DNA from: Escherichia virus TH47 | Reading direction: 5' to 3' (one strand) | Length of the DNA: 64,000 nt | Sequence record: MT446416.1 | In this document: positions 1-64,000 of the stretch, in pieces | How positions within the stretch are numbered: the first letter of the stretch is position 1 | Layout: each line of letters begins with the position of its first letter | The notes under the pieces: model-generated | What the model saw: the letters and a program-made list of their open reading frames with translations, nothing else | What the model was told of the DNA's origin: nothing | Database searches by the model: none | Translations under genes and position numbers: made by a program

Positions 1-224
1 TCGATTTCAGCATTTAGACCTGCGTCGGGTTGAACATCAAAATCTTCGTCAAGTTTTTCTTCGTCTTTGACTTCACATTCTTCTTCGTCCATGCTTTCTT
101 CTAGTTCTTTATTGATTTCTTGAGCTTGCTCAACAAAGTACTTACGCATTTTTTTATCAGCAACATCTTGTTCGCCGTTTGCAAACGCTTCAATTGCTTC
201 TTGTAGTAGTTTTAAATTCGCCAT
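1..224 (-). CDS. Partial (N-terminal part only; continues beyond window start) acidic prohead core/scaffold-like protein
   Basis: ATG at 224..222 preceded by GGAGGA RBS; translation MANLKLLQEAIEAFANGEQDV...EESMDEEECEVKDEEKLDEDFD is helical then strongly acidic, recalled as resembling T4 gp67/gp68-type prohead core proteins; lies downstream of portal gene as in T4 head cluster. Not in ORF track because no stop in window. Confidence 0.4.
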   Translation of the reverse strand, partial: MANLKLLQEAIEAFANGEQDVADKKMRKYFVEQAQEINKELEESMDEEECEVKDEEKLDEDFDVQPDAGLNAEI

Positions 225-324
225 TATATCCTCCATAGATATATTACATTCATATAAAGTATGATATTATTTAGTACTGAAAAATTTCGCCATTTTTAAA
301 AGCTTTAAAAAGTGCGATTTTTGT

Positions 325-555
325 TTACATTAATCCTGAACCATCACCGGATGGTGCTGCTGCTGCATAAACAACAGCGACAACATTTTTGCGTCGTTGT
401 TCTTCATTAGCTTTAAATTCACGGTACTTTCTTAAATTATTAAGTACTTGTAATGTTAGTTTTGGTTTTCTGGAATCAGTAATTTTATATACGTTCTGAT
501 CATCTTCAGGGTCGTATAAAGAATCACTGCTAGATTCAAAGATGTCCTTTAACAT
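325..555 (-). CDS. Small hypothetical protein in head-assembly cluster
   Basis: 76-aa ORF between portal and prohead-core-like gene, same strand, compact spacing; no recognisable motif. Confidence 0.4.
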   Translation of the reverse strand: MLKDIFESSSDSLYDPEDDQNVYKITDSRKPKLTLQVLNNLRKYREFKANEEQRRKNVVAVVYAAAAPSGDGSGLM

Positions 556-628
556 TTCATCTCCTTTGAATATGCATTATAATGAGGGCAACTAATGTAC
601 CCTCATTCTTATACATTGTTATTTATGA

Positions 629-2365
629 TTAAAAAGAATCGCCTAAATTATTCGGGTTAAAACCTGCACTTCCTTGTTGTTCTTGGTATTCAGCATCGGC
701 ACTTTCTAAGTTACCGTCACCATCAATACCCAAATCCATACCAGGATCGTTAGGAGCATCTATACCAACAGATTGCAACCCAGCAGCATCTTCTTCACCA
801 CTTGACGGAGCGGAACCATCTTGTGGATTTTCTTGGAGCCACATTTGCTCATTCTTAACAATATCAGCTTTAGAGAAGCCCATTTTTTCAAGAATAGTTT
901 GTTTTGCCATATATGGCAGATCGTTAAGTGGGAGATAGGTGTTAATTAGTTTAGCATCTAGTTCCGCTTTACGATAAGAAGCCAAGTTAATAGGTGGATT
1001 CATAATTACTTCAAAAGATGAAGTACTAATGTTATATCCATTTTTAACCATAAAACGTTTAAATTCTGCATCAAATAGTTTTGCAACCAAACGTTGATAA
1101 CGCATACATTGGTTATTAAAACGTAATTCACTTGCCATTGCTTGTGTTGCACCATCACCAAATAGTGATACACCACCATCATCTGGACCTTGCGGTAGAT
1201 ATGAAGCTGGGATTTGCAATCCACGAATCAATTTATTGTTGAAGTAACGCAAGTCATCAATCTGACCTAAGTTATCACCACCAGGAAGTGTTTGTACATC
1301 TGAACCACGACCTTCAGAAGTTTGTGGGAAGAAGTAATCTTCTAGAATACTTAATGGATTATATGCTGCATCCATTAGAGAAGTACTGCCACCTTTATTT
1401 GAAGGAATACGTCTTTGGTGAATTTCATTTTTGAATCGTTCTACGTATGCCATTGCTTGGTGAGTTTGCATATCACCAACGTCAATTTTAAATACACGAC
1501 GCTCTGGAGCACGTTGAACACGATAGATAATAATACTATCTTCAAGTAATTCTTTTTGTTTATAGACTTTGAAAACATCTTCAAGTATACTAGTACCGAA
1601 AGGCCAAACTCCATCTTGTCCTGTATTTAGGGTTAGATGAATTACGTGTTCTGCACCAACTGGAATAACATCAAGACGACCGTTAGTACTGAATGGGTCA
1701 GCAGAGTTTCCTTGGTTAGTAAAGCCAGATGCACCACCTGCTGCCACTGAACCACCGCCACCTAATGTGGTAGGGATTGCACCAGGGTATGCAGTTTTAT
1801 CAAATCCAACTTGTAAGTTACTAAACACTTTATCTTTAAGATTCAAAGATACGTCACGAATATAATAAATTACAGGGGTTTTTCCGGTTGCTTCGTTAAC
1901 GAATACTTGTTCAACGTTTTTTGGGCTTACCCAGTACCAGTCAAATGTTTCTGGGTCACGAATGAAGAATTGGTCACCGTATTTTAATAGGCCACGTACA
2001 ATTTCATACATTCGGGTTTTAAAATCATTTTGTTCAGTCCATGCATCCAAACGGTCTTCAATAGTAGAAACTTCGGTATCACCAATATCATCTTTGTATT
2101 TGATTTTATATGGAAGACCGAAATCTTCAGTACTTTGTGTACAGAAGTCAGCAATGATATTAAGTGCTGTTCTAATTTCAGGGTCTTGGTCCATCTGGTC
2201 ATACTGACTATAACGTTCAGTACGGTTAGCTAAACCATTGTATACTACTGGAAGATAGGAAGCGAAATTTGATTTCGTTCCTATTGATTTGTTGCTATTA
2301 CTGGACTGATTTGGGACGACCGATAATTTCGATCTCCCCATTGTCATATGTCGTTTCCAACTCAT
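629..2365 (-). CDS. Portal vertex protein (T4 gp20-like)
   Basis: 578-aa ORF; segment SIIIYRVQRAPERRVFKIDVGDM...TLPGGDNLGQIDDLRYF matches the remembered T4 gp20 core ([22 protein letters not shown]...TLPGADNTGNMEDIRWF); AAGGA RBS upstream of ATG at 2365. Confidence 0.85.
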   Translation of the reverse strand: MSWKRHMTMGRSKLSVVPNQSSNSNKSIGTKSNFASYLPVVYNGLANRTERYSQYDQMDQDPEIRTALNIIADFCTQSTEDFGLPYKIKYKDDIGDTEVSTIEDRLDAWTEQNDFKTRMYEIVRGLLKYGDQFFIRDPETFDWYWVSPKNVEQVFVNEATGKTPVIYYIRDVSLNLKDKVFSNLQVGFDKTAYPGAIPTTLGGGGSVAAGGASGFTNQGNSADPFSTNGRLDVIPVGAEHVIHLTLNTGQDGVWPFGTSILEDVFKVYKQKELLEDSIIIYRVQRAPERRVFKIDVGDMQTHQAMAYVERFKNEIHQRRIPSNKGGSTSLMDAAYNPLSILEDYFFPQTSEGRGSDVQTLPGGDNLGQIDDLRYFNNKLIRGLQIPASYLPQGPDDGGVSLFGDGATQAMASELRFNNQCMRYQRLVAKLFDAEFKRFMVKNGYNISTSSFEVIMNPPINLASYRKAELDAKLINTYLPLNDLPYMAKQTILEKMGFSKADIVKNEQMWLQENPQDGSAPSSGEEDAAGLQSVGIDAPNDPGMDLGIDGDGNLESADAEYQEQQGSAGFNPNNLGDSF

Positions 2366-2377
2366 TATTGTTCGTCC

Positions 2378-4579
2378 TTAACTGTTTCTCTCACCTTGGG
2401 TGTTTTCAGAGATAGTTCTTAGATAATTATTTGTCTGTTGTACAGCAGATAGTGATTGTTCATTAACATCGGCAAGCTTTTTGAGTATTTCTTTCATTTC
2501 ATCAGAAATCGGTGCTGGTGGACCAGTTCTCGATGTCACTGCACTACCATTATTTATCATCTTCTTAATTGCCTCTGTATCGTCAGGTTTTGGTGGAACT
2601 GGTGGTTCACCTGGTGCCCATGCAGTTTTATCAAAATCTTTACGAGATACAGTTATTTCTGGAGCAACGTTATTTGTTTTTTCAATAACAGGGCGAATGC
2701 GTTCTACACCTGGACGGTTGAATAAACTGTCAGCATAGTCAGATGGTAGTGGTGCTGGTTCTTTGTAGTTACGTGCGGTGTTCCATTTATTGAACTTATC
2801 CCACATTCCTGCAAAATAATCACTAACACTATTTACTCCATTGTCAATGATGCTGTTTACGCTTTCTGCTGGGGTTTCAGTACTGTTATTGAGTTTTATC
2901 TCATTATCAGAACCACCACCGAACCAACTTTTAACAGAATTCCATAGGTTACCAGGTAAATCCATTAAGTTATTCATAAAGGTATCAAATGCTTCTGACA
3001 CTTTAGTGTAACCTGAACCGAATATATCTGCACCCAATCCATCCAACCAAGCTGTAAATTCAGCACCAATACGATCAAGGTAAGCAATTGCATCTTTAGC
3101 AATAGGTACTAACCCAAATCCATCAAGAGCCAATTCCCCAATAAACTCCCATGCACCATCAGTTCTGTCTGCAATGTCAGAAAGATAATCCACAATTGAA
3201 TTTTGTGTATTAGCATACATTATATTAAATGGTTCAGTGAATTCTTTACTAATCCACATATTGAAGCGGTTGGTAAATTGAGTTAATTTATCAGCCGGAT
3301 TATTTTGTGCAGCATTGAATCTGGATTCTGCGGCTAGAAGTTCTTTAATTGCAGCAGCAGAAGCAGCCCCTTCAGAACCACGTTGTTGTTGATAATACAA
3401 CTCCATTTCCAATTCACTTTTATTCTTCTTGGTATATTCCATTATTTTGCGTTGTAAATCAACGGAACTGGTCCCAGATCTAACAAGTTCAGAAACGTAA
3501 TTACTAAGATCGAACAATTCAGGAGCTAATATATCATCAGGAAGTGCTCCAGTTGTGATTTTGGAGTTTACTATGCTTAGAAGTTTTGGTCCAAAGTCAC
3601 CCATTGCTGCGGAAGCTTCAACTATATTCTTTGCCGCAGTTGCTGCTGCATCAGAAGTTAGTCCACCTACATGTTCAAGTGATATTGCAATTGATTTTGC
3701 GTCAAGTGAATCATCAAGAGAACTAGTTTTATTCAACAGTGAATCTACCGACTCACCCATTGCTTTACTGAAAGTGGTTATTGTTTTTATAAATTGTTCA
3801 GTACTGCGTTCTTGGTTAGAACGCTGTAGTAATTCTTTACCACCCAATATTTTTTGAACTTTAATATTCCTAGCAGTGAGATCAATTAGTGTTTTTTGAG
3901 ATATGCCATATAAACCAAGTTCTTTCTGTGCAAGTTGGACATTACCAACTAAGTTTGCGAATGCCATTGTTCCATCGCCATACAACGCACCCAACTGGTT
4001 TACTGCTTGGGCATGAACTGACACTGCCTCAGAAAACTGATCAACACTCATCATCGCTGCACCAGCACCTTTCAGTACTGAACCATAACCTTCAGCCAAT
4101 GCAACACCAGCACTGTTAATTCTGGTGTATACTTCCAATTGTGCATTAAGGGCATTGTATACAGCAAGACCAGCACCAGTAACGAGTTTAAATGCTGCTG
4201 CCGCTGCACCAATTGGACCTGGCATCATTGCTAATGAACCAGCAAATGAGGATGCACTAACGCCTAATGAGTTTACTACAGTACTTACGTTGTTACTGGA
4301 GTTCATCATTGTTTTGCTTACATTAGAAACTTCAGAAGATAGTGATTTGAACAATTTACCAAATGCTTTCCCGTCATCGGCTTGTGCACTTCCACGAGTT
4401 CCACGATTACTGGAAGAACTGGAACTGGAACCATTCTTTTTACTATTTGAACCTGATTTTTTCTTATCATTCTTTATATTTTCAGCTAATAACTCACGGA
4501 TAGCAGTCAAACTATCATTGTTATCTTTAGTTTGATTAACCAACTGCTGTAGTAGGTAATCACTTGTATTGACAGCCAT
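2378..4579 (-). CDS. Large Ala/Gly/Ser-rich virion protein, tape-measure-like (function uncertain)
   Basis: ORF track start (4777) trimmed to ATG at 4579 with AAGGGA RBS; 733 aa, poly-Ser tract, long Ala/Gly-rich helical low-complexity segments typical of tape-measure/ejection proteins; immediately upstream of portal. Confidence 0.4.
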   Translation of the reverse strand: MAVNTSDYLLQQLVNQTKDNNDSLTAIRELLAENIKNDKKKSGSNSKKNGSSSSSSSNRGTRGSAQADDGKAFGKLFKSLSSEVSNVSKTMMNSSNNVSTVVNSLGVSASSFAGSLAMMPGPIGAAAAAFKLVTGAGLAVYNALNAQLEVYTRINSAGVALAEGYGSVLKGAGAAMMSVDQFSEAVSVHAQAVNQLGALYGDGTMAFANLVGNVQLAQKELGLYGISQKTLIDLTARNIKVQKILGGKELLQRSNQERSTEQFIKTITTFSKAMGESVDSLLNKTSSLDDSLDAKSIAISLEHVGGLTSDAAATAAKNIVEASAAMGDFGPKLLSIVNSKITTGALPDDILAPELFDLSNYVSELVRSGTSSVDLQRKIMEYTKKNKSELEMELYYQQQRGSEGAASAAAIKELLAAESRFNAAQNNPADKLTQFTNRFNMWISKEFTEPFNIMYANTQNSIVDYLSDIADRTDGAWEFIGELALDGFGLVPIAKDAIAYLDRIGAEFTAWLDGLGADIFGSGYTKVSEAFDTFMNNLMDLPGNLWNSVKSWFGGGSDNEIKLNNSTETPAESVNSIIDNGVNSVSDYFAGMWDKFNKWNTARNYKEPAPLPSDYADSLFNRPGVERIRPVIEKTNNVAPEITVSRKDFDKTAWAPGEPPVPPKPDDTEAIKKMINNGSAVTSRTGPPAPISDEMKEILKKLADVNEQSLSAVQQTNNYLRTISENTQGERNS

Positions 4580-4611
4580 AACATTCCCTTTTAATAGATG
4601 TATTATAGAAA

Positions 4612-4619
4612 TATTTATG
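4612..4619 (-). promoter_or_regulatory. Candidate late-promoter -10 box (cATAAATA) for gene 2378..4579
   Basis: Minus-strand CATAAATA about 33 nt upstream of ATG 4579; same ATAAATA core recurs upstream of many structural genes; phage encodes gp55-like sigma. Confidence 0.35.
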
Positions 4620-4672
4620 AATCTATAACGAATAAAAAAGACCCATCTATAACATTTGTCCCATTTTTTGGT

Positions 4673-4680
4673 AATAAATA
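4673..4680 (+). promoter_or_regulatory. Candidate late-promoter -10 box (AATAAATA) for gene 4716..5552
   Basis: AATAAATA 36 nt upstream of ATG 4716 in divergent intergenic region. Confidence 0.3.
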
Positions 4681-4715
4681 CTACAGAGACATTTATTACA
4701 TGGAGATTTAATAAA

Positions 4716-5552
4716 ATGGCAATGAACCCACTAGCTAAGTATACTAAAATTGAAGAACTTGGTACAAAATTGGTCACAAATGGCGTGATTCCTTATAAAG
4801 AAGGAGTTCTTGGCTCTAAAGGTATCAAATGTGGCATTTGTGCTCGTAGTGCACGTGATGAAATGACACTCAATACACCAGATATGCTTCTAAATGGTGA
4901 TGCAATTGCTCGTGTTATTGAAAACTGCGTACCTAACGTACTTGATGCAGATGAACTTTATGTAAATGACGTAGAGCTACTACTTATCGCTATTAAAGTA
5001 GCTTCTAAAGAAGAATCATATGATATTAATGTGACATGCCCTGAATGTAACAAAGAAGGCCGTTTTGAGCGTAGCTTATCATATCTACTAGAAACAGCAC
5101 AAACTTTCAGTGAAGTTCCTACTGTGCAATTGGATAATGGACTAAGTTTAGAGTTTAGACCACTTACTTGGAAGGAATATTCTAACTTCGCAGAAAGAAT
5201 GTTTACAGAACAACAAAAAACTAAATTCCTTGAAACTGCCGAAATGGAGCAGGAAGAAAAAGTTAAAGTGTTTGGTGAAGTATTTGAAAGTATGGCACAA
5301 CTCAACTTTGATATGATCGCAGGAGTTATTGCTAAGGTAATTACACCTGAAGGTGATGAAGTAACTGAAAACGAATTCATTTCTGAATGGCTAGGTCAGC
5401 AGTCCAAAGGAACACTTAAAATAATTCGTGAAAAAATGGATGAAGTACTTGAAATTGGTGTTTCCCATACTATGGAAGTTGAATGCAGTGACTGTAATCA
5501 TCAATGGGAAATTAATGGACTGAAATATGACCCAAGTCATTTTTTCGCATAA
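4716..5552 (+). CDS. Hypothetical protein with three CxxC pairs (possible zinc-ribbon protein)
   Basis: ORF-track start 4656 is TTG; first ATG 4716 has GGAGA RBS; contains CGIC, CPEC, CSDC motifs. Confidence 0.45.
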   Translation: MAMNPLAKYTKIEELGTKLVTNGVIPYKEGVLGSKGIKCGICARSARDEMTLNTPDMLLNGDAIARVIENCVPNVLDADELYVNDVELLLIAIKVASKEESYDINVTCPECNKEGRFERSLSYLLETAQTFSEVPTVQLDNGLSLEFRPLTWKEYSNFAERMFTEQQKTKFLETAEMEQEEKVKVFGEVFESMAQLNFDMIAGVIAKVITPEGDEVTENEFISEWLGQQSKGTLKIIREKMDEVLEIGVSHTMEVECSDCNHQWEINGLKYDPSHFFA

Positions 5553-5761
5553 TGCTTCTCCACTCATCTCCTGAAGAAATACAAGAAGTACTTAAGGAAT
5601 TTGAGTTGAATAAGTCAGATATTAAAACTGCATTAATGGAGTGTTCTGTTTATATGGAAAGTGTTGATTACGGAACACTACTTAATATGCCACTAATTGA
5701 TAGAGACTTATTAGTTAAGTCTTTTAATAAGAAAATTAAAAAACAAAACGAGAAGCACTAA
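5552..5761 (+). CDS. Small hypothetical protein
   Basis: 69-aa ORF; ATG overlaps stop of upstream gene (translational coupling). Confidence 0.4.
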   Translation: MLLHSSPEEIQEVLKEFELNKSDIKTALMECSVYMESVDYGTLLNMPLIDRDLLVKSFNKKIKKQNEKH

Positions 5762-5772
5762 CTCACAAGGAG

Positions 5773-5800
5773 CCAGCACATTGTTGCTGGTTTTTTTTTT
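5773..5800 (+). terminator. Rho-independent terminator
   Basis: Hairpin CCAGCA-cattgt-TGCTGG followed by T10 run directly after stop at 5761. Confidence 0.65.
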
Positions 5801-6562
5801 GGTTTTAAACTACAGAATTGATTGAATTGAATTTTGAAAGGAATTAATTATTTTATAGTGAACTCATCTAACTCATTTCATTCGTTAGCTGAAGAATATT
5901 CGTTACTACGTAACTCATATTCATTTCTTATAATTAATTATAAAGAACTTTAAAAGATTTAATACTTGACGGGATTTGTTGAAGACATTTTCATCCCCCC
6001 GCAGGGGAATGAAGACAATAAAAAAGAGACAATTAAGTCTCTTAATTCTTGACGCTGATGGTTTCAGCATTTATTGTATTGCGAATTTCTTAAAATTCAT
6101 TAAGAACGAAAGCGGGTTGCTCTGTTTCTCTCTATCGCAGTCATGTGCAACGGTCGTCAGTCTTAATCATCCTGACACTCACCTGAAAGTCTATACAATC
6201 AAACTTCAGGCTGTTTATTAAATCACTTAATAAACTCCCTTAGCAAATCTGGTAAGGTGCGATCCTTATACATCTATCGAGGAACTCTCTGTATGCTTAT
6301 CGGAGTTCTTTATTGAGCCGTGTCGCCGTGAGGGGTTCAAACTATGCCCACATCTAACGGGTTTCTTCTGCTCATCGCACTGTTGAACTGCTCATCTGCC
6401 ATCTACATTTTCGATAGGATCAGGTTCTAATTTATATGCATTTCTGCATTCAACAGGATTGTCATCACTACAATTAACATTATAGCACCAAATTCAAAAG
6501 TGTCTCACTATTATGGTAAAAAATTTATAAAAAGTACATAATTCTTGTTATCTGAAGTAACG

Positions 6563-6570
6563 CATAAATA
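6563..6570 (+). promoter_or_regulatory. Candidate late-type promoter -10 box (cATAAATA) for gene 6601
   Basis: CATAAATA 30 nt upstream of ATG 6601. Confidence 0.3.
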
Positions 6571-6600
6571 TTTTGATAAGAATTAGTTTAGTGGGGATTT

Positions 6601-7095
6601 ATGAAGAAAAGATTAAAAGATAGTAAAGAAGCTGCAAACTATCGAAATGAATTACTAAAGAAGCAAAAAGGAATTGATCCTATAATTAAGGAACCAATAA
6701 CTAAGCCAGTACTTGATCACTATCACTTCGAGAATCAACACTGTCGCGGGGTACTCCAGAATGAGATAAACGCCTTTGAGGGTAAGGTTTCCAACGCATG
6801 GAACCGATATGGAAAGCATTTAACTGATATGCCATTACATGAAGTACTAAGAAATCTGGCAGATTATCTTGAAAAGAACAATAACATTCCACCTGAAGAG
6901 CAAGTCATACATCACACTGCACTAACTGTGGATGTTAATAAGTTTAAAAGGCTTCCAGCAACACAGCAAAACGCGATTCTGGAAGGGTTAGGAGTTGTCC
7001 CTGGTAGTAACGTCAAGGAGAGAACTAAGCAAGCCAGAAGGCTCATTAAGGACGGTAAATTAAATATGGTAGATGTAAAAAGAGATACAAAATGA
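6601..7095 (+). CDS. Endonuclease VII-like nuclease (gp49-like His-Me finger; Zn-ligand cysteines absent)
   Basis: LDHYHFENQHCRGVLQNEINAFEG aligns by eye to remembered T4 EndoVII HLDHDHELNGPKAGKVRGLLCNLCNAAEG (D/H/H and N/E catalytic positions kept; the four Cys absent). Confidence 0.5.
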   Translation: MKKRLKDSKEAANYRNELLKKQKGIDPIIKEPITKPVLDHYHFENQHCRGVLQNEINAFEGKVSNAWNRYGKHLTDMPLHEVLRNLADYLEKNNNIPPEEQVIHHTALTVDVNKFKRLPATQQNAILEGLGVVPGSNVKERTKQARRLIKDGKLNMVDVKRDTK

Positions 7096-8114
7096 AAATA
7101 TCATTACCAAACGAAATAAACTTAAAACACATAAATTACAATACAAAAATGCCACAAGAATATTTTGATGATTTAAGTAAGAGATTATCAAAATATGACA
7201 TTATTTTTAATGGATTTATAATTGAAGATGAATGGAAAGGTAATAACACGTTAACTTCTATAGAATGTGAAGGAAACCTCTACAACAACTATCGAATTAA
7301 TAAATTATACAGATATATTAAACGTATGGATACAAAAGGATATCAGAAACCTAAAGGTTTTAACTTAACCCCTGAACTATTGGTACAAAACGTCAACGAT
7401 GAATGTATAAAACGTGGTGGTAAGATTGAATTTATTGGTTATAAACAATTTAATGGTGCAAAAACATATTTGGAATTGAAATGTAATGATTTGGAATCAC
7501 ATGATGAACCATATGAGTGGTGTTCAACGATTTATGATAGTTTTGTCGGAAACAATAGACATTTGAATGGTTGTCATAAATGTTCAGGTAGATATCATTA
7601 CACTATAGAAGAACTTAACAATAATATAAATTATTTTTGTGAAACACGTGGATTCGTAAACCCAGTATTGATAACTAATGAAACTATGAATGGTGTTAAT
7701 AGTATTGTTTCATTCACCTGTCATTGTGGTGAGAAAGCAACGATGACATATGATAGTTTATCACGTGCTCGTTTTTGTATATTATGCAGCGAAGGTAGTT
7801 ATAAACAATATATTCCTGGTTCATTGTATGTATTAGAAGTATATAAAAATGATAAACATGTGGCATATAAATTTGGTATATCAAACTATGTCCCAAAACG
7901 CCTCATGGAATATGGAAAATCTCCATGTAATGTTAAGATTATTCATCAATATGATTTTGAAGATGGTTCTATTCCATATAAAATTGAAAATAAAATAAAA
8001 AACTCATTACCAATCAGATATCTTACCAAAAATGAGTTCGGTGTAGGATATACAGAAACGATAGATACAACTTTATACGAAGATTTAATTAATATTATAA
8101 AAAAGGGAGCATAA
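7092..8114 (+). CDS. AT-rich Cys-rich protein with C-terminal GIY-YIG/T5orf172-like motif (putative homing-endonuclease-like gene)
   Basis: ATGA overlap with upstream gene; markedly lower GC than neighbours; several CxxC/HxC pairs in N-terminal half; C-terminal LYVLEVYKNDKHVAYKFGIS...PKRLMEYG resembles GIY-(10)-YIG plus conserved Arg. Confidence 0.4.
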   Translation: MKISLPNEINLKHINYNTKMPQEYFDDLSKRLSKYDIIFNGFIIEDEWKGNNTLTSIECEGNLYNNYRINKLYRYIKRMDTKGYQKPKGFNLTPELLVQNVNDECIKRGGKIEFIGYKQFNGAKTYLELKCNDLESHDEPYEWCSTIYDSFVGNNRHLNGCHKCSGRYHYTIEELNNNINYFCETRGFVNPVLITNETMNGVNSIVSFTCHCGEKATMTYDSLSRARFCILCSEGSYKQYIPGSLYVLEVYKNDKHVAYKFGISNYVPKRLMEYGKSPCNVKIIHQYDFEDGSIPYKIENKIKNSLPIRYLTKNEFGVGYTETIDTTLYEDLINIIKKGA

Positions 8115-8126
8115 GCTCCCTTTTCT
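8105..8126. terminator. Bidirectional rho-independent terminator between convergent genes
   Basis: GGGAGC-ataa-GCTCCC hairpin flanked by A-run upstream and T-run downstream; stop codon of 7092..8114 lies in loop. Confidence 0.6.
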
Positions 8127-8130
8127 GTTA

Positions 8131-10278
8131 TTAATAGATATCATCAATTGTACAGTAACTTATAGTACTAAAACCATCTTCTTTAGTTACTTTAAGTATA
8201 TGTTCAGTCTTAGAAACTAGTTCTTCTCTATGAGAGATGATATATACATTTTTATTTCTGATAGCAGCCATGTCATTGAAGATTGACCACACTTTAACAA
8301 CACCACTTGAATCAAGACCAACATCACAAGCTTCATCTAGTGCTATTAGATTGATACTTTGGTATAATGACTCATATGTATCACGGAAAGCACATGATAA
8401 AGCAATGTTTACCCTTGTACGCTCACCACGACTAAGCTGTTTATAGTCAAAGTACTGACCACTTTTCTCAATTTCTACACTCAAATCATTCAAGAACACA
8501 ACATTATGTTCAGAACCACACATATCAATGTAATATTGAAGACGTGTATTCAGATACGAAATGTTTTGTTCAATAATACGCTTACGGACATAAGAATCCT
8601 TGTTTAACAACAATTTAACCAAGAAATCTTGGTGATTTGCCATCTTATCAAGGTTATTATAGTCACTATAGTCGATTGGTACTAATGAATCGGTAGTAAG
8701 TGTATTAATTTGTCCAATAAATGTGTTAGTAGTTTTCAATTCACGATCTAATTGCTGTGATAATGAAGTTACTGTCATTTCTAACTCTTTTACTTCAGAT
8801 TTATTCAATGTATCTGGTACTTCTTGAAGAACATGTGCGTTCAGTTCTTCATATGATGACATAAGTTCATTAGCATAGATGTTAATTTGCTCTTCTTCAC
8901 TCTTTTTAATAAGTTCTTGAAGCTTATGCTCATGCATTTGTGCTTCAGTTAGTGTAGAATAGAATGTCACAGGCTTAGGTGGCATATCAAAAATCTCAAT
9001 ACTATCAATTTCCTGAAGTATTGTTTCAATTTCAGAAGTGGAACTATCAATTTTCGATTGAAGTTCATTAATAGTATTTTGAATTTTATCTTTAATAGAC
9101 GAAGTATGTTCATTATGTTCTAATTCGGACATACAAAGTGGACATTTACTACTCTCCACTGTTGCTAATTTGTCCACCTCAGCACGTAACGAACTCTCAT
9201 GACCATTTAAAGCCACCTTTAATGCGTTAAGTTTTTGTTCTTTGAAACGTTTTTGGTTATTATTCTCTTTTAGAATACCCTCCAATTGTTTCCATATCTC
9301 CAACTCATTGTGATTTTCTAATTCAGTACTGATATCAATAGTTTTTAGCTTATCAATACTTACATTTAATGCTAATTTTGCTGTTGCTAGTTCACGGTCA
9401 TATGCATCATACTTCAAAGCTAACTCTTGCACACGTCTTTCTATTTGATCACGAGCAGCATTATGAATAAGAGCTTTCTCTTTCACTTCTGCCAAATCAT
9501 AGAGATCGTTGAAGTCTAAAGTTTTGTAGATATTCAATTCTTCAGTCAACTTAGATACTCTATTATTTTTATCAATCTCAAATTGGTTAGCTTGTTCTTG
9601 TAATGATTCAATACTTTTTTGAATACGTTCATTACTTGCAGCCACAGTTTCAATTTTGAACTTTTCTTGTTCAGCTAAACGTTTAGAATCTTTATACATA
9701 TCCTTTAATAGTTCAGCTTTCTCTGTTAATTGTGTGATGCCCAGAAGTTCCTCAATCATATCACGTTGTTTCTGTGATGATAATGCAAGAAACGGCTCTA
9801 CGTTAGCATTAAGTACTACAATATGTTCAAATAGTAGTTGAGAAATCCCAAGAATCTCGTTTAGATCTTCTTGTGTATCTTTCTTCTCCCCTCTTGACTC
9901 ATCTTCGACCTTATTATCTTTACCTAATGTAATAAAGTTGAAATACGTGGGACTTCTCCCACGCTCGACGAGATATTGTACACCATCTTTCTCGAACTCA
10001 ACAGATACTTCACAGTTTTTAGCATTAGTTTTATTAACTAAGTTTGGAATTTTGATATCGTTACCAATACTTTTTCCAAACAAACCAAAAACTAAACCTT
10101 GAATGATGGCACTTTTACCAACACCATTACGGCGACCGGAACTATCACCACCTTCAATAACTGCATCATTGTTTTGACCAAGAACTAACGATATATCAGC
10201 ACCAGACAAATCAATTACTTGTGGTGCATTGCCAAATGAAAAGAAGTTCCTCATTGATATACGTGTAATGTTTAGCAC
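8131..10278 (-). CDS. SbcC/Rad50-like recombination ATPase (T4 gp46-like)
   Basis: 715 aa; N-terminal P-loop GRRNGVGKS, long coiled-coil middle, CPLC zinc-hook motif, C-terminal LIALDEACDVGLD Walker B/D-loop; GTG start with AAGGGA RBS; follows SbcD-like gene. Confidence 0.85.
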   Translation of the reverse strand: MLNITRISMRNFFSFGNAPQVIDLSGADISLVLGQNNDAVIEGGDSSGRRNGVGKSAIIQGLVFGLFGKSIGNDIKIPNLVNKTNAKNCEVSVEFEKDGVQYLVERGRSPTYFNFITLGKDNKVEDESRGEKKDTQEDLNEILGISQLLFEHIVVLNANVEPFLALSSQKQRDMIEELLGITQLTEKAELLKDMYKDSKRLAEQEKFKIETVAASNERIQKSIESLQEQANQFEIDKNNRVSKLTEELNIYKTLDFNDLYDLAEVKEKALIHNAARDQIERRVQELALKYDAYDRELATAKLALNVSIDKLKTIDISTELENHNELEIWKQLEGILKENNNQKRFKEQKLNALKVALNGHESSLRAEVDKLATVESSKCPLCMSELEHNEHTSSIKDKIQNTINELQSKIDSSTSEIETILQEIDSIEIFDMPPKPVTFYSTLTEAQMHEHKLQELIKKSEEEQINIYANELMSSYEELNAHVLQEVPDTLNKSEVKELEMTVTSLSQQLDRELKTTNTFIGQINTLTTDSLVPIDYSDYNNLDKMANHQDFLVKLLLNKDSYVRKRIIEQNISYLNTRLQYYIDMCGSEHNVVFLNDLSVEIEKSGQYFDYKQLSRGERTRVNIALSCAFRDTYESLYQSINLIALDEACDVGLDSSGVVKVWSIFNDMAAIRNKNVYIISHREELVSKTEHILKVTKEDGFSTISYCTIDDIY

Positions 10279-10290
10279 AATAAATTTCCC

Positions 10291-11322
10291 TTATAGTGAT
10301 CTGTAAATTTGGATTAGAAGATTTTTATCGAACATAGGTGAATCAATTTCCATGATTTGTTGTAACACAATCTCATCAACTGACTCAGTACTTTCAAAGC
10401 TTTCACCATCTTCAATAAGTTCTTTGATACTTTGCTTGCTAGTAACAACGTTAAACTCACGAATGTTATAAAGTTTAGTAAAAGTATCACGAATAAAACT
10501 AATCTCATCAGTAGTGATAGCAATATCAACTTGAACCTTTGAAATAGTATTGTCTTGAAGATAGTAACTTGGATCTGTTAATAGTTCTGAAAGTGTAAAT
10601 GTTCTATATTTTGGTGCTTCTGACCAAGAATGGAAAGTTGGTTCTTTACCATGTTCTAAAATCATCACACCTCTTGCATCATCCCATGTATCAGAAAAGT
10701 TATGTGGGAAACAGTTACCTGTGTAAATTACACGAGTTCCTTTAGATGTTGTTTTTGCTTGTCTCTTGTGGAAATGTCCACTAAAAACATACTCACAACC
10801 ACCAAAAGAACCTTCAGTCTCTTTACCATGATCTGGCATCTCAACCATTTTATTGAGCAAGTATCCAGGTAACTCTAAGTGACCAAAAACATACTTACTT
10901 TTAAGTTGAGGTAGAACTTTGTATTCATCTTCAATCATAAATGGAATGAAAGTACAATCATCAAATGTTGTGATTTCATTAATGAACTCGATGTTCTCAT
11001 AAACTTGTGCCATATTAATACTAGTAATGTCACGTTTATTTTTATGATACATGTCATGGTTCCCAACTAAGAAGTAAACCTTATCGAAGTTGTCATTTAG
11101 TAATTGTAGAATTTGTAAACCATAGTTTAATGTTTGAATGTTAATATTACTGCGGTTATGGAAGTAATCTCCCATAAACACGCATACAGTAATACCATTT
11201 TTCTTAGCAAGTTCAATCATAAACTTGATGAAGTTCAAACAATCTTCGTTGTGCTGCTTGCTGTTATTCTTTAATCCTAAATGAATATCAGTAAATGTAA
11301 TTGCTTTATCAAATAGAGCCAT
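10291..11322 (-). CDS. SbcD/Mre11-like nuclease (T4 gp47-like)
   Basis: Calcineurin-like phosphoesterase motifs FTDIHLG, FMGDYFHNR, LVGNHD, SGHFH; ORF-track start 11340 is TTG, ATG at 11322 (MALFDK...) used. Confidence 0.8.
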   Translation of the reverse strand: MALFDKAITFTDIHLGLKNNSKQHNEDCLNFIKFMIELAKKNGITVCVFMGDYFHNRSNINIQTLNYGLQILQLLNDNFDKVYFLVGNHDMYHKNKRDITSINMAQVYENIEFINEITTFDDCTFIPFMIEDEYKVLPQLKSKYVFGHLELPGYLLNKMVEMPDHGKETEGSFGGCEYVFSGHFHKRQAKTTSKGTRVIYTGNCFPHNFSDTWDDARGVMILEHGKEPTFHSWSEAPKYRTFTLSELLTDPSYYLQDNTISKVQVDIAITTDEISFIRDTFTKLYNIREFNVVTSKQSIKELIEDGESFESTESVDEIVLQQIMEIDSPMFDKNLLIQIYRSL

Positions 11323-12148
11323 CTTCGTTTTTCCTTTCAATCATGTTCATTTCAATTTCGATTTGACGAGTGTGTGATGGTGTAAAACCATGCATCTCAA
11401 GTAAATCGTCTCGGATGTTACGAACATTTTTCTCACTATTAAGAATCGAACGGAAACTATTGTTAACGAACGAAGTATAGTAAGAGAAAGGATTCAACTG
11501 TACTGCTGGTTTATCTTTTTTGTAAAGAATACTCTCTTTAAAGAGAAGTGCGTTTTTAACTAATTGTATTCTGGCATCACCCATCATTTCATCCAAATAT
11601 GTATAGTTTCTATAGTTGGATTTGTGTGAGATTTCCTCTGCCAGTTTAATGAACATTTTACCTAGTTCATTAGTGATTTTACCATGAACAGTACTGAATT
11701 CTCCGTCTTCAAGATCACCTTTCCAGTGAGAACGAACAACTTCGTACAGAATACCTTCTTCATCTACAATGTAATGTTTGAATGGTTCAAAATTAACTCT
11801 TGTATCTGCTGGGATATGATCATCGGTAATTACACGAATAACCACCTCATCGATAGGTACATCAGTCAGTACTAAATTGTGCTCATCTGCGTATTCCTTC
11901 GCTTTCTTCGCACTCATACCTTCTTTTTCACGAATTGCATCAAGCATTTCATTGTTGAGACGTTTAATACGTGCTGCTTTAGCTTTATCTAAAAGTTCTG
12001 CTGTAATTTCGGATTCATCAAAAACTATATAATCATACATACTGTAGCACTTATCAAGTAACCAGCAATATGAGATTTTACTTTTTTGTATCTCACGAAG
12101 TAAATCAGCATTGTTAAGATACTTTTTACGCTTCGGCCTATTTGTCAT
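11309..12148 (-). CDS. Late-transcription sigma factor, gp55-like, with an inserted/extended N-terminal region
   Basis: ORF-track start 12250 is TTG; ATG 12148 (MTNRPKRKKYLNNADLL) has GGAGAG RBS and resembles T4 gp55 N-terminus; C-terminal ELGKMFIKLAEEISHK...NPFSYYTSFVNNSFRSIL resembles gp55 GLAIMLIAEGLSKR...NPHAYITQACFNAFVQRI (from memory). Confidence 0.6.
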   Translation of the reverse strand: MTNRPKRKKYLNNADLLREIQKSKISYCWLLDKCYSMYDYIVFDESEITAELLDKAKAARIKRLNNEMLDAIREKEGMSAKKAKEYADEHNLVLTDVPIDEVVIRVITDDHIPADTRVNFEPFKHYIVDEEGILYEVVRSHWKGDLEDGEFSTVHGKITNELGKMFIKLAEEISHKSNYRNYTYLDEMMGDARIQLVKNALLFKESILYKKDKPAVQLNPFSYYTSFVNNSFRSILNSEKNVRNIRDDLLEMHGFTPSHTRQIEIEMNMIERKNEDGSI

Positions 12149-12236
12149 TATTTCAACTCTCCATGTTTTAAATCCAATAGGTACATTCCTTGTACCATCA
12201 ATGTTATTATAGCACCAAAAACGTCTTTGTCCCACG

Positions 12237-12244
12237 TATAAATA
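12237..12244 (+). promoter_or_regulatory. Candidate T4-type late promoter (TATAAATA)
   Basis: Exact TATAAATA 36 nt upstream of ATG 12280, first gene of the plus-strand baseplate block. Confidence 0.45.
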
Positions 12245-12279
12245 CATCAAATGTTCCCTTCTTATGGAGAATCAAAAAG

Positions 12280-13011
12280 ATGATTGATCGTAGAATCCGA
12301 TTAAGACCTAAAACCGCAGGTGCTAACTATGTGTATGGTGATTTTGGCAACAGTTCAGAACCAACATTGCTATCGTTTCTGCGTCCAACAAATGGTTTGG
12401 TTTGGACTGTAACCCCAACTGTAACTGAACAAAGGTCTGTTCAATATGAAACACAGTCCCCTATACATACTAACAGTAACTATAACAACTACAAGAATAC
12501 AACAAACACTGTTTTCACTATCCAAGGTGAGTTTTATGCGAACACTGCTGCTGAAGCAATGTATGCATTGGCTTGTGTTCATTTTATTCGTTCCGTGTCC
12601 TTAATGGACTTTGGTCGTCAAGCAGCATCTGCTAATAATCCCGAACTAGCAATTGCAGGTGCACCACCACCAATTTTACTATTAAGTGGGTATGGTCGTT
12701 ATACATATAATGATATTCCTGTTATTTTGAAAGCATATAATTTTACATATCCAAATGATGTGTCTTACATTCAGGTTCCATTGGATAGTAGTGATAGTAC
12801 TTTTAATTTATCTGATATGGATAGTCGTAAATTCTTCGAACAGCTTAGAAGTACTGGATATATGAATCCACAAGATGAGGTATGGGTTCCACAGAAAATA
12901 TCGGTAACGCTTCAACTTGAAGAACAACCAACATCTGATTACATGACTAAAAAGTTCAACCTAAATGCATTTAAGCGTGGTGAACTATTACGTAATGGAG
13001 GATTTATCTAA
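12280..13011 (+). CDS. Baseplate/tail structural protein (hypothetical)
   Basis: ORF-track start 12190 is TTG; first ATG 12280 with GGAGA RBS; first gene of baseplate operon; no firm family assignment. Confidence 0.4.
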   Translation: MIDRRIRLRPKTAGANYVYGDFGNSSEPTLLSFLRPTNGLVWTVTPTVTEQRSVQYETQSPIHTNSNYNNYKNTTNTVFTIQGEFYANTAAEAMYALACVHFIRSVSLMDFGRQAASANNPELAIAGAPPPILLLSGYGRYTYNDIPVILKAYNFTYPNDVSYIQVPLDSSDSTFNLSDMDSRKFFEQLRSTGYMNPQDEVWVPQKISVTLQLEEQPTSDYMTKKFNLNAFKRGELLRNGGFI

Positions 13012-13325
13012 TGTCCAATTATAGTCAATACTCTCCTTATGCAAAGGTTAAACAAACGTGGTATCTTGGTTACAATTTACCACGTGATATGGTTCCTGCT
13101 GATACTGACGACTTCTATGTAATTCCATTGAAGTATGAGCATCAACCTTGGCGTTTAGCATACGAAATGTATGGTAATGAACGTCTGTATTATGTATTTG
13201 CCCTATTGAATCCTGATATATTAGGAGAAGACCCAATATACAATTTTAATAGTGGTATCACAATTCGTGTTCCCTCAAATCAACGAGTGCAAAACTATTT
13301 GAACGGTACTCGTAACATAGGTTAA
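13011..13325 (+). CDS. Small baseplate protein, possibly LysM-like fold (gp53/protein-X-like?)
   Basis: 104 aa; GGAGG RBS; stop/start overlap with upstream gene; position before hub genes; motif DDFYVIPLKYEHQPWRLAYEMYGNERLYYVFALLNP loosely LysM-like. Confidence 0.3.
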   Translation: MSNYSQYSPYAKVKQTWYLGYNLPRDMVPADTDDFYVIPLKYEHQPWRLAYEMYGNERLYYVFALLNPDILGEDPIYNFNSGITIRVPSNQRVQNYLNGTRNIG

Positions 13326-13336
13326 TGGAGTAAAGT

Positions 13337-15592
13337 ATGGCAGATTTACAAAGTTCTGTTGATAATTTTAAAAATGATATTTCAAACATCACAAGTTCTG
13401 CAAAGGCAGCAAAAGAAACTGCAACAAGTACTATTGAAAGCTTAAAAGCCACTGCTAATACTTTGCAAAATGATCTTGAAAAAGTAAAAAACAATTTTAA
13501 AGCTAAGGTTAGTAACGTACAGTCTTTACCAAAGCAAAGTGCAAGCGTTGACCAAGTGTATGAAGACTTGGATCTAAGTGAGTTTGTTATTCCTTATGAC
13601 AATAAATTGTTAAAGTATGACAATCCAACTTGGCACTTTTCCCTTTTCGCATTAGACAAGGATGATTTCAAAAACTTCTGGCTTTACCCAGATGCTGAAG
13701 TTCAACGTCATGTCATCTCTGAAAGTGGTGTAACTGGAAAGTATAATATCACAAGTGTTCAGATGACGCAAGCTGGTCCTTCAACTCCAGGGATGACAAC
13801 CAACTATTGCTTCAACACAGCAGTACTGAACCTTTCAGAAAACAATAGTATGAGTTTATATGATGAACTAATTTCTTTAAGTAATAAACTAAGGTATCAT
13901 AAGTTCATGGACTTACCTTTAATATTAGAATTGAAATTTATTGGATTCAATACTAATGGTGTACCTGAAACTATACCAGAAACAACTCGTAAATGGTCCG
14001 TGAAGATTAACAGTGTTACCGCTAGTGCATCACAAAGTGGTAGTACTATGATGTATTCTATGAGTCTTGTTCATAACCGTACTGCTCTAGTGGATAACGT
14101 TGAATGGACTCTTAAAGAACCATTTAACTGCACAGCAGAAAACTTTGGTGATTTTTGTTTTGATTTGGAAGATAAATTGAATCAAATGGCAGACCAACAA
14201 TATGGTTATTTGCGTTATAAATTTGGTGAGTTAGCAGAAGGGAAGTTCTTTGAATTTAAAGTTGCACCAGATTTACAGGATTTGTTTATAAACTATGATT
14301 CTAAACAGATGGCAGAAGCTGGAGCTACAAAAAGTGGTGCACAGGGTTCTAAAAACTTTTCATGGAATCCAAGTACTCCAATTTCTCGAATTATCGATGA
14401 CGTAATAGATACCTGTACTGTACAGGCTGATGATAGTACTAGTGTTCGTCAATTTGTTAATATAATCCCACTTAAACAGTATGTTGGATTTGATAATTAC
14501 CGAAACACGTCAGTTTATAAAGTTGTTTTCTATATAGTTCGTTTTAAAATTGGTGATATTGTTCATGAATCCGATTTACAGCCAGAAAACTTTACATTTG
14601 AGTATTTCTTTGAAAATGCCGAGAAATATGTAGACCCAAATGACCAAAAACCAAAGATTAACATGAAAACTTACAATTATCAGTTTAGTGGACTCAATAG
14701 TGAGATTCTAGACCTTGATTTGAAGTTTGACCAGCAATTCTTTGTGGCTACAACTCGTAACCCTGGGCCAATACAGGATGTTGCTAACCACGCTGGTACT
14801 CATACCTCCCAAGAATTGAATATACAAGGGGTTCAGTACAACAGTATACCAGATGCATGGGCAAAAACAAGTGATTTACGCGTTACACGTGATCTTGGTG
14901 GTATGTTAACACAGGCTCAGGAACAACTACTCAATCAAGTTGAAACTTTAGCAAAAGAACAAATGCAAGTTGGTAATGCTGAAGAACAGGATCGTTATAA
15001 TAACTATCAAGTAAACGTTCTACCACAGTATATTGAAGATTATCTAACCACATATGAAGAAAATGACGGTGGAACCGATGGAATTGGTCATCGATATGGT
15101 GAAGTATTCACAATGCCAACTGAAGCAACCAATAATGAAACAACATTATCTGCATCATTGAACGATAACAGTAGTACATATGAAATGGACCGCCGTAAAA
15201 TTCGTGACAACTATTACAATCGTCCATTCTTGTGTAAATTGGATATGCGTGTAGTTGGTGACCCATATTGGTTAGGTTGGAGTGATTATCCATATATCCA
15301 ATATCTTGAACAGGTAATTAATGGAGAAGATATGGAAATTAATCCAGAAGATTACCATGTAGCAAACTACATTACATCTGAAGCATATCTTTTATTGAAA
15401 TTACAACCTGTAGTTTCTATAAATGATAACACTGGTGTTCTTGATATTAATACCCCAACTACATTTAACCAAACTGTTTATCGTGTAAACAAAATTGTTC
15501 ATGATTTTGGTGCAGGTGGTTCATTTACACAACAAATTCAGGCTGCAATTGTAATTCGTGCACTCAAACGTCACGATAGTATAATTGAATAA
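13337..15592 (+). CDS. Large baseplate hub-associated structural protein (gp27-like position)
   Basis: 751 aa; GGAG RBS; directly upstream of gp5-like spike gene; N-terminal coiled-coil low-complexity region. Confidence 0.4.
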   Translation: MADLQSSVDNFKNDISNITSSAKAAKETATSTIESLKATANTLQNDLEKVKNNFKAKVSNVQSLPKQSASVDQVYEDLDLSEFVIPYDNKLLKYDNPTWHFSLFALDKDDFKNFWLYPDAEVQRHVISESGVTGKYNITSVQMTQAGPSTPGMTTNYCFNTAVLNLSENNSMSLYDELISLSNKLRYHKFMDLPLILELKFIGFNTNGVPETIPETTRKWSVKINSVTASASQSGSTMMYSMSLVHNRTALVDNVEWTLKEPFNCTAENFGDFCFDLEDKLNQMADQQYGYLRYKFGELAEGKFFEFKVAPDLQDLFINYDSKQMAEAGATKSGAQGSKNFSWNPSTPISRIIDDVIDTCTVQADDSTSVRQFVNIIPLKQYVGFDNYRNTSVYKVVFYIVRFKIGDIVHESDLQPENFTFEYFFENAEKYVDPNDQKPKINMKTYNYQFSGLNSEILDLDLKFDQQFFVATTRNPGPIQDVANHAGTHTSQELNIQGVQYNSIPDAWAKTSDLRVTRDLGGMLTQAQEQLLNQVETLAKEQMQVGNAEEQDRYNNYQVNVLPQYIEDYLTTYEENDGGTDGIGHRYGEVFTMPTEATNNETTLSASLNDNSSTYEMDRRKIRDNYYNRPFLCKLDMRVVGDPYWLGWSDYPYIQYLEQVINGEDMEINPEDYHVANYITSEAYLLLKLQPVVSINDNTGVLDINTPTTFNQTVYRVNKIVHDFGAGGSFTQQIQAAIVIRALKRHDSIIE

Positions 15593-15605
15593 GGAATAAT
15601 TTAAG

Positions 15606-18272
15606 ATGGCAGATACAAGTAAGAAATATGCCCAACAACAGTTGGGTCGTTTTGACCCTTCGTATCCACAACTAGCAACCGTGATGGATAACCGTGACCC
15701 AACTAAATCCGGTAAGCTAAAAGTGTGGATTCAAGGTTCACAAAGTGATAAAAATTCAAAAGAGTCATGGATTGAAGCATCATACATGTCTCCATTCGCT
15801 GGTAAAACTCCAGGGATACCAAGTGCTGATGCTTATGGTCAATATCCAAAGGGATATGGTTTTTGGGCGGTTCCACCTGATGTCGGATGTACTGTTGTTG
15901 TTATATTTGCACAAGCAAGAACATTCCAAGCGTATTGGATTGGTTGTGTTTATGACCAACGTATGAATACGATGGTTCCTGGAATGGCTACTGAAATAAG
16001 CAACTATGCTGGTACTGATATGCCATTACCCGTAACTGATTATGACCGTAATACAATTTCTACCAGTACACAAGACAAATATGCAAACGTTCCAATTATT
16101 GCAGGTCTGAAAAAACAAAACTTACTTTATGATGAGGAAGCGGGTGTTGCTAACCGTAGCAGTACTCGCCAAACTACCAGTACGGTTTATGGTCTTTCAT
16201 CACCTCGTGGTAACAGTTTTATTATTGATGATGGTTACACAGAAGAAGAATTAACAGCACCTACATGGGATCAAGATCCAGATGGTTATCAGGATACACA
16301 ATTCAATAACCCAGTAAACGATACTCGCGTTGGTTCTCGTAAAAATGAAGGCGTTGTAATTAAAACACGTAGTGGTGCACAGTTGTTGTTATCTGAAGCC
16401 TCTGGTGATGTTCTTTTAATTAACCGTGATGGTACTGCACGTATTAAATTCACTGGTGAAGGTGACATTGAAATGCACTGTGATAAGAATATTAACATTC
16501 GTGCAGGACAAGATATTAACATGGTTGCTGGTCGCTCATATAATATTGAAAGTGGAGCAGACTTCAATGCTCGTGTTGGTGCAAACACTAAACTAGATTT
16601 GGTTGGTGCATTGGATGCTAAAGTTGGTGGTCAGGTTGTTATTAACGCTGGGGCAGATTTACGTTTAGTAACAGCAGCTTCATTACGTATGCAAAGTGGT
16701 AGCAGTACTGATATAACTGCTGGTTCTAATGCGTCAATCTCTGCTGCTACCAGTGCTAATCTTATTGGTTCTTCATCAGCTATTATTAGTGGTGGTGGTC
16801 AAACTCTTACTGTTAACAGTGGTGGTAATAGTGGTACTGCTGAATTTAATGCACCAAACTTCCGCACCCCATCTGCTGGCTTGAATGAACATATACATGA
16901 TATATCGGCTTGGGTTGATGCAGAGAATCACGGCAGTACTGTTGAACCTCCACGTCAAGGTGGTGGTAGTGGGAATAGTGAATCCCCAGTTCAACCTGAA
17001 CCTGCTAATGATGTAGCTCCAACTTTAGCTCCAGTACAGGACACTGAAGCAATTCAATATGTAAATTATACAACAGAAACAGAACAAGTTCAAACACAAG
17101 ATTTAATGACTTCTGATCCTGGCATGGCTGGTTATAGCATTACGTATGAAGGTCTTCATATGTTCATGCCGTGTAGTGGAACCATTCGCCAATACGGTTA
17201 TTGGGGGAAAGGTGTCCCGACTAGTGGTGGTGGTAAAGCTGATAGAAGTGGCTGGGAAATACAGTGCAAGGGTGATGTTGTAGCTCCAGATGGTGGTGTA
17301 GTTGTTATCACGAATGGTGCTTTATTGGTTCAACATAAGTCTGGATATAAATCTGTATTTTATAATATTCAATCAGATTTGCTCAATAAAGACGTTGTTC
17401 AAAAAGGACAAGTACTGGGGAAAGCTAATGGTGTTATTCAATTTGAAATAAGAGTTACCTCTGCCAACGTACTGGGATTTAGTGGTTCAGTTGACCCTGG
17501 ATTATTCTATGCATCGCAGACTGGTACAGGTTCTGAAGCGGGAAATAAAACATTAATTGCAGGACAAGCAACGAACCAAGCAGCACCGAAAGCTGTTGTT
17601 CAACCTTCTGTTGATAGTGATGAATTAGTTGTCTCCACTAAAATTAAAACCATCGGTACTGGATATTCACAACGTGGTTCTAGGCATGTCCCTCGTCGTA
17701 GAAGAACACAACGTTCAGGTGGTAGTACCGCAGCACCAACTGCACAAGAATCATACAATGTTGGTAATGTTGACAAGACGGCAATTGACTGGAAAGTTGT
17801 TCCTGGTGATTCACAATTTATTTCCGAATTGAAAGAATATGAAGGGACAATGGCGTATCAACAAGCTAAAGGATATTACCGAAATGGTAAATTCTGGAGA
17901 TATTTAGACAGTCGTGGGTTCCCAACCATTGGTTACGGACACTTGATTGTTGGTGGAGAAAACTTCTCTGGTGGTATTACCGAACAGGAAGCCAATGATA
18001 TGTTAGTTCGTGATAGTAGTAAAGCTATATATGATGCCAAATCAATCTACGCTTCTTATAAGATGAAAACACCTTACATGGCACAACAAGTCCTATGTCA
18101 AATGGTCTTCCAGATGGGTAAAGGTGGAGTAATGAAATTCAAGTCAATGCTATCTGAAATGGCGAAAGGAAACTATAAGCAAGCTGCTGCTCAAATCCGA
18201 AATTCTGCTTGGTATCGCCAAACAACTCGTCGTGCTGAATTAATGGCACGAAGATTAGAGGCATGTCAATAA
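15606..18272 (+). CDS. Baseplate central spike protein, gp5-like, with C-terminal T4-lysozyme-type (GH24) domain
   Basis: 888 aa; middle Gly/Ser/Ala-rich beta-repeat region; C-terminal EYEGTMAYQ...TIGYGH...MVFQMGKGG matches T4 lysozyme catalytic region (E, D, T positions present). Confidence 0.8.
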   Translation: MADTSKKYAQQQLGRFDPSYPQLATVMDNRDPTKSGKLKVWIQGSQSDKNSKESWIEASYMSPFAGKTPGIPSADAYGQYPKGYGFWAVPPDVGCTVVVIFAQARTFQAYWIGCVYDQRMNTMVPGMATEISNYAGTDMPLPVTDYDRNTISTSTQDKYANVPIIAGLKKQNLLYDEEAGVANRSSTRQTTSTVYGLSSPRGNSFIIDDGYTEEELTAPTWDQDPDGYQDTQFNNPVNDTRVGSRKNEGVVIKTRSGAQLLLSEASGDVLLINRDGTARIKFTGEGDIEMHCDKNINIRAGQDINMVAGRSYNIESGADFNARVGANTKLDLVGALDAKVGGQVVINAGADLRLVTAASLRMQSGSSTDITAGSNASISAATSANLIGSSSAIISGGGQTLTVNSGGNSGTAEFNAPNFRTPSAGLNEHIHDISAWVDAENHGSTVEPPRQGGGSGNSESPVQPEPANDVAPTLAPVQDTEAIQYVNYTTETEQVQTQDLMTSDPGMAGYSITYEGLHMFMPCSGTIRQYGYWGKGVPTSGGGKADRSGWEIQCKGDVVAPDGGVVVITNGALLVQHKSGYKSVFYNIQSDLLNKDVVQKGQVLGKANGVIQFEIRVTSANVLGFSGSVDPGLFYASQTGTGSEAGNKTLIAGQATNQAAPKAVVQPSVDSDELVVSTKIKTIGTGYSQRGSRHVPRRRRTQRSGGSTAAPTAQESYNVGNVDKTAIDWKVVPGDSQFISELKEYEGTMAYQQAKGYYRNGKFWRYLDSRGFPTIGYGHLIVGGENFSGGITEQEANDMLVRDSSKAIYDAKSIYASYKMKTPYMAQQVLCQMVFQMGKGGVMKFKSMLSEMAKGNYKQAAAQIRNSAWYRQTTRRAELMARRLEACQ

Positions 18273-18284
18273 ATATTTCAGTAC

Positions 18285-18292
18285 TATAAATA
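18285..18292 (+). promoter_or_regulatory. Candidate T4-type late promoter (TATAAATA) for lysozyme gene
   Basis: Exact TATAAATA 18 nt upstream of ATG 18310; second AATAAATA at 18268..18275. Confidence 0.4.
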
Positions 18293-18309
18293 ATAATGAG
18301 GAAATCTTT

Positions 18310-18798
18310 ATGAGTAAATGGGAAATCAAAAATACCGACGAACAATTTTTTAAAGAAATTAAAGAATTTGAAGGTACTATTGCGTATCAGAAAAAACTTG
18401 GTTATTTTAAAAATGATAAGTTTTGGGTATATAAAGACAGTCTAGGTCTTGATACCATTGGTTACGGTCACCTTGTACTTAAGGGTGAAAGTTTCAAAAA
18501 TGGACTCACTGAAGCAGAAGCTGATGCTCTCCTTATAAAAGATGCTCAGACCGCTTACAATGACGCAAAATCAATCTATGATCAATTTGGAATGACTGCT
18601 CCAGTACAGGTTCAGCGTGTATTGTGGTTTATGGTGTTCCAAATGGGTAAATCAAAAGTTTTAAATTTCAAAAAAGCGATGGCTGCTCTTGGTCGTGGTG
18701 ATTATAAAACTGCTGGTAAAGAAATGCGTGATAGTACGTGGTACAAACAAACCACATCCAGAGCGGAGAAGATGGCTCGAATCGTCGAATCCGTATAA
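18310..18798 (+). CDS. e: T4-type lysozyme (endolysin, GH24)
   Basis: 162 aa; EFEGTIAYQ...DTIGYGH...MVFQMGKS match T4 lysozyme hallmark motifs (TIGIGH, MVFQMG) with catalytic Glu/Asp/Thr positions conserved. Confidence 0.9.
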   Translation: MSKWEIKNTDEQFFKEIKEFEGTIAYQKKLGYFKNDKFWVYKDSLGLDTIGYGHLVLKGESFKNGLTEAEADALLIKDAQTAYNDAKSIYDQFGMTAPVQVQRVLWFMVFQMGKSKVLNFKKAMAALGRGDYKTAGKEMRDSTWYKQTTSRAEKMARIVESV

Positions 18799-18813
18799 TA
18801 AAGGAAACACATA

Positions 18814-19209
18814 ATGGCAATTGTTTTTAAAGGTTTTTCAACTCCAGTAGTTGGAAGAACTGAAACATTGTATGACAGTGAATTGGTTCGTCAGGATTTA
18901 ATGAATCATTTCAATACAAAAAAAGGTGAACGTGCATTTGATGCTGATTATGGGTTCATTGCGTGGGATTTGCTATTTGAATTGGATGGTTATAATACAA
19001 TCAACCTTTTGGAAGCAGATGCCCGTAGAATTATTAGCTTGGACCCACGTTTAAGCTTAAAGAAACTTCAAATATCAAGAATTGAGTACGGTTATCAGAT
19101 GGATATAGTACTTGAATATGTTGTTCTCAATACTCTTGAAGAATTAACTATAGTTTTTGATGCAAGAAGTAACAACAGAATGGCTACCTATTCTGTATCA
19201 TCTTTGTAA
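18814..19209 (+). CDS. Baseplate wedge protein gp25-like (GPW/gp25 family)
   Basis: 131 aa; KGERAFDADYGFIAWDLLFE aligns with T4 gp25 KGSRPFDPEFGCDLSDQLFE; size matches. Confidence 0.8.
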   Translation: MAIVFKGFSTPVVGRTETLYDSELVRQDLMNHFNTKKGERAFDADYGFIAWDLLFELDGYNTINLLEADARRIISLDPRLSLKKLQISRIEYGYQMDIVLEYVVLNTLEELTIVFDARSNNRMATYSVSSL

Positions 19210-19216
19210 ATTATAA

Positions 19217-19246
19217 AAGCACTCTTCGGGGTGCTTTTCTTTTTGG
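19217..19246 (+). terminator. Rho-independent terminator (likely partial, within operon)
   Basis: GC hairpin (AGCAC-tcttcgg-GGTGCT) followed by TTTTCTTTTT. Confidence 0.45.
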
Positions 19247-19279
19247 ATAAATATTTCTATATAATTCATGGAGTGATGT

Positions 19280-19987
19280 ATGAAAAGTTATTATGGTTTC
19301 ATTTATCAATGGGAAGATAGCACCAATGGTATAAAATACATAGGTTCTCATTATGGAGCAACAGATGACAATTATGTGTCATCTAATGTTATAGTTAATA
19401 GAATTTATAAGGGAAGACCACAGGATTTATCAAGAACAGTTTTAGAATATATTATAGTTGATGATAAGAAATTTTTATTGGAGAGAGAACAAAAATACTT
19501 AGATTTGATATTACCCTCTGAATTGTACACGAGTTTAAACAGAAAAAATAAAACCGTGAAATATTACAACATGAAAAGGAATGCATGTGGTGGTAACGGT
19601 GGTGTAGGAAGTAATGGTATGTTGAAAAATAAAATAAAATATTTTAACAAACATACATTTGAACAAAAATTCTTTAGTAGTACTGACATTATACCAGATG
19701 ATTGGGTTAAAGGTGTACCATCCTCAAAGGTTAGCTGTACTGGAAGCACTTGGTATCTGAATATCAAAACTGGGGAAAATAAAAGATTTAAGAATAATCC
19801 AGGTATTGAATGGATTGAAGGTAAACGTAATATTTCAACAACACCAAAAAAAGTAAACACTCCGTATGGAATTTTTGAAAGTGCATCTGAATGTGGTAGA
19901 CAGACTGGGATAAAACAAGCAACTGTAACGTTTAGGTGTCGTTCAAAATCATCTAATATGGCAAATTGGTTTTATATAGAGGAATAA
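19280..19987 (+). CDS. GIY-YIG homing endonuclease (Seg-like)
   Basis: N-terminal YGFIYQWEDSTNGIKYIGS is a canonical GIY-X10-YIG motif with downstream conserved Arg and Glu; low GC; inserted between conserved baseplate genes. Confidence 0.8.
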   Translation: MKSYYGFIYQWEDSTNGIKYIGSHYGATDDNYVSSNVIVNRIYKGRPQDLSRTVLEYIIVDDKKFLLEREQKYLDLILPSELYTSLNRKNKTVKYYNMKRNACGGNGGVGSNGMLKNKIKYFNKHTFEQKFFSSTDIIPDDWVKGVPSSKVSCTGSTWYLNIKTGENKRFKNNPGIEWIEGKRNISTTPKKVNTPYGIFESASECGRQTGIKQATVTFRCRSKSSNMANWFYIEE

Positions 19988-19990
19988 ATT

Positions 19991-22900
19991 ATGTCACAAC
20001 AAAAAAGACAATCCAATTTATACGCGGGGGAAGATTGGACCCAGGTATATGAAAGCTTTTACAAAATCAATCTCACGGCATTTGATTACGATACCATTCG
20101 TCAAAGTATGATAGACTATCTCCGAACTACATATCCAGATTCGTTTAACGACTGGATTGAGAACGACCAGTTTATTTTTATTCTAGATACAATATCTATG
20201 CTGGGGCAGAACTTAGCGTTTCGTATGGATCTTAATACACGCGAAAACTTTTTAGATACTGCAACTCGTCGTGCATCCGTACTGAAACTCGCAAAAATGA
20301 TTTCTTACTTTCCACGCCGTTCATATCCAGGTCGTGCAGTTGCTAAATTAACAGAAATAAAAACCAACCAAGACGTTCGTAATAGTTTTAACGAATCACT
20401 TAAGGATAAAATCATTCGTTGGAATGACCCAATGGACACAAACTGGTATGAGAACTTCATTCTAGTTATGAACAGTTCATTTGTCAGTACTAACCAATTT
20501 GGTAATCCGGTTAAACGTATCGATATCAATGGTGTTTCTCGTCATCTATATCGCATGAATACAATTCCAATGTCAGCCCCAAGTCTCCCATTCACTGCTA
20601 CAGTTAATGGTGAATCGATGACATTTGAAGTTGTCAACCCTGATATTACGGCAGTTGGTGTTGAAGAGCGTCACCCCGAACCACAAGAGCAAAAATATAT
20701 AGTTTATCAGAATGATGGTAATGGATTTAGTTCACCAAATACTGGTTTCTTTGTTTATTTTGTTCAAGGGACATTGACATACCAAGATTTCCAATATAAT
20801 ATTCGAGAAGAAAACCGAATTCAAGATATCAATGTTGATAATATCAACGAAACTGATGTTTGGGTTCAGGAAATCAACGAAGATGGTATTGTTCGTACTA
20901 AATGGACCAAAGTTCCATCTATGGAAAGTATCGCATACAATACTGTTAACCGTCAACTAAAAACAATCTTTGCTGTCACAACTCGTGATAAAGACCAGAT
21001 TACTATTAAGTATCCTGATTCTCGTAGTGGTGTTGTTCCTCGTGGGACGTATCGTGTATGGTATCGTGTTAGTAATGGTGAAACATACAACATTAAAACC
21101 TCTGAAATCCAGAACAAAAGTGTAAAATACACCTATAGAACCAAAACACAATCAAGCTACGAATCCAGTACTTTGGATATTCGTTTCACATTGCAATATG
21201 AGTCAGATCGTGCACAAAGTGCAGAAACAATTGAACAAATTAAGGCTCGTGCTCCACAAATGTATTATACTCAAAACCGTTTTGTTAACGGAGAAGACTA
21301 TAACATTGCTCCGTTGAGTTTGGGTAACACAGTTCTTAAATCTAAAGCAATTAACCGTTTATATAGTGGTCAGTCACGATTTATTGATATTAATGACCCA
21401 ACTGGTAAGTATCAAAACACTGATGTGTTTAGTGATGATGGTTCAATGTATCAAGAAAAAACACAATTTAATAAATCATTACAATTACCAACTACCAAAA
21501 CAAATGCTAGTATTGCAATTGATAATATTCAGCCATTGATTGGTGAGAATGCTGTAATACAACGTTATCAAGCATATCCACCGAATACAATTGGTATTGA
21601 AATTCAACAAAAATGGACACCTGAATACAATTCTAATTACGCAACTAATACGTATGGTCGTATTATGGGGGCAACAGGTAACGTATTCGTAAATTATCAA
21701 GTTGGTACGTTGATTAAGTTTTCAAATGCTGGAACTACTGTGTGGGCTAGTATTGTTAGTGTTCTTGATAATGGATATTACGTTCTAAGTACTTCAGTTT
21801 CATCAAATATGCAAGCACAAGAGTACATTTTACAATACAGAACACGTTTTAATAGTGTCGAAGTACAAGCAATCTCTGCAATGCTTGATAAAAAGACAGA
21901 TTTTGTTATTATTCATGATAAAGAAACAACTTCTTGGCTTCCATTAGAAATCAGTACTGATGAAGATACTATTTCTTATAATGGAAATGAAGTTCTTGTT
22001 ATGATTAACATCAAATATACTGCTGAAACATGGGAATTTTATGCGAATGGCGTTGAATATGTGTTCGTTGGTGGTGATAAAGTTCGTTTTTACTTCGTTT
22101 CTTCTAAAAAGATAACTGATATTAGTACTGGTAGTGTTCAGAGTGACAAAATTGAAATTTTATCATCAAATACCACAAGTAATAGTAATGCTGGGTTGAC
22201 AAGTAACATAGATTTCCAAATTTATGACACAATTCAACAAGAAAACGGGTATCTTGATGGTTCTCGTGTGGTTATCACCTCTGAAAACGTTGATAGTAAT
22301 GGAATCCCACTAGAACCTAATCAATTCAGAGAAATTGTACCAAATTGGACTGGTGAAGATTCAGTTAAATATGGTGGTATATTGGTTTTCCAAGAAAATG
22401 ATGATTTCACTATATCAGTACTGTCATTACCGAACGATACTTTCACTATTCTTGATTCTTCATGGGCTTATACAATGGAACAGGCACTTGCAGAAACTAA
22501 TGCGTATAAGAGAAGTGAATTTGTTCGCAACAATGCTATTCGCTCAACAACATTGAGTGGTATCTATAGTAAAGGTTCAGGCTTTATGGTTGGCTTTAAA
22601 TACGATGGTAAATATTACTTTATAGAACAAACTGTTGGTAATAATAATGATCGTTTAAACCAATTAATTGAGAACTTGACCTATTCTGATGACACAACTG
22701 CTGCAACTCCTGAACTTGCGTTTTATCGTGCTATTGTTAATATCGGAACTAATGCTGATGCTAACCAAAAGTTAGATTATTATGGTTATAAAGATGTAAC
22801 TTCACAATATACAGTAAAAACGAATGCAAGAACTGGTATTGATTTCCACTGGAAACATTATGCACCAGATGATAATCGCATTGACCCAAGTAGAACAAAC

Positions 22901-23452
22901 TTGATTGACATGTATGTATTAACCAATTCATACAAAACTGAAGTTGATGTATGGTTGAAGAATGGAACACAAGGTAATATGCCTAAGCCTCCAACATCTG
23001 TTGAATTGAAAGACATTTTTAAAGAAGTTGAACAAAAAATAGTCATCAGTGACAGTATTATTTGGCATAGTGCAGAATATCTACCATTATTTGGTGCGAG
23101 TGCTGATGAAGATTATAAAGCAGATTTCAAAGTCGTCAAATTGCCTAACAGTACAATGAGTGATGATGAAATTCGTCAAAATGTCGTAGCACTAACTAAC
23201 GAGTATTTTAATGTTGACAACTGGGATTTTGGTGAAAGTTTCTATTACACAGACTTGTGTACATACATTCACTCCCAATTAGGACGACATATTAGTACTA
23301 TTGTTATCGTAGCTCAAAACCCTAACTCTAAATTTGGCTCACTATTTGAAATCCCTTCACGTTCTGACCAGATTTTCTTAAGTACTGCATCAGTTGATAA
23401 CGTACAGATAGTCAATTCCTTGGCTAAGAGTAACATTAACATTGGTTCATAA
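19991..23452 (+). CDS. Baseplate wedge protein, gp6-like (baseplate J family), enlarged
   Basis: 1153 aa; N-terminal region (FDYDTIRQSMIDYL...LDTISMLGQNLAFRMDLNTRENFLDTATRRASVLKLAKMISYFP) follows gp6/baseplate-J N-terminal pattern; GAGGA RBS located inside the upstream endonuclease gene. Confidence 0.6.
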   Translation: MSQQKRQSNLYAGEDWTQVYESFYKINLTAFDYDTIRQSMIDYLRTTYPDSFNDWIENDQFIFILDTISMLGQNLAFRMDLNTRENFLDTATRRASVLKLAKMISYFPRRSYPGRAVAKLTEIKTNQDVRNSFNESLKDKIIRWNDPMDTNWYENFILVMNSSFVSTNQFGNPVKRIDINGVSRHLYRMNTIPMSAPSLPFTATVNGESMTFEVVNPDITAVGVEERHPEPQEQKYIVYQNDGNGFSSPNTGFFVYFVQGTLTYQDFQYNIREENRIQDINVDNINETDVWVQEINEDGIVRTKWTKVPSMESIAYNTVNRQLKTIFAVTTRDKDQITIKYPDSRSGVVPRGTYRVWYRVSNGETYNIKTSEIQNKSVKYTYRTKTQSSYESSTLDIRFTLQYESDRAQSAETIEQIKARAPQMYYTQNRFVNGEDYNIAPLSLGNTVLKSKAINRLYSGQSRFIDINDPTGKYQNTDVFSDDGSMYQEKTQFNKSLQLPTTKTNASIAIDNIQPLIGENAVIQRYQAYPPNTIGIEIQQKWTPEYNSNYATNTYGRIMGATGNVFVNYQVGTLIKFSNAGTTVWASIVSVLDNGYYVLSTSVSSNMQAQEYILQYRTRFNSVEVQAISAMLDKKTDFVIIHDKETTSWLPLEISTDEDTISYNGNEVLVMINIKYTAETWEFYANGVEYVFVGGDKVRFYFVSSKKITDISTGSVQSDKIEILSSNTTSNSNAGLTSNIDFQIYDTIQQENGYLDGSRVVITSENVDSNGIPLEPNQFREIVPNWTGEDSVKYGGILVFQENDDFTISVLSLPNDTFTILDSSWAYTMEQALAETNAYKRSEFVRNNAIRSTTLSGIYSKGSGFMVGFKYDGKYYFIEQTVGNNNDRLNQLIENLTYSDDTTAATPELAFYRAIVNIGTNADANQKLDYYGYKDVTSQYTVKTNARTGIDFHWKHYAPDDNRIDPSRTNLIDMYVLTNSYKTEVDVWLKNGTQGNMPKPPTSVELKDIFKEVEQKIVISDSIIWHSAEYLPLFGASADEDYKADFKVVKLPNSTMSDDEIRQNVVALTNEYFNVDNWDFGESFYYTDLCTYIHSQLGRHISTIVIVAQNPNSKFGSLFEIPSRSDQIFLSTASVDNVQIVNSLAKSNINIGS

Positions 23453-23460
23453 CACATTAA

Positions 23461-23486
23461 GGCGTTCTTCGGAACGTCTTTTTTAT
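23461..23486 (+). terminator. Rho-independent terminator
   Basis: Short GC hairpin (CGTTC-ttcg-GAACG) followed by TCTTTTTT after stop at 23452. Confidence 0.45.
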
Positions 23487-23488
23487 AT

Positions 23489-23496
23489 CATAAATA
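23489..23496 (+). promoter_or_regulatory. Candidate late promoter -10 box (cATAAATA) for giant gene
   Basis: CATAAATA 37 nt upstream of ATG 23533. Confidence 0.35.
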
Positions 23497-23532
23497 AATC
23501 AAATGAATGAACGAATTATATGGAGTCCAAAA

Positions 23533-26500
23533 ATGACTAATAATTTTAAGTTTCAACCTACACAGATGGCTGAAGCAGTACAGAAGAAGCTTTTCATAAA
23601 AAGATTGCCTGAGTGGATGCAAGGCTTAGAAGATATTCAGAAAGTCAGTGATGATGTTATCCAACAATGGTTTAATCCGGCTGAAAACGAATTAGTTGAC
23701 GGCTACATTGGTGACATGGGTTCTCCGGCAGCAGCAGGGAACATCTTCTTACACGAGTCAACAGTCGCACGTCAACTATATCAGTTGTCCACTGCGTATG
23801 TCTCAAGAAATAATGACTCCAGCATTCGTTCAATTCAATTTTATGATGATCTAGTTGGCTATATGAATCATTACGGTGCACTAACCGAAAATGAAAGCCG
23901 TTTGTTTAATGGTAAGTTCTATTCATGGACCCCACCAATTAACCCAAATAAAATGAACAACTACAGTTCATACCTATGGGATTCCAAGAATAGCTATAAT
24001 ATCACAACTCCAGATTATATTGTTATGGAACGTGGTGCAGAAAATGGTAACACTTGGTCACTACAAAACTTCTGGTACACATTAGGTGAAACTTTAGAAG
24101 ATGGTACTATCCTAACTGAAGAACTAATGCAAGATTCCCGTTTTGTTCGTGCTCGTGCACCAATTATCGAATACAATAAAAATATCGAACTAATGAACTA
24201 CGGTACTAAATTCCGTGGAACAGTTGATTTGTTCTCTGATATTATTAAACCAGAAGATATCGTACAAAAAGATATTAACAGCGGTATACGTATCGATGGT
24301 ATTATTCCACAAGATGGTATGCGTATACTTTTCACCAGTATTGGTAACAATGGTGAAAACAACAGAATTTATAAAGTATATGTTAAACGTATGCAAGATG
24401 GAACACGTGTGTATGGTCTAGCATTAGATCCAGACGAAGAATCTGAAAGCCGTCCGAGTGGTGAACCACAAGATGGTGACGTAGTTCTTATTATCAAAGG
24501 TAATGAATTTGGTAACAGTTCCATGTATTGGAACGGTTCTCATTGGATTCAAGCACAGTCTAAAACTTCTGTGAACGTATTTCCACAATTCCAATTGTAT
24601 GACCGTAATGGTGTTAAACTAAACAACACTACTACCTATCCATCAAGTACTTTTACTGGTTCTTCACTATTTGGTTTTAAAATTAACTATAATTATGCAA
24701 CTGATAGCGTTTATGGTTATAACATTGAACTAGGTGATTACAATTATTACACATATGAGAATTTCCTACAATCAACTCGTTATACTTACGAGCATTTGGG
24801 TGTGGAAGTTGAAATTGATGGACTATATTACTATAACGTAATTGGTGAAGGTAATACAATGAACCTAGAAACTGATTGGGTTCGTAGTACTGAATACTCC
24901 AAACAATATGTTAAACAAACTCCACAGGTTGAACGTACAGTAATGTTTCGCGTGTTCAGTACTGTTTATGACATGGAAAGTTTCAAAGATCCAGTTGAAG
25001 GAATGTATGCTTATGTAATTGAAGTTGATAGAACATATCAATATTACAAAGCAGAACGTGAAACATATCTTGATTGGCATGTTATCGTTGGTGATGGTGT
25101 ACAAAGCGTTAAGTACAATCACACATTTGAATTGGCACAAAAAGTACTAGATAATTCTGATGATATTATTGAACTAGTTGTTGATGGTGTGGAAATAAAA
25201 GAATACACCAAAACTGTAGTTAATAATCAAGTACAAAGTATTACAATTGATAGCTCTGTTGATTTGGATGAAGATTCTGTTGTACAAATCAGAACTTATA
25301 GTAGCACTATCACTCCAAATAAAGAATTGGGTGCATATGAAGTTCCAATTAACCTACAAAATAACCCATATAATTCAAACATTGAATACATCAACCAAGG
25401 TGATTACACCCAGCACTTCCAAGATATTATTCAAAAGAATATTACATCTGGTTCTGCTGATGACTTTAACAATTACGAAGAACGTTTGGCTTCTGGTTTG
25501 GTTAATAATGGTGTAGGCACTAAAATTATTCAAAACGAAGCGTCCATGTTACCACTAATGGCACATACCGCTAATGAAGATATTGATTTGTTTGAATCAA
25601 TCATGTTTATGCAAGCAGAATACTTCCGCTTCATTAACAAGTTCAACACTCAAATGCTTCGTTTGTATGAAGAAGATCCAAGTGCTTTTCTTGGTAATAG
25701 TGCATCAAACATCGTAGATGCGATTCTAACAGCTATTAATATGGGACGTGATAGTACATTCCCATTCTACTATGACAACGTTGCAAGCACTGCTGGGTTT
25801 ATTCGTGCATTTGTCCCACCAACTCCACAGTTCTTGGGTATTTTGCAAGCTTATACACCACAAAAAGCAACATTCTTAACTGCTGGTAGTAAATCTAGCT
25901 GGTATAATATCAGTCATACTGGTATTATTTCAAAAGCATACCGTGTTATCAATGGTGTTGATAAAATGGATGACGTTGTTTTCGAATTGGAGAATCGTAT
26001 CTTTAATAGTATCGATCTTACTTTCAAGGATATTGATTATAAACCAGTACTAAACAGTGAAGATCTATTCCCAACTCCATATTTCACTGGTACTGATTAT
26101 AGTGCAGAAGAAAAGAAAACTCTATTGCTACGTGGTTACATTAACTTCACAGCAACCAATGGTATTAGTAACAGTACTCATGATTATGATGCAAATAACT
26201 GGAGAACTTGGAACTATACTGGTAGTTATTATGTTGTTGATGGTCAACGTACTGAAATTCCTGCTCGTGGTTCATGGCGTGCAATCTATACTGACCAATA
26301 CGGCACATATCGTCCAGCAACCCATCCGTGGGAAATGATGGGCTTCTCTCAACGTCCTACTTGGTGGAACCAAGAATACGAACCAACCGCAGTTCAAGTT
26401 GGTGAACGTGAAGGTGATGTTGTTTATGTGTATGAAGCACTAGTAATGAATGAAAGTGGTGATTTGGTCCCAAGTGGTTTGTGGGATATTGATGGTACTA

Positions 26501-29500
26501 TCGGTGACAGCAGTACTGGTACTATTTTGTCAGGTGAACGCCGTGGTCAATATGACAAATACAAGCGTTTCGGTGTACAGCCATTTAAAATCACTAAGAC
26601 TGGCGAGAAAACCAGCACTGGTATTGATATTTGTGAAGTTGAGTATATTGCACCTGAAGTTTTAGGTCTTGTTAGTGGTAATTTGGATCATCGTGCAGAA
26701 CCGTGGGCTTATGGTGACATGGGTGACATGGAATTCACTTACATGAACACTGCGATGTTTGCTTATGACCAAATGCTTCTTCTATACAAAGCAAAACCAG
26801 CACAGTTTGCAAACTATTACTGGGATACCCGTAATGATAACCTTAAACCAGTTTATACTGATGGTTCACAGTTCCTTTATGGTGAAACCCGTAAGCGTCT
26901 AAACTTTGACAGTACTACATTAGTACATGGTGAGAAAAATACCCGTACTATCGGTTATCAAATGTTTGTTAGTGACTATTTGATGTATCAGAACAAGAAC
27001 ATTACCACCAAATACGGTGACGTTGTTCGTTCTTCTTATGTCAATGTCGCTCACAAAATTGGTGGCTTTACTAAAGCAGACCAATTGACATTCACTGCTA
27101 AATCTTTCGGTTTGATTTCACAAGAAAACCAAACTATCGGTCTAGTTCGTTCCAATAACATTCTCGATGAGCAAATGAGTGCAGTAAAAATTACTTGGAA
27201 TGGTAGTGCATATCAAATTGATGGTTATGATTTAGTTGGTGCTAAATTTAAATATAAAATTCCAGTTAAAAATGGAAGAAAAGTAACTCTTAAATTGGAA
27301 GACAGAACTGTTGTTCATTACAATGAATGGAAATCTGAAGGTACATTAGAATATGGTAAAATATTCAATACATACCAAGAAGTTTATACTTTCATTTGTG
27401 GATATGGTGAATATCTAAAAGAACATGGCTGGATTTTTGAAGATGTAAATGATAGTGGTGCTCAACAAGACTGGACAACTATTGCTAAAGACTTTGTTAT
27501 TTGGAGTCAGAATAGTTTAAGTACTGGCGAGTTCATCTCCTGTACTCCAAGTGCAGCTAATGCTAAATTTGGTGCAGATTTTGGTTCAGTTCAATCTGTT
27601 ACACAGAACAGTGGTGGTGTTTGGTCATTACTTGATGATGAAAACCAAGGTATCCGTCAATATGAAATCGAAACTTCGCGTATCGGTAACGTATTCACAG
27701 TGAGAACTACATCCGAATCACAAAAACGTATGGCGTTGATTCGTTTGAGCCTAAGTTCATATGAACACGCAGTTGTTTTTGATGATAAAACTATCTTTGG
27801 TGATTTCATTTACCAACCAACTTATGGTGCTATTCAAGAATTGATTAAAATGTATGGTTACATTACTGGGTCATGGACTGGTCGCCTACAAGCACCTGGT
27901 TTCATTATCCTAGAAGCAGGAACTTTACCATCATTTGAAAAATTAGTAACTGATTTTGATTTATATTATAATAGTGAAACTCCTGTGAGTGATGTTCAGC
28001 TTCAAGAGTTATCAAATCACTTGATTGGCTATCAAACTCGTGATTATCTACAACGTATGATTAGTAGTGATGTTAGTCGTGTTGATTTCTATAAAGGATT
28101 CATTCATGACAAAGGTACTAACCAAGTAATGGAAAAAGTACTACGTGTTTCTAAATCTTACGACACTGATGAATATAAAGCACTTCAGGAATGGGCATTT
28201 AAGATTGGTACTTATGGTAATATCAATGGTAAGAAAAATCTACAATTTAAACTAATCAATGACCAATTTAAACAACAACCACAGATGGTTTCGTTTGATG
28301 TTAATGCTACATCAAATGGTACTGGTAATGGTATTGTTTATTACGGTGAACAAGGGGTTGACCCACGCTGGATTACTCGCCCAAATGGTAAGTTTTCATT
28401 CCCAATGCGTAGTGGAAGAAGTGAGAACATTCAACTTCCAGACATTGGCCCTGTAACACTAGATGAAATTTCATATGTTACTAAAGATTTCAGTACTGCA
28501 TATAATGATCGTATCAATTATATGAATAACAGTGGTGAAATCCCAGATTCTGTATGGATGTTTAAAGATGGTAATGATTTGTGGAATATTTTCGAACTAG
28601 TAGACACTGAAGTTGAGATGCTCTCTATCGTTCCAATTGAAAATACCGATGTATATGCAGAACAATTCTGTAAAGTAACTCTAAGTGATGATATCCCACT
28701 AAATGATGGTGATTATTATTACTTTGTTGATGAAACTAACTTTATGCCAGATACATTGACTATAGAAAGTCAATATTATACTGCGGGTAATGACCCTAGA
28801 GTTATGGTAGTTCCGTTTGACACTTCAATCACTATTGACTTCACTGATCCTGATACTCGCCCACGCTTGTATCGTTATGTTTCACGATTCAGTACTGAAG
28901 AGATGCGTCAGGAATACATTGACAGAAAATATAGTTTTAAAGCTCCACAAAGTACTTTGTTTGACCGCCCAACCACATATGATGAGCGTACTAACATTAC
29001 TGCGTTGTACCTAAACGTGTTTGACCCAATCAACGGTGTTATTCCTGGTGCAGCGATGCAGAACGTTACCTACACATCTCCAGTTGACCCAGCACAATAC
29101 AACAGCAATGGTGAATTGATTCAAGCATGGGGTGCTGATAAAGTTGGTCAGGTTTGGTGGAACACCAGCACTGCTTTCTACTTAGATTACACTCGTGCAA
29201 TCTATGATGCTGATGGTAATGTGGATGTTGATGCAACAAATGAATATAAACGTTATAACTGGGGCAGATTGCTACCGCACAGTACTGTTGATGTTCTTGA
29301 ATGGGTATGTTCGCCAGTTGAACCATATAACTGGGACAAATACTGCAAAGACGTTGCTAACAAAAATAAAAACAACACTATGTACCTACCAAGCGGAACC
29401 GCATTGGAAGATAATTATAGTACGTTCTTAGAATATGATAGCACAACTGATACTTATGTTACAAAATACTATTTCTGGGTGCGTGATACAATCTATGTGC

Positions 29501-32500
29501 CACCATTGCATTCCAGAACTAAATCTTGTACTGATATTGCTCGTATTATTAAAGAACCAGCACAGCTTAACATTCCTTGGTTTGCACCAATCAATGAAAG
29601 CTCGTTCATTCTAAGTAATATGCAATTTGAAGTCAACGATGACACAAGTATTTTAACTGTTTCTTATTACATGGATAATACTGAAGTTATTAAACATGAC
29701 CAGTATCAATTATGTAAAGAAGGTGATAGCTATAACTTCAATCCATCAATCTGGACTTCTATGTGGAATTCTATGATTGGTCAAGAAACTACTGAATCAG
29801 GAACTGTTATTGATTTACTATATCCTTTAGTACCAAACGGTTTAGGTTCTAATAAGACTTGGTTCCAAGATGTAATTGAAGCTCGTAGAAACTTTGTAGA
29901 AAGTGCAAATAACTATTATCGCTCACAGAATATAACAACTAACACTGTTCTAATGGACGAAGTGTTTAATGTTAAAACTACTGAAGTTAACCCGAATGAA
30001 GTATCATATCGTGTACTAACTTACAATAGTGAATTAGTCATTGCACCTGAAAGTGACAAGTTCAAAGAAAACGACGCAGTACTAGTAAGTACTAGTGGTG
30101 TATTACCTAACCCACTATCAACTAGCTCTGTATATTTTGTGCATATTGATGCTAATGGTTATATTCATCTAATGAATAGCCCATCAAGTGCTGGTAGTGT
30201 GGTTACCATTACATTGGAAAACCGTGGTGAAGGTCAACAGAAAATGATTAAACAATCAGACTATGTTGAAGCACTAGGAACTTCATTGGACATGACCCAG
30301 TACTGGTCACTAGCAGATTGGTATGATATTGGCTACGATAAAAATACTGCATATACACAAGAATCCAGCCTAGAAGATGCAAACACTAAGAACTATCAAG
30401 TTGGTGACATTATCAGAATTACAGATGTTGATGGCATCTGGACATTGTACATTAAAGCACAATCACGTGATTCAGTTTACTGGAAAGCAATTGGTCGTGA
30501 AAATAGTACAGTTGAATTGAATGATATGTTATACGCTGACTATACAGTTCGTGATGCTAATGGTTCGTTGAGTAATCGTGAGATTAACGTTCGTAAAGCA
30601 CTAGCTTTATTGAAGAACTCATTCGATTTACATCAGAGTGAAATTGTGTTTGATATGGTTAAGTATGTTCACGTAGAACAAAGCGTTGTTGATTGGGTAT
30701 TCAAAACATCTTACATTTATATTGTAGGTTTAGAACAATCATTAGTACAGAACTATTCCAACGACAACTTGATTAATCAAATCGTTGAGTACTTTGAAGA
30801 AGTTAAACCATATAGAACTAAGATTCGTTCCCAGATTGAACAGAAAACTTCAGATGATGATTTAATTAAAGGTTTGTGTAATGATTTAGATCCTAATGGC
30901 TATATATTTGCAGATGGGACTTGGGTTAAAACGGAAAAAGACATTTGGGATTATGAATATGCTCAATTCAATGAGGTAACTCAACGTTGGGAGCAAGTTG
31001 GTGAATTGCCAAGTGATTTCGTAACACCTAATCGCCGTTTCCAAGAAATTGATGTTATCATGCACTACGACAACACTCAATGTAAACCAAATGATAATTT
31101 GGCAAGTGTTGATGTATTGGAAGAAGTGAATAAAAAATATCAATCTAATGCACAAGATGTTGTTAGTGATTTTGAATTACAACGTTACAAATATACATTC
31201 CCAGAATACAGTGATGAAGATTTCGACCTATTGGTTGCTTATCAGATGCAATTGTATTACCCAGAATTGAACGTAACTCTAGGGATTGCTTATGGTGTTA
31301 ACCAATGGTATGCAGAACATGCAGATGATTTGGTAGCAACCGCAGAATTCACAGAAACGTTGAATCGTGTATATAAAGAATCAACACAGAATGAAATGTT
31401 TAATGACGTAAATCATTATGTTCAGTATAACACACTCTCTAACCGTTTGAAATTGTACACAGGTGCAGATGATGAAGTAATTCATGATGAGGTTGGATGT
31501 GGATTTAGTGGGTTAACTTACGATGATAATCCAAGCACCAGACTACCGTTTGGTTACGCATCCAGTACTGATTATAACTTTGGTTACTTTGAAGTTAGTA
31601 GTGAGTTGTATAATAAGTATGTTTCTTTAATTAAAGAAAACAATACTACTGCAACTGATGATGAAGTTAGAATTATACTTGAAGTTGAATATGGTGTTTA
31701 TTCATATCGCCATGTAGATGAAGATGGAAATCAACGATTCTACAATGACGCAATTCATGTATTGTCCGGTATGCGTGGTTTGTATGACAAAGATGCTACC
31801 GACCATTATGAAAAGGCTGAAGAAATACTAAGTAGAATGCCTATTGATATTCATGCATTTACTATGATGCCACGAAAATATGTTTATGTTAATGTTAATG
31901 GTGTATACGAGAGTATCCCAGATGACCAAAGCATTGATGATTTCATGGAAGACAAATTCATAACTGACGGTCAACTAGTTCAATTGGCAGAAATAAATCT
32001 TGATGACTTACCTCTTGATAGAAATAACCCAATGTACAGTGATTATCAGCACATCCTAGATAGCATCACCAATGCTAAGTACTACGATGATATGAATGCA
32101 TTTGATAACCTAGCACTTGAATCACAAACTTCCGAGTTAAAATGGGAAGTTGAAGGTGACGAAGTAGATCCGTACATAATCGACATTTCTGATATTAACC
32201 CATCAGGAAGAAAGATTGGTCAGATTCGCTTCACAGTTGATGGTTATGGATTCAATAGTGTTTCACGAGTTCAATTGAGAGACAATAGTAGATATAAAAC
32301 TGAAGGTATGGTTATTATCAACCCTTATAAAACAACAGAAGCAATTGTTAGTATTCCTTCTTACGCTAAGATTGAAAATGATATTAGTAAATCATACAGT
32401 AAGTATGATGAAAAATACTTCTATAAAATTAAATCAATTGTTAGTGATACAGAAGCTGAAGTAATTGACAATACCCTATCTGATGGTGATAAGGTTATGA

Positions 32501-33501
32501 TATTCACAACTGATGGTGAAGATTATGTGAGATACCAAAACAATGCATGGGAAACCATCTTGAGTGTATCAAAAATCAAAACTGACACCACACCAACCTT
32601 GTACACAGTAAGAAACACTGCGAACGGAACTGTAGAACTACTAGATAGTACTGGAGTTGTACTTCGTTATGATAACATCACTAAACAACAGAATGAACCA
32701 GCAATACCTCTAGCATTGAACATCGTTCGTATTAGAACCTTTGCTGATCCAGAATTCTTGGTTGATGGTGTTAAGTTGTATGAAACAAATAGAAATTATG
32801 CTATCGACGCAATGAACTATGAAGTATTCTACGACACAACACTATACGGTGGTTCTTATAATGATGGAATTACACCAGATGACGTTGATGTTTGGGTAGT
32901 GTCTAACGAGATATTTGAAGTTGATGGTGTTACCATTGATAACGGATATAACTTACCAATTACTGGTGCAGGTGTTCTTAGTGAGTTAGTGAGAACAAAA
33001 ATGACTGATAGTGTGGAAATTAACGTGTTCGAGTATGATGTTGGTATTATTCAACCTGTACTGAATGCTGAAGGGGTATGGGAATATGCATATCCACTAG
33101 TTAGTGATACATATATTGGTGTAGTTGGTGGAACAGTAACTAACATTACTGCTATCAGTGAAGAAAATGCTACTTATGTTTCACAACCAGATTCAGTTAG
33201 TCCATATAGTGTTACTAATAATGTTCTATCTGGTGCTGGTGCAAGTATGAATGATATTATTTCTCTTGGTTTTGAAAAAGTTGAAGTACGATTTGCAAAT
33301 AACTTACTCCGTGGGGTAATGTATAGTGCAGAACACGACTTTAAAGAGAATGTGACATATTCATTTAATGGATTGAACTTAGGTAAAGTTAATTTACTAA
33401 AACGTTATAGTGTTAACAGTTATCCAATCGAACTATCGGTTTACTCCGATAGTTTGCAAATAAGTGGTAATGACATTAAAAATCTATTAGAAGTTAAATA
33501 A
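23533..33501 (+). CDS. Giant (3322-aa) virion structural protein in baseplate position (gp7-like position; function unknown)
   Basis: Uninterrupted ORF of about 10 kb; start placed at ATG 23533 (GGAG RBS) rather than 23503; follows gp6-like gene; typical phage structural-protein composition. Confidence 0.5.
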   Translation: MTNNFKFQPTQMAEAVQKKLFIKRLPEWMQGLEDIQKVSDDVIQQWFNPAENELVDGYIGDMGSPAAAGNIFLHESTVARQLYQLSTAYVSRNNDSSIRSIQFYDDLVGYMNHYGALTENESRLFNGKFYSWTPPINPNKMNNYSSYLWDSKNSYNITTPDYIVMERGAENGNTWSLQNFWYTLGETLEDGTILTEELMQDSRFVRARAPIIEYNKNIELMNYGTKFRGTVDLFSDIIKPEDIVQKDINSGIRIDGIIPQDGMRILFTSIGNNGENNRIYKVYVKRMQDGTRVYGLALDPDEESESRPSGEPQDGDVVLIIKGNEFGNSSMYWNGSHWIQAQSKTSVNVFPQFQLYDRNGVKLNNTTTYPSSTFTGSSLFGFKINYNYATDSVYGYNIELGDYNYYTYENFLQSTRYTYEHLGVEVEIDGLYYYNVIGEGNTMNLETDWVRSTEYSKQYVKQTPQVERTVMFRVFSTVYDMESFKDPVEGMYAYVIEVDRTYQYYKAERETYLDWHVIVGDGVQSVKYNHTFELAQKVLDNSDDIIELVVDGVEIKEYTKTVVNNQVQSITIDSSVDLDEDSVVQIRTYSSTITPNKELGAYEVPINLQNNPYNSNIEYINQGDYTQHFQDIIQKNITSGSADDFNNYEERLASGLVNNGVGTKIIQNEASMLPLMAHTANEDIDLFESIMFMQAEYFRFINKFNTQMLRLYEEDPSAFLGNSASNIVDAILTAINMGRDSTFPFYYDNVASTAGFIRAFVPPTPQFLGILQAYTPQKATFLTAGSKSSWYNISHTGIISKAYRVINGVDKMDDVVFELENRIFNSIDLTFKDIDYKPVLNSEDLFPTPYFTGTDYSAEEKKTLLLRGYINFTATNGISNSTHDYDANNWRTWNYTGSYYVVDGQRTEIPARGSWRAIYTDQYGTYRPATHPWEMMGFSQRPTWWNQEYEPTAVQVGEREGDVVYVYEALVMNESGDLVPSGLWDIDGTIGDSSTGTILSGERRGQYDKYKRFGVQPFKITKTGEKTSTGIDICEVEYIAPEVLGLVSGNLDHRAEPWAYGDMGDMEFTYMNTAMFAYDQMLLLYKAKPAQFANYYWDTRNDNLKPVYTDGSQFLYGETRKRLNFDSTTLVHGEKNTRTIGYQMFVSDYLMYQNKNITTKYGDVVRSSYVNVAHKIGGFTKADQLTFTAKSFGLISQENQTIGLVRSNNILDEQMSAVKITWNGSAYQIDGYDLVGAKFKYKIPVKNGRKVTLKLEDRTVVHYNEWKSEGTLEYGKIFNTYQEVYTFICGYGEYLKEHGWIFEDVNDSGAQQDWTTIAKDFVIWSQNSLSTGEFISCTPSAANAKFGADFGSVQSVTQNSGGVWSLLDDENQGIRQYEIETSRIGNVFTVRTTSESQKRMALIRLSLSSYEHAVVFDDKTIFGDFIYQPTYGAIQELIKMYGYITGSWTGRLQAPGFIILEAGTLPSFEKLVTDFDLYYNSETPVSDVQLQELSNHLIGYQTRDYLQRMISSDVSRVDFYKGFIHDKGTNQVMEKVLRVSKSYDTDEYKALQEWAFKIGTYGNINGKKNLQFKLINDQFKQQPQMVSFDVNATSNGTGNGIVYYGEQGVDPRWITRPNGKFSFPMRSGRSENIQLPDIGPVTLDEISYVTKDFSTAYNDRINYMNNSGEIPDSVWMFKDGNDLWNIFELVDTEVEMLSIVPIENTDVYAEQFCKVTLSDDIPLNDGDYYYFVDETNFMPDTLTIESQYYTAGNDPRVMVVPFDTSITIDFTDPDTRPRLYRYVSRFSTEEMRQEYIDRKYSFKAPQSTLFDRPTTYDERTNITALYLNVFDPINGVIPGAAMQNVTYTSPVDPAQYNSNGELIQAWGADKVGQVWWNTSTAFYLDYTRAIYDADGNVDVDATNEYKRYNWGRLLPHSTVDVLEWVCSPVEPYNWDKYCKDVANKNKNNTMYLPSGTALEDNYSTFLEYDSTTDTYVTKYYFWVRDTIYVPPLHSRTKSCTDIARIIKEPAQLNIPWFAPINESSFILSNMQFEVNDDTSILTVSYYMDNTEVIKHDQYQLCKEGDSYNFNPSIWTSMWNSMIGQETTESGTVIDLLYPLVPNGLGSNKTWFQDVIEARRNFVESANNYYRSQNITTNTVLMDEVFNVKTTEVNPNEVSYRVLTYNSELVIAPESDKFKENDAVLVSTSGVLPNPLSTSSVYFVHIDANGYIHLMNSPSSAGSVVTITLENRGEGQQKMIKQSDYVEALGTSLDMTQYWSLADWYDIGYDKNTAYTQESSLEDANTKNYQVGDIIRITDVDGIWTLYIKAQSRDSVYWKAIGRENSTVELNDMLYADYTVRDANGSLSNREINVRKALALLKNSFDLHQSEIVFDMVKYVHVEQSVVDWVFKTSYIYIVGLEQSLVQNYSNDNLINQIVEYFEEVKPYRTKIRSQIEQKTSDDDLIKGLCNDLDPNGYIFADGTWVKTEKDIWDYEYAQFNEVTQRWEQVGELPSDFVTPNRRFQEIDVIMHYDNTQCKPNDNLASVDVLEEVNKKYQSNAQDVVSDFELQRYKYTFPEYSDEDFDLLVAYQMQLYYPELNVTLGIAYGVNQWYAEHADDLVATAEFTETLNRVYKESTQNEMFNDVNHYVQYNTLSNRLKLYTGADDEVIHDEVGCGFSGLTYDDNPSTRLPFGYASSTDYNFGYFEVSSELYNKYVSLIKENNTTATDDEVRIILEVEYGVYSYRHVDEDGNQRFYNDAIHVLSGMRGLYDKDATDHYEKAEEILSRMPIDIHAFTMMPRKYVYVNVNGVYESIPDDQSIDDFMEDKFITDGQLVQLAEINLDDLPLDRNNPMYSDYQHILDSITNAKYYDDMNAFDNLALESQTSELKWEVEGDEVDPYIIDISDINPSGRKIGQIRFTVDGYGFNSVSRVQLRDNSRYKTEGMVIINPYKTTEAIVSIPSYAKIENDISKSYSKYDEKYFYKIKSIVSDTEAEVIDNTLSDGDKVMIFTTDGEDYVRYQNNAWETILSVSKIKTDTTPTLYTVRNTANGTVELLDSTGVVLRYDNITKQQNEPAIPLALNIVRIRTFADPEFLVDGVKLYETNRNYAIDAMNYEVFYDTTLYGGSYNDGITPDDVDVWVVSNEIFEVDGVTIDNGYNLPITGAGVLSELVRTKMTDSVEINVFEYDVGIIQPVLNAEGVWEYAYPLVSDTYIGVVGGTVTNITAISEENATYVSQPDSVSPYSVTNNVLSGAGASMNDIISLGFEKVEVRFANNLLRGVMYSAEHDFKENVTYSFNGLNLGKVNLLKRYSVNSYPIELSVYSDSLQISGNDIKNLLEVK

Positions 33502-33507
33502 CAAAAA

Positions 33508-33536
33508 GGAGAGCAAATGCTCTCCTTTTCTTTTTT
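33508..33536. terminator. Bidirectional rho-independent terminator between convergent genes
   Basis: GGAGAGC-aaat-GCTCTCC hairpin with A-run upstream and T-run downstream. Confidence 0.65.
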
Positions 33537-35823
33537 ACGCAATAACTTTTTCTACTGCTTTAGTTCGTTTAGGTTTGATTGCCAATTTACCATCAATCAC
33601 ATCAAACGTTACGTTACCACCATTAACCAGAGAACCACACAACATCTCTTTAGCTAGTGGGACACGGATGTTTTGCTCAATAGTGCGTTTCATTGGACGT
33701 GCACCCATTCCAACTTTAACACCATTTGTTGCCAACCACTCACGAGCCGCTTTGGTCAGTGAAACTTTAACTTTGCGGTCTTTGATTTGTTCATTCAAAC
33801 TTCCCATGAACTTATCAATGATGCTGTCAATCGCTTCGCTGCTTAGGTCTTTGAATGTCACAATACTATCGATACGGTTGATGAATTCAGGTGGCAAGAA
33901 TGCTTTAATCGCTTTATCTTGTGCTGTATCACTACCGCTCATCCCAATACTACGCTTGGTTGAATCTGCTGCACCAAGGTTAGTCGTCATAATAACAGTT
34001 ACGTTATTGAAGTAAACAGTTTTACCTTGTGAACCAGTCAAACGTCCTTCGTCCAGAACCTGTAGGAAGGTTAGTAGTACTTTACGATCAGCTTTTTCGA
34101 TTTCATCGAGCAACAGTACTGCATTCGGGAACTGCTCAATCTTGTCGAGTAGCAGACCGTTACCAGAATCGTGACCAACATAGCCTGGAGGTGAACCAAT
34201 CAGTTTAGCAACAGTATGTTCCTGTGAAAACTCGGACATATCGAAACGAATCAGTTCAGAACCAGTTGCATCAGCCAGTGCTTTGGTAATTTCAGTTTTA
34301 CCAGTACCAGATGGCCCAACAAACATGAATGCACCTTGAACACTTGATTTATCACGCAGACCAGCACGAGCTACCATCACGTTATCAACCAGTTTCTGTA
34401 CTGCTTCTTCTTGACCGTATACACGAGAACGGAGTGCATCTGGTAGATTACGCATACGTTCACTTTCAGTGCAAGCAACCACGTTAATATCTAGGTTTGC
34501 GATACCTGCAACAACTTCTTGAATCAGTGCAACAGTGATGATGTTATCATCAGTTTCACGAGAACGTACTTTCGCTGCCGCCGCATCCATTAGGTCGATT
34601 GCTTTGTCAGGGAAGTGTTTGTTCTTCAGGAACTTATCACTTAGTGTAATAACTGCATCCATTGCTTCAGTACTGAACTCTACGTTATGGAAAGTTTCAT
34701 AAGTAGATTTCAAACCATTCACAATCGCACGGGTTTCATCAATTGATGGCTCAACTACATCAATTTTCATGAAACGACGAGTTAGTGCACTATCTTTTTC
34801 GATGTTTTTACGATATTCATCGTAAGTTGTTGCACCGATTACACGAATCTCACCACGAGATAGTGCAGGTTTGAGCATGTTGCTCATATCCATAGAACCG
34901 TTGCTTGCTGAACCAGCACCAACCATAATATGGATTTCATCGATGAACACAATAGTGTTTTCACGTTTCTTCAGTTCTTTTAGTAGGTTATCGATACGTT
35001 CTTCGAACTCACCACGGTACTTAGTACCAGCAGTCAGTGCACCTACGTTCAGAGACAGAATTTCAACATCTTTAAGATGCTCTGGTACTTCACCATCAGC
35101 GATTGCCTGTGCTAGACCATCAATGATTTGAGTTTTACCAACACCAGCTTCACCAGTCAGGATGGCATTCTTCTTAGTCTTACGGGCCAGAGTTTCAATC
35201 AGTGCAGAAAGCTCTTTCTGGCGACCAATCATTGGGTCAAGTTTACCTTCTTTTGCAAGTGCTGTTAGGTTAGTGGTGTAATCTTCTAAACCTTTTTGTT
35301 TGGACGATGGTTGCTGTTGTGCCACTTTTTTCTCCCCAGTTGGCTCATCACTAATGCTTTGAAGGTTGATTCCGTTGTCGATTGCTTCTACGTGCTTCTG
35401 TAGAGTTCGTGCTGCTTCAGTACAAGTGATACCCTCTTCACGCAATGCTGCTTCTAGTGCAGTATTTGGGAAGGACAAACACTCAAACAGTACAAAATAA
35501 GCATCAATTGAGAAATCATCACGTTTAAGTTGCTCAATTACTGATTTCTTAGAAAGTTCCTGAACTACACGGTTCACGAGAAGTGATGTGCGGTTCGCTT
35601 CATCACCATCAGCACTTTTAGGTGCATGTGGGAATGTTGTATTCTTCAGATATGCAATCAAACGACCGTGTAGGTTGTCTGCATCGATGTTCATATCTTC
35701 AAATACTGCTTTGATGCTATCGATTGTCAGTACTGTAGCACTTAGATGGTCAATAGTCAAGAAGGTATGACCCAGAGAAGTTGCCAGTTCGTCGCTTTTT
35801 TTGAATAATTGGGTAAGATTCAT
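33535..35823 (-). CDS. ClpA-like double-AAA+ unfoldase (Clp ATPase family)
   Basis: 762 aa from ATG 35823 (AGGAGA RBS; ORF-track start is GTG); N-domain begins like ClpA; two Walker A motifs GEAGVGKT and GPSGTGKT, Walker B FIDEIH and LLDEIEKA, GARPMKR sensor; no long ClpB M-domain; KRSIGM at the position of the ClpA IGL ClpP-docking loop. Confidence 0.85.
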   Translation of the reverse strand: MNLTQLFKKSDELATSLGHTFLTIDHLSATVLTIDSIKAVFEDMNIDADNLHGRLIAYLKNTTFPHAPKSADGDEANRTSLLVNRVVQELSKKSVIEQLKRDDFSIDAYFVLFECLSFPNTALEAALREEGITCTEAARTLQKHVEAIDNGINLQSISDEPTGEKKVAQQQPSSKQKGLEDYTTNLTALAKEGKLDPMIGRQKELSALIETLARKTKKNAILTGEAGVGKTQIIDGLAQAIADGEVPEHLKDVEILSLNVGALTAGTKYRGEFEERIDNLLKELKKRENTIVFIDEIHIMVGAGSASNGSMDMSNMLKPALSRGEIRVIGATTYDEYRKNIEKDSALTRRFMKIDVVEPSIDETRAIVNGLKSTYETFHNVEFSTEAMDAVITLSDKFLKNKHFPDKAIDLMDAAAAKVRSRETDDNIITVALIQEVVAGIANLDINVVACTESERMRNLPDALRSRVYGQEEAVQKLVDNVMVARAGLRDKSSVQGAFMFVGPSGTGKTEITKALADATGSELIRFDMSEFSQEHTVAKLIGSPPGYVGHDSGNGLLLDKIEQFPNAVLLLDEIEKADRKVLLTFLQVLDEGRLTGSQGKTVYFNNVTVIMTTNLGAADSTKRSIGMSGSDTAQDKAIKAFLPPEFINRIDSIVTFKDLSSEAIDSIIDKFMGSLNEQIKDRKVKVSLTKAAREWLATNGVKVGMGARPMKRTIEQNIRVPLAKEMLCGSLVNGGNVTFDVIDGKLAIKPKRTKAVEKVIA

Positions 35824-35861
35824 GTATTCTCCTAAATGAGTAGTCACTCTAATTAATAAAC

Positions 35862-35889
35862 ATTATATCACATTCTTTGCGTTTGTCAA
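35862..35889 (-). promoter_or_regulatory. Near-consensus sigma70-type promoter (TTGACA-N16-TGaTATAAT) for ClpA-like gene
   Basis: Minus strand reads gTTGACAaacgcaaagaatgtgaTATAATg; about 30 nt upstream of ATG 35823; same motif recurs twice at 59336-59457. Confidence 0.5.
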
Positions 35890-35931
35890 CAAGGTAAATA
35901 AAGATATACCCGATTTATTTTGGAGACAAAC

Positions 35932-37428
35932 ATGACATACAGAATGTGGAAAAAAGGTAGAACCAATGATTACAAGTTCATTGACTCTGCCATAGCAGAA
36001 CAATACAACATCGGTGGTGTTGACATGTGGCTTTATGCCTATGTCGGACCAAAACAAGTCGCTGATAACACTGATTTATCATATGGCGGTGATTATTATG
36101 GTTCAGATAGTACCGTTGTGTCAAGCATTGGTGATTTAATTTTTGGTGACACTCCAAGTCGTAACTATAATCTCGAAGCTATCACCTTAAGTTGCGTCTA
36201 CCAAGTCCAAGAAGCAACTCCTGACTTGAAAATCCCAGGATTGTTCTTCAACTTTAACACTATGGACATCACAATTCATTATAACACAATGATTCAGCGT
36301 TTGGGAAGAAAAATTATGCCAGGTGACGTAATCGAACTCCCTAACTTACGTGATTTTGATGTACTTGGTAAAGATTCTGGTTTAAATCGCTTCTATGTAG
36401 TACAAGATGGGTTTAGAACATCAGAAGGTTACTCAGTTACATGGCAACATCACATTTACAAACTCCGTGTTAAACCTCTTACTGATTCACCAGAGTATTC
36501 AGACCTTCTAGGTAACAATAACTACCCTGATGACCCAGATGAACCAAACAACGGCAATGGTAATACTGATGATGGCTCTTCAGAGAACAGCAGCTATGGT
36601 AATGAAATGGACATTATGAACCGTATCATTATGCAAGCTGATGATGAAGTACCATACATTCATTTTACTAACGAACACTTGTTCGATGACAGACCAGATA
36701 CCGTTGATTTGTCTAAGTATATGCTAAATGGATACGAATTACCAGAGGAACCAGCAAATAAAATGTATTTCCTCAAGAAAACTTACCCAGTACTGAAAGA
36801 ACTATCTAATGATACATGGATTTCTGTAGAAGTCAAGCGTGGAACAATCTTTCCTCGCAAACCGATGGATGGTGACTTCTTCTTTAAAGAAAACGAGGCT
36901 GATGTCACTGGCTTCTCATTGTATCAATACGATAAATCTGCCAAAAAGTGGCTAAATTGTGATGTTGAGTATACTACAGAAAGCACACCACCACAAGGGG
37001 TTGATGATTTTTATATTGAATACAAAGAACCACACATTTATCAGTACTTAAATGGTAAATGGGGAGAACCAGAAGTAACTTACGTTAATGACCCATTCAC
37101 TTCTAATAGTGTTTATGGAAATATCGATTCACAACAAGATTATCGTCCTAAGATTCCTCCAGCACGAGGTACAGTTCCTGAAGGTAATATGTTCCCAAGT
37201 GATGCAGTTGATGGTGATTACTACTATCGTACCGATTATACACCAGTAACCCTATGGGAATACAGTGCATCCAAGAATTCTTGGGTGATTTTCGATTACG
37301 GTGGTAGAAAACCGTGGGAAGGTGCAGATCTTGCTCTAACAGAATTTGTTAATAGCCCGAACCGTGTACCATTACATGATGCAGTTAAACCTAATACAGC
37401 GTATCGTATACATAAGGATTCAGAATGA
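35932..37428 (+). CDS. Putative neck/virion protein (gp13/gp14-like position)
   Basis: ORF-track start 35920 is TTG; ATG 35932 with GGAGA RBS; directly upstream of and overlapping gp15-like gene. Confidence 0.35.
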   Translation: MTYRMWKKGRTNDYKFIDSAIAEQYNIGGVDMWLYAYVGPKQVADNTDLSYGGDYYGSDSTVVSSIGDLIFGDTPSRNYNLEAITLSCVYQVQEATPDLKIPGLFFNFNTMDITIHYNTMIQRLGRKIMPGDVIELPNLRDFDVLGKDSGLNRFYVVQDGFRTSEGYSVTWQHHIYKLRVKPLTDSPEYSDLLGNNNYPDDPDEPNNGNGNTDDGSSENSSYGNEMDIMNRIIMQADDEVPYIHFTNEHLFDDRPDTVDLSKYMLNGYELPEEPANKMYFLKKTYPVLKELSNDTWISVEVKRGTIFPRKPMDGDFFFKENEADVTGFSLYQYDKSAKKWLNCDVEYTTESTPPQGVDDFYIEYKEPHIYQYLNGKWGEPEVTYVNDPFTSNSVYGNIDSQQDYRPKIPPARGTVPEGNMFPSDAVDGDYYYRTDYTPVTLWEYSASKNSWVIFDYGGRKPWEGADLALTEFVNSPNRVPLHDAVKPNTAYRIHKDSE

Positions 37429-38768
37429 AAATAGATTATTATTATGATGGTCAATTTCGTCGAGTACTGAAACATCTTATCAGAGTGTTTGGTGAATTTC
37501 AAGTACAAAATGGTGTTGATGCTGACGGAAAACCAAAATATAAGAAAGTTCCTTGCCGCTATGCAGATATTTCACGTATGGCAGCAGCAATTATTAATGG
37601 TAACAGTGAGAACGTGCTTCCAACAGCACCAATCATGACCATTAGTGTAAACCAACTTAAACTAGATCGCAAGTCAGTTCGTTCAAACGCAAATGAAACA
37701 TTAGTTATGGGGACTAACAAGTCCCCTGGAATTAACGAATATACTAAAGACTTAGATAAACAGTATAAAGTAACTCGTCATAACCCAGTACCTTGGACAT
37801 TTACGTTTGATGTTAATATTTGGGTTACACAAACACAAACTAAAATGGAACTATTTGAGCAAATTTCAACATTGTTTGCTCCTAGTATTCAATTACAACT
37901 CTCCGAGAACCCACTGGATTGGACATCATTGAGTGATGTGGAGTTGATTGACTGTCAATTTACTACTCGTGGTTTCCCACAAGGAACCGATAGTGATTTG
38001 GATATAATGGTATTGACATTTGAAACCACAATTTGGTTCTCTTTGCCAGCTATTGTTGAGAAACCAAAACTTATCCAACAAATCACCACCAATATTAAAG
38101 GTGCTCGTGATGAACTTGATTTTGAAATTGGTAATTACTCGGATATCATTACTGATGTATTCACACCAAAGAACTTATGTATTAAAGTTGATGAAATAAC
38201 AAACTCTGAACTTAATATCCCAGATACTTACCAACTCACTCTTGTTAGTCAATCACTATCAGAAACATCACCAAATGGTGGGATTTATTCATGGGAAAAA
38301 TACCTTAAGTACTTGGACCCAGAATATGAAGACAAGACTGTAGGTATTAAATTCCAACAAGCTATAGAAGAGGATAACCCACTAAAAGGACATATCTCTT
38401 CATTTGGGGAAGGGGCTGATTCTAACAAGATTGTAGTTCAGCTTGATAATAGTAATTATACTGTTGATTATACAATACATGGATTCATTAGTAAAGACTC
38501 TTTGTTATATAACGCACTACCTGAACAATATTATGTAAATAATAGCATACATAACATCATTTACAAAGAGACTGAAATCCCAGCGAACTATTTGTTTAAA
38601 ATTACCAATGATGGAGCAGAACTTATTGAGCCATCGCGAGTACACCACTATGTTTATAATATGGAAGATAGTGGATATTATAGATATAATGACAAATTCA
38701 AATGGCATAAGAGTATTATGTCAGTATATCGTCAGGGATATTGGAAAATAACTTTCACTGACAAATAA
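37425..38768 (+). CDS. Tail sheath stabiliser/tail terminator, gp15-like, with long C-terminal extension
   Basis: N-terminus MKIDYYYDGQFRRVLKHL resembles T4 gp15 MFGYFYNSSFRRYATLMG; PWTFTFDVNIWV resembles gp15 EWSLTFEVNGWM; 447 aa versus about 270 in T4. Confidence 0.65.
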   Translation: MKIDYYYDGQFRRVLKHLIRVFGEFQVQNGVDADGKPKYKKVPCRYADISRMAAAIINGNSENVLPTAPIMTISVNQLKLDRKSVRSNANETLVMGTNKSPGINEYTKDLDKQYKVTRHNPVPWTFTFDVNIWVTQTQTKMELFEQISTLFAPSIQLQLSENPLDWTSLSDVELIDCQFTTRGFPQGTDSDLDIMVLTFETTIWFSLPAIVEKPKLIQQITTNIKGARDELDFEIGNYSDIITDVFTPKNLCIKVDEITNSELNIPDTYQLTLVSQSLSETSPNGGIYSWEKYLKYLDPEYEDKTVGIKFQQAIEEDNPLKGHISSFGEGADSNKIVVQLDNSNYTVDYTIHGFISKDSLLYNALPEQYYVNNSIHNIIYKETEIPANYLFKITNDGAELIEPSRVHHYVYNMEDSGYYRYNDKFKWHKSIMSVYRQGYWKITFTDK

Positions 38769-38780
38769 GGAGGTGTTGTT

Positions 38781-39245
38781 ATGAATGAAGCAGTAGGTGC
38801 TATATTTTTATCTAAAAGTACTGGACACATGATGTTAAACTTGAGATCAGAAAGAAGTACGTATTCTAACAACTGGGCATTTGTTGGTGGGAAGCTTGAG
38901 TATAATGAAACTCCGTTACAGGGTCTTATGCGTGAGATTAAAGAAGAGCTAGGTGATTCTATTCCAACGATAATAGATATTATACCATTTGATGTATTTT
39001 GTACGAAGAATGGTAAATTTAAATATTATTCATTTGTCATTGTAGTTGAAAATGAATTCGTACCTACTTTAAATCATGAGAGTTCTGGTTATGCATGGGT
39101 TAAGATTGGCTCATGGCCCAAACCATTACATCCTGGTGCAAAAAACACATTACTTAACACAAATTTAATGAAGGATTTCTATTCATTGTGGGAAAGTATA
39201 CGACAAGGTACACAGTTTGTCAACAGCTTACCATATCGATATTAA
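38781..39245 (+). CDS. NUDIX hydrolase
   Basis: Canonical Nudix box GGKLEYNETPLQGLMREIKEELG (G-x5-E-x7-REUxEExGU). Confidence 0.85.
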   Translation: MNEAVGAIFLSKSTGHMMLNLRSERSTYSNNWAFVGGKLEYNETPLQGLMREIKEELGDSIPTIIDIIPFDVFCTKNGKFKYYSFVIVVENEFVPTLNHESSGYAWVKIGSWPKPLHPGAKNTLLNTNLMKDFYSLWESIRQGTQFVNSLPYRY

Positions 39246-39253
39246 TAAAAAAA

Positions 39254-39280
39254 GGAGCCAATGGCTCCTTTTTTCTTTTT
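39254..39280. terminator. Bidirectional rho-independent terminator between convergent genes
   Basis: GGAGCC-a-a-TGGCTCC palindrome flanked by A8 and T-rich runs. Confidence 0.6.
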
Positions 39281-40379
39281 ATACCCCAATTAGTGGGATA
39301 CCTGTTATATTAAGTAGAACAGATACTTGAAGCTTAACTGACTCACCTGCCGAAAGGTTGTTTACTATACCATCTACGCGGAACCCTAAGTTTTTATTAG
39401 AGTTAAGAGAGTTAATCACCCAGTTTTCGTAATCCGCTTTTGTAATACCATTCGGATTTGGGAGAGTTGGGTCAACACCATTAATTACCATAGATACATC
39501 CCAATTAGGGCGACTACTTGTAATTACATCCTTGATTGATTCTAGTTGTGTAATGCGACGTGGGTCTGGAATCTGACTTGCACCAATTGAACCAGGAACA
39601 AATTTACCTTGGTTATCAACATAGAACTGACCTTTAATGAAAAATGTTTTTGAATTATACGGAAGAGAAACAATTTCACCTGATGAATCACTAACTTCAC
39701 GAATCATAATTTTCAATTCATAAAAATAGTTACTACCAAATTCAAACACACCAGTACCATTTGTGAATGTTGTCCAGTTATTTGAATCAACCTGTGAAGT
39801 ACCACCCATATTGAAGTAAGCTAATGGCTTAGTACTGTTACTTTGTGTAAATTCAATATATTTCTTACCTGTATCATAGTTGATATCAAGTAGTGTGGAG
39901 TACTCTTTATTTTCTGGACGAGATGTTTGAATTTCACGCCATTCTTTATTTTTCATTAGGACACGAAGGGAATCACCATTACTGGTAAGAACCATACGAC
40001 CCATAATACTATTTTCACCATCTGGTACGGTGTTGAAAATTGAAATCATTGGGATAGATGCCCAGTCAGCTTCAGATGCAGTATCTACTGGCTGACGAGC
40101 ATTATCAACTAATGCAAGAAGTAGTTCGCCAGTGTTGCCAGTATTTCTGTACCAAATCTGACCATTAACGTTACCACGAGGTGCAGTTGCTCCACTGAAG
40201 TTCTCAACCAAGTGGAGGAAGTTTTCGTTCCATGCTTGACCGTAACCAACTTTATTTCGACCTGCAAAGTTTAACGGTACTGGGTTACTACCAGGTTGGT
40301 TTGGTCCTAATATTACGTTATTTGGAATGGTAGCATAAACGCTACCATTACTTCTATAAATTGTATAACTTACACTCAT
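39279..40379 (-). CDS. Hypothetical virion (baseplate/fibre-associated?) protein
   Basis: 366-aa ORF in minus-strand three-gene operon divergent from tail-fibre locus. Confidence 0.4.
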   Translation of the reverse strand: MSVSYTIYRSNGSVYATIPNNVILGPNQPGSNPVPLNFAGRNKVGYGQAWNENFLHLVENFSGATAPRGNVNGQIWYRNTGNTGELLLALVDNARQPVDTASEADWASIPMISIFNTVPDGENSIMGRMVLTSNGDSLRVLMKNKEWREIQTSRPENKEYSTLLDINYDTGKKYIEFTQSNSTKPLAYFNMGGTSQVDSNNWTTFTNGTGVFEFGSNYFYELKIMIREVSDSSGEIVSLPYNSKTFFIKGQFYVDNQGKFVPGSIGASQIPDPRRITQLESIKDVITSSRPNWDVSMVINGVDPTLPNPNGITKADYENWVINSLNSNKNLGFRVDGIVNNLSAGESVKLQVSVLLNITGIPLIGV

Positions 40380-40391
40380 ATCATCACCTTA

Positions 40392-41000
40392 TTATTGTAG
40401 TTGGACACGAACTGTGTATTTGATTTGCAAAACACGGTTAGCACTTTTCTCAACTGGGTGAAAAATAATATGGGTAAGTGGAATACCGCTATCACCATTT
40501 GTATATAAACCCAATTCGTCAAATACATATGTCCCATCCATGCTAGTACCAGAGCTAACACCTTGGTCAGATGGCTCACCTAAACCTAATGTACAAATAC
40601 AGACGATATCAGTGTAAGCTTGGCCTGGAATGTGAACAGTTGTAATGTTGTTATATTGTGAATCAATACCAGCAGAGATACGTGGGTTGATTTTTTTCAG
40701 ATAAGTCTGAGAATATAGACCACCGAAAGAAGTAACGCGTGGTTTCTTGTATGTGATACGACCAGTACTCAAAACTACTGTTCCACCATTACCAAAACGC
40801 ATCTCACTAATAGATCCAATAGGAATACCAGTACTATCTTGATTATAAGCCAACGCATTAGCAATAGCAGTACTCATATTTTCAGGGTGAATTGCGTTTG
40901 ATTTATCCAAAACGATTTTTTGGTTAGATGGATCAGTAACGTCAGTAATTAGTACATGACCCTTAACAAATAGTTTTGGTTGTTCTGTTTCTAATTTCAT
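40392..41000 (-). CDS. Hypothetical structural protein
   Basis: 202-aa ORF, tight spacing with neighbours. Confidence 0.4.
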   Translation of the reverse strand: MKLETEQPKLFVKGHVLITDVTDPSNQKIVLDKSNAIHPENMSTAIANALAYNQDSTGIPIGSISEMRFGNGGTVVLSTGRITYKKPRVTSFGGLYSQTYLKKINPRISAGIDSQYNNITTVHIPGQAYTDIVCICTLGLGEPSDQGVSSGTSMDGTYVFDELGLYTNGDSGIPLTHIIFHPVEKSANRVLQIKYTVRVQLQ

Positions 41001-41009
41001 TTCTAATCC

Positions 41010-41507
41010 TTAGTAGTTAATTAAAATTTGTTCTAACTTACCAGCTAAACTTTTTTGTACATCAGATGGATACTTGCTAATGTAATCACGGTCAATACCA
41101 ACTTTCAGATAGGTAAAGTTTCCGGTTAAGGTTTCAGCGAATGTACCAGTTGTACCTTGTTCTCTAATAAGGTCACCACCATTTGGGTTAAGAATGACAT
41201 TATCAGTAAATTCAAGATAGAAGTTGCAGCTTTCGGTAAATTTAATTGGGAACCAATCATCGTCCGATGGATTACTTGCCAGTGTAGCGAGTACGTAAAT
41301 TCTACCAATGAAGTTACGTAGGGTAAAGGATATTGTATGTAATCCTGTAGTACTACCATAATAGCCGCCACTAGCTAATGATAATGTTTGTTCGTTCCAA
41401 TGATAATCTAAGTTAGCAGGATACCAGCTATCTGATTCAGGAAATTCTTGCCATGAACCATCTTTAGTTTTTCTTTTGAAGAGGAAGTCTTTTGATCTTA
41501 ATGCCAT
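41010..41507 (-). CDS. Hypothetical structural protein
   Basis: 165-aa ORF, first gene of minus-strand operon. Confidence 0.4.
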   Translation of the reverse strand: MALRSKDFLFKRKTKDGSWQEFPESDSWYPANLDYHWNEQTLSLASGGYYGSTTGLHTISFTLRNFIGRIYVLATLASNPSDDDWFPIKFTESCNFYLEFTDNVILNPNGGDLIREQGTTGTFAETLTGNFTYLKVGIDRDYISKYPSDVQKSLAGKLEQILINY

Positions 41508-41573
41508 TGTTAAGCCCTTTTAGTAGTGAACTTTCATTTATTTATTAATGGCAACGAAATGTATTTTGTACTG

Positions 41574-41580
41574 ATAAATA
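41574..41580 (+). promoter_or_regulatory. Candidate late promoter -10 box (gATAAATA) for tail-fibre locus
   Basis: ATAAATA 37 nt upstream of ATG 41617. Confidence 0.35.
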
Positions 41581-41616
41581 TTGGTATATGACATTAACTC
41601 ATACAAGGGAAATATT

Positions 41617-42744
41617 ATGACAATTTCATTCAACAATGGGTCAGGTGGTTCATGTAATAATTCTGGCATCAAAAGTTTAGTTATTAACGCTGCTGGACAT
41701 TTAATTGTAACCTATTCCGACAATACAATCCAAGACCTAGGTCTAGTGGTTGGACAAAATGGTGCTAACGGTAGAAACTTTTATCCAAATGAGATAGGTT
41801 TTGAAGTTCCTAATGAACTCTTCCGTGTTGGTGAAGAACTAGGGTGGTGTTATCTTAGTCTTGCAAATGGCACTAGTACTTTATATTTTAAATCAAACGA
41901 TGCACAAGAAGAAATTAGTACTTGGAACCGTGTAGAGTTTGGTAAAGGTGATACTGGCGAAACTGGTAAACCATTCCACATTGACAGTTCTGGTACGGTG
42001 TTTCCAACAACTGGTCTTTTCAATAATTACACATTCTATAATACTGAAGATGGTAAATTATATTTCTATCAAAGCGTAACTGCAACATGGAGTGATGGTA
42101 TTCCTTTCCGTGGTGAACAAGGTCTACGTGGTCGTTTCCATATTGATAGTACTGGTAGTCAATTCCCAAGTATTGATAATCTACCACAAGATTATTGCTT
42201 CTATAACACTACTGATGGTAATTTGTATTATGTTGATATCGTAACTACATCATCAACCCCAACTAAAGAGTGGAGTGCTGGAATCTTATTCCGTGGTAAA
42301 GACGGTGAAGAAGGTAAGCAAGGTGAGCAAGGTGTTCAGGGTGAACCTGGTAAAGACACAGTTGTTATCATCAACACTATTGATCATTCATGGACTAACG
42401 CATTGTTAGTTATTGGTACATGCCCTGCTGGATACCTAGTAACTAATATCGAAGTTGACATTAATCAAGCATATGATGAACCAGTAAATGAAATGTTTGT
42501 ACGTTTCGGTGGTGAAGCACAAGAAGATATTGGTGGTACTGTAATTGCACCTGTTGATTATTTCGATATCAACCGCAAAATGCGTTACATTGTTAACGAA
42601 ACCAACCACGAAGTATCAAGTAAAGATGAAATCATTTCTTGTGTATTCAATGATTCCGTAAACAACAGTTCATTTGGTGAAATGAAGATCGTTTGTACTT
42701 TATCATGGCAAGCACCTATTCAGCCTATTCAAGATAACATTTAA
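41617..42744 (+). CDS. Tail-fibre-like protein with collagen-like G-X-Y stretch and internal module duplication
   Basis: ORF-track start 41581 is TTG; ATG 41617 with AAGGGA RBS; GKDGEEGKQGEQGVQGEPGKD collagen-like run; two homologous modules (FHIDSSGTVFP...FYNTEDGKLYFY and FHIDSTGSQFP...FYNTTDGNLYYV). Confidence 0.5.
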   Translation: MTISFNNGSGGSCNNSGIKSLVINAAGHLIVTYSDNTIQDLGLVVGQNGANGRNFYPNEIGFEVPNELFRVGEELGWCYLSLANGTSTLYFKSNDAQEEISTWNRVEFGKGDTGETGKPFHIDSSGTVFPTTGLFNNYTFYNTEDGKLYFYQSVTATWSDGIPFRGEQGLRGRFHIDSTGSQFPSIDNLPQDYCFYNTTDGNLYYVDIVTTSSTPTKEWSAGILFRGKDGEEGKQGEQGVQGEPGKDTVVIINTIDHSWTNALLVIGTCPAGYLVTNIEVDINQAYDEPVNEMFVRFGGEAQEDIGGTVIAPVDYFDINRKMRYIVNETNHEVSSKDEIISCVFNDSVNNSSFGEMKIVCTLSWQAPIQPIQDNI

Positions 42745-42758
42745 AAGAGGGTTGATAC

Positions 42759-44900
42759 ATGGCAGTTTTTTCCAATTTAGAAGGGACCATGATGCCAACA
42801 TTCAAGTTGGGTAAACGTGGTGCTTCTATTAATTTTGTAAACGATTCTGTCGCAATCAAAGACTTTTTAGGTGAAACGTTCCTACCTGTTAAGGTGGGAA
42901 CTCCTAATGACGATGATTCCGCAGTAAACGTTATGTATCTTGAAGATAACCCAAATGCTTTATTTGGCGTACTTCCACCAACAAATGACATTGGTAAAAA
43001 TAACAACACTTATTTTCAAGTTGATTCTGAGGGTATTGTTGATATCTTTGCAAAAACAAATGATGTTTGGGTAAAATCATTATACATTAATAAAAATGTC
43101 CTTTCCAGTGTTAACGGTGCTGATTATATCGGACTTATTACTGGAGGAACACTCCAACAGGCACAGTTTTACATAACTCCAGAAGAGTTTGGTGCAAAAG
43201 GTGATGGCATCACTGATGACACGGCAGCGGTTAACGCATGTGCAGTTTATGCAAAAGAACACCAAATCCAAATTCAAGCTGGTGGTAATTATCGTATCAG
43301 AACTGCTGTTTATTTGAATGATATTCAATGGTTTGGTGGAACAATCACTGGCAACGGTGGCACAATGGTATCAGTACTGAATAGTACAATCCAACAAGCA
43401 ACATTAACAGGATGTTATTTAAAATTCTTTGGTGGTGATGGTAAATTTTATTTTAATAAATTTATTAATATTACAAGTACTGCTACATTTCTAATGCAAG
43501 GTATGACTGAATCAGGTACTATCGACTTTTGCTTTAATGAAATGACACAATGTAAGTACGGTGTTCTTCAGCAAGGCACTGGTGAGAAAATGACAGTTGG
43601 GCGTTATTCATACAACCACATCCATGATATATATGGTGATGCAATTGAATTGAACGTAGTCAACTCACATTACCCAGACGGTTTTGTAATAGAAGGTAAC
43701 TTGATTGAAAACGTAGATGGTACAGATGCACCAATTCCTCTTTCAAACTGGGGTATTGGTATCGGCGTTGCTGGTTCTGGTCCTTATGATGTGAATGCTG
43801 ATGATTCACAATATGTAAAAAAATTCGTTATAAAAAATAACCGCTTGTACAATGTCCGTCAATGTATTCACGTTGAGTTGGGTAAAGACTTTAAAATTCT
43901 CAATAATGAAGTTTATCCATCAACGTTGGTATCAATTGGTACTGGTTTGACAACCGCTGGTGTAATTACTTATGGTTCTGTTGATTTTATTATTGATGGC
44001 CTATCTGGGCATCTATTAAATGATCCATCAGTAACTAACCGTATGGTTTCTATTAACTGGGGTGTAACATCTGGTAAATTTGCTGGTCCTCCACGTAACT
44101 TTAAATTATGTAATCTCCACATTCCTGAGTCGTCTATTATTGTGTATACTTCAGGCTCTGATAATTGGCTAAATACTACTGAACTTTCTAATATTACATG
44201 TAGTAGAATTCAATGGCGTGGATTGCCGTCATCTTCCAAGTTTAATAATATCAGTACTAAAGAACTTGATGTTATTGGACAACACCTTGCAACTGAAGGT
44301 GAAGGAGGGGGCTTATATACTCGCTCTAAATATACATATACCAACTGGACTAATTGTGTTGTTCAAGATGATTGTAACATATCAAAATATAGTTTCTCAA
44401 GAATGTATGTTGACCGTATTGACCAATCATCTAATAACTTTAAAGTAACCACTGCAATTGATGGAACTGGACATCGTGGACCTGTAGTAATACCTGTAGT
44501 TGAACAGTATTACGTGCCTTATGATGTTTTTCCTGGTGGGAGATATTTCCCAGAAGGAACAATTATCCATAAACAATCAGGTGGAAAATTTATTGTTACA
44601 GTAGGTGGTTCTTTCTTTGGTCGATATGACACAATTAGACAAACAGTTGCAGGACAAACTTATATCGAAGCATTGGGTGTATCATGGGGTGATAATCAAT
44701 ATGCTAAAGCTGCTGGAACCGAAATCCTAATCACAGGAGCAGGGGAAAACGGCGAAGATTTAAAAACATATATCACTAGAGCAGTTTATGTTGTTAATAA
44801 TGCGTATCGTATCGATATTGCCGATCCGATTGTTACTGCTACCGCAGCAGGGGCATTATTGAAAGCTGCTCAACCAATAACATATATCACCCTATCTTAA
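42759..44900 (+). CDS. Tailspike/depolymerase-like protein with pectate-lyase-type beta-helix domain
   Basis: 713 aa; EEFGAKGDGITDDTAAVNA hallmark of right-handed beta-helix polysaccharide lyase/hydrolase tailspikes; N-terminal MAVFSNLEGTM module shared with next gene. Confidence 0.65.
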   Translation: MAVFSNLEGTMMPTFKLGKRGASINFVNDSVAIKDFLGETFLPVKVGTPNDDDSAVNVMYLEDNPNALFGVLPPTNDIGKNNNTYFQVDSEGIVDIFAKTNDVWVKSLYINKNVLSSVNGADYIGLITGGTLQQAQFYITPEEFGAKGDGITDDTAAVNACAVYAKEHQIQIQAGGNYRIRTAVYLNDIQWFGGTITGNGGTMVSVLNSTIQQATLTGCYLKFFGGDGKFYFNKFINITSTATFLMQGMTESGTIDFCFNEMTQCKYGVLQQGTGEKMTVGRYSYNHIHDIYGDAIELNVVNSHYPDGFVIEGNLIENVDGTDAPIPLSNWGIGIGVAGSGPYDVNADDSQYVKKFVIKNNRLYNVRQCIHVELGKDFKILNNEVYPSTLVSIGTGLTTAGVITYGSVDFIIDGLSGHLLNDPSVTNRMVSINWGVTSGKFAGPPRNFKLCNLHIPESSIIVYTSGSDNWLNTTELSNITCSRIQWRGLPSSSKFNNISTKELDVIGQHLATEGEGGGLYTRSKYTYTNWTNCVVQDDCNISKYSFSRMYVDRIDQSSNNFKVTTAIDGTGHRGPVVIPVVEQYYVPYDVFPGGRYFPEGTIIHKQSGGKFIVTVGGSFFGRYDTIRQTVAGQTYIEALGVSWGDNQYAKAAGTEILITGAGENGEDLKTYITRAVYVVNNAYRIDIADPIVTATAAGALLKAAQPITYITLS

Positions 44901-44914
44901 AGGAGATTATAAAA

Positions 44915-45814
44915 ATGGCAGTTTTTTCTAATTTAGAAGGAACCATGAAGAAGACCTTCATACTTGGTAAAAATGGTGCACAAATTGCCACTAATGGTAA
45001 TGTTGTTCAAATCCAGAACTACACGGGTACACAACTTCTTCCTGTTTCAGCAGGTGACCCAACCGCAAATACACACTTGGTTACATTGGGTTATTTGAAT
45101 ACACATAGCGGTGGTGGTGGCGGTTCCGGTATTTTACGTGGAACTATTGCACCATCTGAATCAATTGGTGTAGATGGTGACGCTTACTTCTTAGTTGACA
45201 GTACTAATATTATTCAGATCTATATTAAAGACCTTGGTGTTTGGAAACCTCTCCAAAGCACAACTCCAGGTACTGATAGTTCTTACGTTACTACTGAAAT
45301 CGTTCCTGTATCGGCATTTACATTAGTTCCTGGAACAACAGATCAATATACTTATTCTTTACCTGAATCAGTACATGGTCGTGGTCCAGATATTATGGTT
45401 CAGCTACAGGGTGACCCTGGTAACATCCCACTTGACACTGTATTCCAAACTAACGTCACTGTGAGTGGTATTGGTGACATTACGATTGATGTTATTGGTC
45501 AAATCACTGATTATACAAGTGTCAAAGTCAACATCATAGGAGCAACAACAATGACAGTACCTTATAGTAAATTAATTAACCAAGCGGATTGGGTAGTATC
45601 TAGTGATGAATACACCATTACTATCCCAGCGTCTGAACATAACCAAACACCTGATAATTTGTATATTTCAATTTATTCAAATAAAACTCCAGGTAGCACA
45701 GCAGCATCACCATTTGAACTGGTAATAACCGAAACTCAAATTGATGCAAGTGGTAATGTTACATTCACTTCTGACGAAGCGTTTAGTGGTAAAATAGTAA
45801 TTTCTGGTAAATAA
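44915..45814 (+). CDS. Tail fibre/spike protein paralog sharing N-terminal anchor domain
   Basis: Same N-terminal MAVFSNLEGTM...LGK.GA...LPV motif (first 33 nt nearly identical to 42759) with unrelated C-terminal region; AAGGAG RBS. Confidence 0.55.
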   Translation: MAVFSNLEGTMKKTFILGKNGAQIATNGNVVQIQNYTGTQLLPVSAGDPTANTHLVTLGYLNTHSGGGGGSGILRGTIAPSESIGVDGDAYFLVDSTNIIQIYIKDLGVWKPLQSTTPGTDSSYVTTEIVPVSAFTLVPGTTDQYTYSLPESVHGRGPDIMVQLQGDPGNIPLDTVFQTNVTVSGIGDITIDVIGQITDYTSVKVNIIGATTMTVPYSKLINQADWVVSSDEYTITIPASEHNQTPDNLYISIYSNKTPGSTAASPFELVITETQIDASGNVTFTSDEAFSGKIVISGK

Positions 45815-45822
45815 AAAAAATA

Positions 45823-45857
45823 GTCCAGACTACGATTCATCGAGTCTGGATTTTTTA
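45823..45857 (+). terminator. Rho-independent terminator
   Basis: TCCAGACT-acgattcatcg-AGTCTGGA hairpin followed by T6. Confidence 0.6.
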
Positions 45858-45932
45858 TATCAATAACTAAATATATGTATATTAACAAGGTCAAATGTAT
45901 TTTATGCTTTTTGCCTATTTGGAGGGAACTAA

Positions 45933-48900
45933 ATGTACTCGATTAAAACAGATCTCGATATAACTGGTGGTGCAACGGTTGGTAAAGATCTTCTTGTGAA
46001 AGGCGATGCAGTATTCAATAAAAATCTAACAGTTAATGGAACCGTAACTTTTGCTGACGCTGTATTCACTGCGATTGAAGCAGGAACTGTAGACATTTCA
46101 TCTACACTAGATGTTGCTGGTAAAGCATCATTGAATGGTGGGATTGAAGTTCATGGTAATTCCGTAATTGGTAATTTACCAGTTGGCTCTGATACTGCAA
46201 CGATTAATTCTAATGCACAATTCCAAAGCCCAGTATCAATGGCAGGTAACCTAACACAAACGGCTGGCACTGCTGTACTAAAAGATACCCAAGTGGCATC
46301 AATGGATGTTCTTGGAACTTCTTCATTTAAAGGTAATATTACTGCTGAAACTGGCACTACCGCAGCATTTGACAAAATAACTGCAACTGATGCAACATTC
46401 ACAAACACTGCAACTACTGATATCACATCAACTGGAACTGCAAACTTTAAAGATGTGAATATTTCCGGTACACTAGGTGGAACATTTAGTCTATCTGATG
46501 TTAATGCAACAACTCTAACTGTTTCTGGTTTAACCAGTCTACAAGGTGGTGTTACATTAGGTTCCAACATTACTGGTGTGAATAGTAGTGCAAACTTCCG
46601 TGATATTAAAATTGGTTCCAATGCTGCAAACACTAACTACCGTTTGAGCTTTAACTATTCTGCTCCAAGTCTTCGTCCAACTGTAATTCTACAGAACGAA
46701 ATCCAATCAGAATTGATGTCTCCAGCTACCCTAAGTGTATTGAAAACTGCATCTTTTGGTGATTCGTCATTATCCACTTTTGGTATTACTGGTAATGGTC
46801 TAAACAAACTAGATTACCTAACAGTATCTGGTAACTCTGTTCAAGATCCAACAACTCCACTATTACAAGTAACTTCAGGTAAAACTAAAGTTCATGATTT
46901 CGAAGTAACAGGAACTGCAACTATTCCTAACATTGAAAGTACTGGAACTGCTAATTTTAATAACATCAACGTATCTGGTACACTCGGCGGTACTTTCAGT
47001 CTTGATGATATTGAAGCAAACACTCTAACTGTTTCTGGATTAACTAGCCTTGTTGGTGGTGTAACTTTGGGTGCTGATATTTCCGGTGCTAATAGTACTG
47101 CTAATTTTAAAGCAGTAAGTTTAGGACAAAACGCAGCCGATGCTAACGTTAAGTATGGTTTTGCTTATTCTGCCCCTGGTGCACGTCCAACTGTAATTCT
47201 ACAAAATGAAATTCAGTCTGAACTAGTATCTCCAGCAGTACTAAATGTACAAAAAACTGCTACCTTCGGTGATGCATCTCTTGCAACCTATGGTATCACA
47301 GGTAACGGTCTAAACAAACTAGATTATCTATCTATTACTGGTAATGGTACACAAAGTCCAGCAACGCCACAACTACAAGTAGCTGGTAAATCAGTACTAA
47401 ATGATGTTGAATTCACTGGTACTGTAACTGGCCTAACAGTTGATGTAAGTGGTCAAGACCTAACTCCTAAATCTGTTGTTGCTGCTGAAGCAATCAAAGG
47501 ACAAACCCTTGAATCTGTTGGTCAAACCACCGTAGGAACTAACCTACAAGTTGGTGGAACAGCTAATGTTGTTGGTGCACTAACTGGTACTGCTGCAACC
47601 TTTACTGGTGACGTAAGTGCTGCTAAAGGTACTTTCAGTGGTGATGTTAGCGTTACTGGGCAAACTGTAACTGTACGTGATTTAGTAGTAACTGGCACAA
47701 CTACTGGTGTAACTGCCCAAGCTGACGTTGATGGTCTTGATATCGCCCCAAATAAAGTTGATGTTACAACAACACTATCTGTTGCTGGGGACACTACTTT
47801 AGCTGGTCTAACTGCTAGTTCAGTAACAAGTACTGGTGATGTTACTGGTGCGTCTGTATCTGGTAATACAGTAACTGCGGCTGGTGCACTATCTGGTGGT
47901 TCTCTTGCAGTAACTGGTGCTGGTTCTATGGCTTCACTAACTGTTCCAAGTATTACTGGGGACACTACTTTTGCTAATAACGTAACTATTACTGGAACAC
48001 TAACTCCGAGTAGTATAGATTTAAGCACTACTGATGTAAGTGCTGCTTCTTTAACAACTACTGGTAACGTAACTGTTGGTGGTTCTCTTGCAGTAACTGG
48101 TGCTATTGATTTGTCTGCTGCTGATGTAGTAACAAAATCAGTTAGTGCAACTAACCCAAGTACATTTGGTGTAATTAATGCATCTTCTGTTGCCGCAACT
48201 GGTGACGTTTCAGGTGGCACTCTAACTACTACTGGTGCAGCGAAAGTAGGAACACTAACTAGTACTGGTGTAGTATCTGGTTCGCGTTTGTCTTCTGGTA
48301 CTGCAACAATCTCAACTTCTGTAACAGTTCCAACTTTACAAGCTGAAGCTGCTGGTGCTGGTACACTAAATCTAGCAAGTAATGTTGTCGCGGCAAAAGA
48401 TCTAACTGTCACTGGTGTATTCAAACCTGAAGGTGGTCTTGACCTAACAACTGTTGATATTACTGCAAACTCACTAACTACTACTGCTGATGTTAATGTT
48501 GGTGGAAACTTAGTAGTTGATGGTACTTTTGACCTAAGTGCTGCTGATGTATCAGTTAAATCTCTTGTAAGTGCAGAGGCAATTACTAGTGGTGGTGTGA
48601 TTACCGTTACCGATTCAACCAATACTAGTTCGTTCCCTAAAATTACTTCAACTGATGCAACACTCTTTACAGTAAATGCAGGTACTATTAATGCAACTGG
48701 CAACAGTGTACTACAAAGTGTATCAGCTACTCAAGTAACTGCTACTAGTGCTGAATTTTCTGGTAGTGGCCTTGGTCTTCAAGTTGATAATGATGCAAAC
48801 GTTGGTGGTGCATTATCTGTTGGTGGCATTGCAACTGTTGGTTCTTTAACAACAACTGCTGCTTCTCTTAATATTGCAAAAAATACTGCAATCAATGGTG

Positions 48901-50891
48901 ATTTAGCTGTATCTGGTACACTAACTGCTGGTTCAATCGACCTAAGCAATACTGATGTAACCGTTAAATCTCTTGATTCACTAGGTAACGCACACATTGC
49001 TGGTAACCTAACTGTTGATGGTGCATTCGACTTAAGTGCAACTAACCTTGTAGCTGCAAGTCTAGCAAGTACTGGTTCTACTACTGTTGGAACTGATCTA
49101 GTACTAACAACTGGTGTTGTGACTGGTAGCCCAGCTATCTCTGGTAATACAACAATCGGTGGAACTCTTGGTGTAACTGGTGCTGTTAACCTAACTGATA
49201 TTGTTAATATCGGTAAGAAAGTAACAGTGAGTACTGGTGGTATTCAGGTAGTTGATGGTGGTATCAATACTAACACAATTAACGTTTCTGGTGCTACTAC
49301 TCTAGCAGGAACTTCCATTACTGGAACTTTAGGTGTAACTGGTGCTTCTACTCTAGCAGGTGTATCTGCAACATCACTAACAGTTTCTGGTGACAGTACT
49401 GTTCAGAAACTAACTGTCCAAGGTGAATTGATCCCACAAGGTGGTCTTGACCTAAGCGGTGCAGACATTACTGCTAATAGTCTAACTACTGCAACAACTA
49501 TCAATGCAACTGGCCTAAGTACTCTAAGTGGTGGTGTTAGTACTTCTACTGTGACTGCATCTGGTCTAGCAACTGTTGGAAGTTTAACTTCTACTGCAAA
49601 CGCATCAGTTGGTGGTAATTTGGGTGTAACTGGAACTCTAGGTGTTACTGGTGCAACTACTGTATCTTCACTAACAGCTACTGGTGCAGTGAAAACTGGT
49701 ACAACCCTAACTGTTGGTACTCCAGTTGGTGAACAACCTGAAACTGTACAGATCATTCCAGATACTTATATTGCTGGTAAATTGCGTGTAATCGGCGGTA
49801 TTAACGCTGATATTGATGTTAGTGGTCAAACACTAGAACCATATGCAATTGAAGCTGCTGCAACACTATCTGCTGTTGGTAACATTACTTCTGGTGCAAC
49901 CATCGTTTCTAAAGCTGCAACAATTGGTGATGTTGGTTCACAAAACAACAACCTAACTGTTAATGGTAACGTAGTAACTAATGGTGACTTCACAGTTACT
50001 GGGGTACTAAATGCACAATTGAACCAAGCAGATTCCGATGTAGCTGTTAAATCTTTAACTGCAACTAATAACGTTGCGGCTGGTACTTCAATCACTGCTG
50101 GTACTTCCATCACTGCAACTGGATTACTTAAAGGTAATACTTTAGAAGTTACTACTACTGGTTCATTTGGTGGTGCAGTAACTATGTCAAGTGGTGCAAA
50201 CATCACTGGTACAGTGGGTATTACTGCTGGTGACCTAACAGTAGGTGGTAATATCTCTGCAACTGGCACTGCTGGATTCGGTGCAACAACCGTTTCTACA
50301 ATTACAACATCAGGTTTGGCTACACTTGCAAGTACATCCGTTACTGGTAACGCAACAGTAGGTGGAACACTAGCAGTAACAGGAGCACTAACTGCGAATG
50401 GTAACGTAACATTAGGTGACGCAGCGGCTGACGTTCTAACCGTTAATGCAACTTCATCATTTAAAGAAAATGCTGTGTTTGATAAGGCAGTAACAGTAAC
50501 TGGTGAACTAACCACTACTAATGCTAACTTAACTACTACAACAGTAACTACCAAAAAGTATGATGTAATCCCAACTCAAGTTACATCATCAGTAATTGCT
50601 CCAACCGGAACATGGACTCCAGATGGTACAAGTAACGTGTACTTCATCACTCTAGACCAAGATACCACGTTGGCTCCAATTACTGGCCTAATTGGTGGCG
50701 GTAAAGCTGCATCAGTATACATCTATGTTAAACAAGATACAACTGGTAACAGAAACTTTACAACTGATGGTACTTATGCTGTTGTTGATGGTGAACTAAA
50801 CAAAACTGCTGGTAGCGTGACCATTTACCAAGTAATTTATGATGGTGTAAGTCCAGTTACTGATTTGTTCATTGCACAACGTACTGCTTAA
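45933..50891 (+). CDS. Giant repetitive fibrous protein (1652 aa), long tail fibre or whisker-like
   Basis: GGAGGG RBS; extremely Thr/Gly/Ala/Val/Ser/Asn-rich beta-type low complexity with repeated about 35-aa modules and a 170-aa tandem duplication; followed by chaperone-like gene. Confidence 0.6.
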   Translation: MYSIKTDLDITGGATVGKDLLVKGDAVFNKNLTVNGTVTFADAVFTAIEAGTVDISSTLDVAGKASLNGGIEVHGNSVIGNLPVGSDTATINSNAQFQSPVSMAGNLTQTAGTAVLKDTQVASMDVLGTSSFKGNITAETGTTAAFDKITATDATFTNTATTDITSTGTANFKDVNISGTLGGTFSLSDVNATTLTVSGLTSLQGGVTLGSNITGVNSSANFRDIKIGSNAANTNYRLSFNYSAPSLRPTVILQNEIQSELMSPATLSVLKTASFGDSSLSTFGITGNGLNKLDYLTVSGNSVQDPTTPLLQVTSGKTKVHDFEVTGTATIPNIESTGTANFNNINVSGTLGGTFSLDDIEANTLTVSGLTSLVGGVTLGADISGANSTANFKAVSLGQNAADANVKYGFAYSAPGARPTVILQNEIQSELVSPAVLNVQKTATFGDASLATYGITGNGLNKLDYLSITGNGTQSPATPQLQVAGKSVLNDVEFTGTVTGLTVDVSGQDLTPKSVVAAEAIKGQTLESVGQTTVGTNLQVGGTANVVGALTGTAATFTGDVSAAKGTFSGDVSVTGQTVTVRDLVVTGTTTGVTAQADVDGLDIAPNKVDVTTTLSVAGDTTLAGLTASSVTSTGDVTGASVSGNTVTAAGALSGGSLAVTGAGSMASLTVPSITGDTTFANNVTITGTLTPSSIDLSTTDVSAASLTTTGNVTVGGSLAVTGAIDLSAADVVTKSVSATNPSTFGVINASSVAATGDVSGGTLTTTGAAKVGTLTSTGVVSGSRLSSGTATISTSVTVPTLQAEAAGAGTLNLASNVVAAKDLTVTGVFKPEGGLDLTTVDITANSLTTTADVNVGGNLVVDGTFDLSAADVSVKSLVSAEAITSGGVITVTDSTNTSSFPKITSTDATLFTVNAGTINATGNSVLQSVSATQVTATSAEFSGSGLGLQVDNDANVGGALSVGGIATVGSLTTTAASLNIAKNTAINGDLAVSGTLTAGSIDLSNTDVTVKSLDSLGNAHIAGNLTVDGAFDLSATNLVAASLASTGSTTVGTDLVLTTGVVTGSPAISGNTTIGGTLGVTGAVNLTDIVNIGKKVTVSTGGIQVVDGGINTNTINVSGATTLAGTSITGTLGVTGASTLAGVSATSLTVSGDSTVQKLTVQGELIPQGGLDLSGADITANSLTTATTINATGLSTLSGGVSTSTVTASGLATVGSLTSTANASVGGNLGVTGTLGVTGATTVSSLTATGAVKTGTTLTVGTPVGEQPETVQIIPDTYIAGKLRVIGGINADIDVSGQTLEPYAIEAAATLSAVGNITSGATIVSKAATIGDVGSQNNNLTVNGNVVTNGDFTVTGVLNAQLNQADSDVAVKSLTATNNVAAGTSITAGTSITATGLLKGNTLEVTTTGSFGGAVTMSSGANITGTVGITAGDLTVGGNISATGTAGFGATTVSTITTSGLATLASTSVTGNATVGGTLAVTGALTANGNVTLGDAAADVLTVNATSSFKENAVFDKAVTVTGELTTTNANLTTTTVTTKKYDVIPTQVTSSVIAPTGTWTPDGTSNVYFITLDQDTTLAPITGLIGGGKAASVYIYVKQDTTGNRNFTTDGTYAVVDGELNKTAGSVTIYQVIYDGVSPVTDLFIAQRTA
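46431..47450 (+). repeat. Tandem direct duplication (2 x about 510 bp) inside fibre gene
   Basis: Units begin at 46431 and 46941 with the same ACTGGAACTGC...TTTAA...ACACT.GG.GG.AC.TT.AGTCT...GAAGCAAACACTCTAACTGTTTCTGG pattern; protein repeats TGTANFKDVNISGTLGGTFSL... / TGTANFNNINVSGTLGGTFSL... Confidence 0.6.
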
Positions 50892-50911
50892 TAATTATAA
50901 TAAAAAAAACG

Positions 50912-50935
50912 GTGTCATCAATTATGGTGACACCA
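50912..50935 (+). terminator. Possible terminator hairpin (weak U tract)
   Basis: GGTGTCA-tcaattatgg-TGACACC stem-loop after stop at 50891; T-run weak. Confidence 0.3.
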
Positions 50936-50957
50936 TCTTAACAAGTGAGGTAGTTAT

Positions 50958-51737
50958 ATGTTTACATATGTAAAAGGTAGTTCTAAAGAAAATTATGAAT
51001 TGGGTAACATCATCTCCAACCCAGTTGGTGTTAAGGGTTTAAAAGAACGCCCTGGGGCAACTCCAGATGATGAACAAACATATCGTTATTTGTACAGTGA
51101 TATTCGTGCACTTTATGGTATTTCAAGTAAAGATGGTTCTGAAATTGAACCTAATAACGCTGTTCGCAAAGAAGAGGGTTTCTGGTGGTTGGAATATAAG
51201 AATGTTGGTAATGTGAACGCAATTAATGAGAATTTGGAATATATTAAACTACAAGATAGTAATCAACCAGTCATCACATTCTTAGAAGAAGCAGAAGGTG
51301 AATATAAAGAGTTAACAGTACTGAAAACTTATAATTATGTTGATATGGACATTGCAGCAGTTAAATCTGATCTGAAAGCACGCACAGTATCATCTCGTAG
51401 TGATCGTATTAATGCTGGTTATATGTTTAACGGTCATCGTTATAGTACTGATCTAGCTGGTCGTCAAATGCTTCTTAATTATTATACACAAGTAACTTCC
51501 GGTTCTGATAGCGTTTCGATTTTCCTTGATGACGCAATTGTAAAACTATCTGCTGCTGAAATGACTCAACTATACACTGAAGCATTTGCTATGGTTGAAT
51601 CCCTATTTGCAGAGTGTAATAAGCAATGTGCTGACATTGATGCAGTTCCTGATGCTGATGAAGATGCAATTTATAAAGCACAACAGGCGGCTGTATGGGT
51701 ATATGAAGGTATTGATATTCCTGAGCGTACTCGTTAA
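50958..51737 (+). CDS. Putative tail-fibre assembly/chaperone-like protein
   Basis: 259 aa immediately downstream of giant fibre gene; C-terminal region reminiscent of tail-fibre-assembly-like proteins; weak assignment. Confidence 0.35.
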   Translation: MFTYVKGSSKENYELGNIISNPVGVKGLKERPGATPDDEQTYRYLYSDIRALYGISSKDGSEIEPNNAVRKEEGFWWLEYKNVGNVNAINENLEYIKLQDSNQPVITFLEEAEGEYKELTVLKTYNYVDMDIAAVKSDLKARTVSSRSDRINAGYMFNGHRYSTDLAGRQMLLNYYTQVTSGSDSVSIFLDDAIVKLSAAEMTQLYTEAFAMVESLFAECNKQCADIDAVPDADEDAIYKAQQAAVWVYEGIDIPERTR

Positions 51738-51753
51738 TTTATATTTTTTTTAA

Positions 51754-51781
51754 AGGTCAACTATGGTTGGCCTTTTCTTTT
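51754..51781 (+). terminator. Rho-independent terminator
   Basis: AGGTCAAC-tatg-GTTGGCCT hairpin (one G-U pair) followed by TTTTCTTTT. Confidence 0.5.
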
Positions 51782-51788
51782 ATCTAAA

Positions 51789-51795
51789 ATAAATA
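51789..51795 (+). promoter_or_regulatory. Candidate late promoter -10 box (aATAAATA)
   Basis: ATAAATA 35 nt upstream of ATG 51830. Confidence 0.3.
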
Positions 51796-51829
51796 CTTAA
51801 TATATAATCTATTCTGAGGAAATATTTAA

Positions 51830-53794
51830 ATGAGTATAAATCGAATTAGAGGTGATGGTGGTGTAATTATAGATAGTCAGGCATTTCTAGAATTACCTAA
51901 AGCACCGACTAAAGAAACCGCTGATGTGGTTAGATCAGGGATGATTAGATACAATAAAGGATGGAAAGCATTTGAAGGTGTACTAGACTTTGAAGATGGT
52001 TCAATGGCATATCGACGTTTTGCAAACCTAGATGCGAACGGTAAACTTCTTACTTCCCAATTACCAGATTCAGTAACTAGTGGTTTACAATTTGTTGGTA
52101 CATATAATCCCATCCCAGATGATATCGATCCACCTTTAGCACAAACTCCACTACCAGCACCATCACCATCGCTTAATGGTGATTATTATGTCGTTCGTGG
52201 TATAATGGATGCCGCACAAGCACATTATGAAGCAAATAATCCACAAACAAGTCCTGTTACATTTACACCTACAAATCCAACTGGACAAGGTAATTGGATT
52301 GAAATTTTATATTATGTTGACTCTAATCCAAATATATCTGGTGCTAAACTAGTAACATACGCTTTTGCTAGAATTATTACTGCATCTATTCCCAGTACTG
52401 GACATGATGGCCTTGAAAATTTAGCAACAGATACTGACTTGACCAAACCATTTGCATCTGGTGTTCCAATGAACCAAACTGCACTTTCAGATGGCGATTG
52501 GATTATTATAACTGAAGATAAGAATATACGTCTTCGTCAGTCAAGAACAAGCATTTCCGCTGCTTCAGTATTATATGACAATACTGTAATGATTGCAAAT
52601 CATCGTCAATTTAGAACAAACGCAGGGACCGTTCAAACATCCATAGATAACGTTGTGATTGAGTGTTTACGTAGAACTGGCGATTCCATGTATAATGATG
52701 GAACAGACGGCTCTGGGCGTTTTGGGGTGGTGTATGGCAGTGCAGCAGCACCAGCATTGACATTTAATAATAATCCGTTTGACCCAACGAATAACCCAGG
52801 TAATGACCCAACTAAGTGGTCCGATGCTAATACTGGTATATTTCATCCATCCGATGACGCAATTGGGTTCAGCACTGCTGGCACAGAACGTGTTCGAATT
52901 AATAATGGAACACTAACATTATTCCAAACTACCGCTACACCAGCAGCTACGCCAGTAATACGTTTTGATAATGCATCAAACACAAACGTAGGGATAAGTG
53001 CAAGTAGTAATATTATTTCTTTAAGTTCAATGAATAAAGTTCAAGTTGAATTTAAAAATGGTGAATCACATTTTCATGGAAATATTATTGTAGATGGTTC
53101 AACATCACTAACTGGTGATTTAGACGCAGGTAACATCAATGCCAGCGGGAATTTAGTTGTTAAAGGTAATACAACACTAGGTGACACTACTGGTGACACT
53201 ATTACAGTTAATGGTGTTAGTACTTATAATGCAAATACTAATTTCAATGGAACTAATAACAAATTCAAAAACATAAACTTACTAGAGAATGGTGTATTCA
53301 CATTAGAAAGTACTACAAACCAAAGTGATATAAAACTACTTGGTGCAGACTTACGTTTCACTATGGGAAGTTATGCTGATGTAAGTATATATGATAACGG
53401 TGTTATTCGTACTCGTTTCAACCGATATGGTATTCAATTACCAGTACTGGCTACAATTGATAACTCGGTTGGTGTTGATGGTATGATTGCATACTCAAAT
53501 ACCGAACGTACATCGATGCAGAAGGTTCAAGGACAATGGGTTCCAATTGGTTCTGGTTCTGTTCGTACTGACCCGTTTGTTGCGTCAGCGTGGGTTTTAA
53601 ACGGCTCATATTACACATTAACAGTAACTGCTAGTAACATAGTAACTGCTGAAATTCAAGAACTCGTAAGTACTGGTGTTTACACTCGTGTTGAAGTTGA
53701 TAGTGTTACATTCAATGGAACAAGCGTAGTGTTCAGTATCCCTGCAACTCCTGATGTGAGATTTGCCGGACGTACACTGGTTACATTAAGATAA
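51830..53794 (+). CDS. Tail fibre protein
   Basis: 654 aa; N-terminal LELPKAPTKETADVVRSGMIRYNKGWKAFEG resembles conserved phage tail-fibre N-terminal motif; Gly/Asn/Thr-rich C-terminal region; GAGGA RBS. Confidence 0.5.
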   Translation: MSINRIRGDGGVIIDSQAFLELPKAPTKETADVVRSGMIRYNKGWKAFEGVLDFEDGSMAYRRFANLDANGKLLTSQLPDSVTSGLQFVGTYNPIPDDIDPPLAQTPLPAPSPSLNGDYYVVRGIMDAAQAHYEANNPQTSPVTFTPTNPTGQGNWIEILYYVDSNPNISGAKLVTYAFARIITASIPSTGHDGLENLATDTDLTKPFASGVPMNQTALSDGDWIIITEDKNIRLRQSRTSISAASVLYDNTVMIANHRQFRTNAGTVQTSIDNVVIECLRRTGDSMYNDGTDGSGRFGVVYGSAAAPALTFNNNPFDPTNNPGNDPTKWSDANTGIFHPSDDAIGFSTAGTERVRINNGTLTLFQTTATPAATPVIRFDNASNTNVGISASSNIISLSSMNKVQVEFKNGESHFHGNIIVDGSTSLTGDLDAGNINASGNLVVKGNTTLGDTTGDTITVNGVSTYNANTNFNGTNNKFKNINLLENGVFTLESTTNQSDIKLLGADLRFTMGSYADVSIYDNGVIRTRFNRYGIQLPVLATIDNSVGVDGMIAYSNTERTSMQKVQGQWVPIGSGSVRTDPFVASAWVLNGSYYTLTVTASNIVTAEIQELVSTGVYTRVEVDSVTFNGTSVVFSIPATPDVRFAGRTLVTLR

Positions 53795-53801
53795 TAAAAA
53801 A

Positions 53802-53826
53802 GGGAGACATAAGTCTCCCTTTTCTT
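53802..53826. terminator. Bidirectional rho-independent terminator between convergent genes
   Basis: GGGAGAC-ataa-GTCTCCC hairpin flanked by A-run and T-run. Confidence 0.65.
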
Positions 53827-54756
53827 TTATACAGCCATTGGTGCTTTGATTGTTGGCATTGGATCGTAATTAACTAATTTGAAAGAATCCATAGTGAAAT
53901 CTTCAATATCAGTAATAGTAGGATCTAACCATAATTCTGGTAATGTACGTGGTTCACGTTGGAGTTGCTCTTTTACTTGTTCAATATGGTTTTGATAGAT
54001 ATGGCAGTCGCCACCATTCCAAATAAATTCACCAACATCTAACCCAGTAATTTGTGCAATCATATGAGTTAGTAGTGAGTAACTACTAATGTTAAATGGT
54101 ACACCAAGGAATAAATCAGCACTGCGTTGATGAAGAATACAACTTAGTTTACCCTGTACAACACAAAACTGCACAAAGCTATGACAGGGTGGCAAAGTCA
54201 TAGCATCAAGCTCACCAACGTTCCATGCACTTAGAATGTGACGACGACCGTATGGATCAGTATTGATACCTTCAATAACTTGTTTTAGCTGGTCAGTTAC
54301 ACGACGCATAATAACACCATGTGAACCAGTATAATCAATAACTTTATACCCTTTATCTTTTAGTTCTTGAATTTCTTCAGTACTGGAACTGAATTTATAA
54401 TCTTCCCATTCACGCCATTGTTTACCATAAACTGGGCCAAGCTCACCATCAGAATACCCAAGGCTTACACCTTGATTAAGGTAGTTGTCTGTCCAAATTG
54501 TTTTCTTTTCTACATCACGTGTCCCGTGTAAAATTTCACACAGACGACGCTCATCGTGAGAACCTTCAATAAACCATAACAATTCTGAAGTCATTGCTTT
54601 CCAAGCCAAACGTTTAGTAGTTACTGCTGGGAAACCTTCTTTTAGGTCAAAACGCATTTGTTGTCCGATTAGCTTGATAGTGCCAACACCAGTACGATCA
54701 ACGCTTTCGACACCTTGATCCAGAATTCTTTGATATAGTTCTTGTAGTTGTTTCAT
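53827..54756 (-). CDS. thyA: Thymidylate synthase (ThyA/Td family)
   Basis: Near-collinear similarity to E. coli ThyA: DRTGVGT, GPVYGKQWR, RRHILSAWNVGELDAMTLPPCH (catalytic Cys), QFCVVQGKLSC, HQRSADLFLGVPFNISSYSLLTHMIA, KAPMAV C-terminus; one about 25-aa insertion. Confidence 0.9.
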   Translation of the reverse strand: MKQLQELYQRILDQGVESVDRTGVGTIKLIGQQMRFDLKEGFPAVTTKRLAWKAMTSELLWFIEGSHDERRLCEILHGTRDVEKKTIWTDNYLNQGVSLGYSDGELGPVYGKQWREWEDYKFSSSTEEIQELKDKGYKVIDYTGSHGVIMRRVTDQLKQVIEGINTDPYGRRHILSAWNVGELDAMTLPPCHSFVQFCVVQGKLSCILHQRSADLFLGVPFNISSYSLLTHMIAQITGLDVGEFIWNGGDCHIYQNHIEQVKEQLQREPRTLPELWLDPTITDIEDFTMDSFKLVNYDPMPTIKAPMAV

Positions 54757-55349
54757 TTTACGTCCTTGAAAAATGTAATAAAGTGTTCCATGTGTTTTTG
54801 TGTAGCATTACGTGAACCAATCCCAGTCCAGTTACCGTGTGGTGCTGGTATTGAGAATGTTTCAGTAAACTCTTTCAGTACTGTATCATAATAAAATACA
54901 GAGCGAGTGTTCATATCATAACAATATATTTCTGGATTATCAACTGAATCCATATACATCTGTACTGCCCATGCAGTTCCACCTGAAACTTGCGTAGGTG
55001 ATGTAATATTTGCAATACAATATACTCTTTTAGTATTAAGTATCTGATAACTATTTCTTGCAAGTAATTTATATACATACGAACCGGGCTTCGGAACTGT
55101 TCGGCGTAAAGAGTAACATGCAATGTTTAATTGTTTTAATATTGAACTATCACAAAGGATATTGGATGGAATTTCTAATATAGTATTTTCATCTACGCTG
55201 CTTTGGTGACCCTTGAATGAAAAATTTATTACTTCAAATCCATTGTCTTTTGCATAGATAGAAAAAAGGCGGTCAGCACCTGCTGCCCCGCCACTGAAAC
55301 ATACATTAGATAAACCATTGATTGCTTCATCTAATTCTATTTTATTCAT
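54753..55349 (-). CDS. Hypothetical Rossmann-like protein (GGAAGAD motif; SLOG/DprA-like?) co-transcribed with thyA
   Basis: 198 aa; ATGA overlap with thyA start; N-terminal VCFSGGAAGADRLF nucleotide-binding-like motif; no DHFR similarity. Confidence 0.35.
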   Translation of the reverse strand: MNKIELDEAINGLSNVCFSGGAAGADRLFSIYAKDNGFEVINFSFKGHQSSVDENTILEIPSNILCDSSILKQLNIACYSLRRTVPKPGSYVYKLLARNSYQILNTKRVYCIANITSPTQVSGGTAWAVQMYMDSVDNPEIYCYDMNTRSVFYYDTVLKEFTETFSIPAPHGNWTGIGSRNATQKHMEHFITFFKDVK

Positions 55350-55354
55350 TTATA

Positions 55355-56008
55355 TTATTTTGCTTTACGTTCTGCAAATGCCTGTTTAACTTTCTCAATT
55401 GCTTTGGTTTGTGAAATTCCTTCTGGGATTTCAATATAGAAAGTTTTGCTATCAGGTGCTACAGGTGTTGCTTGAACTTGTGGACGTAGAGATGGTTCTA
55501 AGTTGTAAGCACGTTCAAAGTGCTCTTTAGCCAACTGCTCATAACGTTGTGCATCTTTAAGTAGTTGCTCAACAATGGTAGCTTCTTCAACAGAAGTATC
55601 AACTTCTTGTGGCTTGAATGGGTTGTATTCTTTAACTTTACCATCTTCATGTTTTTTAGTATCATTATCATTGATTGCGTTGTTTAGAACATCAAGAGAA
55701 ATCTTACTGTTTCCGCCAACATGCATATCAATATCACAAGTACGTGCACGACGCAAATGTTGTAGATTATGAAGAACATCTAGCATTTTGCGACCGTCTA
55801 GATGACCAATCTTATGCATAACTTCCCACAAATCTACATTCGATTGACCTTGATTCATTACTAAATCTGCAACAGATTGAGCATATGCTTCAGGAAGTGA
55901 GTCGCGATAAACAATGAGACAATGTTCTGGATCATCAGGGAGTGAACGCCATACCACAAATACTCGTGAACCCGTATTACGTACTACACCAACGTGACGA
56001 ATAGCCAT
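55355..56008 (-). CDS. Hypothetical protein
   Basis: 217-aa ORF with strong AAGGAG RBS; no recognisable motif. Confidence 0.4.
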   Translation of the reverse strand: MAIRHVGVVRNTGSRVFVVWRSLPDDPEHCLIVYRDSLPEAYAQSVADLVMNQGQSNVDLWEVMHKIGHLDGRKMLDVLHNLQHLRRARTCDIDMHVGGNSKISLDVLNNAINDNDTKKHEDGKVKEYNPFKPQEVDTSVEEATIVEQLLKDAQRYEQLAKEHFERAYNLEPSLRPQVQATPVAPDSKTFYIEIPEGISQTKAIEKVKQAFAERKAK

Positions 56009-56010
56009 TA

Positions 56011-56241
56011 TTATTCTCCTTTATTTTGTTCAGCAGCAGCTTGTGCAGCATCAGCTTCTTCTTGTGCTTTGATATCTTCGAGTGCAGAGTTAGCAAACTC
56101 AACAAACTTAGATACGACTGGAGCAACATCAACAAGTTCTTCGACTTTAAATGAATTACGAGCAACAGCAGCTTCCATGATTTTAGCAGCGTTGATTAGG
56201 TCGATTAGGGTTAGTTGAATTTTTTCTGGTTCTTGTTCCAT
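56011..56241 (-). CDS. Small acidic hypothetical protein
   Basis: ATG 56241 with GGAGAG RBS (ORF-track N-terminal extension rejected); 76 aa, acidic C-terminus (EDIKAQEEADAAQAAAEQ). Confidence 0.4.
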   Translation of the reverse strand: MEQEPEKIQLTLIDLINAAKIMEAAVARNSFKVEELVDVAPVVSKFVEFANSALEDIKAQEEADAAQAAAEQNKGE

Positions 56242-56273
56242 TTTAATACTCTCCATGTATGTTGTTACAAATA

Positions 56274-56302
56274 TAATTATATCACCTTTTTCCAAGCTGT
56301 CC
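56274..56302 (-). promoter_or_regulatory. Candidate promoter (GGGACA-N16-TGaTATAAT) for small acidic gene
   Basis: Minus strand reads GGGACAgcttggaaaaaggtgaTATAAT about 30 nt upstream of ATG 56241; a similar GGGACA-spacer-TGcTATAAT arrangement is upstream of the sigma-factor gene (about 12190-12220). Confidence 0.3.
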
Positions 56303-56304
56303 CG

Positions 56305-56338
56305 CTGAAAAAAGTAGAGAACGGAATTTTCCGTTCTC
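56305..56338 (-). terminator. Rho-independent terminator after vWA gene
   Basis: GAGAACGG-aatttt-CCGTTCTC hairpin followed on the minus strand by TACTTTTTT. Confidence 0.6.
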
Positions 56339-56350
56339 ATTATTTAGTAC

Positions 56351-57760
56351 TTAGCTACGTTGACGCTTTTTGTCAGCTTCATATTCGTAGTGTACAGTTT
56401 CGCCAAATGGTGCTTGTTTGTTAGGATTACTGTGGATAACAAACAGTGTCTTACAGTAATCAGGATCACCCCATGACTGCCACGGCTCACCATCGGTAAA
56501 CATAATAAGCTGTTTAGGCTTATAGTTGTCATGCTTCATATGAACCCATACTGCTTCAAAGTCAGTACCACCACCACCTTTCACTGGATATTCGAGAATC
56601 TTACTCTCTTCACCAGTTTTGTAATCTTTAACAGTATAAACTTCAGTATCGAACGTCATGATACGGATTTTAAATTGTTTAAACTGCTTAGTGATACCCA
56701 GTACTTCACTGATGAAATCACGGAGCATATCTTCAGAGATAGAACCGGATGCATCTAGTGCAATTGCAATATCAATATCATCATCTGGTTTCATGCCTGG
56801 GAAGATTGGATTCCCGTAGAATGAACCAGTACTACCAAAACCAGCACCCCATGAACGACGATTAGGACTTTGATAAGTTGCGTCAGACTTCAACCAGCTA
56901 CGCAGTGTGCGGTGAAGTTTGGAACGCCAGTCAATCTTAGGTTCTTTGAAGTTGTTAATCATACGTGCGATTTCAGCAGGAGTACCACCTGCACGAGCAG
57001 CATTCATCATTGCTGTTTTGAAATCATCCATATAATCACGTTTTTGTTTATCACTTGAACCACCTTCTTGACCTTCTTGTGGAACGTCATGCTGGTCGAT
57101 TGTTGTACCTTTGCCTTTACCATCTTTGATATCACCAAAAGTACCGCGTGATTTACCTTCACCCTCACCACTACCAGCCTGTGGATTTCCTTCACCTTCC
57201 CCGTCTTGATCCTGTTTATCTTCTTCTTCGAGAATGTTATAAATCTCTTCAGCAGTCATACCATCGTACTTTTTATCGTACAGCCATTGGCTTTGGATTT
57301 TACCAATTTTATCACGAACAAGAATCTGGTTAATTGCATAGTCAGCAGCACGGTTATAACGCTGCGGGTCACGCATACCACGACGCAAGAAGTGGTCATA
57401 TGCACAGTGAAGAATCTCATGACAGATAACTGCAATCAGGTTTTCATCAGTCAAACCTTCTGTCATTTCTTTAAGTTGTTCTTCAGTTACTTCAGGATGT
57501 TTCTCACGAATTGCTTCTTCGTATGCGGACTTTTTGGATTGGTCCTGAATACCCATGATGAATTCTACGTTGTAGAATAAATGCTTACCATCTACTGCCA
57601 AAGTACGACACCATGTATTGTTTGCAACTGGACGCAGACGAGAAGCCAGTACACCAAAGAATGGGAATGTTAGCATTAAAGATGTGCGAGCTAAGATCAG
57701 ACGATCTTGACATTCTTTCTGGAGAGCCGGAGTAACATCACTGAAACGTTTATCTGACAT
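56351..57760 (-). CDS. HExxH metallopeptidase-like / von Willebrand factor A (vWA) domain protein, partner of MoxR-like ATPase
   Basis: 469 aa; N-terminal AVICHEILHCAYDH (HExxH); C-terminal vWA with MIDAS DASGS and MFTDGEP; immediately downstream of AAA+ ATPase on same strand. Confidence 0.8.
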   Translation of the reverse strand: MSDKRFSDVTPALQKECQDRLILARTSLMLTFPFFGVLASRLRPVANNTWCRTLAVDGKHLFYNVEFIMGIQDQSKKSAYEEAIREKHPEVTEEQLKEMTEGLTDENLIAVICHEILHCAYDHFLRRGMRDPQRYNRAADYAINQILVRDKIGKIQSQWLYDKKYDGMTAEEIYNILEEEDKQDQDGEGEGNPQAGSGEGEGKSRGTFGDIKDGKGKGTTIDQHDVPQEGQEGGSSDKQKRDYMDDFKTAMMNAARAGGTPAEIARMINNFKEPKIDWRSKLHRTLRSWLKSDATYQSPNRRSWGAGFGSTGSFYGNPIFPGMKPDDDIDIAIALDASGSISEDMLRDFISEVLGITKQFKQFKIRIMTFDTEVYTVKDYKTGEESKILEYPVKGGGGTDFEAVWVHMKHDNYKPKQLIMFTDGEPWQSWGDPDYCKTLFVIHSNPNKQAPFGETVHYEYEADKKRQRS

Positions 57761-57792
57761 TTGTATTTCCTCGTTTAGTTAAGATAAAAGAA

Positions 57793-57810
57793 GGATACCA
57801 TGTGGTATCC
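57793..57810 (-). other. Intercistronic stem-loop between ATPase and vWA genes
   Basis: GGATACCA-tg-TGGTATCC palindrome in the 75-nt gap, followed on minus strand by a T-rich stretch; possible attenuator or processing site. Confidence 0.4.
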
Positions 57811-57835
57811 TCCTTGTCAACACTCTTTTTAATTA

Positions 57836-59164
57836 TTAACCAAGAGAGCGTGCTTTACGTACTAGGTCAGAGTACTTCATAACGAAGTCTTTAAACGCTG
57901 GTACATCTTTAATCGTAATCGCTACTTTATGAAGCGTGATGGTACGAATCGCCAGTACTGCCAGTTCTGCTTGAGTTGCAGAGAAGTTATGGTCTAGGAA
58001 GGTGATGAAGTTGTTGCACAGCTTACCCCAATCTTCCACTGGTAGACGTTGTTCTTGCTTCTCATTGTAGAGGTCGATAATTTTGTAAACCAGATTCAGA
58101 GTGATGAAGTAGTTCGCGGAAATATCAAGCGAAGCATCAATCTCTTTAATCTCACCCTGTAGGATGGACATGGTATCTGGTAGTTTAGCTACGTTATCAA
58201 CATACTCGATGTATTCAGTTGCTACGCCTTCACCAACACGACCTGCAATCATCGCACGGAACACTTCTTTATCAATGTTCTTAACTTTCTTCAGATCTTC
58301 GTAGCGTGCTACTGCTTCCCATGAACGTGGAGAAGTACCACCACAGTGAGAAGGATCTTGTGGGCTAAGGGTGTTGAAGTGTTTAGCACCAGTGTTGTTG
58401 ATGAACGCAACAGTTGCTGGGTTCAAACGCTTGCCAATCGCATAATCGTTAATCCAATCTTGATGATAAGGAATCATTTCGATGTGGGTCATACGGTCAC
58501 GCAGTGGTGTAGCTAGAGAGAACGTTACACCGCCATCAGTTTCACGGTTACCTGCTGCGAGAATCAGTGCAGTCTTAGGTAGCTTCATCTCACCAACACA
58601 ACGGTCGAGGATTAGCTGGTAAGACGCTGCCTGTACAATCGGCATTGCAGAGTTGATTTCGTCAAACAGGATAACACCTTTCCAATCATCGGGCAATTTC
58701 AGTACTTTTGGTGCTGCCCACACAACTGCTGTTTCAGCGATGTAATCTTGTGCACTAGCCAGTTCAGATTCAATCAGTTGCTTACCATCCATATCAAGGA
58801 ACACTTTCTCTGGAACTGGAATACCACGAAGGTCACTTGGTTCAATCTGAGACAAACGGAAATCGATAAAGTTAGTGTCTTGGTCGATTAGTTTGGCTTC
58901 AAACGCTGCCAGTTCACGGCGAAGTTGATCGGCATTTTCAGTATCAGCTTCGATTTGTTGTTTCATGAACTCAATTTTTGCCACGTTATCTTTACGCAGT
59001 GGGTAGTTCTCATCAGCGTATTGACGTGCGATAGCAGATTTACCGATACCAGGGCTACCCCAAATCATCAGGCTATCTTGAATCATGTCAGCCAGTGCCA
59101 TTGCTTCTTTAGCTTTCTTAGGAGTCAGTTTTACGTTCAGGATATCGTTGTTTTGAGTAGACAT
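57836..59164 (-). CDS. MoxR-like AAA+ ATPase
   Basis: 442 aa; Walker A GSPGIGKS, Walker B ILFDEIN, AAGNRE sensor, RDR motif; IDFRLSQIEPSDLRG resembles the MoxR post-Walker-A signature; about 45-aa coiled-coil insertion. Confidence 0.85.
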   Translation of the reverse strand: MSTQNNDILNVKLTPKKAKEAMALADMIQDSLMIWGSPGIGKSAIARQYADENYPLRKDNVAKIEFMKQQIEADTENADQLRRELAAFEAKLIDQDTNFIDFRLSQIEPSDLRGIPVPEKVFLDMDGKQLIESELASAQDYIAETAVVWAAPKVLKLPDDWKGVILFDEINSAMPIVQAASYQLILDRCVGEMKLPKTALILAAGNRETDGGVTFSLATPLRDRMTHIEMIPYHQDWINDYAIGKRLNPATVAFINNTGAKHFNTLSPQDPSHCGGTSPRSWEAVARYEDLKKVKNIDKEVFRAMIAGRVGEGVATEYIEYVDNVAKLPDTMSILQGEIKEIDASLDISANYFITLNLVYKIIDLYNEKQEQRLPVEDWGKLCNNFITFLDHNFSATQAELAVLAIRTITLHKVAITIKDVPAFKDFVMKYSDLVRKARSLG

Positions 59165-59335
59165 GTATATTTTCCTTTTGTTGGATAAAATCGTTTAGGT
59201 TTCTATTATAGCCAATCCGTGGGCAAAAGTAAAGGAACTGTGTTAAAAGAATTTTTAACTTATCAGTTCCTTTGTTACTTCATGAATCATCCGTGTATTT
59301 AAAAAGGCATTTCTCTTTGCCGTCTTGATGTGGTC

Positions 59336-59363
59336 ATTATATCACATCGTTCAGGCTTGTCAA
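59336..59363 (-). promoter_or_regulatory. Near-consensus sigma70-type promoter, copy 1 (TTGACA-N16-TGaTATAAT with upstream A-tract)
   Basis: Minus strand reads aaaaaaaagttgTTGACAagcctgaacgatgtgaTATAATgacc; directs transcription toward MoxR gene (start 59164). Confidence 0.5.
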
Positions 59364-59429
59364 CAACTTTTTTTTATTTCTTTTTCAATCTCACATCTTG
59401 TGATTTTGAAAACTTGCTTCGTGGTGGTC

Positions 59430-59457
59430 ATTATATCACATCATTCGGCGTTGTCAA
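59430..59457 (-). promoter_or_regulatory. Near-consensus sigma70-type promoter, copy 2 (tandem duplicate)
   Basis: Minus strand reads aaaaaaaaagatgTTGACAacgccgaatgatgtgaTATAATgacc; about 94 bp upstream of copy 1. Confidence 0.5.
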
Positions 59458-59484
59458 CATCTTTTTTTTTCTTTATTTTCGAAG

Positions 59485-59862
59485 CTACATGTGCATCGAA
59501 ATTAACATTCTAAAATCATCACCACACAATGTTAACTCTGTAACTATCATTGCGTCAGAGAGGTATATGTACTGCCCTTCAACATAGTAGGGTGAAGTAC
59601 ATATCCTATCAAGCGATGTAAAGATTATAGAACTTTTGAACTCTCTTTGCAAGGGGATTTTTGTAAATTCGTAAAGAATGTTTTCTTTACAAATTGTATA
59701 TCCAAACTTGCTAAGTCTTAAACCACCGCCAGTTCTGAAATTTTCAAAAATTGACATCAGAAGCATACGGTCTGTTAATTCAGCGTCTGATCCATGTACT
59801 TCTCTAACTTTTAAAAGTACATCGTTTTGAAATTCAGTACTGTTGTGTGGTTCAGGGATCAT
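59485..59862 (-). CDS. Hypothetical protein
   Basis: 125-aa ORF ending just upstream of the tandem promoters; no motif recognised. Confidence 0.4.
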   Translation of the reverse strand: MIPEPHNSTEFQNDVLLKVREVHGSDAELTDRMLLMSIFENFRTGGGLRLSKFGYTICKENILYEFTKIPLQREFKSSIIFTSLDRICTSPYYVEGQYIYLSDAMIVTELTLCGDDFRMLISMHM

Positions 59863-59865
59863 ATA

Positions 59866-60258
59866 TTACATCCCCACAAAACCCTGTCTTGCTGCATATG
59901 AAGGAGCATCTTTAACTTTATAGTCTTGGACACCATCTTTACCAATTTTCGGACCCATATCTTTGGTTCCGAAGCAGCAATCAGTGGATTCATCAACTTC
60001 TTCAGTACTTTCATCATTATATCGAACATCCGATAAAATGTCACACGCTTTTTGAAGCTTTTCTACGATTTCTTTTTGATCTTCACCTGATTTAACCTTA
60101 TCCACAATGTGGATAAGGCATTCGGTGATATCTTTAAGTAAATCGGTGGCTACAGCATCAGAAGGAGTCTCAACTGCAAAACTTTCTTCTTCAGTAGATT
60201 CTTCACTAGAAGTGATTTCATCTAATGCTTCAACCAATTCACGATAATTATATCCCAT
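59866..60258 (-). CDS. Acidic hypothetical protein
   Basis: 130 aa, Glu/Asp-rich (SSEESTEEESF..., DESTEEVDESTD); GGGGA RBS. Confidence 0.4.
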   Translation of the reverse strand: MGYNYRELVEALDEITSSEESTEEESFAVETPSDAVATDLLKDITECLIHIVDKVKSGEDQKEIVEKLQKACDILSDVRYNDESTEEVDESTDCCFGTKDMGPKIGKDGVQDYKVKDAPSYAARQGFVGM

Positions 60259-60259
60259 C

Positions 60260-61249
60260 TTATTTGTCCCCTAGAAATTGTTGATATTTCTTCTGGAGAC
60301 TTTCGAAAATGTCTTCGACTTCTTCATCGCTTTCATCTTCTAGTTCTTCGTTACCTTCCACGGACTCATCACTCTCATTAACATTGAGTGGGTTGTCACC
60401 TAGAGCAGTACCTGGAAACTTAGGTTCAAATTTGTGAACACGGTTCTCGTTACCGTCATTGTCATAGTACTCTGGTTCAGGACGATTGTCAACATCTTCA
60501 TCAACGACACGTCTCCAGTAGAACTTGTTACCCTTGGTAATAACAACAAAGTGGTCACCTTCTACACCATTAGTTTTAGCTTGACCGTCACGAACGGCAT
60601 CAGCTTCAGTGTTGTAAGGTCCAAAATCAGTACTGTCACCTTGTTCTTCATCTTCAGAGATGGTTAGGTCTGGTAGGAAAGTGTTTTCTTCAACTTTAAC
60701 TTCAGTATCTGGGTTACCTTCTACTGAATATTCATCTTCTGGTTCGTCTTGAAGACCAGCTAGAGATAGCATACGACTGAAATCGAATTCTTCTTCGATG
60801 ATTTCTTCTTCTTCCTCTTCTTCAACTGATTCTAGTTGAGGTTGACCGGAAAGATCTAAAGAAAACTCTTCTTCATCTGCAACCCCAGGCTCTTCGAACT
60901 CTGCATCCATACTTACTTCTTCAGAATCACCACCAAAATCACCAGCTTCAGCAGATAGTGAGTCAGCAGCTACTTCCAATGGGTCTTCAACTGGTGCATC
61001 AATCGCACCATCCATTGCACCACCAACTTCTTCTTCAGCACCAGCACCAATGGAATCCATGTCGAGTGGAGCGATTGGTGGTAGAGAAGGGGTCATAGAC
61101 CCCATAGAAGGAACTGGAGCAGCAACAGGAGAAGCTTGACGCTCTGCTTGACCAGCTAATGCAAGCATACGAGATAGTGTTTCTAGATCTTCAGATTCTA
61201 GACCTGCGATATCGATTTTAACTTGTGCTTCATTAATTTTTTTAGCCAT
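60260..61249 (-). CDS. Highly acidic hypothetical protein with duplicated SRML(A/S)LAG motif
   Basis: 329 aa, long poly-Glu/Asp tracts (EEEEEEEIIEEEFDF), repeated LSRMLALAGQAE / FSRMLSLAGLQDE motif. Confidence 0.45.
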   Translation of the reverse strand: MAKKINEAQVKIDIAGLESEDLETLSRMLALAGQAERQASPVAAPVPSMGSMTPSLPPIAPLDMDSIGAGAEEEVGGAMDGAIDAPVEDPLEVAADSLSAEAGDFGGDSEEVSMDAEFEEPGVADEEEFSLDLSGQPQLESVEEEEEEEIIEEEFDFSRMLSLAGLQDEPEDEYSVEGNPDTEVKVEENTFLPDLTISEDEEQGDSTDFGPYNTEADAVRDGQAKTNGVEGDHFVVITKGNKFYWRRVVDEDVDNRPEPEYYDNDGNENRVHKFEPKFPGTALGDNPLNVNESDESVEGNEELEDESDEEVEDIFESLQKKYQQFLGDK

Positions 61250-61271
61250 TTTAAATAAATCCTTTTAGTTA

Positions 61272-62774
61272 TCAATCATTCTTATTTAATGATTTTAAAA
61301 TTTGCACTGTTTCATCCTTTTTACCAGATAGTAAAATGTCAGCAGCAATTAGAGAAACCTCATCACCACGCGTTAATAGTACTGTAATTTTCTTAGCGTA
61401 AGGTGATTCTTTAATTCGTGAAGCTAATGATTGAACTTCATCCCCAGCAGCAGGAACTTCAGGTTCTGGCTCTGCAACAGGTTCTGGTTCTTTAGTAGGC
61501 TCAGCTTTTGGCTCAACTACATCAGTACTTGATACTTCAGCATCTACTTTCTCTTCAGGTTCTTCTTCTTTCTTATCAGCACGTTCTGCATCATAACGAG
61601 CAAGAATGTTATCAGCAGTTGATTTTGGAATCAATTTACCATCAGCACTAATAAAGCGGTTACCACCGATATAAGAATACTCTGTGCCTTTCTTAGATTT
61701 TACTTTAGTTCCGATTTTCATTGCACCAGAACTGTTATGGCGAATTATATCACGTTGTGCAGCACGTTCAACACTTTTTGCAGCACTAACATTTAGTTGT
61801 TTTTTAGTTTCTACATCAAACCATGCATCTTTTTGTTTAATGTATGTTTTACCTTTATTTGAAGTAATGCGGTAACCATTTGGAACCACAACAGATTCAG
61901 TTTCTTCAATCTCTTCATCTGCTTCATTAATGGATTCTTTTGTTGCGAATACTGGCTGTTTTACTGGTTGTTTAGGTTTTTCACCTGAACCAAAACGTTG
62001 TTCACCTGATTCATGATCACCAGTTAGTGAAGGGAAATCACCAGGGTTAGCCTTAACAAATTTCTGATATGCATTAAAGATTGCATGTGCATTTTGTTCT
62101 GGAATTACAACATTACCATCATTATCACAAAATTCTTTACCATTCCATTCGGAACGAGTATTACCTTGTACTAAAGTAGATTTAATTGGAATTAGTTTGT
62201 TTTTTGGTGCTAATTGGCGAGCAATACGCATACCTTCATCGGAAAGTTTACGAGTCATTGCTGGGTCAACTGGACGTCCAGATTTTGCATCAACAAAACG
62301 GTGATTTTTAGGGATGAATTTAAATCCACTAACTTCCATACCTGCTGGAATAGAAATATCATCAGCATATGGTGGAAGGATATAGAATTTTAGTGAGTTC
62401 CATTCTTTTTGTAGAGTTTCTTTTGAAACATTATATACACGGTGGTCATCTGCCATTAGTTCAGTGATAATTTCACTTTCAGTTAGTAGAATTCCATCTT
62501 TAGAATTGAAACGATTTTCACCAAGAAATGTACACTCTTTACCTTCAAGAATATATTTGTTACCAATTTTATATTCACTAGAAGATAGATTGTGCTCAAC
62601 AATCTGTTGTCGAGCACTTGCGTACATGGATGGGTATTTTTTAGGGTCTACCATTAACATATTATTGTCGTTAAACCAGAAACCTTCTAGAAATACATAT
62701 TTGCCACCAGTGTGAGAAGTATATACATATCCATTAGGTACTGTGGTAGTTTCAGTACTGAAAAAATTATCCAT
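61272..62774 (-). CDS. Hypothetical protein with internal duplicated modules
   Basis: ORF-track start 62816 is GTG; ATG 62774 with AAGGAG RBS; two copies each of VPNGY.(Y/R)TS..G..Y and KIG.K...(E/K)G.E.(T/S)..G.NRF.S.DG.L modules; Pro/Glu-rich linker near C-terminus. Confidence 0.45.
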   Translation of the reverse strand: MDNFFSTETTTVPNGYVYTSHTGGKYVFLEGFWFNDNNMLMVDPKKYPSMYASARQQIVEHNLSSSEYKIGNKYILEGKECTFLGENRFNSKDGILLTESEIITELMADDHRVYNVSKETLQKEWNSLKFYILPPYADDISIPAGMEVSGFKFIPKNHRFVDAKSGRPVDPAMTRKLSDEGMRIARQLAPKNKLIPIKSTLVQGNTRSEWNGKEFCDNDGNVVIPEQNAHAIFNAYQKFVKANPGDFPSLTGDHESGEQRFGSGEKPKQPVKQPVFATKESINEADEEIEETESVVVPNGYRITSNKGKTYIKQKDAWFDVETKKQLNVSAAKSVERAAQRDIIRHNSSGAMKIGTKVKSKKGTEYSYIGGNRFISADGKLIPKSTADNILARYDAERADKKEEEPEEKVDAEVSSTDVVEPKAEPTKEPEPVAEPEPEVPAAGDEVQSLASRIKESPYAKKITVLLTRGDEVSLIAADILLSGKKDETVQILKSLNKND

Positions 62775-62787
62775 GTGTTGATTCTCC

Positions 62788-63333
62788 TTAAGAAAGCATA
62801 CGCAAAAGTTGTTCACGCTGTTCTGGACTTAATTTTTGTAGAACATCAGGGATACTAGAACCTTGTGCTTTTGGCTGTTCCTGTGGTGCTGGTTGTGGAG
62901 CATTGTCAGGTTGAGCTTGTGGTGCAGGACGTTGTTGTTCTTCACCTTTATCATCTTCACGATAATCATTCATCAAGTCACGGGATGCTGCCAATAGAGC
63001 AGAACCAACATCTTTAGGAGTAAAAGTACGACGACTGTTATTACCCAAGTGTTTTATATCAAGGTTATTTCCTTTGAAGAATTGTGCAACATCAGCATAT
63101 GGTACTGATGGCTGTGCTTTACCGTATTTGCGGCCAACATAGCGTTTAAATTCAGCCCAAAGACGGTTTGCTTCTGCACCAACTTCTTGTGCACCTTGTT
63201 CTACTTGACCACTACCGAAAAAGCCTTTTACTTTTCCTTTTGCACTATCTACTGCACTTTGTGAACGACTATATGGACGAGCTTCATTTAGCTCTTCATC
63301 ATTATAGTCTAACATTTCATTAAGTATACTCAT
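62788..63333 (-). CDS. Hypothetical protein
   Basis: 181-aa ORF; Gln/Pro-rich low-complexity tail. Confidence 0.4.
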   Translation of the reverse strand: MSILNEMLDYNDEELNEARPYSRSQSAVDSAKGKVKGFFGSGQVEQGAQEVGAEANRLWAEFKRYVGRKYGKAQPSVPYADVAQFFKGNNLDIKHLGNNSRRTFTPKDVGSALLAASRDLMNDYREDDKGEEQQRPAPQAQPDNAPQPAPQEQPKAQGSSIPDVLQKLSPEQREQLLRMLS

Positions 63334-63336
63334 GTC

Positions 63337-63870
63337 TCAATCCTTTTTACCAAAACCAGCACTCATATATTGAGAGTATTTATTGTCACTTTTAACTGCT
63401 TCAATCGCATCTTTAACTGCGGTTACAGCACGTTCTTCACCAGCTAAATCATGGCTGTCTTCTGGTTTGCCAAAATCAACACCAATTACTGGTTCGTAAT
63501 CGTCAAAGTCAATATCATCTTCGAGTTCGGTCATTTCTTGTTGACGTGGTTCATCTTTACTACGTACACGGATTAGAGCTTCAGTCATACTTAGTAGGTT
63601 ACCAATTTCATACATTAGTACGTTTGATTGAACACCACGGTGGCATTTGAAATCAAACATCCAAATTTCACCACAATCTAATTCATAAAAATCTAGTGGT
63701 TTTTCCATGAAAATAGTTTTCTTGAGTGCCCCAATATCAAATGCATCATAACGATCCATTAGGCGTTGTGATACTTTACTAAGTTGTTCGTTAGTAGGTT
63801 CAACTGCAAACTTGACTCGGTATTCAAAAACTGGTTTTTTATCTGTTAGGATTTGTTGTAATCTATTCAT
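63337..63870 (-). CDS. Hypothetical protein
   Basis: 177-aa ORF with GGAG RBS. Confidence 0.4.
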   Translation of the reverse strand: MNRLQQILTDKKPVFEYRVKFAVEPTNEQLSKVSQRLMDRYDAFDIGALKKTIFMEKPLDFYELDCGEIWMFDFKCHRGVQSNVLMYEIGNLLSMTEALIRVRSKDEPRQQEMTELEDDIDFDDYEPVIGVDFGKPEDSHDLAGEERAVTAVKDAIEAVKSDNKYSQYMSAGFGKKD

Positions 63871-63897
63871 TTTAATAACTCCATAAGGTCGTTTAAG

Positions 63898-64000
63898 TTA
63901 TTTATTTCTGTTCATTGCTGCAAGCATTTCATTGCGGGTTTTATGTGCTACCGCCTGTCCTTCGATGGCTGTTGGGTCACCAACTGGTTCAACTTTCTTA
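63898..64000 (-). CDS. Partial CDS (C-terminal end; gene starts beyond window)
   Basis: Open minus-strand frame from window edge to TAA at 63900..63898 (...AIEGQAVAHKTRNEMLAAMNRNK*). Confidence 0.3.
   Translation of the reverse strand, partial: KKVEPVGDPTAIEGQAVAHKTRNEMLAAMNRNK

Follow-up and report, generated by a model that had tools for sequence, protein, structure and literature searches.

A 64,000-nucleotide stretch of the genome of Escherichia virus TH47 (MT446416.1; hereinafter, the window) encodes a ClpA-like AAA+ unfoldase, and the question that this locus raises is which peptidase, if any, such an ATPase serves. The initial annotation, which found no clpP gene in the window, proposed that the phage protein could hijack the ClpP of the host or act as a standalone remodeller.

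The clpA gene and its neighborhood

The clpA-like gene is real and intact and belongs to a Rak2-like (Asteriusvirus) jumbo coliphage. The window is ~98% identical at the nucleotide level to Asteriusvirus phages such as fEgEco12, the nearest complete genome, where clpA is already annotated and encodes a protein 99.9% identical to the window ClpA. Accordingly, the gene is not new: it is ordinary for this group of phages, has been annotated in dozens of relatives and has already come up in two papers. The open reading frame (33535..35847, minus strand) encodes 770 aa if begun at GTG; biologically, the ATG at 35823 makes more sense as the start, since it follows a Shine-Dalgarno sequence and yields exactly 762 aa (Table 1). 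The interval originally assigned to the gene, 33535-35889, is correct at the stop codon, whereas its other end is the first base of the -35 hexamer, so that it spans the region from the promoter to the stop codon.

Table 1. Features of the clpA locus (coordinates are those of the window)
Feature	Coordinates	Strand	Comment
clpA-like CDS	33535..35823	-	762 aa plus stop; full-length match to phrog_4871
Shine-Dalgarno sequence AGGAG	35829..35833	-	five bases from ATG; read directly in the sequence
Sigma70-type promoter, TTGACA-16 nt-TATAAT with TG extended -10	35862..35889	-	12/12 matches
Bidirectional intrinsic terminator hairpin	33503..33530	.	common to clpA and the convergent gene for the 3332-aa protein
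N-domain, residues 1-150	35374..35823	-	Clp_N-type eight-helix bundle; Pfam and AF2
N-to-D1 linker, residues about 151-178	35290..35373	-	polar, disordered
D1 AAA+ module, residues about 179-449	34477..35289	-	Pfam and motif alignment
D2 AAA+ module plus D2-small, residues about 450-752	33568..34476	-	Pfam and motif alignment
ClpP-docking loop region of D2, residues about 616-633	33925..33978	-	aligns with E. coli ClpA 606-637
IGM tripeptide, residues 626-628	33940..33948	-	E. coli I617-G618-L619, column for column

Apart from the promoter of clpA, the window contains only two perfect sites of this type, and an equivalent extended -10 promoter is found 5' of clpA in 121Q-like phages, RaK2, SE_PL, GAP32 and pEa47; 3' of the gene, a hairpin followed by a T-run is present in four other lineages. 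Directly upstream, there is no clpS as in the proteobacterial clpS-clpA operon, and clpA is a stand-alone monocistronic promoter-terminator unit. As originally described, the gene lies inside the structural module on the opposite strand: it is antisense to the surrounding tail and baseplate genes, which encode, in addition to a baseplate wedge protein and a T4 gp15-like stabilizer of the tail sheath, two virion proteins of 3332 aa and 502 aa (the latter phrog_11591). The ClpAs of other Rak2-like phages (121Q gp581, RaK2_00069, GAP32, SE_PL and pEa_SNUABM, among others; PHROG 4871), which are annotated as ClpA-like or as ATP-dependent Clp protease subunit, belong to the same family (54-99.9% identity), share the synteny, promoter and terminator seen in the window, and differ from the window ClpA in nothing substantive except the tripeptide at the tip of the docking loop (see below).

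ClpA does not appear to be a component of the virion. In phAPEC6, which together with CBB provides the only informative virion proteomes, the flanking gp245 and gp248 were detected, whereas gp246 and gp247 between them were not; gp246 is ClpA, as assigned from gene order. Clp proteins are not mentioned in the PA5oct omics paper, and the Clp genes are not discussed in the RaK2, fEgEco12 and Sharanji papers.

Family assignment and domain architecture

The open reading frame, the Pfam matches and the alignment with ClpA confirm a full-length 762-aa ClpA-like protein with an N-domain and two AAA+ modules. The Pfam domains are AAA (D1), AAA_lid_9, AAA_2 (D2) and ClpB_D2-small; Clp_N is matched weakly, in its first repeat only (21.5 bits; cut-off, 20.7). 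The TIGR02639 profile of ClpA is matched end to end from residue 2 (residue 10 of the 770-aa version), and phrog_4871 ("ATP-dependent protease") aligns over residues 2-756 with positions 11-761 of 764 (1020 bits). However, the window ClpA falls short of the equivalog cut-offs of NCBIfam (TIGR02639, 752 bits where 993 are required; NF008263, 650 where 1350 are required), which marks it as a divergent member of the family rather than an equivalog of bacterial ClpA.

The alignment to the ClpA/ClpB family that the initial annotation had recommended indicates a protein of the ClpA type. Compared to the E. coli ClpA structures (PDB 1ksf/1r6b, 6uqe, 6w1z and 7uiv), the order of N-domain, linker, D1 and D2 is the same, overall identity is 43%, and the alignment with 1ksf is a single stretch (query 25-749, ClpA 20-734, E = 2e-178). 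ClpB, ClpC and Hsp104 share with the window ClpA the D1/D2 cores and Clp_N, at the E = 1e-150 level, but the alignments with these proteins and with ClpV split into two stretches, which implies that the window protein lacks the M-domain. The length (762 aa against 758 aa in E. coli ClpA) and the AF2 model, which contains no long coiled coil, agree with this conclusion. Thus, an identity of the ClpB or ClpC type was rejected: ClpB/Hsp104 and ClpC carry a coiled-coil M-domain and ClpB has no docking loop, whereas the window ClpA has the loop and lacks the M-domain. In the AF2 model (mean pLDDT 79), the target-normalized TM score against E. coli ClpA chains is up to 0.90, with an rmsd of 3.0-3.9 A to the ClpA chains from ClpAP complexes.

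The D1 module contains Walker A (GEAGVGKT, 224-231), Walker B (FIDEIH, 293-298), a pore loop (KYRG, 268-271) and Arg fingers (RRF, 349-351); in D2, the corresponding elements are GPSGTGKT (503-510), LLLDEI (570-575), GYVG (547-550) and R650, along with sensor-1 N615 and sensor-2 GARP (707-710). The Walker, pore-loop, sensor and Arg-finger residues are the same as in E. coli ClpA and are invariant across 38 diverse homologues (alignment A1). The N-domain, with eight helices in the model (residues 3-148), is the fastest-evolving folded domain, at 20% identity to its E. coli counterpart, whereas the large subdomains of D1 and D2 reach 47-55%; the linker (pLDDT below 50 at residues 156-176) is 10% identical.

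The divergent N-domain and the missed equivalog cut-offs might be taken as signs of a decaying or non-functional acquisition of a bacterial clpA. This explanation is effectively refuted by the conservation data, namely the intact reading frame, 54-100% identity across more than 110 sequence clusters (at 90% identity), the invariance of all catalytic residues, and the conserved promoter and terminator. The phages of this clade infect Escherichia, Klebsiella, Salmonella, Cronobacter, Erwinia, Serratia, Yersinia and Xanthomonas.

ClpP and ClpS-like proteins encoded by the phage

No clpP is present in the window, as originally stated, and clpS and clpX are missing as well: tblastn searches with the ClpP and ClpS of E. 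coli and PA5oct and with E. coli ClpX yielded nothing better than E = 2.4 in the window, with the sole exception of ClpX matching D2 of the window ClpA itself. The further search for clpP or adaptor genes suggested in the initial annotation finds a clpP and a candidate adaptor gene elsewhere in the genome of fEgEco12. The gene g207 (80543-81238), about 87 kb from clpA and outside the window, encodes a ClpP, 36% identical to the E. coli protein and matched by Pfam CLP_protease at E = 1.3e-41, with an intact catalytic triad, Ser97, His122 and Asp171, which is invariant in all 65 of the 65 members of the ClpP clade. The gene g414, about 82 kb from clpA, encodes a divergent ClpS-like protein and is located behind IF3, as is its syntenic counterpart in GAP32. 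A search of the whole fEgEco12 genome detected neither ClpX nor any other docking-competent unfoldase. Consensus sigma70 promoters precede clpA, clpP and the IF3-clpS-like operon, and those of clpA and clpP are almost the same, with TGTGATATAAT and the 16-nt spacing in common; such host-type promoters are found mainly in the terminal parts of the genome. The expression of clpA is probably early.

The phage ClpA is accompanied by this ClpP family in essentially every Rak2-like phage: the ClpA and ClpP clades include genes from 70 and 69 phage records, respectively, with the same structure of identity bands and the same named phages. The possibility that the phage ClpP is the prohead protease was rejected because fEgEco12 encodes a separate T4 gp21-like prohead protease (g348), and so the phage ClpP is not the head-maturation protease. 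Literature searches for phage-encoded ClpP and for published ClpS-N-domain contact residues returned nothing.

Thus, the ClpA type, the missing M-domain, the IGM tip and the absence of clpP from the window all stand, whereas the step from a missing clpP to hijacking of the host ClpP fails, given the catalytically intact ClpP and the ClpS-like protein of fEgEco12: with its own ClpP, the phage need not take that of the host. On balance, the window ClpA probably serves as the ATPase in a ClpAP(S) protease encoded by the phage. Host RNA polymerase would transcribe clpA, which has a consensus sigma70 extended -10 promoter of its own; by homology, ClpA would form hexamers, grip substrates with the KYR and GYVG pore loops and, with ATP hydrolysis in both rings, thread them into ClpP docked via the D2 helix-loop-helix. 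The likeliest peptidase partner, with which ClpA would physically pair, is the phage's own divergent ClpP rather than host ClpP, and the ClpS-like protein may serve as an adaptor; during infection, the complex would degrade selected proteins of the host or the phage. Evidence for ClpP binding and ATP-dependent proteolysis is indirect and comes from the co-occurrence of ClpA with the phage ClpP and the retention of the docking loop.

Two other jumbo phages, Pseudomonas phage PA5oct and Agrobacterium phage Atu_ph07, encode ClpA, their own ClpP and ClpS together, which was counted in favor of a ClpAP(S) protease. Identity between their ClpAs and the window ClpA is only 39-41%; unlike the window ClpA, those of PA5oct and Atu_ph07 have canonical IGF tips and DnaJ encoded beside them, and ClpX is encoded as well. 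Counted on the opposite side were the long distance between clpA and clpP in the genome, the missed NCBIfam cut-offs, and the unusually variable loop tip and lost pocket residues described below.

The ClpP-docking loop of ClpA

The IGM tripeptide indeed occupies the position of the IGL docking-loop tip of E. coli ClpA, with an exact column match, in a loop that is flexible in the AF2 model (pLDDT below 50 at residues 623-630). The location of the loop in D2 is that of E. coli ClpA; however, the loop is about 3-4 residues shorter. Compared to the tip pattern [LIVM]-G-[FL], the window ClpA carries the loop at the exact position with I-G-M at its tip. Among 147 diverse representatives of cellular ClpAs, the tip Gly is present in 99%, and the third residue is F in 128 (87%), L in 7 and M in 1. 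In the phage clade, all 111 homologues have the loop, with flanks that are invariant and a length that hardly varies, whereas the tip is among the most variable positions (86th-93rd percentile) and its Gly is replaced in 17% of the sequences. The tip is IGM in the window lineage, LGL in 121Q, IGV in RaK2, MNM in SE_PL and LGM in GAP32, with IGG, IGA and MSM as further variants; IGG, IGA, MSM and MNM look poorly suited to hydrophobic docking.

These features bear on the proposal that E. coli ClpP14 is the docking partner of the phage ClpA, which would compete with host ClpX and ClpA and redirect host proteolysis. The hydrophobic IGM tip coincides exactly with IGL in position, S616 and the preceding basic residues are retained, host ClpP is available from the start of infection, and the promoter of clpA is of the host type. 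Nevertheless, such hijacking is improbable. Apart from the phage possessing its own ClpP, the phages of E. coli, Salmonella and Klebsiella differ in the tip (IGM, LGL, IGV, MNM). The ClpPs of these three hosts are nearly identical, which speaks against a tip tuned to the host ClpP. Moreover, Met in the third position is nearly absent from the cellular ClpAs, and the loop is short; changes in loop length and conservative substitutions in the tip weaken the binding of ClpX to ClpP, with I268L and F270L of E. coli ClpX, albeit conservative, causing severe effects.

Alternatively, ClpA could work without a peptidase, as an unfoldase or chaperone that remodels or unfolds proteins, for example, by aiding the folding or assembly of the 3332-aa virion protein and other giant tail and baseplate proteins, or by dismantling host complexes. 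A role of ClpA as a translocase or assembly aid has been suggested previously (Iyer et al., 2021). The variable tip, with its frequent replacement of Gly, suggests relaxed constraint on docking, and the order of the gp15-like gene, the ~500-aa gene, clpA and the ~3300-aa gene is conserved in four phage lineages (RaK2, SE_PL, GAP32 and 121Q-like). Furthermore, DnaJ adjoins ClpA in Atu_ph07 and lies beside it in PA5oct, where ClpA also adjoins a 6.7-kb tail gene; this synteny with a giant tail protein gene even in PA5oct hints at a chaperone role in assembly. However, the docking loop of ~25 residues, which is absent from ClpB/Hsp104, is kept in every phage homologue, ClpA co-occurs with a catalytically intact phage ClpP in a genome that lacks any other unfoldase able to dock, and clpA has a consensus host-type promoter and is oriented against the flanking structural genes. 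A stand-alone role is therefore rather unlikely, and both this role and exclusive hijacking of host ClpP are less likely than a phage ClpAP(S) protease.

The ClpP pocket and the docking interface

The pockets of the phage ClpPs carry L114G, F82N/S and Y60T, at positions that in E. coli ClpAP form contacts with the loop, and beside the pocket lies a C-terminal tail, conserved and about 25 aa long. More canonical pockets accompany a retained x-G-F tip in Atu_ph07, where the pocket is essentially canonical, in PA5oct, where it is intermediate (aromatic residues at 82 and 112, Ser at 114), and in the P0110/P0336 contig. When tips and pockets were paired across 13 Rak2-like genomes and 2 outgroup phages, the pattern was consistent with co-evolution of ClpA and ClpP, with very few independent contrasts; between 121Q and the window lineage, the tips differ (LGL and IGM) and the ClpP pockets do not. 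Residue-level co-variation was rejected because independent contrasts are too few, and the claim is accordingly limited to a trend at the level of clades.

Arg192 of ClpP is critical for ClpX binding. The notion that the phage ClpP lacks this residue was dropped as alignment-dependent: a shift by one residue places the recurrent [R/K/Q]-N motif of the phage proteins (ILGPRN in the window lineage) on R192-N193 of E. coli ClpP, and the same shift renders L189 ambiguous.

It is possible, although doubtful, that the ClpA-ClpP pair of Rak2-like phages is insulated ("orthogonal"), with the docking interface altered on both sides. On the ClpA side, the tip would have moved from the near-universal x-G-F to x-G-M/V/L/A, and on the ClpP side, the three pocket replacements would have been accompanied by the gain of the tail. 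The phage ClpP would then not be lent to host ClpX or ClpA, and the phage ClpA would not engage host ClpP. The loss of contact residues from the pocket also fits a situation in which canonical docking is lost rather than re-specified.

Implications for phage biology

The present analysis corrects the premise that the phage has no ClpP and makes a modest addition, namely a concrete and testable hypothesis of an altered docking interface. An ATP-dependent protease of its own would let the phage reshape the proteome of the infected cell independently of the host Clp network; it may be used to remove defence or regulatory proteins, to time the turnover of the phage's own proteins, or for quality control of giant virion proteins. 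Insulation from the ClpP, ClpX and ClpA of the host, if true, would make the phage pair an orthogonal AAA+ protease that occurs in nature, and such a pair would be useful both for understanding docking specificity and as a degradation module for synthetic biology.

Domain Architecture and Relatives of the Phage ClpA

The initial annotation described the 762-aa protein encoded on the minus strand between the baseplate and neck genes as a ClpA-like unfoldase with two complete AAA+ modules and a ClpA-type N-domain, and this observation is confirmed in full; the gene is real and intact, and that description fits it well. The Pfam domains AAA (D1), AAA_lid_9, AAA_2 (D2) and ClpB_D2-small are all recognized, Clp_N scores just above the cut-off in the isolated N-terminus (21.5 against 20.7 bits), and the top NCBIfam match is TIGR02639 (ClpA), which covers the protein end to end at 752 bits, below the equivalog cut-off of 993. 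The motor motifs are complete, with Walker A and B in both modules along with the pore loops, Arg fingers and sensors, and these catalytic elements are invariant among 38 diverse homologues. In a PDB search, E. coli ClpA (758 aa, 43% identity) yields a single unbroken alignment (25-749 to 20-734, E = 2e-178), whereas ClpB, ClpC, ClpE and Hsp104 each align in two separate stretches; given also the near-equal length, the protein therefore lacks an M-domain. The AlphaFold2 model (mean pLDDT 79) comprises an eight-helix N-domain, a disordered linker (residues 156-176) and a low-confidence, flexible loop (623-630), and matches the E. coli ClpA chains of ClpAP complexes with target-normalised TM of at most 0.90 and rmsd of 3.0-3.9 Å.

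The protein is 99.7-99.9% identical to those of Escherichia phages EC.P1, Ecwhy_1, fEgEco12, WPEC3/5, Turkey3 and BF17, and more distantly related to those of the 121Q/PBECO4 group (92.6%), Klebsiella phage RaK2 (75%), Salmonella phage SE_PL (69%) and Cronobacter phage GAP32 (61%). PHROG 4871 matches it over the full length (1020 bits), the gene was mentioned by Attai et al., and jumbo-phage ClpA, ClpX, ClpP and ClpS were listed by Iyer et al. 2021, with suggested translocase or assembly roles (PMC7824862). Accordingly, clpA as such is already known, being an ordinary, already annotated gene of this phage group; a literature search found no experimental study of phage ClpA/ClpP.

Features of the clpA locus, the ClpA protein and the related loci of phage fEgEco12
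Feature	Position	Strand	Remarks
Baseplate wedge gene	19991-23452		clpA neighbour
3332-aa virion-protein homologue ORF	23503-33501	plus	convergent with clpA, shares its terminator
clpA terminator	33503-33530	bidirectional	GC-rich hairpin, then T-run; starts four bases past stop codon
clpA ORF	35847 (GTG) to 33535	minus	open reading frame
IGM tip	33948-33940	minus	residues 626-628
clpA promoter	35889..35862	minus	TTGACA-16 nt-TGaTATAAT; sigma70 consensus 12/12, extended -10
502-aa virion structural protein	35920-37428		phrog_11591
Tail sheath stabiliser	37425-38768		T4 gp15-like; clpA neighbour
442-aa AAA ATPase and 469-aa protein	56351-59164	minus	phrog_1297 (ATPase)
D1 pore loop KYRG	residues 268-271		ClpA
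D2 pore loop GYVG	residues 547-550		ClpA
Arg fingers	RRF 349-351, R650		ClpA
Sensors	N615; GARP 707-710		sensor-1; sensor-2
ClpP g207	fEgEco12 80,543-81,238 (L007:30543-31238)		231 aa; Pfam CLP_protease E = 1.3e-41
IF-3 homologue g413 and g414	L020:10979-12041		13 nt gap
ClpS-like g414	fEgEco12 251,795-252,340		38% identity to ClpS-like GAP32_314
HslV-family g216	L007:35128-35721		phrog_1040, E = 2.6e-22
HslV-family g518	L021:15261-15758		phrog_1040, E = 2.8e-6
L007, L020 and L021 are stretches of the fEgEco12 genome.

Genomic Context and Expression of clpA

The likelier clpA start is the ATG at 35823, with an AGGAG that ends five bases upstream, in agreement with the 762-aa product originally reported. 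The end coordinate given there, 35889, belongs to the -35 hexamer of the promoter and is non-coding. Promoters of this extended -10 sigma70 type precede clpA in RaK2, SE_PL, GAP32, a 121Q-like genome and pEa47 (10-12 of 12 positions, TG always), and a hairpin with a T-run follows its stop codon in all four lineages in which downstream sequence was read; in the window, the hairpin can stop transcripts of both clpA and the convergent gene. Local GC content reaches 41%, compared with about 35-36% on either side. In the fEgEco12 genome, assembled for this count from the stretches L001, L005, L007, L008 and L019-L022, only 48 sites have both a TG extended -10 and at least 11/12 matches to the sigma70 consensus. 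These cluster at 0-50 kb and 275-375 kb, where there are many small unannotated ORFs and what looks like a terminal duplication; about 11 fall in the central ~225 kb, among them the promoters of clpA and clpP.

RaK2, SE_PL, GAP32 and the 121Q-like genome share the gene order of the window, in which a gp15-like gene and a ~500-aa gene are followed by clpA, oppositely oriented, and a ~3300-aa gene. The 3332-aa ORF, for which no Pfam match was found, is convergent with clpA in all of these and in the window. In phAPEC6 virions, gp244 (baseplate wedge), gp245 (382 kDa, the homologue of the 3332-aa protein) and gp248 (51.7 kDa) were detected, and the products of two genes between gp245 and gp248 were not (PMC7247149). 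From gene order and size, the undetected pair is gp246 (ClpA) and gp247. Thus, clpA lies inside the structural module yet appears to behave as a non-structural gene driven by the host RNAP, as suggested by its own sigma70 promoter and terminator and its non-detection in phAPEC6 virions; its expression would be early.

The window contains three perfect extended -10 sigma70 sites, one before clpA and two in tandem (59457 and 59363) before the 442-aa AAA ATPase. The latter and the 469-aa protein that follows it, which has DUF2201_N (putative metallopeptidase) and VWA-like domains and is called "HNH endonuclease" in fEgEco12, resemble a MoxR/VWA-type pair; the ATPase homologue gp265c was detected by MS in phAPEC6 virions (PMC7247149).

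The Docking Loop

The IGM tripeptide does occupy the position of the ClpA docking loop, as initially proposed, in the same columns as I617-G618-L619 of E. coli ClpA, which enter the ClpP pocket in ClpAP cryo-EM structures (10.1101/820209). Among 111 ClpAs of the Rak2-like phage clade, which have 54-100% identity to that of the window, the tips are, by falling frequency, MGM, IGM, IGV, LGM, IGA, LGL, MSM, IGG and MNM, then VGF, IGF, IGL and others. Position 619 in this clade lies at the 93rd percentile of variability among AAA+-core columns (2.24 bits), whereas in 147 cellular representatives (mutual identity under 50%) it is Phe in 128, at the 23rd percentile, and Met in one. Position 617 is at the 86th percentile against the cellular 50th, and Gly618 is kept in 83% of the phage proteins, against 145/147 cellular ones (7th percentile). 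Loop length and the flanking residues T604, N606, G608, A631, L636, P638, E639 and F640 are nearly invariant in the phage clade. In E. coli ClpX, I268L or F270L alone severely weakens ClpP binding, and altered loop length lowers affinity (PMC7112951).

Phage-Encoded ClpP and ClpS-Like Proteins

As noted initially, the window has no clpP: tblastn found neither ClpP nor ClpS (E. coli and PA5oct queries) nor ClpX (E. coli query) there. However, partner genes were also sought in the complete genome of fEgEco12, a relative in which 134,049-202,212 is the counterpart of the window (about 98% nucleotide identity), and this genome encodes its own ClpP, g207, which undoes the premise of a phage without ClpP. 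This protein shares 36% identity with E. coli ClpP and retains Ser97, His122 and Asp171. A T4 gp21-like prohead protease, g348, is encoded separately, which excludes g207 as the head-maturation enzyme; ClpP is mislabelled "head maturation protease" in PA5oct and several Asteriusvirus records. Outside the window counterpart, fEgEco12 also encodes g414, a ClpS-like but divergent protein extended by about 70 aa at its N-terminal end (phrog_15940 match; Pfam ClpS below threshold, E = 0.014). Both g414 and GAP32_314 lie directly behind IF-3 (GAP32_313-314, in GAP32 stretch L023, is the equivalent pair), and the fEgEco12 pair is preceded by TTGACA-17-TATAAT. In the core of this ClpS-like protein, the DD and T of the N-degron pocket are retained, as is the residue corresponding to E79, but those corresponding to H66 and K84 are not; residue roles are those of E. 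coli ClpS.

The ClpA and ClpP families occur in the same phages: Asteriusvirus, RaK2/K64-1, CBB, GAP32, XbC2, EJP2, SE_PL/Munch, pEa_SNUABM phages, Serratia BF and fHe-Yen9. With 60% identity as the lower limit, ClpP has 69 records and ClpA 70, in matching identity bands. The clpP promoter of fEgEco12 (TAGACA-16-TGaTATAAT) shares TGTGATATAAT with that of clpA. Searches of the whole fEgEco12 genome with ClpA, ClpX and FtsH queries found no ClpX. The folding and proteolysis gene set of fEgEco12 is unusually rich for a phage; it also includes the two HslV-family (Ntn-hydrolase) homologues, two GroES genes and g214, a very divergent second CLP_protease-like ORF (20.6 bits). Among more distant jumbo phages, PA5oct encodes ClpX, Hsp20, ClpS, FtsH, ClpP, GroES and DnaJ-ClpA, and Atu_ph07 encodes ClpA, ClpP, ClpS and ClpX. 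The PHROGs-derived RefSeq names of PA5oct (stretch L004, NC_071039.1 170000-198000) are misleading, with ClpA and ClpX called "porphyrin biosynthesis".

Exclusive hijacking of host ClpP, an idea that arose because the initial annotation was limited to the window, appears very unlikely given the phage's own ClpP and the variation of tips among phages whose hosts carry near-identical ClpP. A stand-alone chaperone or remodeller of giant tail or baseplate proteins would fit the relaxed loop tip and the conserved synteny, but the docking loop is retained and ClpP co-occurs, so that we regard this role as rather improbable. The best-supported reading, which we favour by a narrow measure, is that the window ClpA serves as the unfolding component of a ClpAP(S) protease encoded by the phage, given its complete motor motifs and kept docking loop, the intact phage ClpP that strictly accompanies it, the lack of another docking-competent unfoldase in the genome, the common promoter type and the absence from virions. 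The phage ClpA would then pair physically with the phage ClpP.

The ClpP Docking Pocket and Possible Co-Variation with the Loop Tip

The ClpP residues that contact the loop were taken from the ClpAP structure (10.1101/820209) and counted in 65 clade ClpPs over ungapped, well-anchored stretches, leaving out the ambiguously aligned Arg192 equivalent. L114 is replaced by Gly in 61 of the 65 (Leu in 42/44 of a cellular-like set), F/Y82 by N/S/G/C in 61 (aromatic in 39/44), Y60 by Thr in 56 and F112 by Leu in 49; Y62, I/V90 and M92 are mostly retained. Furthermore, the clade ClpPs (g207 and 65 homologues, P0271-P0336) share a conserved C-terminal extension of ~25 aa directly after the pocket-lining strand (consensus ...G.RNE.G.Y.VKRR.G..EWV), which the ClpPs of PA5oct, Atu_ph07 and cells lack. 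The x-G-F tip is retained where the pocket is more canonical (Atu_ph07, PA5oct and the contig encoding P0110 and P0336), and in the window lineage (IGM) the pocket is identical to that of 121Q (LGL). The correspondence between tip and pocket is a clade-level trend with very few independent events behind it. It is conceivable, albeit doubtful, that the altered tip and pocket keep the phage ClpA and ClpP insulated from the Clp network of the host; the altered docking interface in both proteins is itself a new, if modest, finding open to direct test.

Follow-up and report, generated by a model that had tools for sequence, protein, structure and literature searches.

Two adjacent genes in the tail region of a jumbo coliphage start alike and then diverge completely, which raises the question of what exactly they share, where their distal parts came from and whether the pair works as an exchangeable receptor-binding cassette. 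We addressed this question in a 64,000-nt stretch of DNA (henceforth the window), which comes from an Asteriusvirus-like (i.e., RaK2-like) phage. As a preliminary description of the locus had reported, two open reading frames lie next to each other and each begins with MAVFSNLEGTM; the second has no earlier in-frame start. We refer to them as g1 and g2, and list them here with their neighbours:

41617..42744, + strand: upstream collagen-motif tail protein, 375 aa from ATG 41617 (the mechanically called ORF starts at TTG 41581); phrog_13565 tail protein, E 2.8e-213, aa 13-387
42759..44900, + strand: g1, ORF of 713 aa; chimeric colanidase tailspike (anchor plus phi92-type colanidase body)
44915..45814, + strand: g2, ORF of 299 aa; conserved virion structural protein (anchor plus two Ig-like domains)
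45933..50891, + strand: downstream long-tail-fibre proximal subunit, 1652 aa; phrog_4549 tail fiber, E 1.9e-200, and annotations in relatives

The gaps between the upstream tail gene and g1 and between g1 and g2 are both 14 nt, each gene has its own Shine-Dalgarno sequence, and promoter and terminator counts around g1 and g2 were at or below shuffled expectation. Such close spacing and the missing promoter and terminator signals would fit transcription of g1 in one unit with its neighbours. The 375-aa tail protein was found directly before the anchor protein in all RaK2-like phages compared (121Q, Turkey5, A4, RaK2, GAP32, Munch, EJP2, CBB and one metagenomic contig), and its homolog CBB_228 is present in CBB virions (PMC5259590); it is a candidate docking partner of the anchor. 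A 375-aa match in BFVD had suggested that this protein and g2 have a module in common, which we rejected on the BLASTP result (best E 0.89). The long-tail-fibre gene nearby seems to undergo recombination between fibre paralogs.

We found that g1 aa 1-104 and g2 aa 1-110 align with 41% identity and 53% positives (BLASTP, E 2e-19), while the rest of the two proteins showed no similarity (next best E 0.83). Identity is distributed unevenly, with 18/22 identical residues in aa 1-22, 12/42 in aa 23-64 and 15/40 in aa 65-110, meaning that the extreme N-terminus is by far the best-conserved part and that identity past residue 22 is about 30-38%. Given that these segments span about 105-110 aa, the similarity is not restricted to the first few codons: adjacent genes do carry a homologous N-terminal module of about 110 aa joined to unrelated distal parts, as had been proposed. 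No further copy of this anchor was found in the 64-kb window using tblastn, a motif regex and sub-module HMMs over six-frame ORFs.

The anchor consists of two parts, namely a sub-module A of about 65 aa, in which the first ~22 residues (MA[VI]FSNLEGTM..F.LGK.G) are almost invariant and the C-terminal end forms a P....H.VT..Y helix, and a sub-module B of about 40 aa, a four-stranded beta-meander:

42759..42950, + strand: g1 sub-module A, aa 1-64; sub-module A HMM E 2e-29; MAVFSNLEGTM..F.LGK.G, beta-hairpins and P....A.N..YL helix; pLDDT 84-93 over aa 11-60
42957..43076, + strand: g1 sub-module B, aa 67-106; sub-module B HMM E 2.5e-21; G..P....G....Y..VD..I..I..K....W; four strands, pLDDT 85-94
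44915..45106, + strand: g2 sub-module A, aa 1-64; sub-module A HMM E 2.4e-36, and alignments
45110..45130, + strand: GGGGGSG linker in the g2 anchor, aa 66-72, from alignment and composition; pLDDT below 50 over aa 51-70
45131..45244, + strand: g2 sub-module B, aa 73-110; sub-module B HMM E 4e-23; strands 73-76, 90-94, 99-106 and 109-112; pLDDT ~77-82

According to the alignment, the GGGGGSG insertion is specific to the g2 anchor and is missing in g1 and RaK2 ORF061w. In the AF2 model of the g1 N-terminus, pLDDT was 84-94 over aa 11-110 and collapsed from residue 111. Despite this confident model, the module had no match in Pfam or PDB; sub-module B weakly resembles propeller-blade repeats and the collagen XV trimerisation domain. 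The module is an autonomous unit, found in RaK2-like jumbo phages and in some uncultured relatives. We infer that it docks its protein onto the virion, at either the baseplate or the hub of the tail fibres, and it probably also helps oligomerisation. One could instead regard it as mainly an oligomerisation or folding unit that nucleates the assembly of two unrelated proteins (presumably trimers), with virion attachment, if any, located elsewhere or achieved via the first ~20 residues only; we consider this version unlikely.

Where the homology to g2 ends, g1 continues as a different protein:

43069..43082, + strand: g1 fusion junction, about aa 104-108 (...DVW|VKSLY|INKNVLSS...)
43080..44897, + strand: g1 colanidase body, aa 108-713; neck, beta-helix and C-terminal domain (PDB 6E0V; ECGD1 gp159)

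Specifically, homology between g1 and g2 stops at W104, and phi92-like homology is solid from Y108 onwards (YINKNVLSS / YVEKNLLSS). Homology of the g1 body to phi92 gp150 (PDB 6E0V/6E0W) and to the Justusliebigvirus orthologs of that protein extends along the entire crystallised chain, and the same fold and substrate are presumed. The match to the phi92 gp150 colanidase tailspike (PDB 6E0V) had an E-value of 3.8e-233, aligning g1 aa 96-712 with chain positions 11-623 (phmmer), and identity to Justusliebigvirus ECGD1 gp159 was 57% over 617 aa (BLASTP). The protein also hit phrog_6117 (‘colanic acid degradation’; E 1.6e-251, alignment from aa 94 on), and close relatives annotate it as a colanic acid-degrading protein or colanidase tailspike. 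The view of g1 as a beta-helix-type polysaccharide depolymerase, which had drawn attention to the stretch FGAKGDGITDDTAAVNA (present in the protein), is supported by the strong phi92 gp150 match; the Pfam match, to PF12708 Pect-lyase_RHGA_epim, was weak (20.1 bits, below the gathering cutoff of 27; E 6e-4, aa 143-227 only). We predict, from homology, that g1 degrades colanic acid. Its exact sequence had no record in a look-up of public assemblies.

The N-terminal region of the phi92-type proteins differs from that of g1: ECGD1 gp159 has an unrelated region of 188 aa in place of the 104-aa RaK2-type anchor, no similarity was found between gp159 aa 1-188 and g1 aa 1-95, and the phi92-type particle-binding region is thus absent from g1. 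The virions differ as well, that of g1 belonging to a jumbo phage of 350-380 kb and the phi92-type one to a myovirus of ~148 kb. Bodies homologous to this colanidase occur in 254 phage records, which cover many unrelated groups and genera.

Is the g1 enzyme carried on the virion? We consider it very unlikely that g1 is instead a soluble enzyme, freed at lysis to degrade colanic acid around neighbouring cells, with the anchor as a decaying fusion relic. The PHROGs category of its family (moron/auxiliary) would fit such a role, we found no virion proteomics for g1, and the gene is annotated as fragments in vB_Ec-M-J and CMSTMSU. In addition, its anchor has changed faster than the anchor of g2 and than the enzyme body attached to it (55.7-76.9% vs. 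63.2-88.3% identity; relative to Turkey5, 65% for the anchor vs. 88% for the body). Nevertheless, the anchor is intact and retains all family-invariant residues in each of ~35 genomes, including the divergent A4, and it models as a well-folded domain. The gene also lies among tail genes, with a structural gene 14 nt away on each flank, and phi92 gp150, the closest characterised homolog, was deposited and annotated as a tailspike. These observations speak against the soluble version; g1 is a putative virion component. The virion proteome of phAPEC6, which might have spoken against virion presence, was dropped from consideration because the GenBank record of this phage contains no CDS for g1 or g2, making its proteome uninformative. 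The g1 anchor is about equidistant from the g2 anchors of every genus (32-43%), which, together with its faster evolution, suggests that it may bind a different or looser site than that of g2. It could derive either from an old duplication or from import from an unsampled relative.

By contrast with its description as a Gly-rich fibre, the distal part of g2 consists of two Ig-like domains:

45287..45538, + strand: g2 Ig-like beta-sandwich domain 1, aa ~125-208
45563..45808, + strand: g2 Ig-like beta-sandwich domain 2, aa ~217-298

These tandem domains form an internal repeat and were modelled by AF2 with pLDDT ~83-95. Glycine makes up 7.6% of the distal region vs. 14.9% of the anchor, within which the GGGGGSG run lies. 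The protein matched phrog_10468 (‘virion structural protein’; E 1.9e-92), and its homolog CBB_227 was detected in CBB virions by ESI-MS/MS (5 peptides, 32% coverage; PMC5259590). We found 66 full-length homologs with 100% coverage and 44-97% identity, in phages of Escherichia, Salmonella, Cronobacter, Yersinia and Erwinia, and the gene keeps its place, preceded by the ~375-aa tail protein and followed by the long tail fibre. Such full-length conservation across five host genera does not agree with the idea of g2 as a variable receptor-binding cassette; g2 is, judging from this pattern, a core protein of all RaK2-like phages. It is a full-length member, at the conserved syntenic position and with no difference of substance, of the phrog_10468 / GAP32_221 / CBB_227 family, in which the number of distal Ig-like domains varies from 0 in RaK2 through 1 in orthologs of ~200 aa to 2 in g2. 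RaK2 and K64-1-type phages have an anchor-only ORF of 115 aa (RaK2 ORF061w) with no remnant of distal domains; RaK2 also lacks the long-tail-fibre proximal subunit. Anchor-only and one-Ig forms were likewise found in metagenomes.

The two genes differ in how widely they are distributed. In 35 of the 71 related records, tblastn located the anchor at two sites in the genome, and g1 is absent from the syntenic position in GAP32, Munch, EJP2 and CBB; g1 is an insertion confined to one sub-lineage. A profile search with the anchor returned 12 short proteins only and could not show distal-domain diversity, so an exhaustive search of representative proteins was used instead. This recovered 18 unrelated representatives (99-1366 aa) that carry sub-module A at their very N-terminus, including metagenomic beta-helix spikes and BNR propellers (i.e., P0094, with pectate-lyase-like and Peptidase_S74 domains; P0097, with Beta_helix; and P0102, with BNR). 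P0094 and P0097 lie in one fibre cluster on a single 120-kb contig and their N-termini are 41% identical, which makes this pair an independent second example of the same arrangement. P0102 had only short C-terminal matches in cultured phages (tblastn), meaning that BNR-type carriers are uncultured. Proteins with multi-stretch matches were left out as anchor homologs because they matched sub-module B only, which resembles generic propeller-blade-type repeats.

These distributions bear on the suggestion that the pair is a signature of host-range modularity. The module does act as an exchangeable adaptor: the colanidase body recurs in 254 records, its ECGD1 gp159 version has an unrelated N-terminus, and sub-module A heads other bodies. 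On the other hand, the complete two-part anchor was found in just four combinations, namely alone, with one Ig, with two Ig and with the colanidase, of which only the last is enzymatic, pointing to one fusion event rather than to a hypervariable cassette.

The two genes also resemble each other at the DNA level around their starts:

42741..42823, + strand: DNA direct repeat, copy 1, covering the RBS and first 65 nt of g1 (83 nt, 76% identity, spacing 2156)
44897..44979, + strand: DNA direct repeat, copy 2, covering the RBS and first 65 nt of g2

It had been suggested that these conserved 5' segments could mediate recombination. The corresponding explanation, namely that gene conversion keeps the 5' ends alike and that they are a recombination site for swapping distal cassettes, draws on the direct repeat over both RBS/start regions, on the 31/33 identity between g1 and g2 in the first 33 nt, and on the recombination that seems to affect the adjacent long-tail-fibre gene. 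However, the repeat core is 34 nt with 2 mismatches and its longest exact run is just 14 nt. Within-genome identity is also no higher than that between genera: the first 33 nt of g2 are identical in the window, 121Q, Turkey5 and GAP32, and the window g1 is equally close (31/33) to the window g2 and the GAP32 g2. The 5' core, equally conserved between genera, is due to purifying selection and not to recent exchange. Furthermore, the g1 and g2 N-termini of 121Q and Turkey5 differ (L7F, A2S) at positions where g2 orthologs agree, which argues against concerted evolution; identity drops to the level given above past residue 22; and none of the 71 related genomes carries a deletion or swap variant generated at the 5' core. 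We therefore regard 5' conversion and cassette swapping as extremely improbable.

Taken as a whole, the evidence is best explained (with a probability of roughly 70%) if g1 and g2 are paralogous only in the virion-fixing module, g2 being ancestral and g1 a lineage-specific chimera. According to this scenario, g2, with its anchor and two Ig-like domains, would be the ancestral core virion protein of the whole clade. In an ancestor of the 121Q/PBECO4-type Asteriusviruses, a diverged copy of the anchor would have been fused to a phi92-type colanidase tailspike of horizontal origin, which contributed its neck, beta-helix and C-terminal parts; the junction (W104-Y108) spans at most 5 residues. The resulting chimera would have been inserted after the upstream tail-protein gene and ahead of g2. 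With such a spike mounted on a socket that already existed, the phage could degrade colanic acid and so pass through the slime layer of Enterobacteriaceae, while the small Ig-like protein and the long tail fibres would stay unchanged.

A more specific version, which we put forward tentatively and think possible rather than probable, is that the ~110-aa module is an undescribed autonomous plug for a dedicated baseplate socket of RaK2-like phages, which would hold a bare plug (RaK2 ORF061w), one or two Ig-like domains (g2) or a depolymerase (g1), with the first ~65 aa representing a docking element of wider use among uncultured phages. Under this model, g1 and g2 would either contest equivalent sites or occupy them in turn, and new enzymes could quite generally be mounted on jumbo phages by way of the module.

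Phages with multiple receptor-binding proteins that combine a conserved N-terminal anchor with exchangeable domains include CBA120 (TSP1-4), G7C (gp63.1/gp66), Klebsiella phages with the KP32-type anchor-branch arrangement and RaK2 (gp526-534) (PMC6872550, PMC10253068). The g1/g2 pair resembles them in its adjacent genes, common N-terminal assembly module and different distal domains, as well as in depolymerase bodies that move horizontally between unrelated phages, but this is a functional analogy only. Here the second protein, g2, is a conserved Ig-like protein and not a depolymerase, and branching of one receptor-binding protein on another is not indicated; no T4 gp10-like fold, CBA120 D1/D2/XD fold or TSP4 anchor-domain (AD) fold was detected in the N-terminal region of g1 or g2, whose module is a separate domain not described before. 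The 105-aa anchor domain of RaK2 gp528 is alcyoneusvirus-specific, with no homologs reported outside alcyoneusviruses (PMC10253068). This type of long-tail-fibre anchor is distinct from the g1/g2 module, with no sequence similarity; the g1/g2 anchors did not match the RaK2 gp526-534 locus, their single place in each RaK2 or K64-1 genome being ORF061w (tblastn). Tailspikes of the P22/Sf6/HK620 type have a short N-terminal head-binding domain, a sharp junction and horizontally exchanged beta-helix enzymes. Their junction is sharp like that of g1, but their variants occur in different phages and not as paralogs in one genome, and no sequence or fold similarity to the g1/g2 module was found.

Conserved anchors with swapped distal domains are already well established, hence the conceptual gain is small: g1 and g2 illustrate plainly, though in no unusual way, how phage tails evolve by modules. 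Frequent cassette exchange finds no support in the sequences compared, the full two-part anchor being known with one enzymatic body only. What the locus does provide is a precise domain map, open to testing, of two tail proteins from the 121Q/PBECO4 group that had not been studied, with a probable attachment part (aa 1-104/110), a junction at W104-Y108 and an acquired phi92-type colanidase. Jumbo coliphages of this group are under consideration for therapy. The module, a domain family with no counterpart in Pfam or PDB, could serve to graft new depolymerases onto RaK2-like virions. Finally, that g2 is a conserved core component, and not a host-range determinant, matters for predicting and engineering host range in these phages.

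The g1 (anchor with colanidase body) and g2 (same anchor with two Ig-like domains) genes lie in a region (41500-46000) with 98-99% identity to the jumbo coliphages WPEC5, fEgEco12, WPEC3, Turkey3, BF17, vB_Ec-M-J and Ecwhy_1, and ~80% to 121Q, PBECO4, phAPEC6 and SP27; these relatives belong to Asteriusvirus, within the RaK2-like clade. The locus sits within the tail module, with the following gene order.

Tail-module gene order around g1 and g2
upstream, first in order: gp15-like sheath completion protein
upstream, following it: NUDIX
between NUDIX and the collagen-motif tail protein, minus strand: three structural genes (366, 202 and 165 aa)
41617-42744, plus strand: collagen-motif tail protein (375 aa)
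42759-44900, plus strand: g1 (713 aa)
44915-45814, plus strand: g2 (299 aa)
45933-50891, plus strand: long-tail-fibre proximal subunit (1652 aa)

Mechanical ORF calling places the start of the collagen-motif protein at TTG 41581 (387 aa); ATG 41617 (375 aa, MTISFNN...) is indicated by its PHROG alignment (aa 13-387) and by the annotations of all relatives. One ORF of 3332 aa occupies 23503-33501 (plus strand), upstream of the tail module; its annotation in vB_Ec-M-J is 'virion structural protein'.

We confirmed that both g1 and g2 begin with MAVFSNLEGTM and, as the preliminary description proposed, share a homologous N-terminal module: in the BLASTP alignment (E 2e-19, one 6-residue gap), g1 aa 1-104 and g2 aa 1-110 are 41% identical, with no further similarity outside this anchor. 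Residues 1-22 showed 18/22 identities, residues 23-64 12/42 and residues 65-110 15/40, meaning that homology spans the entire module and is not limited to the first few codons. The search for further copies, carried out with tblastn, a motif regex and HMMs for each sub-module (A, ~65 aa; B, a ~40-aa beta-meander) against all six-frame ORFs, returned only g1 and g2 in the 64 kb, while tblastn against 71 related phage records found two anchor places per genome in 35 and one in the remainder.

In g1, residues 96-712 align with phi92 gp150, the crystallised colanidase tailspike (PDB 6E0V/6E0W; E 3.8e-233), and a match to phrog_6117 ('colanic acid degradation') runs from residue 94 onward. The full-length phi92-like ECGD1 gp159 (804 aa) is 57% identical over 617 aa, in an alignment that begins at g1 aa 96 and ECGD1 aa 189; the first 188 aa of gp159 are unrelated to g1. 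Given that g1/g2 similarity stops at W104 and the ECGD1 alignment is solid from g1 Y108 (YINKNVLSS/YVEKNLLSS), the fusion junction is at most 5 residues wide. The AF2 model of g1 aa 1-170 agrees with this boundary, its predicted pLDDT being 84-94 at aa 11-110 and <50 from residue 111, where low values may partly reflect shallow alignment depth in the neck region. We found the colanidase body in 254 phage records from unrelated groups (57% identity in Justusliebigvirus, 37% in Seunavirus, 34% in Phapecoctavirus, ~32% in ~40-kb coliphages, 27% in GAP32 at another locus), the behaviour of a mobile module. In vB_Ec-M-J the colanidase gene is split into two annotated CDSs (13260-15402), and its 120-aa N-terminal query matches CMSTMSU as three pieces (329127-329475); these are frameshifts, due perhaps to sequencing errors or pseudogenisation.

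The description of g2 as carrying a Gly-rich fibre domain had to be abandoned: the GGGGGSG run falls inside the anchor, as an insertion at aa 66-72, and the distal 185 aa contain only 7.6% Gly. This distal part has a weak internal repeat (E 8e-6) and is modelled by AF2 as two beta-sandwiches (aa ~125-208 and ~217-298; pLDDT ~80-95). g2 belongs to phrog_10468 (E 1.9e-92) and has 66 full-length homologs (44-97% identity) in phages of Escherichia, Salmonella, Cronobacter, Yersinia and Erwinia. ESI-MS/MS of purified CBB virions identified its homolog CBB_227 (5 unique peptides, 32% coverage), along with the upstream tail protein CBB_228 and the long tail fibre CBB_226 (PMC5259590). This conservation across genera and the virion presence of the CBB homolog make g2 a conserved core virion protein, contradicting its earlier reading as a variable host-range cassette. 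The phAPEC6 record (MK817115.1) has no CDS for either the colanidase or the g2 homolog at 4246-7453 (its numbering passes from gp253 to gp256, skipping gp254 and gp255), so their absence from the published phAPEC6 virion proteome is uninformative; the DNA there is ~80% identical to the window.

By contrast with g2, g1 was found only in 121Q/PBECO4/A4-type genomes. GAP32, Munch, EJP2 and CBB have no colanidase at this place: their ~375-aa tail protein is followed by the g2 homolog and then the long tail fibre, which makes g1 an insertion specific to one lineage. RaK2 and K64-1-type Klebsiella phages have only the anchor as their g2 homolog (ORF061w, 115 aa; RaK2 9001-9513), with no Ig-like domain remnant, and they lack the adjacent long-tail-fibre gene and the GAP32_219 homolog as well; CBB_226 has no RaK2 homolog (PMC5259590). 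This joint loss of g2 distal domains and fibre in RaK2 hints at a functional link between them. The gene after ORF061w in RaK2 is a GAP32_218 homolog. Shorter orthologs (~200 aa), carrying one Ig-like domain, are found at the syntenic position in a metagenomic contig, and the four natural forms of the module (bare, one Ig, two Ig, colanidase) argue for its autonomy.

Compared with g2-type anchors from each genus, their own genome included, the g1-type anchors show 32-43% identity, while g2-type anchors share 48-69% across genera. Being about equally distant from all of them, the g1 anchor did not arise recently by copying of the g2 beside it; it either diverged fast after an old duplication or was imported from an unsampled relative. 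Judging by identities of 65% vs 88% (anchor vs enzyme body) against Turkey5 and 77% vs 88% against 121Q, the g1 anchor evolves faster than its enzyme body.

The conserved 5' segments had also been suggested to mediate recombination. The g1/g2 DNA repeat spans 83 nt at 76% identity, with a near-exact core of 34 nt (2 mismatches) and a longest exact run of 14 nt. The window, 121Q, Turkey5 and GAP32 share the first 33 nt of g2 (44915-44947) without a mismatch; the 2 nt that separate window g1 from window g2 also separate it from GAP32 g2, and g1 N-termini in 121Q and Turkey5 have substitutions (L7F, A2S) not seen in g2. The suggestion is disfavoured, since window g1 is no closer to window g2 than to GAP32 g2, and none of the 71 related records showed a variant arising at the shared site. 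The 5' likeness instead reflects purifying selection across the family, acting on the N-terminal peptide and perhaps also on the translation-initiation region; it is not a product of concerted evolution. The 33-nt identity in g2 includes synonymous positions and extends to GAP32, from another genus, with full proteins only ~54% identical; the g2 translation-initiation region may be constrained at the nucleotide level.

In the neighbouring long-tail-fibre gene, paralog recombination does seem to have occurred. vB_Ec-M-J has two tandem paralogs (16435-28502; 72-77% identical to each other), and the corresponding part of the window (45933-51925) has one fibre gene whose 5' part resembles paralog 1 (98%) and 3' end paralog 2 (92%), the matches overlapping by ~740 bp (49631-50369). 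The ~5.4-kb indel at this gene among ~98%-identical phages is consistent with recombination between paralogs or tandem duplication.

An exhaustive anchor profile search of 1.84 billion representative proteins (E <= 1e-3) gave 374 hits in three classes: the entire module, N-terminal, in 13 representatives (113-294 aa, and one 723-aa colanidase, P0084); profile positions 1-~70 alone, always at the extreme N-terminus, in 18 (99-1366 aa); and positions ~65-115 alone, often in 5-15 copies per protein, in many large proteins. This last class was not counted as anchor homology, since it reflects a weak likeness of sub-module B to propeller-blade-type repeats of a generic sort (E > 30 per repeat against PDB designer propellers). 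Sub-module A is followed by a pectate-lyase-like helix and a Peptidase_S74 chaperone in P0094, another Beta_helix in P0097, and a BNR propeller in P0102 and relatives. P0094 and P0097, 41% identical at their N-termini over 148-175 aa, occur in a single fibre cluster of the 120-kb Logan contig SRR18476386_53 and are a second, independent case of the window's arrangement. Among cultured phages the P0094 N-terminus matched only 71 records, the same number and genus breakdown as the RaK2-like set from the window anchors. In this contig, from an uncultured phage, 902-, 199- and 919-aa fibre-like genes separate the two beta-helix spikes (780 and 705 aa). Both spikes have precomputed PF27114 'Phage_tail_beta' matches; our Pfam scan of P0094 and P0097 gave no PF27114 match, the copy used probably lacking that family.

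Building on the observed architecture, junction, distribution and virion presence of the g2 homolog, we propose that the module, above all its invariant first ~22 residues, would attach its protein to a docking site on the baseplate or fibre hub and may contribute to oligomerisation. g1 would take the same type of socket, carrying a colanidase that clears colanic acid slime. A candidate docking partner, from synteny only, is the 375-aa tail protein encoded upstream, a constant neighbour of the anchor protein. The three genes are probably co-transcribed, as suggested by their 14-nt spacers, their own Shine-Dalgarno sequences and the lack of promoter or terminator signal above chance around them.

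Anchoring of this kind is well established for P22-like tailspikes. It is likewise well documented for CBA120, G7C, KP32-type phages and RaK2 gp526-534 (PMC6872550, PMC10253068). The Asteriusvirus literature that we searched mentions the colanidase as an annotation only and does not describe the shared module, for which we found no counterpart in Pfam or PDB. The principle of an anchor with differing distal domains is therefore already known, and the domain underlying it here is new to both databases. That the module forms a general plug-and-socket system of RaK2-like baseplates is a tentative idea that we consider rather unlikely, though it may hold.

Follow-up and report, generated by a model that had tools for sequence, protein, structure and literature searches.

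A probable hybrid fibre gene in place of two paralogues

A giant fibre gene of a 121Q-like jumbo coliphage has an ancient, fixed internal duplication and is itself probably an in-frame fusion of two tandem paralogous fibre genes, here called A and B, brought about by a deletion of ~5.85 kb. The gene occupies 45933..50891 on the + strand of the 64,000-nucleotide stretch that we analysed (hereafter the window; Escherichia virus TH47, record MT446416.1), which is DNA of an Asteriusvirus-like jumbo coliphage of the 121Q/PBECO4/WPEC5 group. The open reading frame is the one originally predicted: it encodes 1652 aa, begins with ATG and has its own GGAGG ribosome-binding site (45921-45925, + strand), read in the sequence 5' of the start. 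As also predicted, the product is rich in Thr, Gly, Ala and Val (T 17.9%, G 12.5%, A 11.0%, V 10.8% and S 9.9%, with T/G/A/V/S amounting to 62% of the protein). The position of the gene is conserved, between a 299-aa structural gene and a 259-aa DUF4376 gene and upstream of thymidylate synthase, and a tailspike gene and other tail genes lie in the same cluster. A terminator-like hairpin (TCCAGACT / AGTCTGGA, then T6) can be read in the letters at 45824..45856 (+ strand), 3' of the upstream 299-aa gene; a consensus terminator scan did not list it because its loop is longer than 8 nt.

All nine of the nearest phages, whose flanks are 97-99% identical to those of the window, carry tandem paralogous fibre genes at this site: gene A, of 4917-4935 bp (1638-1644 aa), and gene B, of 5700-5967 bp (1899-1988 aa). 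WPEC5-type pairs include CDS0403 and CDS0404 of WPEC5, g317 and g316 of fEgEco12, and CDS402 and CDS403 of WPEC3. In these WPEC5-type phages the flanking genes on both sides are as in the window, but two separate fibre genes stand where the window has one 1652-aa fusion. Compared with such a pair, the window is without the last 750-770 nt of A (~766 nt in the WPEC5-type phages), the 149-nt spacer and the first ~4931 nt of B, and neither the body of B nor the tip of A occurs elsewhere within the 64-kb window. Frameshifts are present in CMSTMSU and in gene A of vB_Ec-M-J, which were compared at the DNA level only.

Comparison of the nucleotide sequences showed a chimeric pattern in the window gene and a two-gene state in all nine relatives. 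The first 4437 nt of the window gene are 97-98% identical to gene A of the nine phages, and the stretch from 45933 to 50093 has 97.4-98.6% nucleotide identity to A. For the B-type distal part, which encodes the last 263 aa (50102..50891, + strand), identity to gene B is 99.5-99.6% in WPEC5, WPEC3, EC.P1 and fEgEco12; the 3' end of the gene, taken together with the DNA downstream, matches gene B plus flank at 99%. Aligned with WPEC5, the window matched gene A and its upstream flank along 41000-50728; along 49683-56000 it matched gene B at the 3' end and the flanking DNA downstream, the offset being 5846 bp. For each of the nine relatives, ~210 informative sites of A type are followed by ~250-350 of B type, with a clean switch at 50093/50102; in a three-way comparison no informative site as far as 50093 set the window apart from gene A.

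The A/B crossover interval (50094..50101, + strand) is 8 bp long against WPEC3, EC.P1 and fEgEco12, and spans 50094-50128 against WPEC5. The parts on either side and the interval itself (4161 + 8 + 790 nt) add up to 4959 nt, the exact length of the gene. An 18-bp tandem repeat, two copies of GCTGGTACTTCMATCACT encoding AGTSIT AGTSIT, was found at 50079..50116 (+ strand) by Tandem Repeats Finder and alignment; the B genes have one additional 18-nt copy there.

Proposed origin of the fusion

Unequal homologous recombination between A and B, within a ~400-bp stretch of ~90% A/B similarity, would account for this structure. A crossover at 50094-50101, inside the 18-bp repeat, would have deleted ~5.85 kb comprising the tip of A, the intergenic spacer and the body of B, and would have left a single in-frame gene in which the A anchor and the ~880-aa A shaft run on into the final 263 aa of B, tip included. 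Given such a fusion, the phage should display one hybrid fibre type, not two, and should have kept the B/121Q-type tip. Fibre genes are known for their mosaicism (T-even gp37/gp38, P2/Mu-type and tailocin fibres), in which homologous recombination in conserved stretches swaps distal receptor-binding parts. The recombination principle is the same here, but the exchange in the window would have been between tandem paralogues of one genome, not between phages, and would have removed a gene. A and B are deep paralogues, with 53% identity by BLASTP and 67% over MAFFT-aligned columns. Relatives show A/B exchange tracts in the crossover region, indicating that these paralogues do recombine.

The same join could have been made by an assembler that jumped across the similar 3' regions of A and B in a genome that really has both genes. 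The junction lies exactly at the peak of A/B likeness, inside a short tandem repeat, and the hybrid was found in no other public sequence searched: a 71-nt junction probe had no exact match in viral, metagenome or genome contig collections, an exact-protein look-up found the hybrid fibre protein nowhere on record, and no phage record covered the whole window gene at high identity. The chimera therefore rests on one assembly. However, at the crossover A and B are strictly identical for no more than 8-38 nt, according to which relative is compared, and nowhere in any relative do they share an exact run of more than 80 nt; an assembly with k above ~40 or with long reads would not be expected to collapse there. 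The join is also clean and in frame, the haplotypes are consistent on either side of it, and the exchange tracts of the relatives, which are real, fall in the same region. We consider an artefact improbable on this evidence. Less probable by a further step is an ancestral single gene of merely hybrid appearance, with the nine relatives having gained a 5.85-kb insertion (A tip, spacer and B body) from another phage. The more distant 121Q/phAPEC6 group is likewise single-gene at this site, but its gene is mostly B-like from mid-shaft to C-terminus and is not hybrid-shaped. Moreover, in the trees of both flanks, rooted with 121Q, the window is nested in the two-gene clade, beside BF17 and Turkey3, and for all the deep divergence of A and B, each parental part still matches the window at 98-99.6%. 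A deletion takes one event; an insertion would take several, or a window basal to the clade. These points argue for deletion as the direction of the event.

The internal duplication

The fibre gene had originally been singled out for two consecutive 170-aa units, described as a recent 510-bp tandem duplication, largely identical at the protein level, with ongoing length variation by unequal recombination that may tune fibre length. The placement of the units was exact. Unit 1 (aa 167-336; 46431..46940, + strand) and its tandem copy, unit 2 (aa 337-506; 46941..47450, + strand), were each recovered by repeat search, unit HMM and offset identity, the HMM matching aa 167-335 and 337-506. A tandem repeat is also significant at the nucleotide level: identity at offset 510 is 0.68, ungapped, over 450 nt, compared with a mean of 0.31 for in-frame offsets and 0.39 for the second-best offset (z = 10-16 for offset 510), and the repeat search returned 510-spaced blocks, D6 and D9, at 73-74%. 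Tandem Repeats Finder, run with a maximum period of 500, did not report the 510-bp repeat because its period exceeds that limit, and the offset statistics were used in its place.

The age and similarity ascribed to the copies did not hold up. Over the full 510 nt they are 63% identical without gaps (61% at the amino acid level), and the codon-aligned copies are 68% identical in nucleotides and 66% in amino acids, with dS ~1.3 and dN ~0.26. The units are nearer to their counterparts in the paralogue and in 121Q (72-78%) than to the neighbouring unit (66%); unit 1 of the window, for example, is 75% identical to unit 1 of paralogue B and 72% to that of 121Q gp571, against 66% to its own unit 2. 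A comparison of repeat number among related phages gave exactly two units in all nine close relatives and in the 121Q/phAPEC6 group, and the length differences among the close relatives fall outside the units. With the unit HMM, two units were found in the window gene, A, B, gp571, gp256 and most distant homologues, and copy number varied, from 1 to 3, in distant homologues only. Searching exhaustively with unit 2 turned up just 18 cluster representatives; the unit thus forms a narrow family.

The 510-bp duplication is older than the divergence of the fibre paralogues and that of the 121Q lineage. Since purifying selection acts on each copy, the duplication is structural and fixed; it is no variable repeat. 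Being old and fixed, it signals no recent event of current copy-number change, and it is of no special interest by itself. The tandem, in-frame arrangement of the repeat and its clear statistics, the 1 to 3 units of distant homologues, and the third unit of one metagenomic relative (P0002/L014), 84% identical in nucleotides to the adjoining one, could all be read in favour of a recent duplication whose copy number still shifts by unequal recombination and tunes fibre length. Set against the divergence of the copies and the count of two in all the near-identical relatives, in the 121Q/phAPEC6 group and in most distant homologues, we regard that reading as very nearly untenable. The idea of length variation by unequal recombination fails at the 510-bp repeat but finds examples elsewhere in the family, in the third unit of the metagenomic relative, in in-frame shaft indels and in the A/B fusion. 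Unequal recombination shapes this gene between paralogous genes, not at the 510-bp repeat.

Family, domains and predicted fold

The assignment as a fibre is supported by a match to PHROG 4549 (tail fiber; E 1.9e-200), by homology to a fibre of phage phiTE and by an orthologue found in virions. The orthologue, phAPEC6 gp256 (180 kDa), was detected in virions by mass spectrometry with 15 unique peptides (PMC7247149). The order of genes in the window is the same as around phAPEC6 gp256 and its 121Q equivalent gp571 (1841 aa; annotated ‘long tail fiber proximal subunit’ or ‘tail fiber protein’). These proteins resemble the window protein in genomic position, in their N-terminus, in having two 170-aa units at matching residues and in their C-terminal 250 aa, which are 83-94% identical to the B-type part of the window protein. 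They differ in having only ~73% amino acid identity over the first 518 aa and a divergent middle, in being 189 aa longer and in showing no recent A/B chimera.

Several misleading database labels could be put right along the way. The window protein matched no family in Pfam (a set searched without PF26209) or NCBIfam, and the phiTE ‘putative tail fiber protein’ (9cuy_g, E 1.8e-32) was the sole sequence match in the PDB at E<=1. The label ‘long tail fiber proximal subunit’, that of T4 gp34, which relatives carry in GenBank, was rejected on the results of these database searches. No family model matched the window protein that would justify the labels FliK, YadA or colanic-acid-degrading protein. 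Bactofilin scored 15 bits, against a cut-off of 27.9, in 121Q gp571 only, and as a fold match had E ~5.

The phiTE protein (793 aa; from a Pectobacterium phage; PDB 9CUY/9MJN chain g) shares homology with the window protein in three places: unit 2, the motifs of the shaft and the C-terminal domain. The 9cuy_g alignment covers unit 2 and the C-terminal 230 aa of the window protein: the second half of unit 2 corresponds to phiTE fibre residues 207-371, and window residues 1418-1649 align with residues 563-792. In predicted structures the C-terminal folds of the two match. The phiTE fibre is half as long, with about one unit-like segment as against two full units in the window, and nothing in the alignment corresponds to its baseplate-binding N-terminal region (residues 14-171, the sole part built into the map). 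The window protein showed no alignment to chain residues 1-206, where phiTE has the helical bundle by which it docks with the baseplate wedge and the sheath initiator; the N-terminus of the window fibre is beta-rich and different. Chain 9cuy_g is presumably the long tail fibre of the phiTE paper, which describes a trimer with a predicted extended beta-helix (PMC11972413).

From its N-terminus the window protein begins with a region of 166 aa (aa 1-166; 45933..46430, + strand), delimited from gene translations, A/B pairwise alignment and the alignment consensus. Its start, MYSIKTDLD, is common to the window gene, A, B and the 121Q-type genes, and it is presumably the virion-attachment end. After the two units comes the A-type repetitive shaft (47451..50093, + strand), defined by autocorrelation, a motif map and the three-way comparison with genes A and B. 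Built of short repeats, predicted to be beta strands, the shaft has periods of 6 and of 11-12 residues by autocorrelation, and motifs of the type G..L....(I)DLS..D(V/I)...SL recur about ten times along it. Indels among relatives are mostly in frame in the shaft, with recurrent steps of 18 nt.

The C-terminal globular beta domain (~aa 1554-1652; 50592..50888, + strand) was recognized from AF2, BFVD, the PDB sequence match and PF26209. Its sequence identifies it as a phiTE gp241-type fibre C-terminal domain (PF26209, Phage_phiTE_241_C): PF26209 is recorded for a protein, P0027, that is 100% identical to the last 173 aa of the window protein, and a word-indexed search with these 173 aa found only 3 proteins. 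The domain is presumed to be the receptor-binding tip. In the AF2 model of the C-terminal part the domain (model residues ~155-250) had pLDDT 79-95; in the monomer the shaft was predicted as beta strands at pLDDT 55-74. Compared with the predicted viral structures of BFVD, the C-terminal model had 139 matches at E<=0.001, K9L5R6 among the fold matches, and the named proteins among the best 50 of the 139 were nearly all tail-fibre or fibre-like proteins. A Foldseek search of the model against PDB gave nothing significant (best E 0.014). The AF2 monomer of the two units (aa 160-520) had pLDDT 58 and no secondary structure; for an obligate oligomer aligned only shallowly, this would not be surprising. 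The fibre is very long, rich in beta strands and probably trimeric, with a trimeric beta-helical fold suggested by the phiTE likeness.

Location on the virion and use of the natural variant

The chimera is compatible with two locations of its product. Instead of a baseplate tail fibre, the protein may form the long ‘hair’ or ‘whisker’ fibres on sheath and capsid of 121Q, phAPEC6 and CBB, although we think this the less likely location, at perhaps a one-in-several chance. The baseplate fibres of these phages are short and the hairs long: in CBB they measure 28.6 nm and 119 +/- 10 nm, respectively, the hairs bearing tiny globules at their ends (PMC5259590). Long fibres have likewise been described on the sheath and capsid of phAPEC6 and 121Q (PMC7247149, PMC5646251). 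Scaling from the phiTE fibre (793 aa, predicted 51 nm) gives, by rough extrapolation, ~107 nm for 1652 aa, and the homology to phiTE excludes the baseplate-binding N-terminus of that fibre. However, the named homologues are nearly all tail fibres, including the baseplate-attached long tail fibre of phiTE, and the gene stands in a cluster with the tailspike and other tail genes. The CBB authors, moreover, expected no hair genes in GAP32, yet CBB_226, annotated as ‘long tail fiber proximal subunit’ and taken here by its label, has a GAP32 homologue (PMC5259590). Somewhat more doubtful still is the fuller version, in which the 121Q gp571/phAPEC6 gp256 family would encode the ~120 nm sheath and capsid hairs, genes A and B would each specify a hair type of their own, and the window phage would have arisen as a natural mutant whose hairs are all of one hybrid type; were it true, the window phage and its two-gene relatives would offer a direct genetic handle on hair function.

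Wherever the fibre sits, gene fusion is nothing out of the ordinary and only modestly interesting. In the window, two tandem paralogous fibre genes appear to have collapsed into one in-frame hybrid, a clean example from nature with the breakpoint mapped to 8 bp. Phage host range is set by fibre genes, and the fusion may have an effect on it. Should sequencing reads bear out the junction, this phage and its relatives with two genes would differ by a defined 5.8-kb deletion, a ready-made comparison for learning how far each fibre matters to the adsorption and host range of 121Q-like jumbo phages.

The repetitive composition of the gene had also been predicted to produce long spurious antisense ORFs, and the counts of stop codons agree. 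The longest lies at 47522..48703 (- strand) and the others at 46151-46633, 49403-49756 and 49826-50554 (- strand); all four share one antisense register, which contains 24 stops as compared with 132 and 157 in the other two. A single open antisense register fits the ACT/GGT/GCN/GTN codon bias of the fibre gene, and the four ORFs are by-products of that bias, not genes.

A probable fusion of two tandem fibre genes

All nine phages nearest to the window (WPEC5, CMSTMSU, EC.P1, Ecwhy_1, fEgEco12, vB_Ec-M-J, WPEC3, BF17 and Turkey3), whose flanks are 98-99% identical to it, carry two tandem paralogous fibre genes here. Gene A measures 4917-4935 bp and gene B 5700-5967 bp, and the two share 53% identity by BLASTP and 67% over MAFFT-aligned columns. 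The window fibre gene has the sequence pattern of an A/B chimera: 41000-50728 aligns to gene A and its upstream flank, and 49683-56000 to the 3' end of gene B and its downstream flank, with an offset of 5846 bp between the two alignments. In a three-way comparison, informative sites are A-type through 50093 and switch to B-type at 50102, or at 50129 when WPEC5 is the reference; the few sites that break this pattern coincide with polymorphism among the relatives. The crossover falls within an 18-bp tandem repeat (50079-50116, AGTSIT AGTSIT), of which the B genes have one 18-nt copy more, within a ~400-bp stretch of ~90% A/B identity. The pieces sum to the exact gene length (4161 nt of A, an 8-nt interval and 790 nt of B, or 4959 nt), and neither the body of B nor the tip of A was found elsewhere in the 64-kb window. 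Fibre genes are well known for internal repeats and recombinational mosaicism; what is new here is this particular A/B fusion, whose breakpoint is finely mapped.

With the more distant jumbo phage 121Q as root, flank trees place the window within the two-gene clade, and a single deletion from the two-gene state is therefore the parsimonious reading. The same placement makes it very unlikely that the event ran the other way, with the two-gene relatives gaining an insertion and no deletion in the window phage. An assembly mis-join deserves slightly more weight but is still improbable: phage records, an exact-protein look-up and viral, metagenome and genome contig collections yielded no second instance of the hybrid junction, yet the stretch over which A and B are exactly identical is only 8-38 nt long at the crossover and nowhere exceeds 80 nt, which argues against k-mer collapse in a modern assembly.

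Genes A and B evidently recombine, as relatives carry A/B exchange tracts in the crossover region. The part of gene A equivalent to window 50172-50340, in its 3' region, is B-like in WPEC5, EC.P1, Ecwhy_1 and fEgEco12 and divergent and 18 nt shorter in WPEC3, BF17 and Turkey3, a distribution that points to gene-conversion tracts between the tandem paralogues. Unequal recombination, which the original prediction had placed at a 510-bp internal repeat, thus finds support between paralogous genes but not at that repeat in this clade.

Two relatives have irregular fibre genes. In vB_Ec-M-J, a 14-nt deletion splits gene A (L013 10548-15468) into two annotated CDS, as a pseudogene or through sequencing error, and gene B (L013 4432-10398) is 246 nt longer than in other relatives, its middle segment replaced and indel-rich. 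In the UNVERIFIED record of CMSTMSU (L008 4273-15051), numerous frameshifts break up both fibre genes, and the many small CDS that result, all labelled 'flagellar hook-length control protein FliK', are an annotation artefact caused by poor sequence quality.

An old internal duplication

The two 170-aa units proposed within the gene (46431-46940 and 46941-47450) were placed exactly, a unit HMM matching the protein at aa 167-335 and 337-506. The repeat is also clear in nucleotides: an offset of 510 gives 0.68 ungapped identity across the first 450 nt, against a mean of 0.31 for in-frame offsets and 0.39 for the next best offset (z 10-16), and a repeat search of the DNA returned 510-spaced blocks at 73-74% identity. 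Tandem Repeats Finder missed the 510-bp repeat because its period limit is 500.

The units had been described as largely identical and recent, and they are neither: codon-aligned, they share 68% nucleotide and 66% amino acid identity, with dS ~1.3 (near saturation) and dN ~0.26. Unit 1 is nearer to unit 1 of gene B (75%) and of gp571, the single 121Q gene at this position (72%), than to its own unit 2, and unit 2 is likewise nearer to its counterparts (77-78%) than to the neighbouring unit 1. Judged from these identities, the duplication therefore predates both the A/B paralogue split and the 121Q split. By unit HMM, two units are present in 121Q, in phAPEC6 and in most distant homologues at 35-45% identity, and repeat number does not vary among the nine close relatives, all of which have two; the duplication is old and fixed. 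The suggestion of ongoing length variation accordingly fails for the window phage and its clade, where no recent unit duplication was seen, but such duplication does occur in the family. The unit count is three in three homologues and one in another. In P0002 (2120 aa), a single-gene relative encoded on an ENA metagenome contig (L014 1957-8319), units 1 and 2 of three are 84% identical in nucleotides, which marks a comparatively recent duplication.

An exhaustive search with unit 2 returned just 18 cluster representatives among 1.8 billion proteins. In two very long proteins from this search, just the final ~60 residues of the unit (GITGNG..DYL..PQLQV..VEFTG) are repeated: P0033 (2713 aa) has 17 copies and P0038 (3387 aa) has 8. 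This unit end evidently can act as a sub-module that multiplies alone.

Family, structure and predicted role

The predicted ORF (45933-50891, +) is real, encoding 1652 aa from an ATG with GGAGG eight bases upstream, after a terminator-like hairpin that closes the preceding gene. Its composition is repetitive and T/G/A/V-rich, as first noted, with T, G, A, V and S together making up 62% of the protein. The shaft shows periodicities of 6 and 11-12 residues and ~ten copies of the motif G..L....(I)DLS..D(V/I)...SL. The long antisense ORFs were rightly regarded as spurious: all four share one register with 24 stops, versus 132 and 157 in the other two, a pattern that ACT/GGT/GCN/GTN codon bias predicts.

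The gene and its flanks match Escherichia phages of 350-386 kb, identifying the source, by sequence, as an Asteriusvirus-like jumbo coliphage. The fibre assignment is borne out, and the gene falls in a fibre family that is known and already annotated. The protein matches PHROG 4549 'tail fiber' (E 1.9e-200), and 15 unique peptides of its positional orthologue phAPEC6 gp256 (180 kDa) were detected when purified virions were analysed (PMC7247149). Pfam and NCBIfam searches found no family for the window protein. The labels FliK, YadA, colanic-acid-degrading protein and T4-like proximal subunit carried by relatives are supported by no model in Pfam, NCBIfam or PDB sequence searches.

The sole PDB sequence match (E 1.8e-32) is 9cuy_g from Pectobacterium phage phiTE; this 793-aa 'putative tail fiber protein' aligns to unit 2, the shaft motifs and the last 230 residues. 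We take this chain to be the phiTE long tail fibre, which PMC11972413 describes as a trimer and predicts to form an extended beta-helix. The published model of that fibre covers only N-terminal residues 14-171, to which nothing in the window protein corresponds. An AF2 monomer of the last 253 aa gave a confident globular beta domain at ~aa 1554-1652 (pLDDT 79-95), which is Pfam PF26209 (Phage_phiTE_241_C), preceded by low-confidence beta strands. The C-terminal model had no significant structural neighbour in the PDB and 139 matches at E<=0.001 among predicted viral structures; named proteins among the top 50 are nearly all tail-fibre or fibre-like, phiTE included. For the two units, AF2 gave no informative model. 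The domain layout and homologies of the window fibre are established.

The protein would form a long trimeric beta-structured fibre, ~100 nm when scaled from that of phiTE (793 aa, predicted 51 nm), with the conserved N-terminus MYSIKTDLD... docking on the virion and the C-terminal domain contacting the host. From mid-shaft to C-terminus, gene B is similar to the single 121Q gene (83-94% identity over the last 250 aa), so the hybrid retains a 121Q-type tip on an A-type shaft. The deletion would leave one hybrid fibre type in place of two, and adsorption may be narrowed or otherwise changed as a result. 121Q-type jumbo phages bear six short fibres on the baseplate, and their sheath and capsid carry long hair-like ones (PMC7247149, PMC5259590, PMC5646251). 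The window protein may be one of the hairs, which its size suits better than it does the short baseplate fibres, although those homologues that have names are tail fibres.

Neighbouring genes

An ORF of 3332 aa lies at 23503-33501 (+); a possible counterpart is phAPEC6 gp245, a 382-kDa virion protein of unknown function. A 713-aa colanidase-like tailspike (42759-44900, +; PHROG 6117) and the 299-aa structural protein next to it (44915-45814, +) both begin MAVFSNLEGTM and have in common an N-terminal domain of ~110 aa (41% identity, E 2e-19), probably a virion-docking adaptor on two different distal domains. Directly 3' of the fibre gene, a 259-aa gene (50958-51737, +) matches DUF4376 (PF14301, E 3e-9) and, weakly, PHROG tail-fibre families. 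Every relative, like metagenomic contig L014, has a homologue after its last fibre gene. The 259-aa product may act as an accessory to the fibre or help to assemble it.
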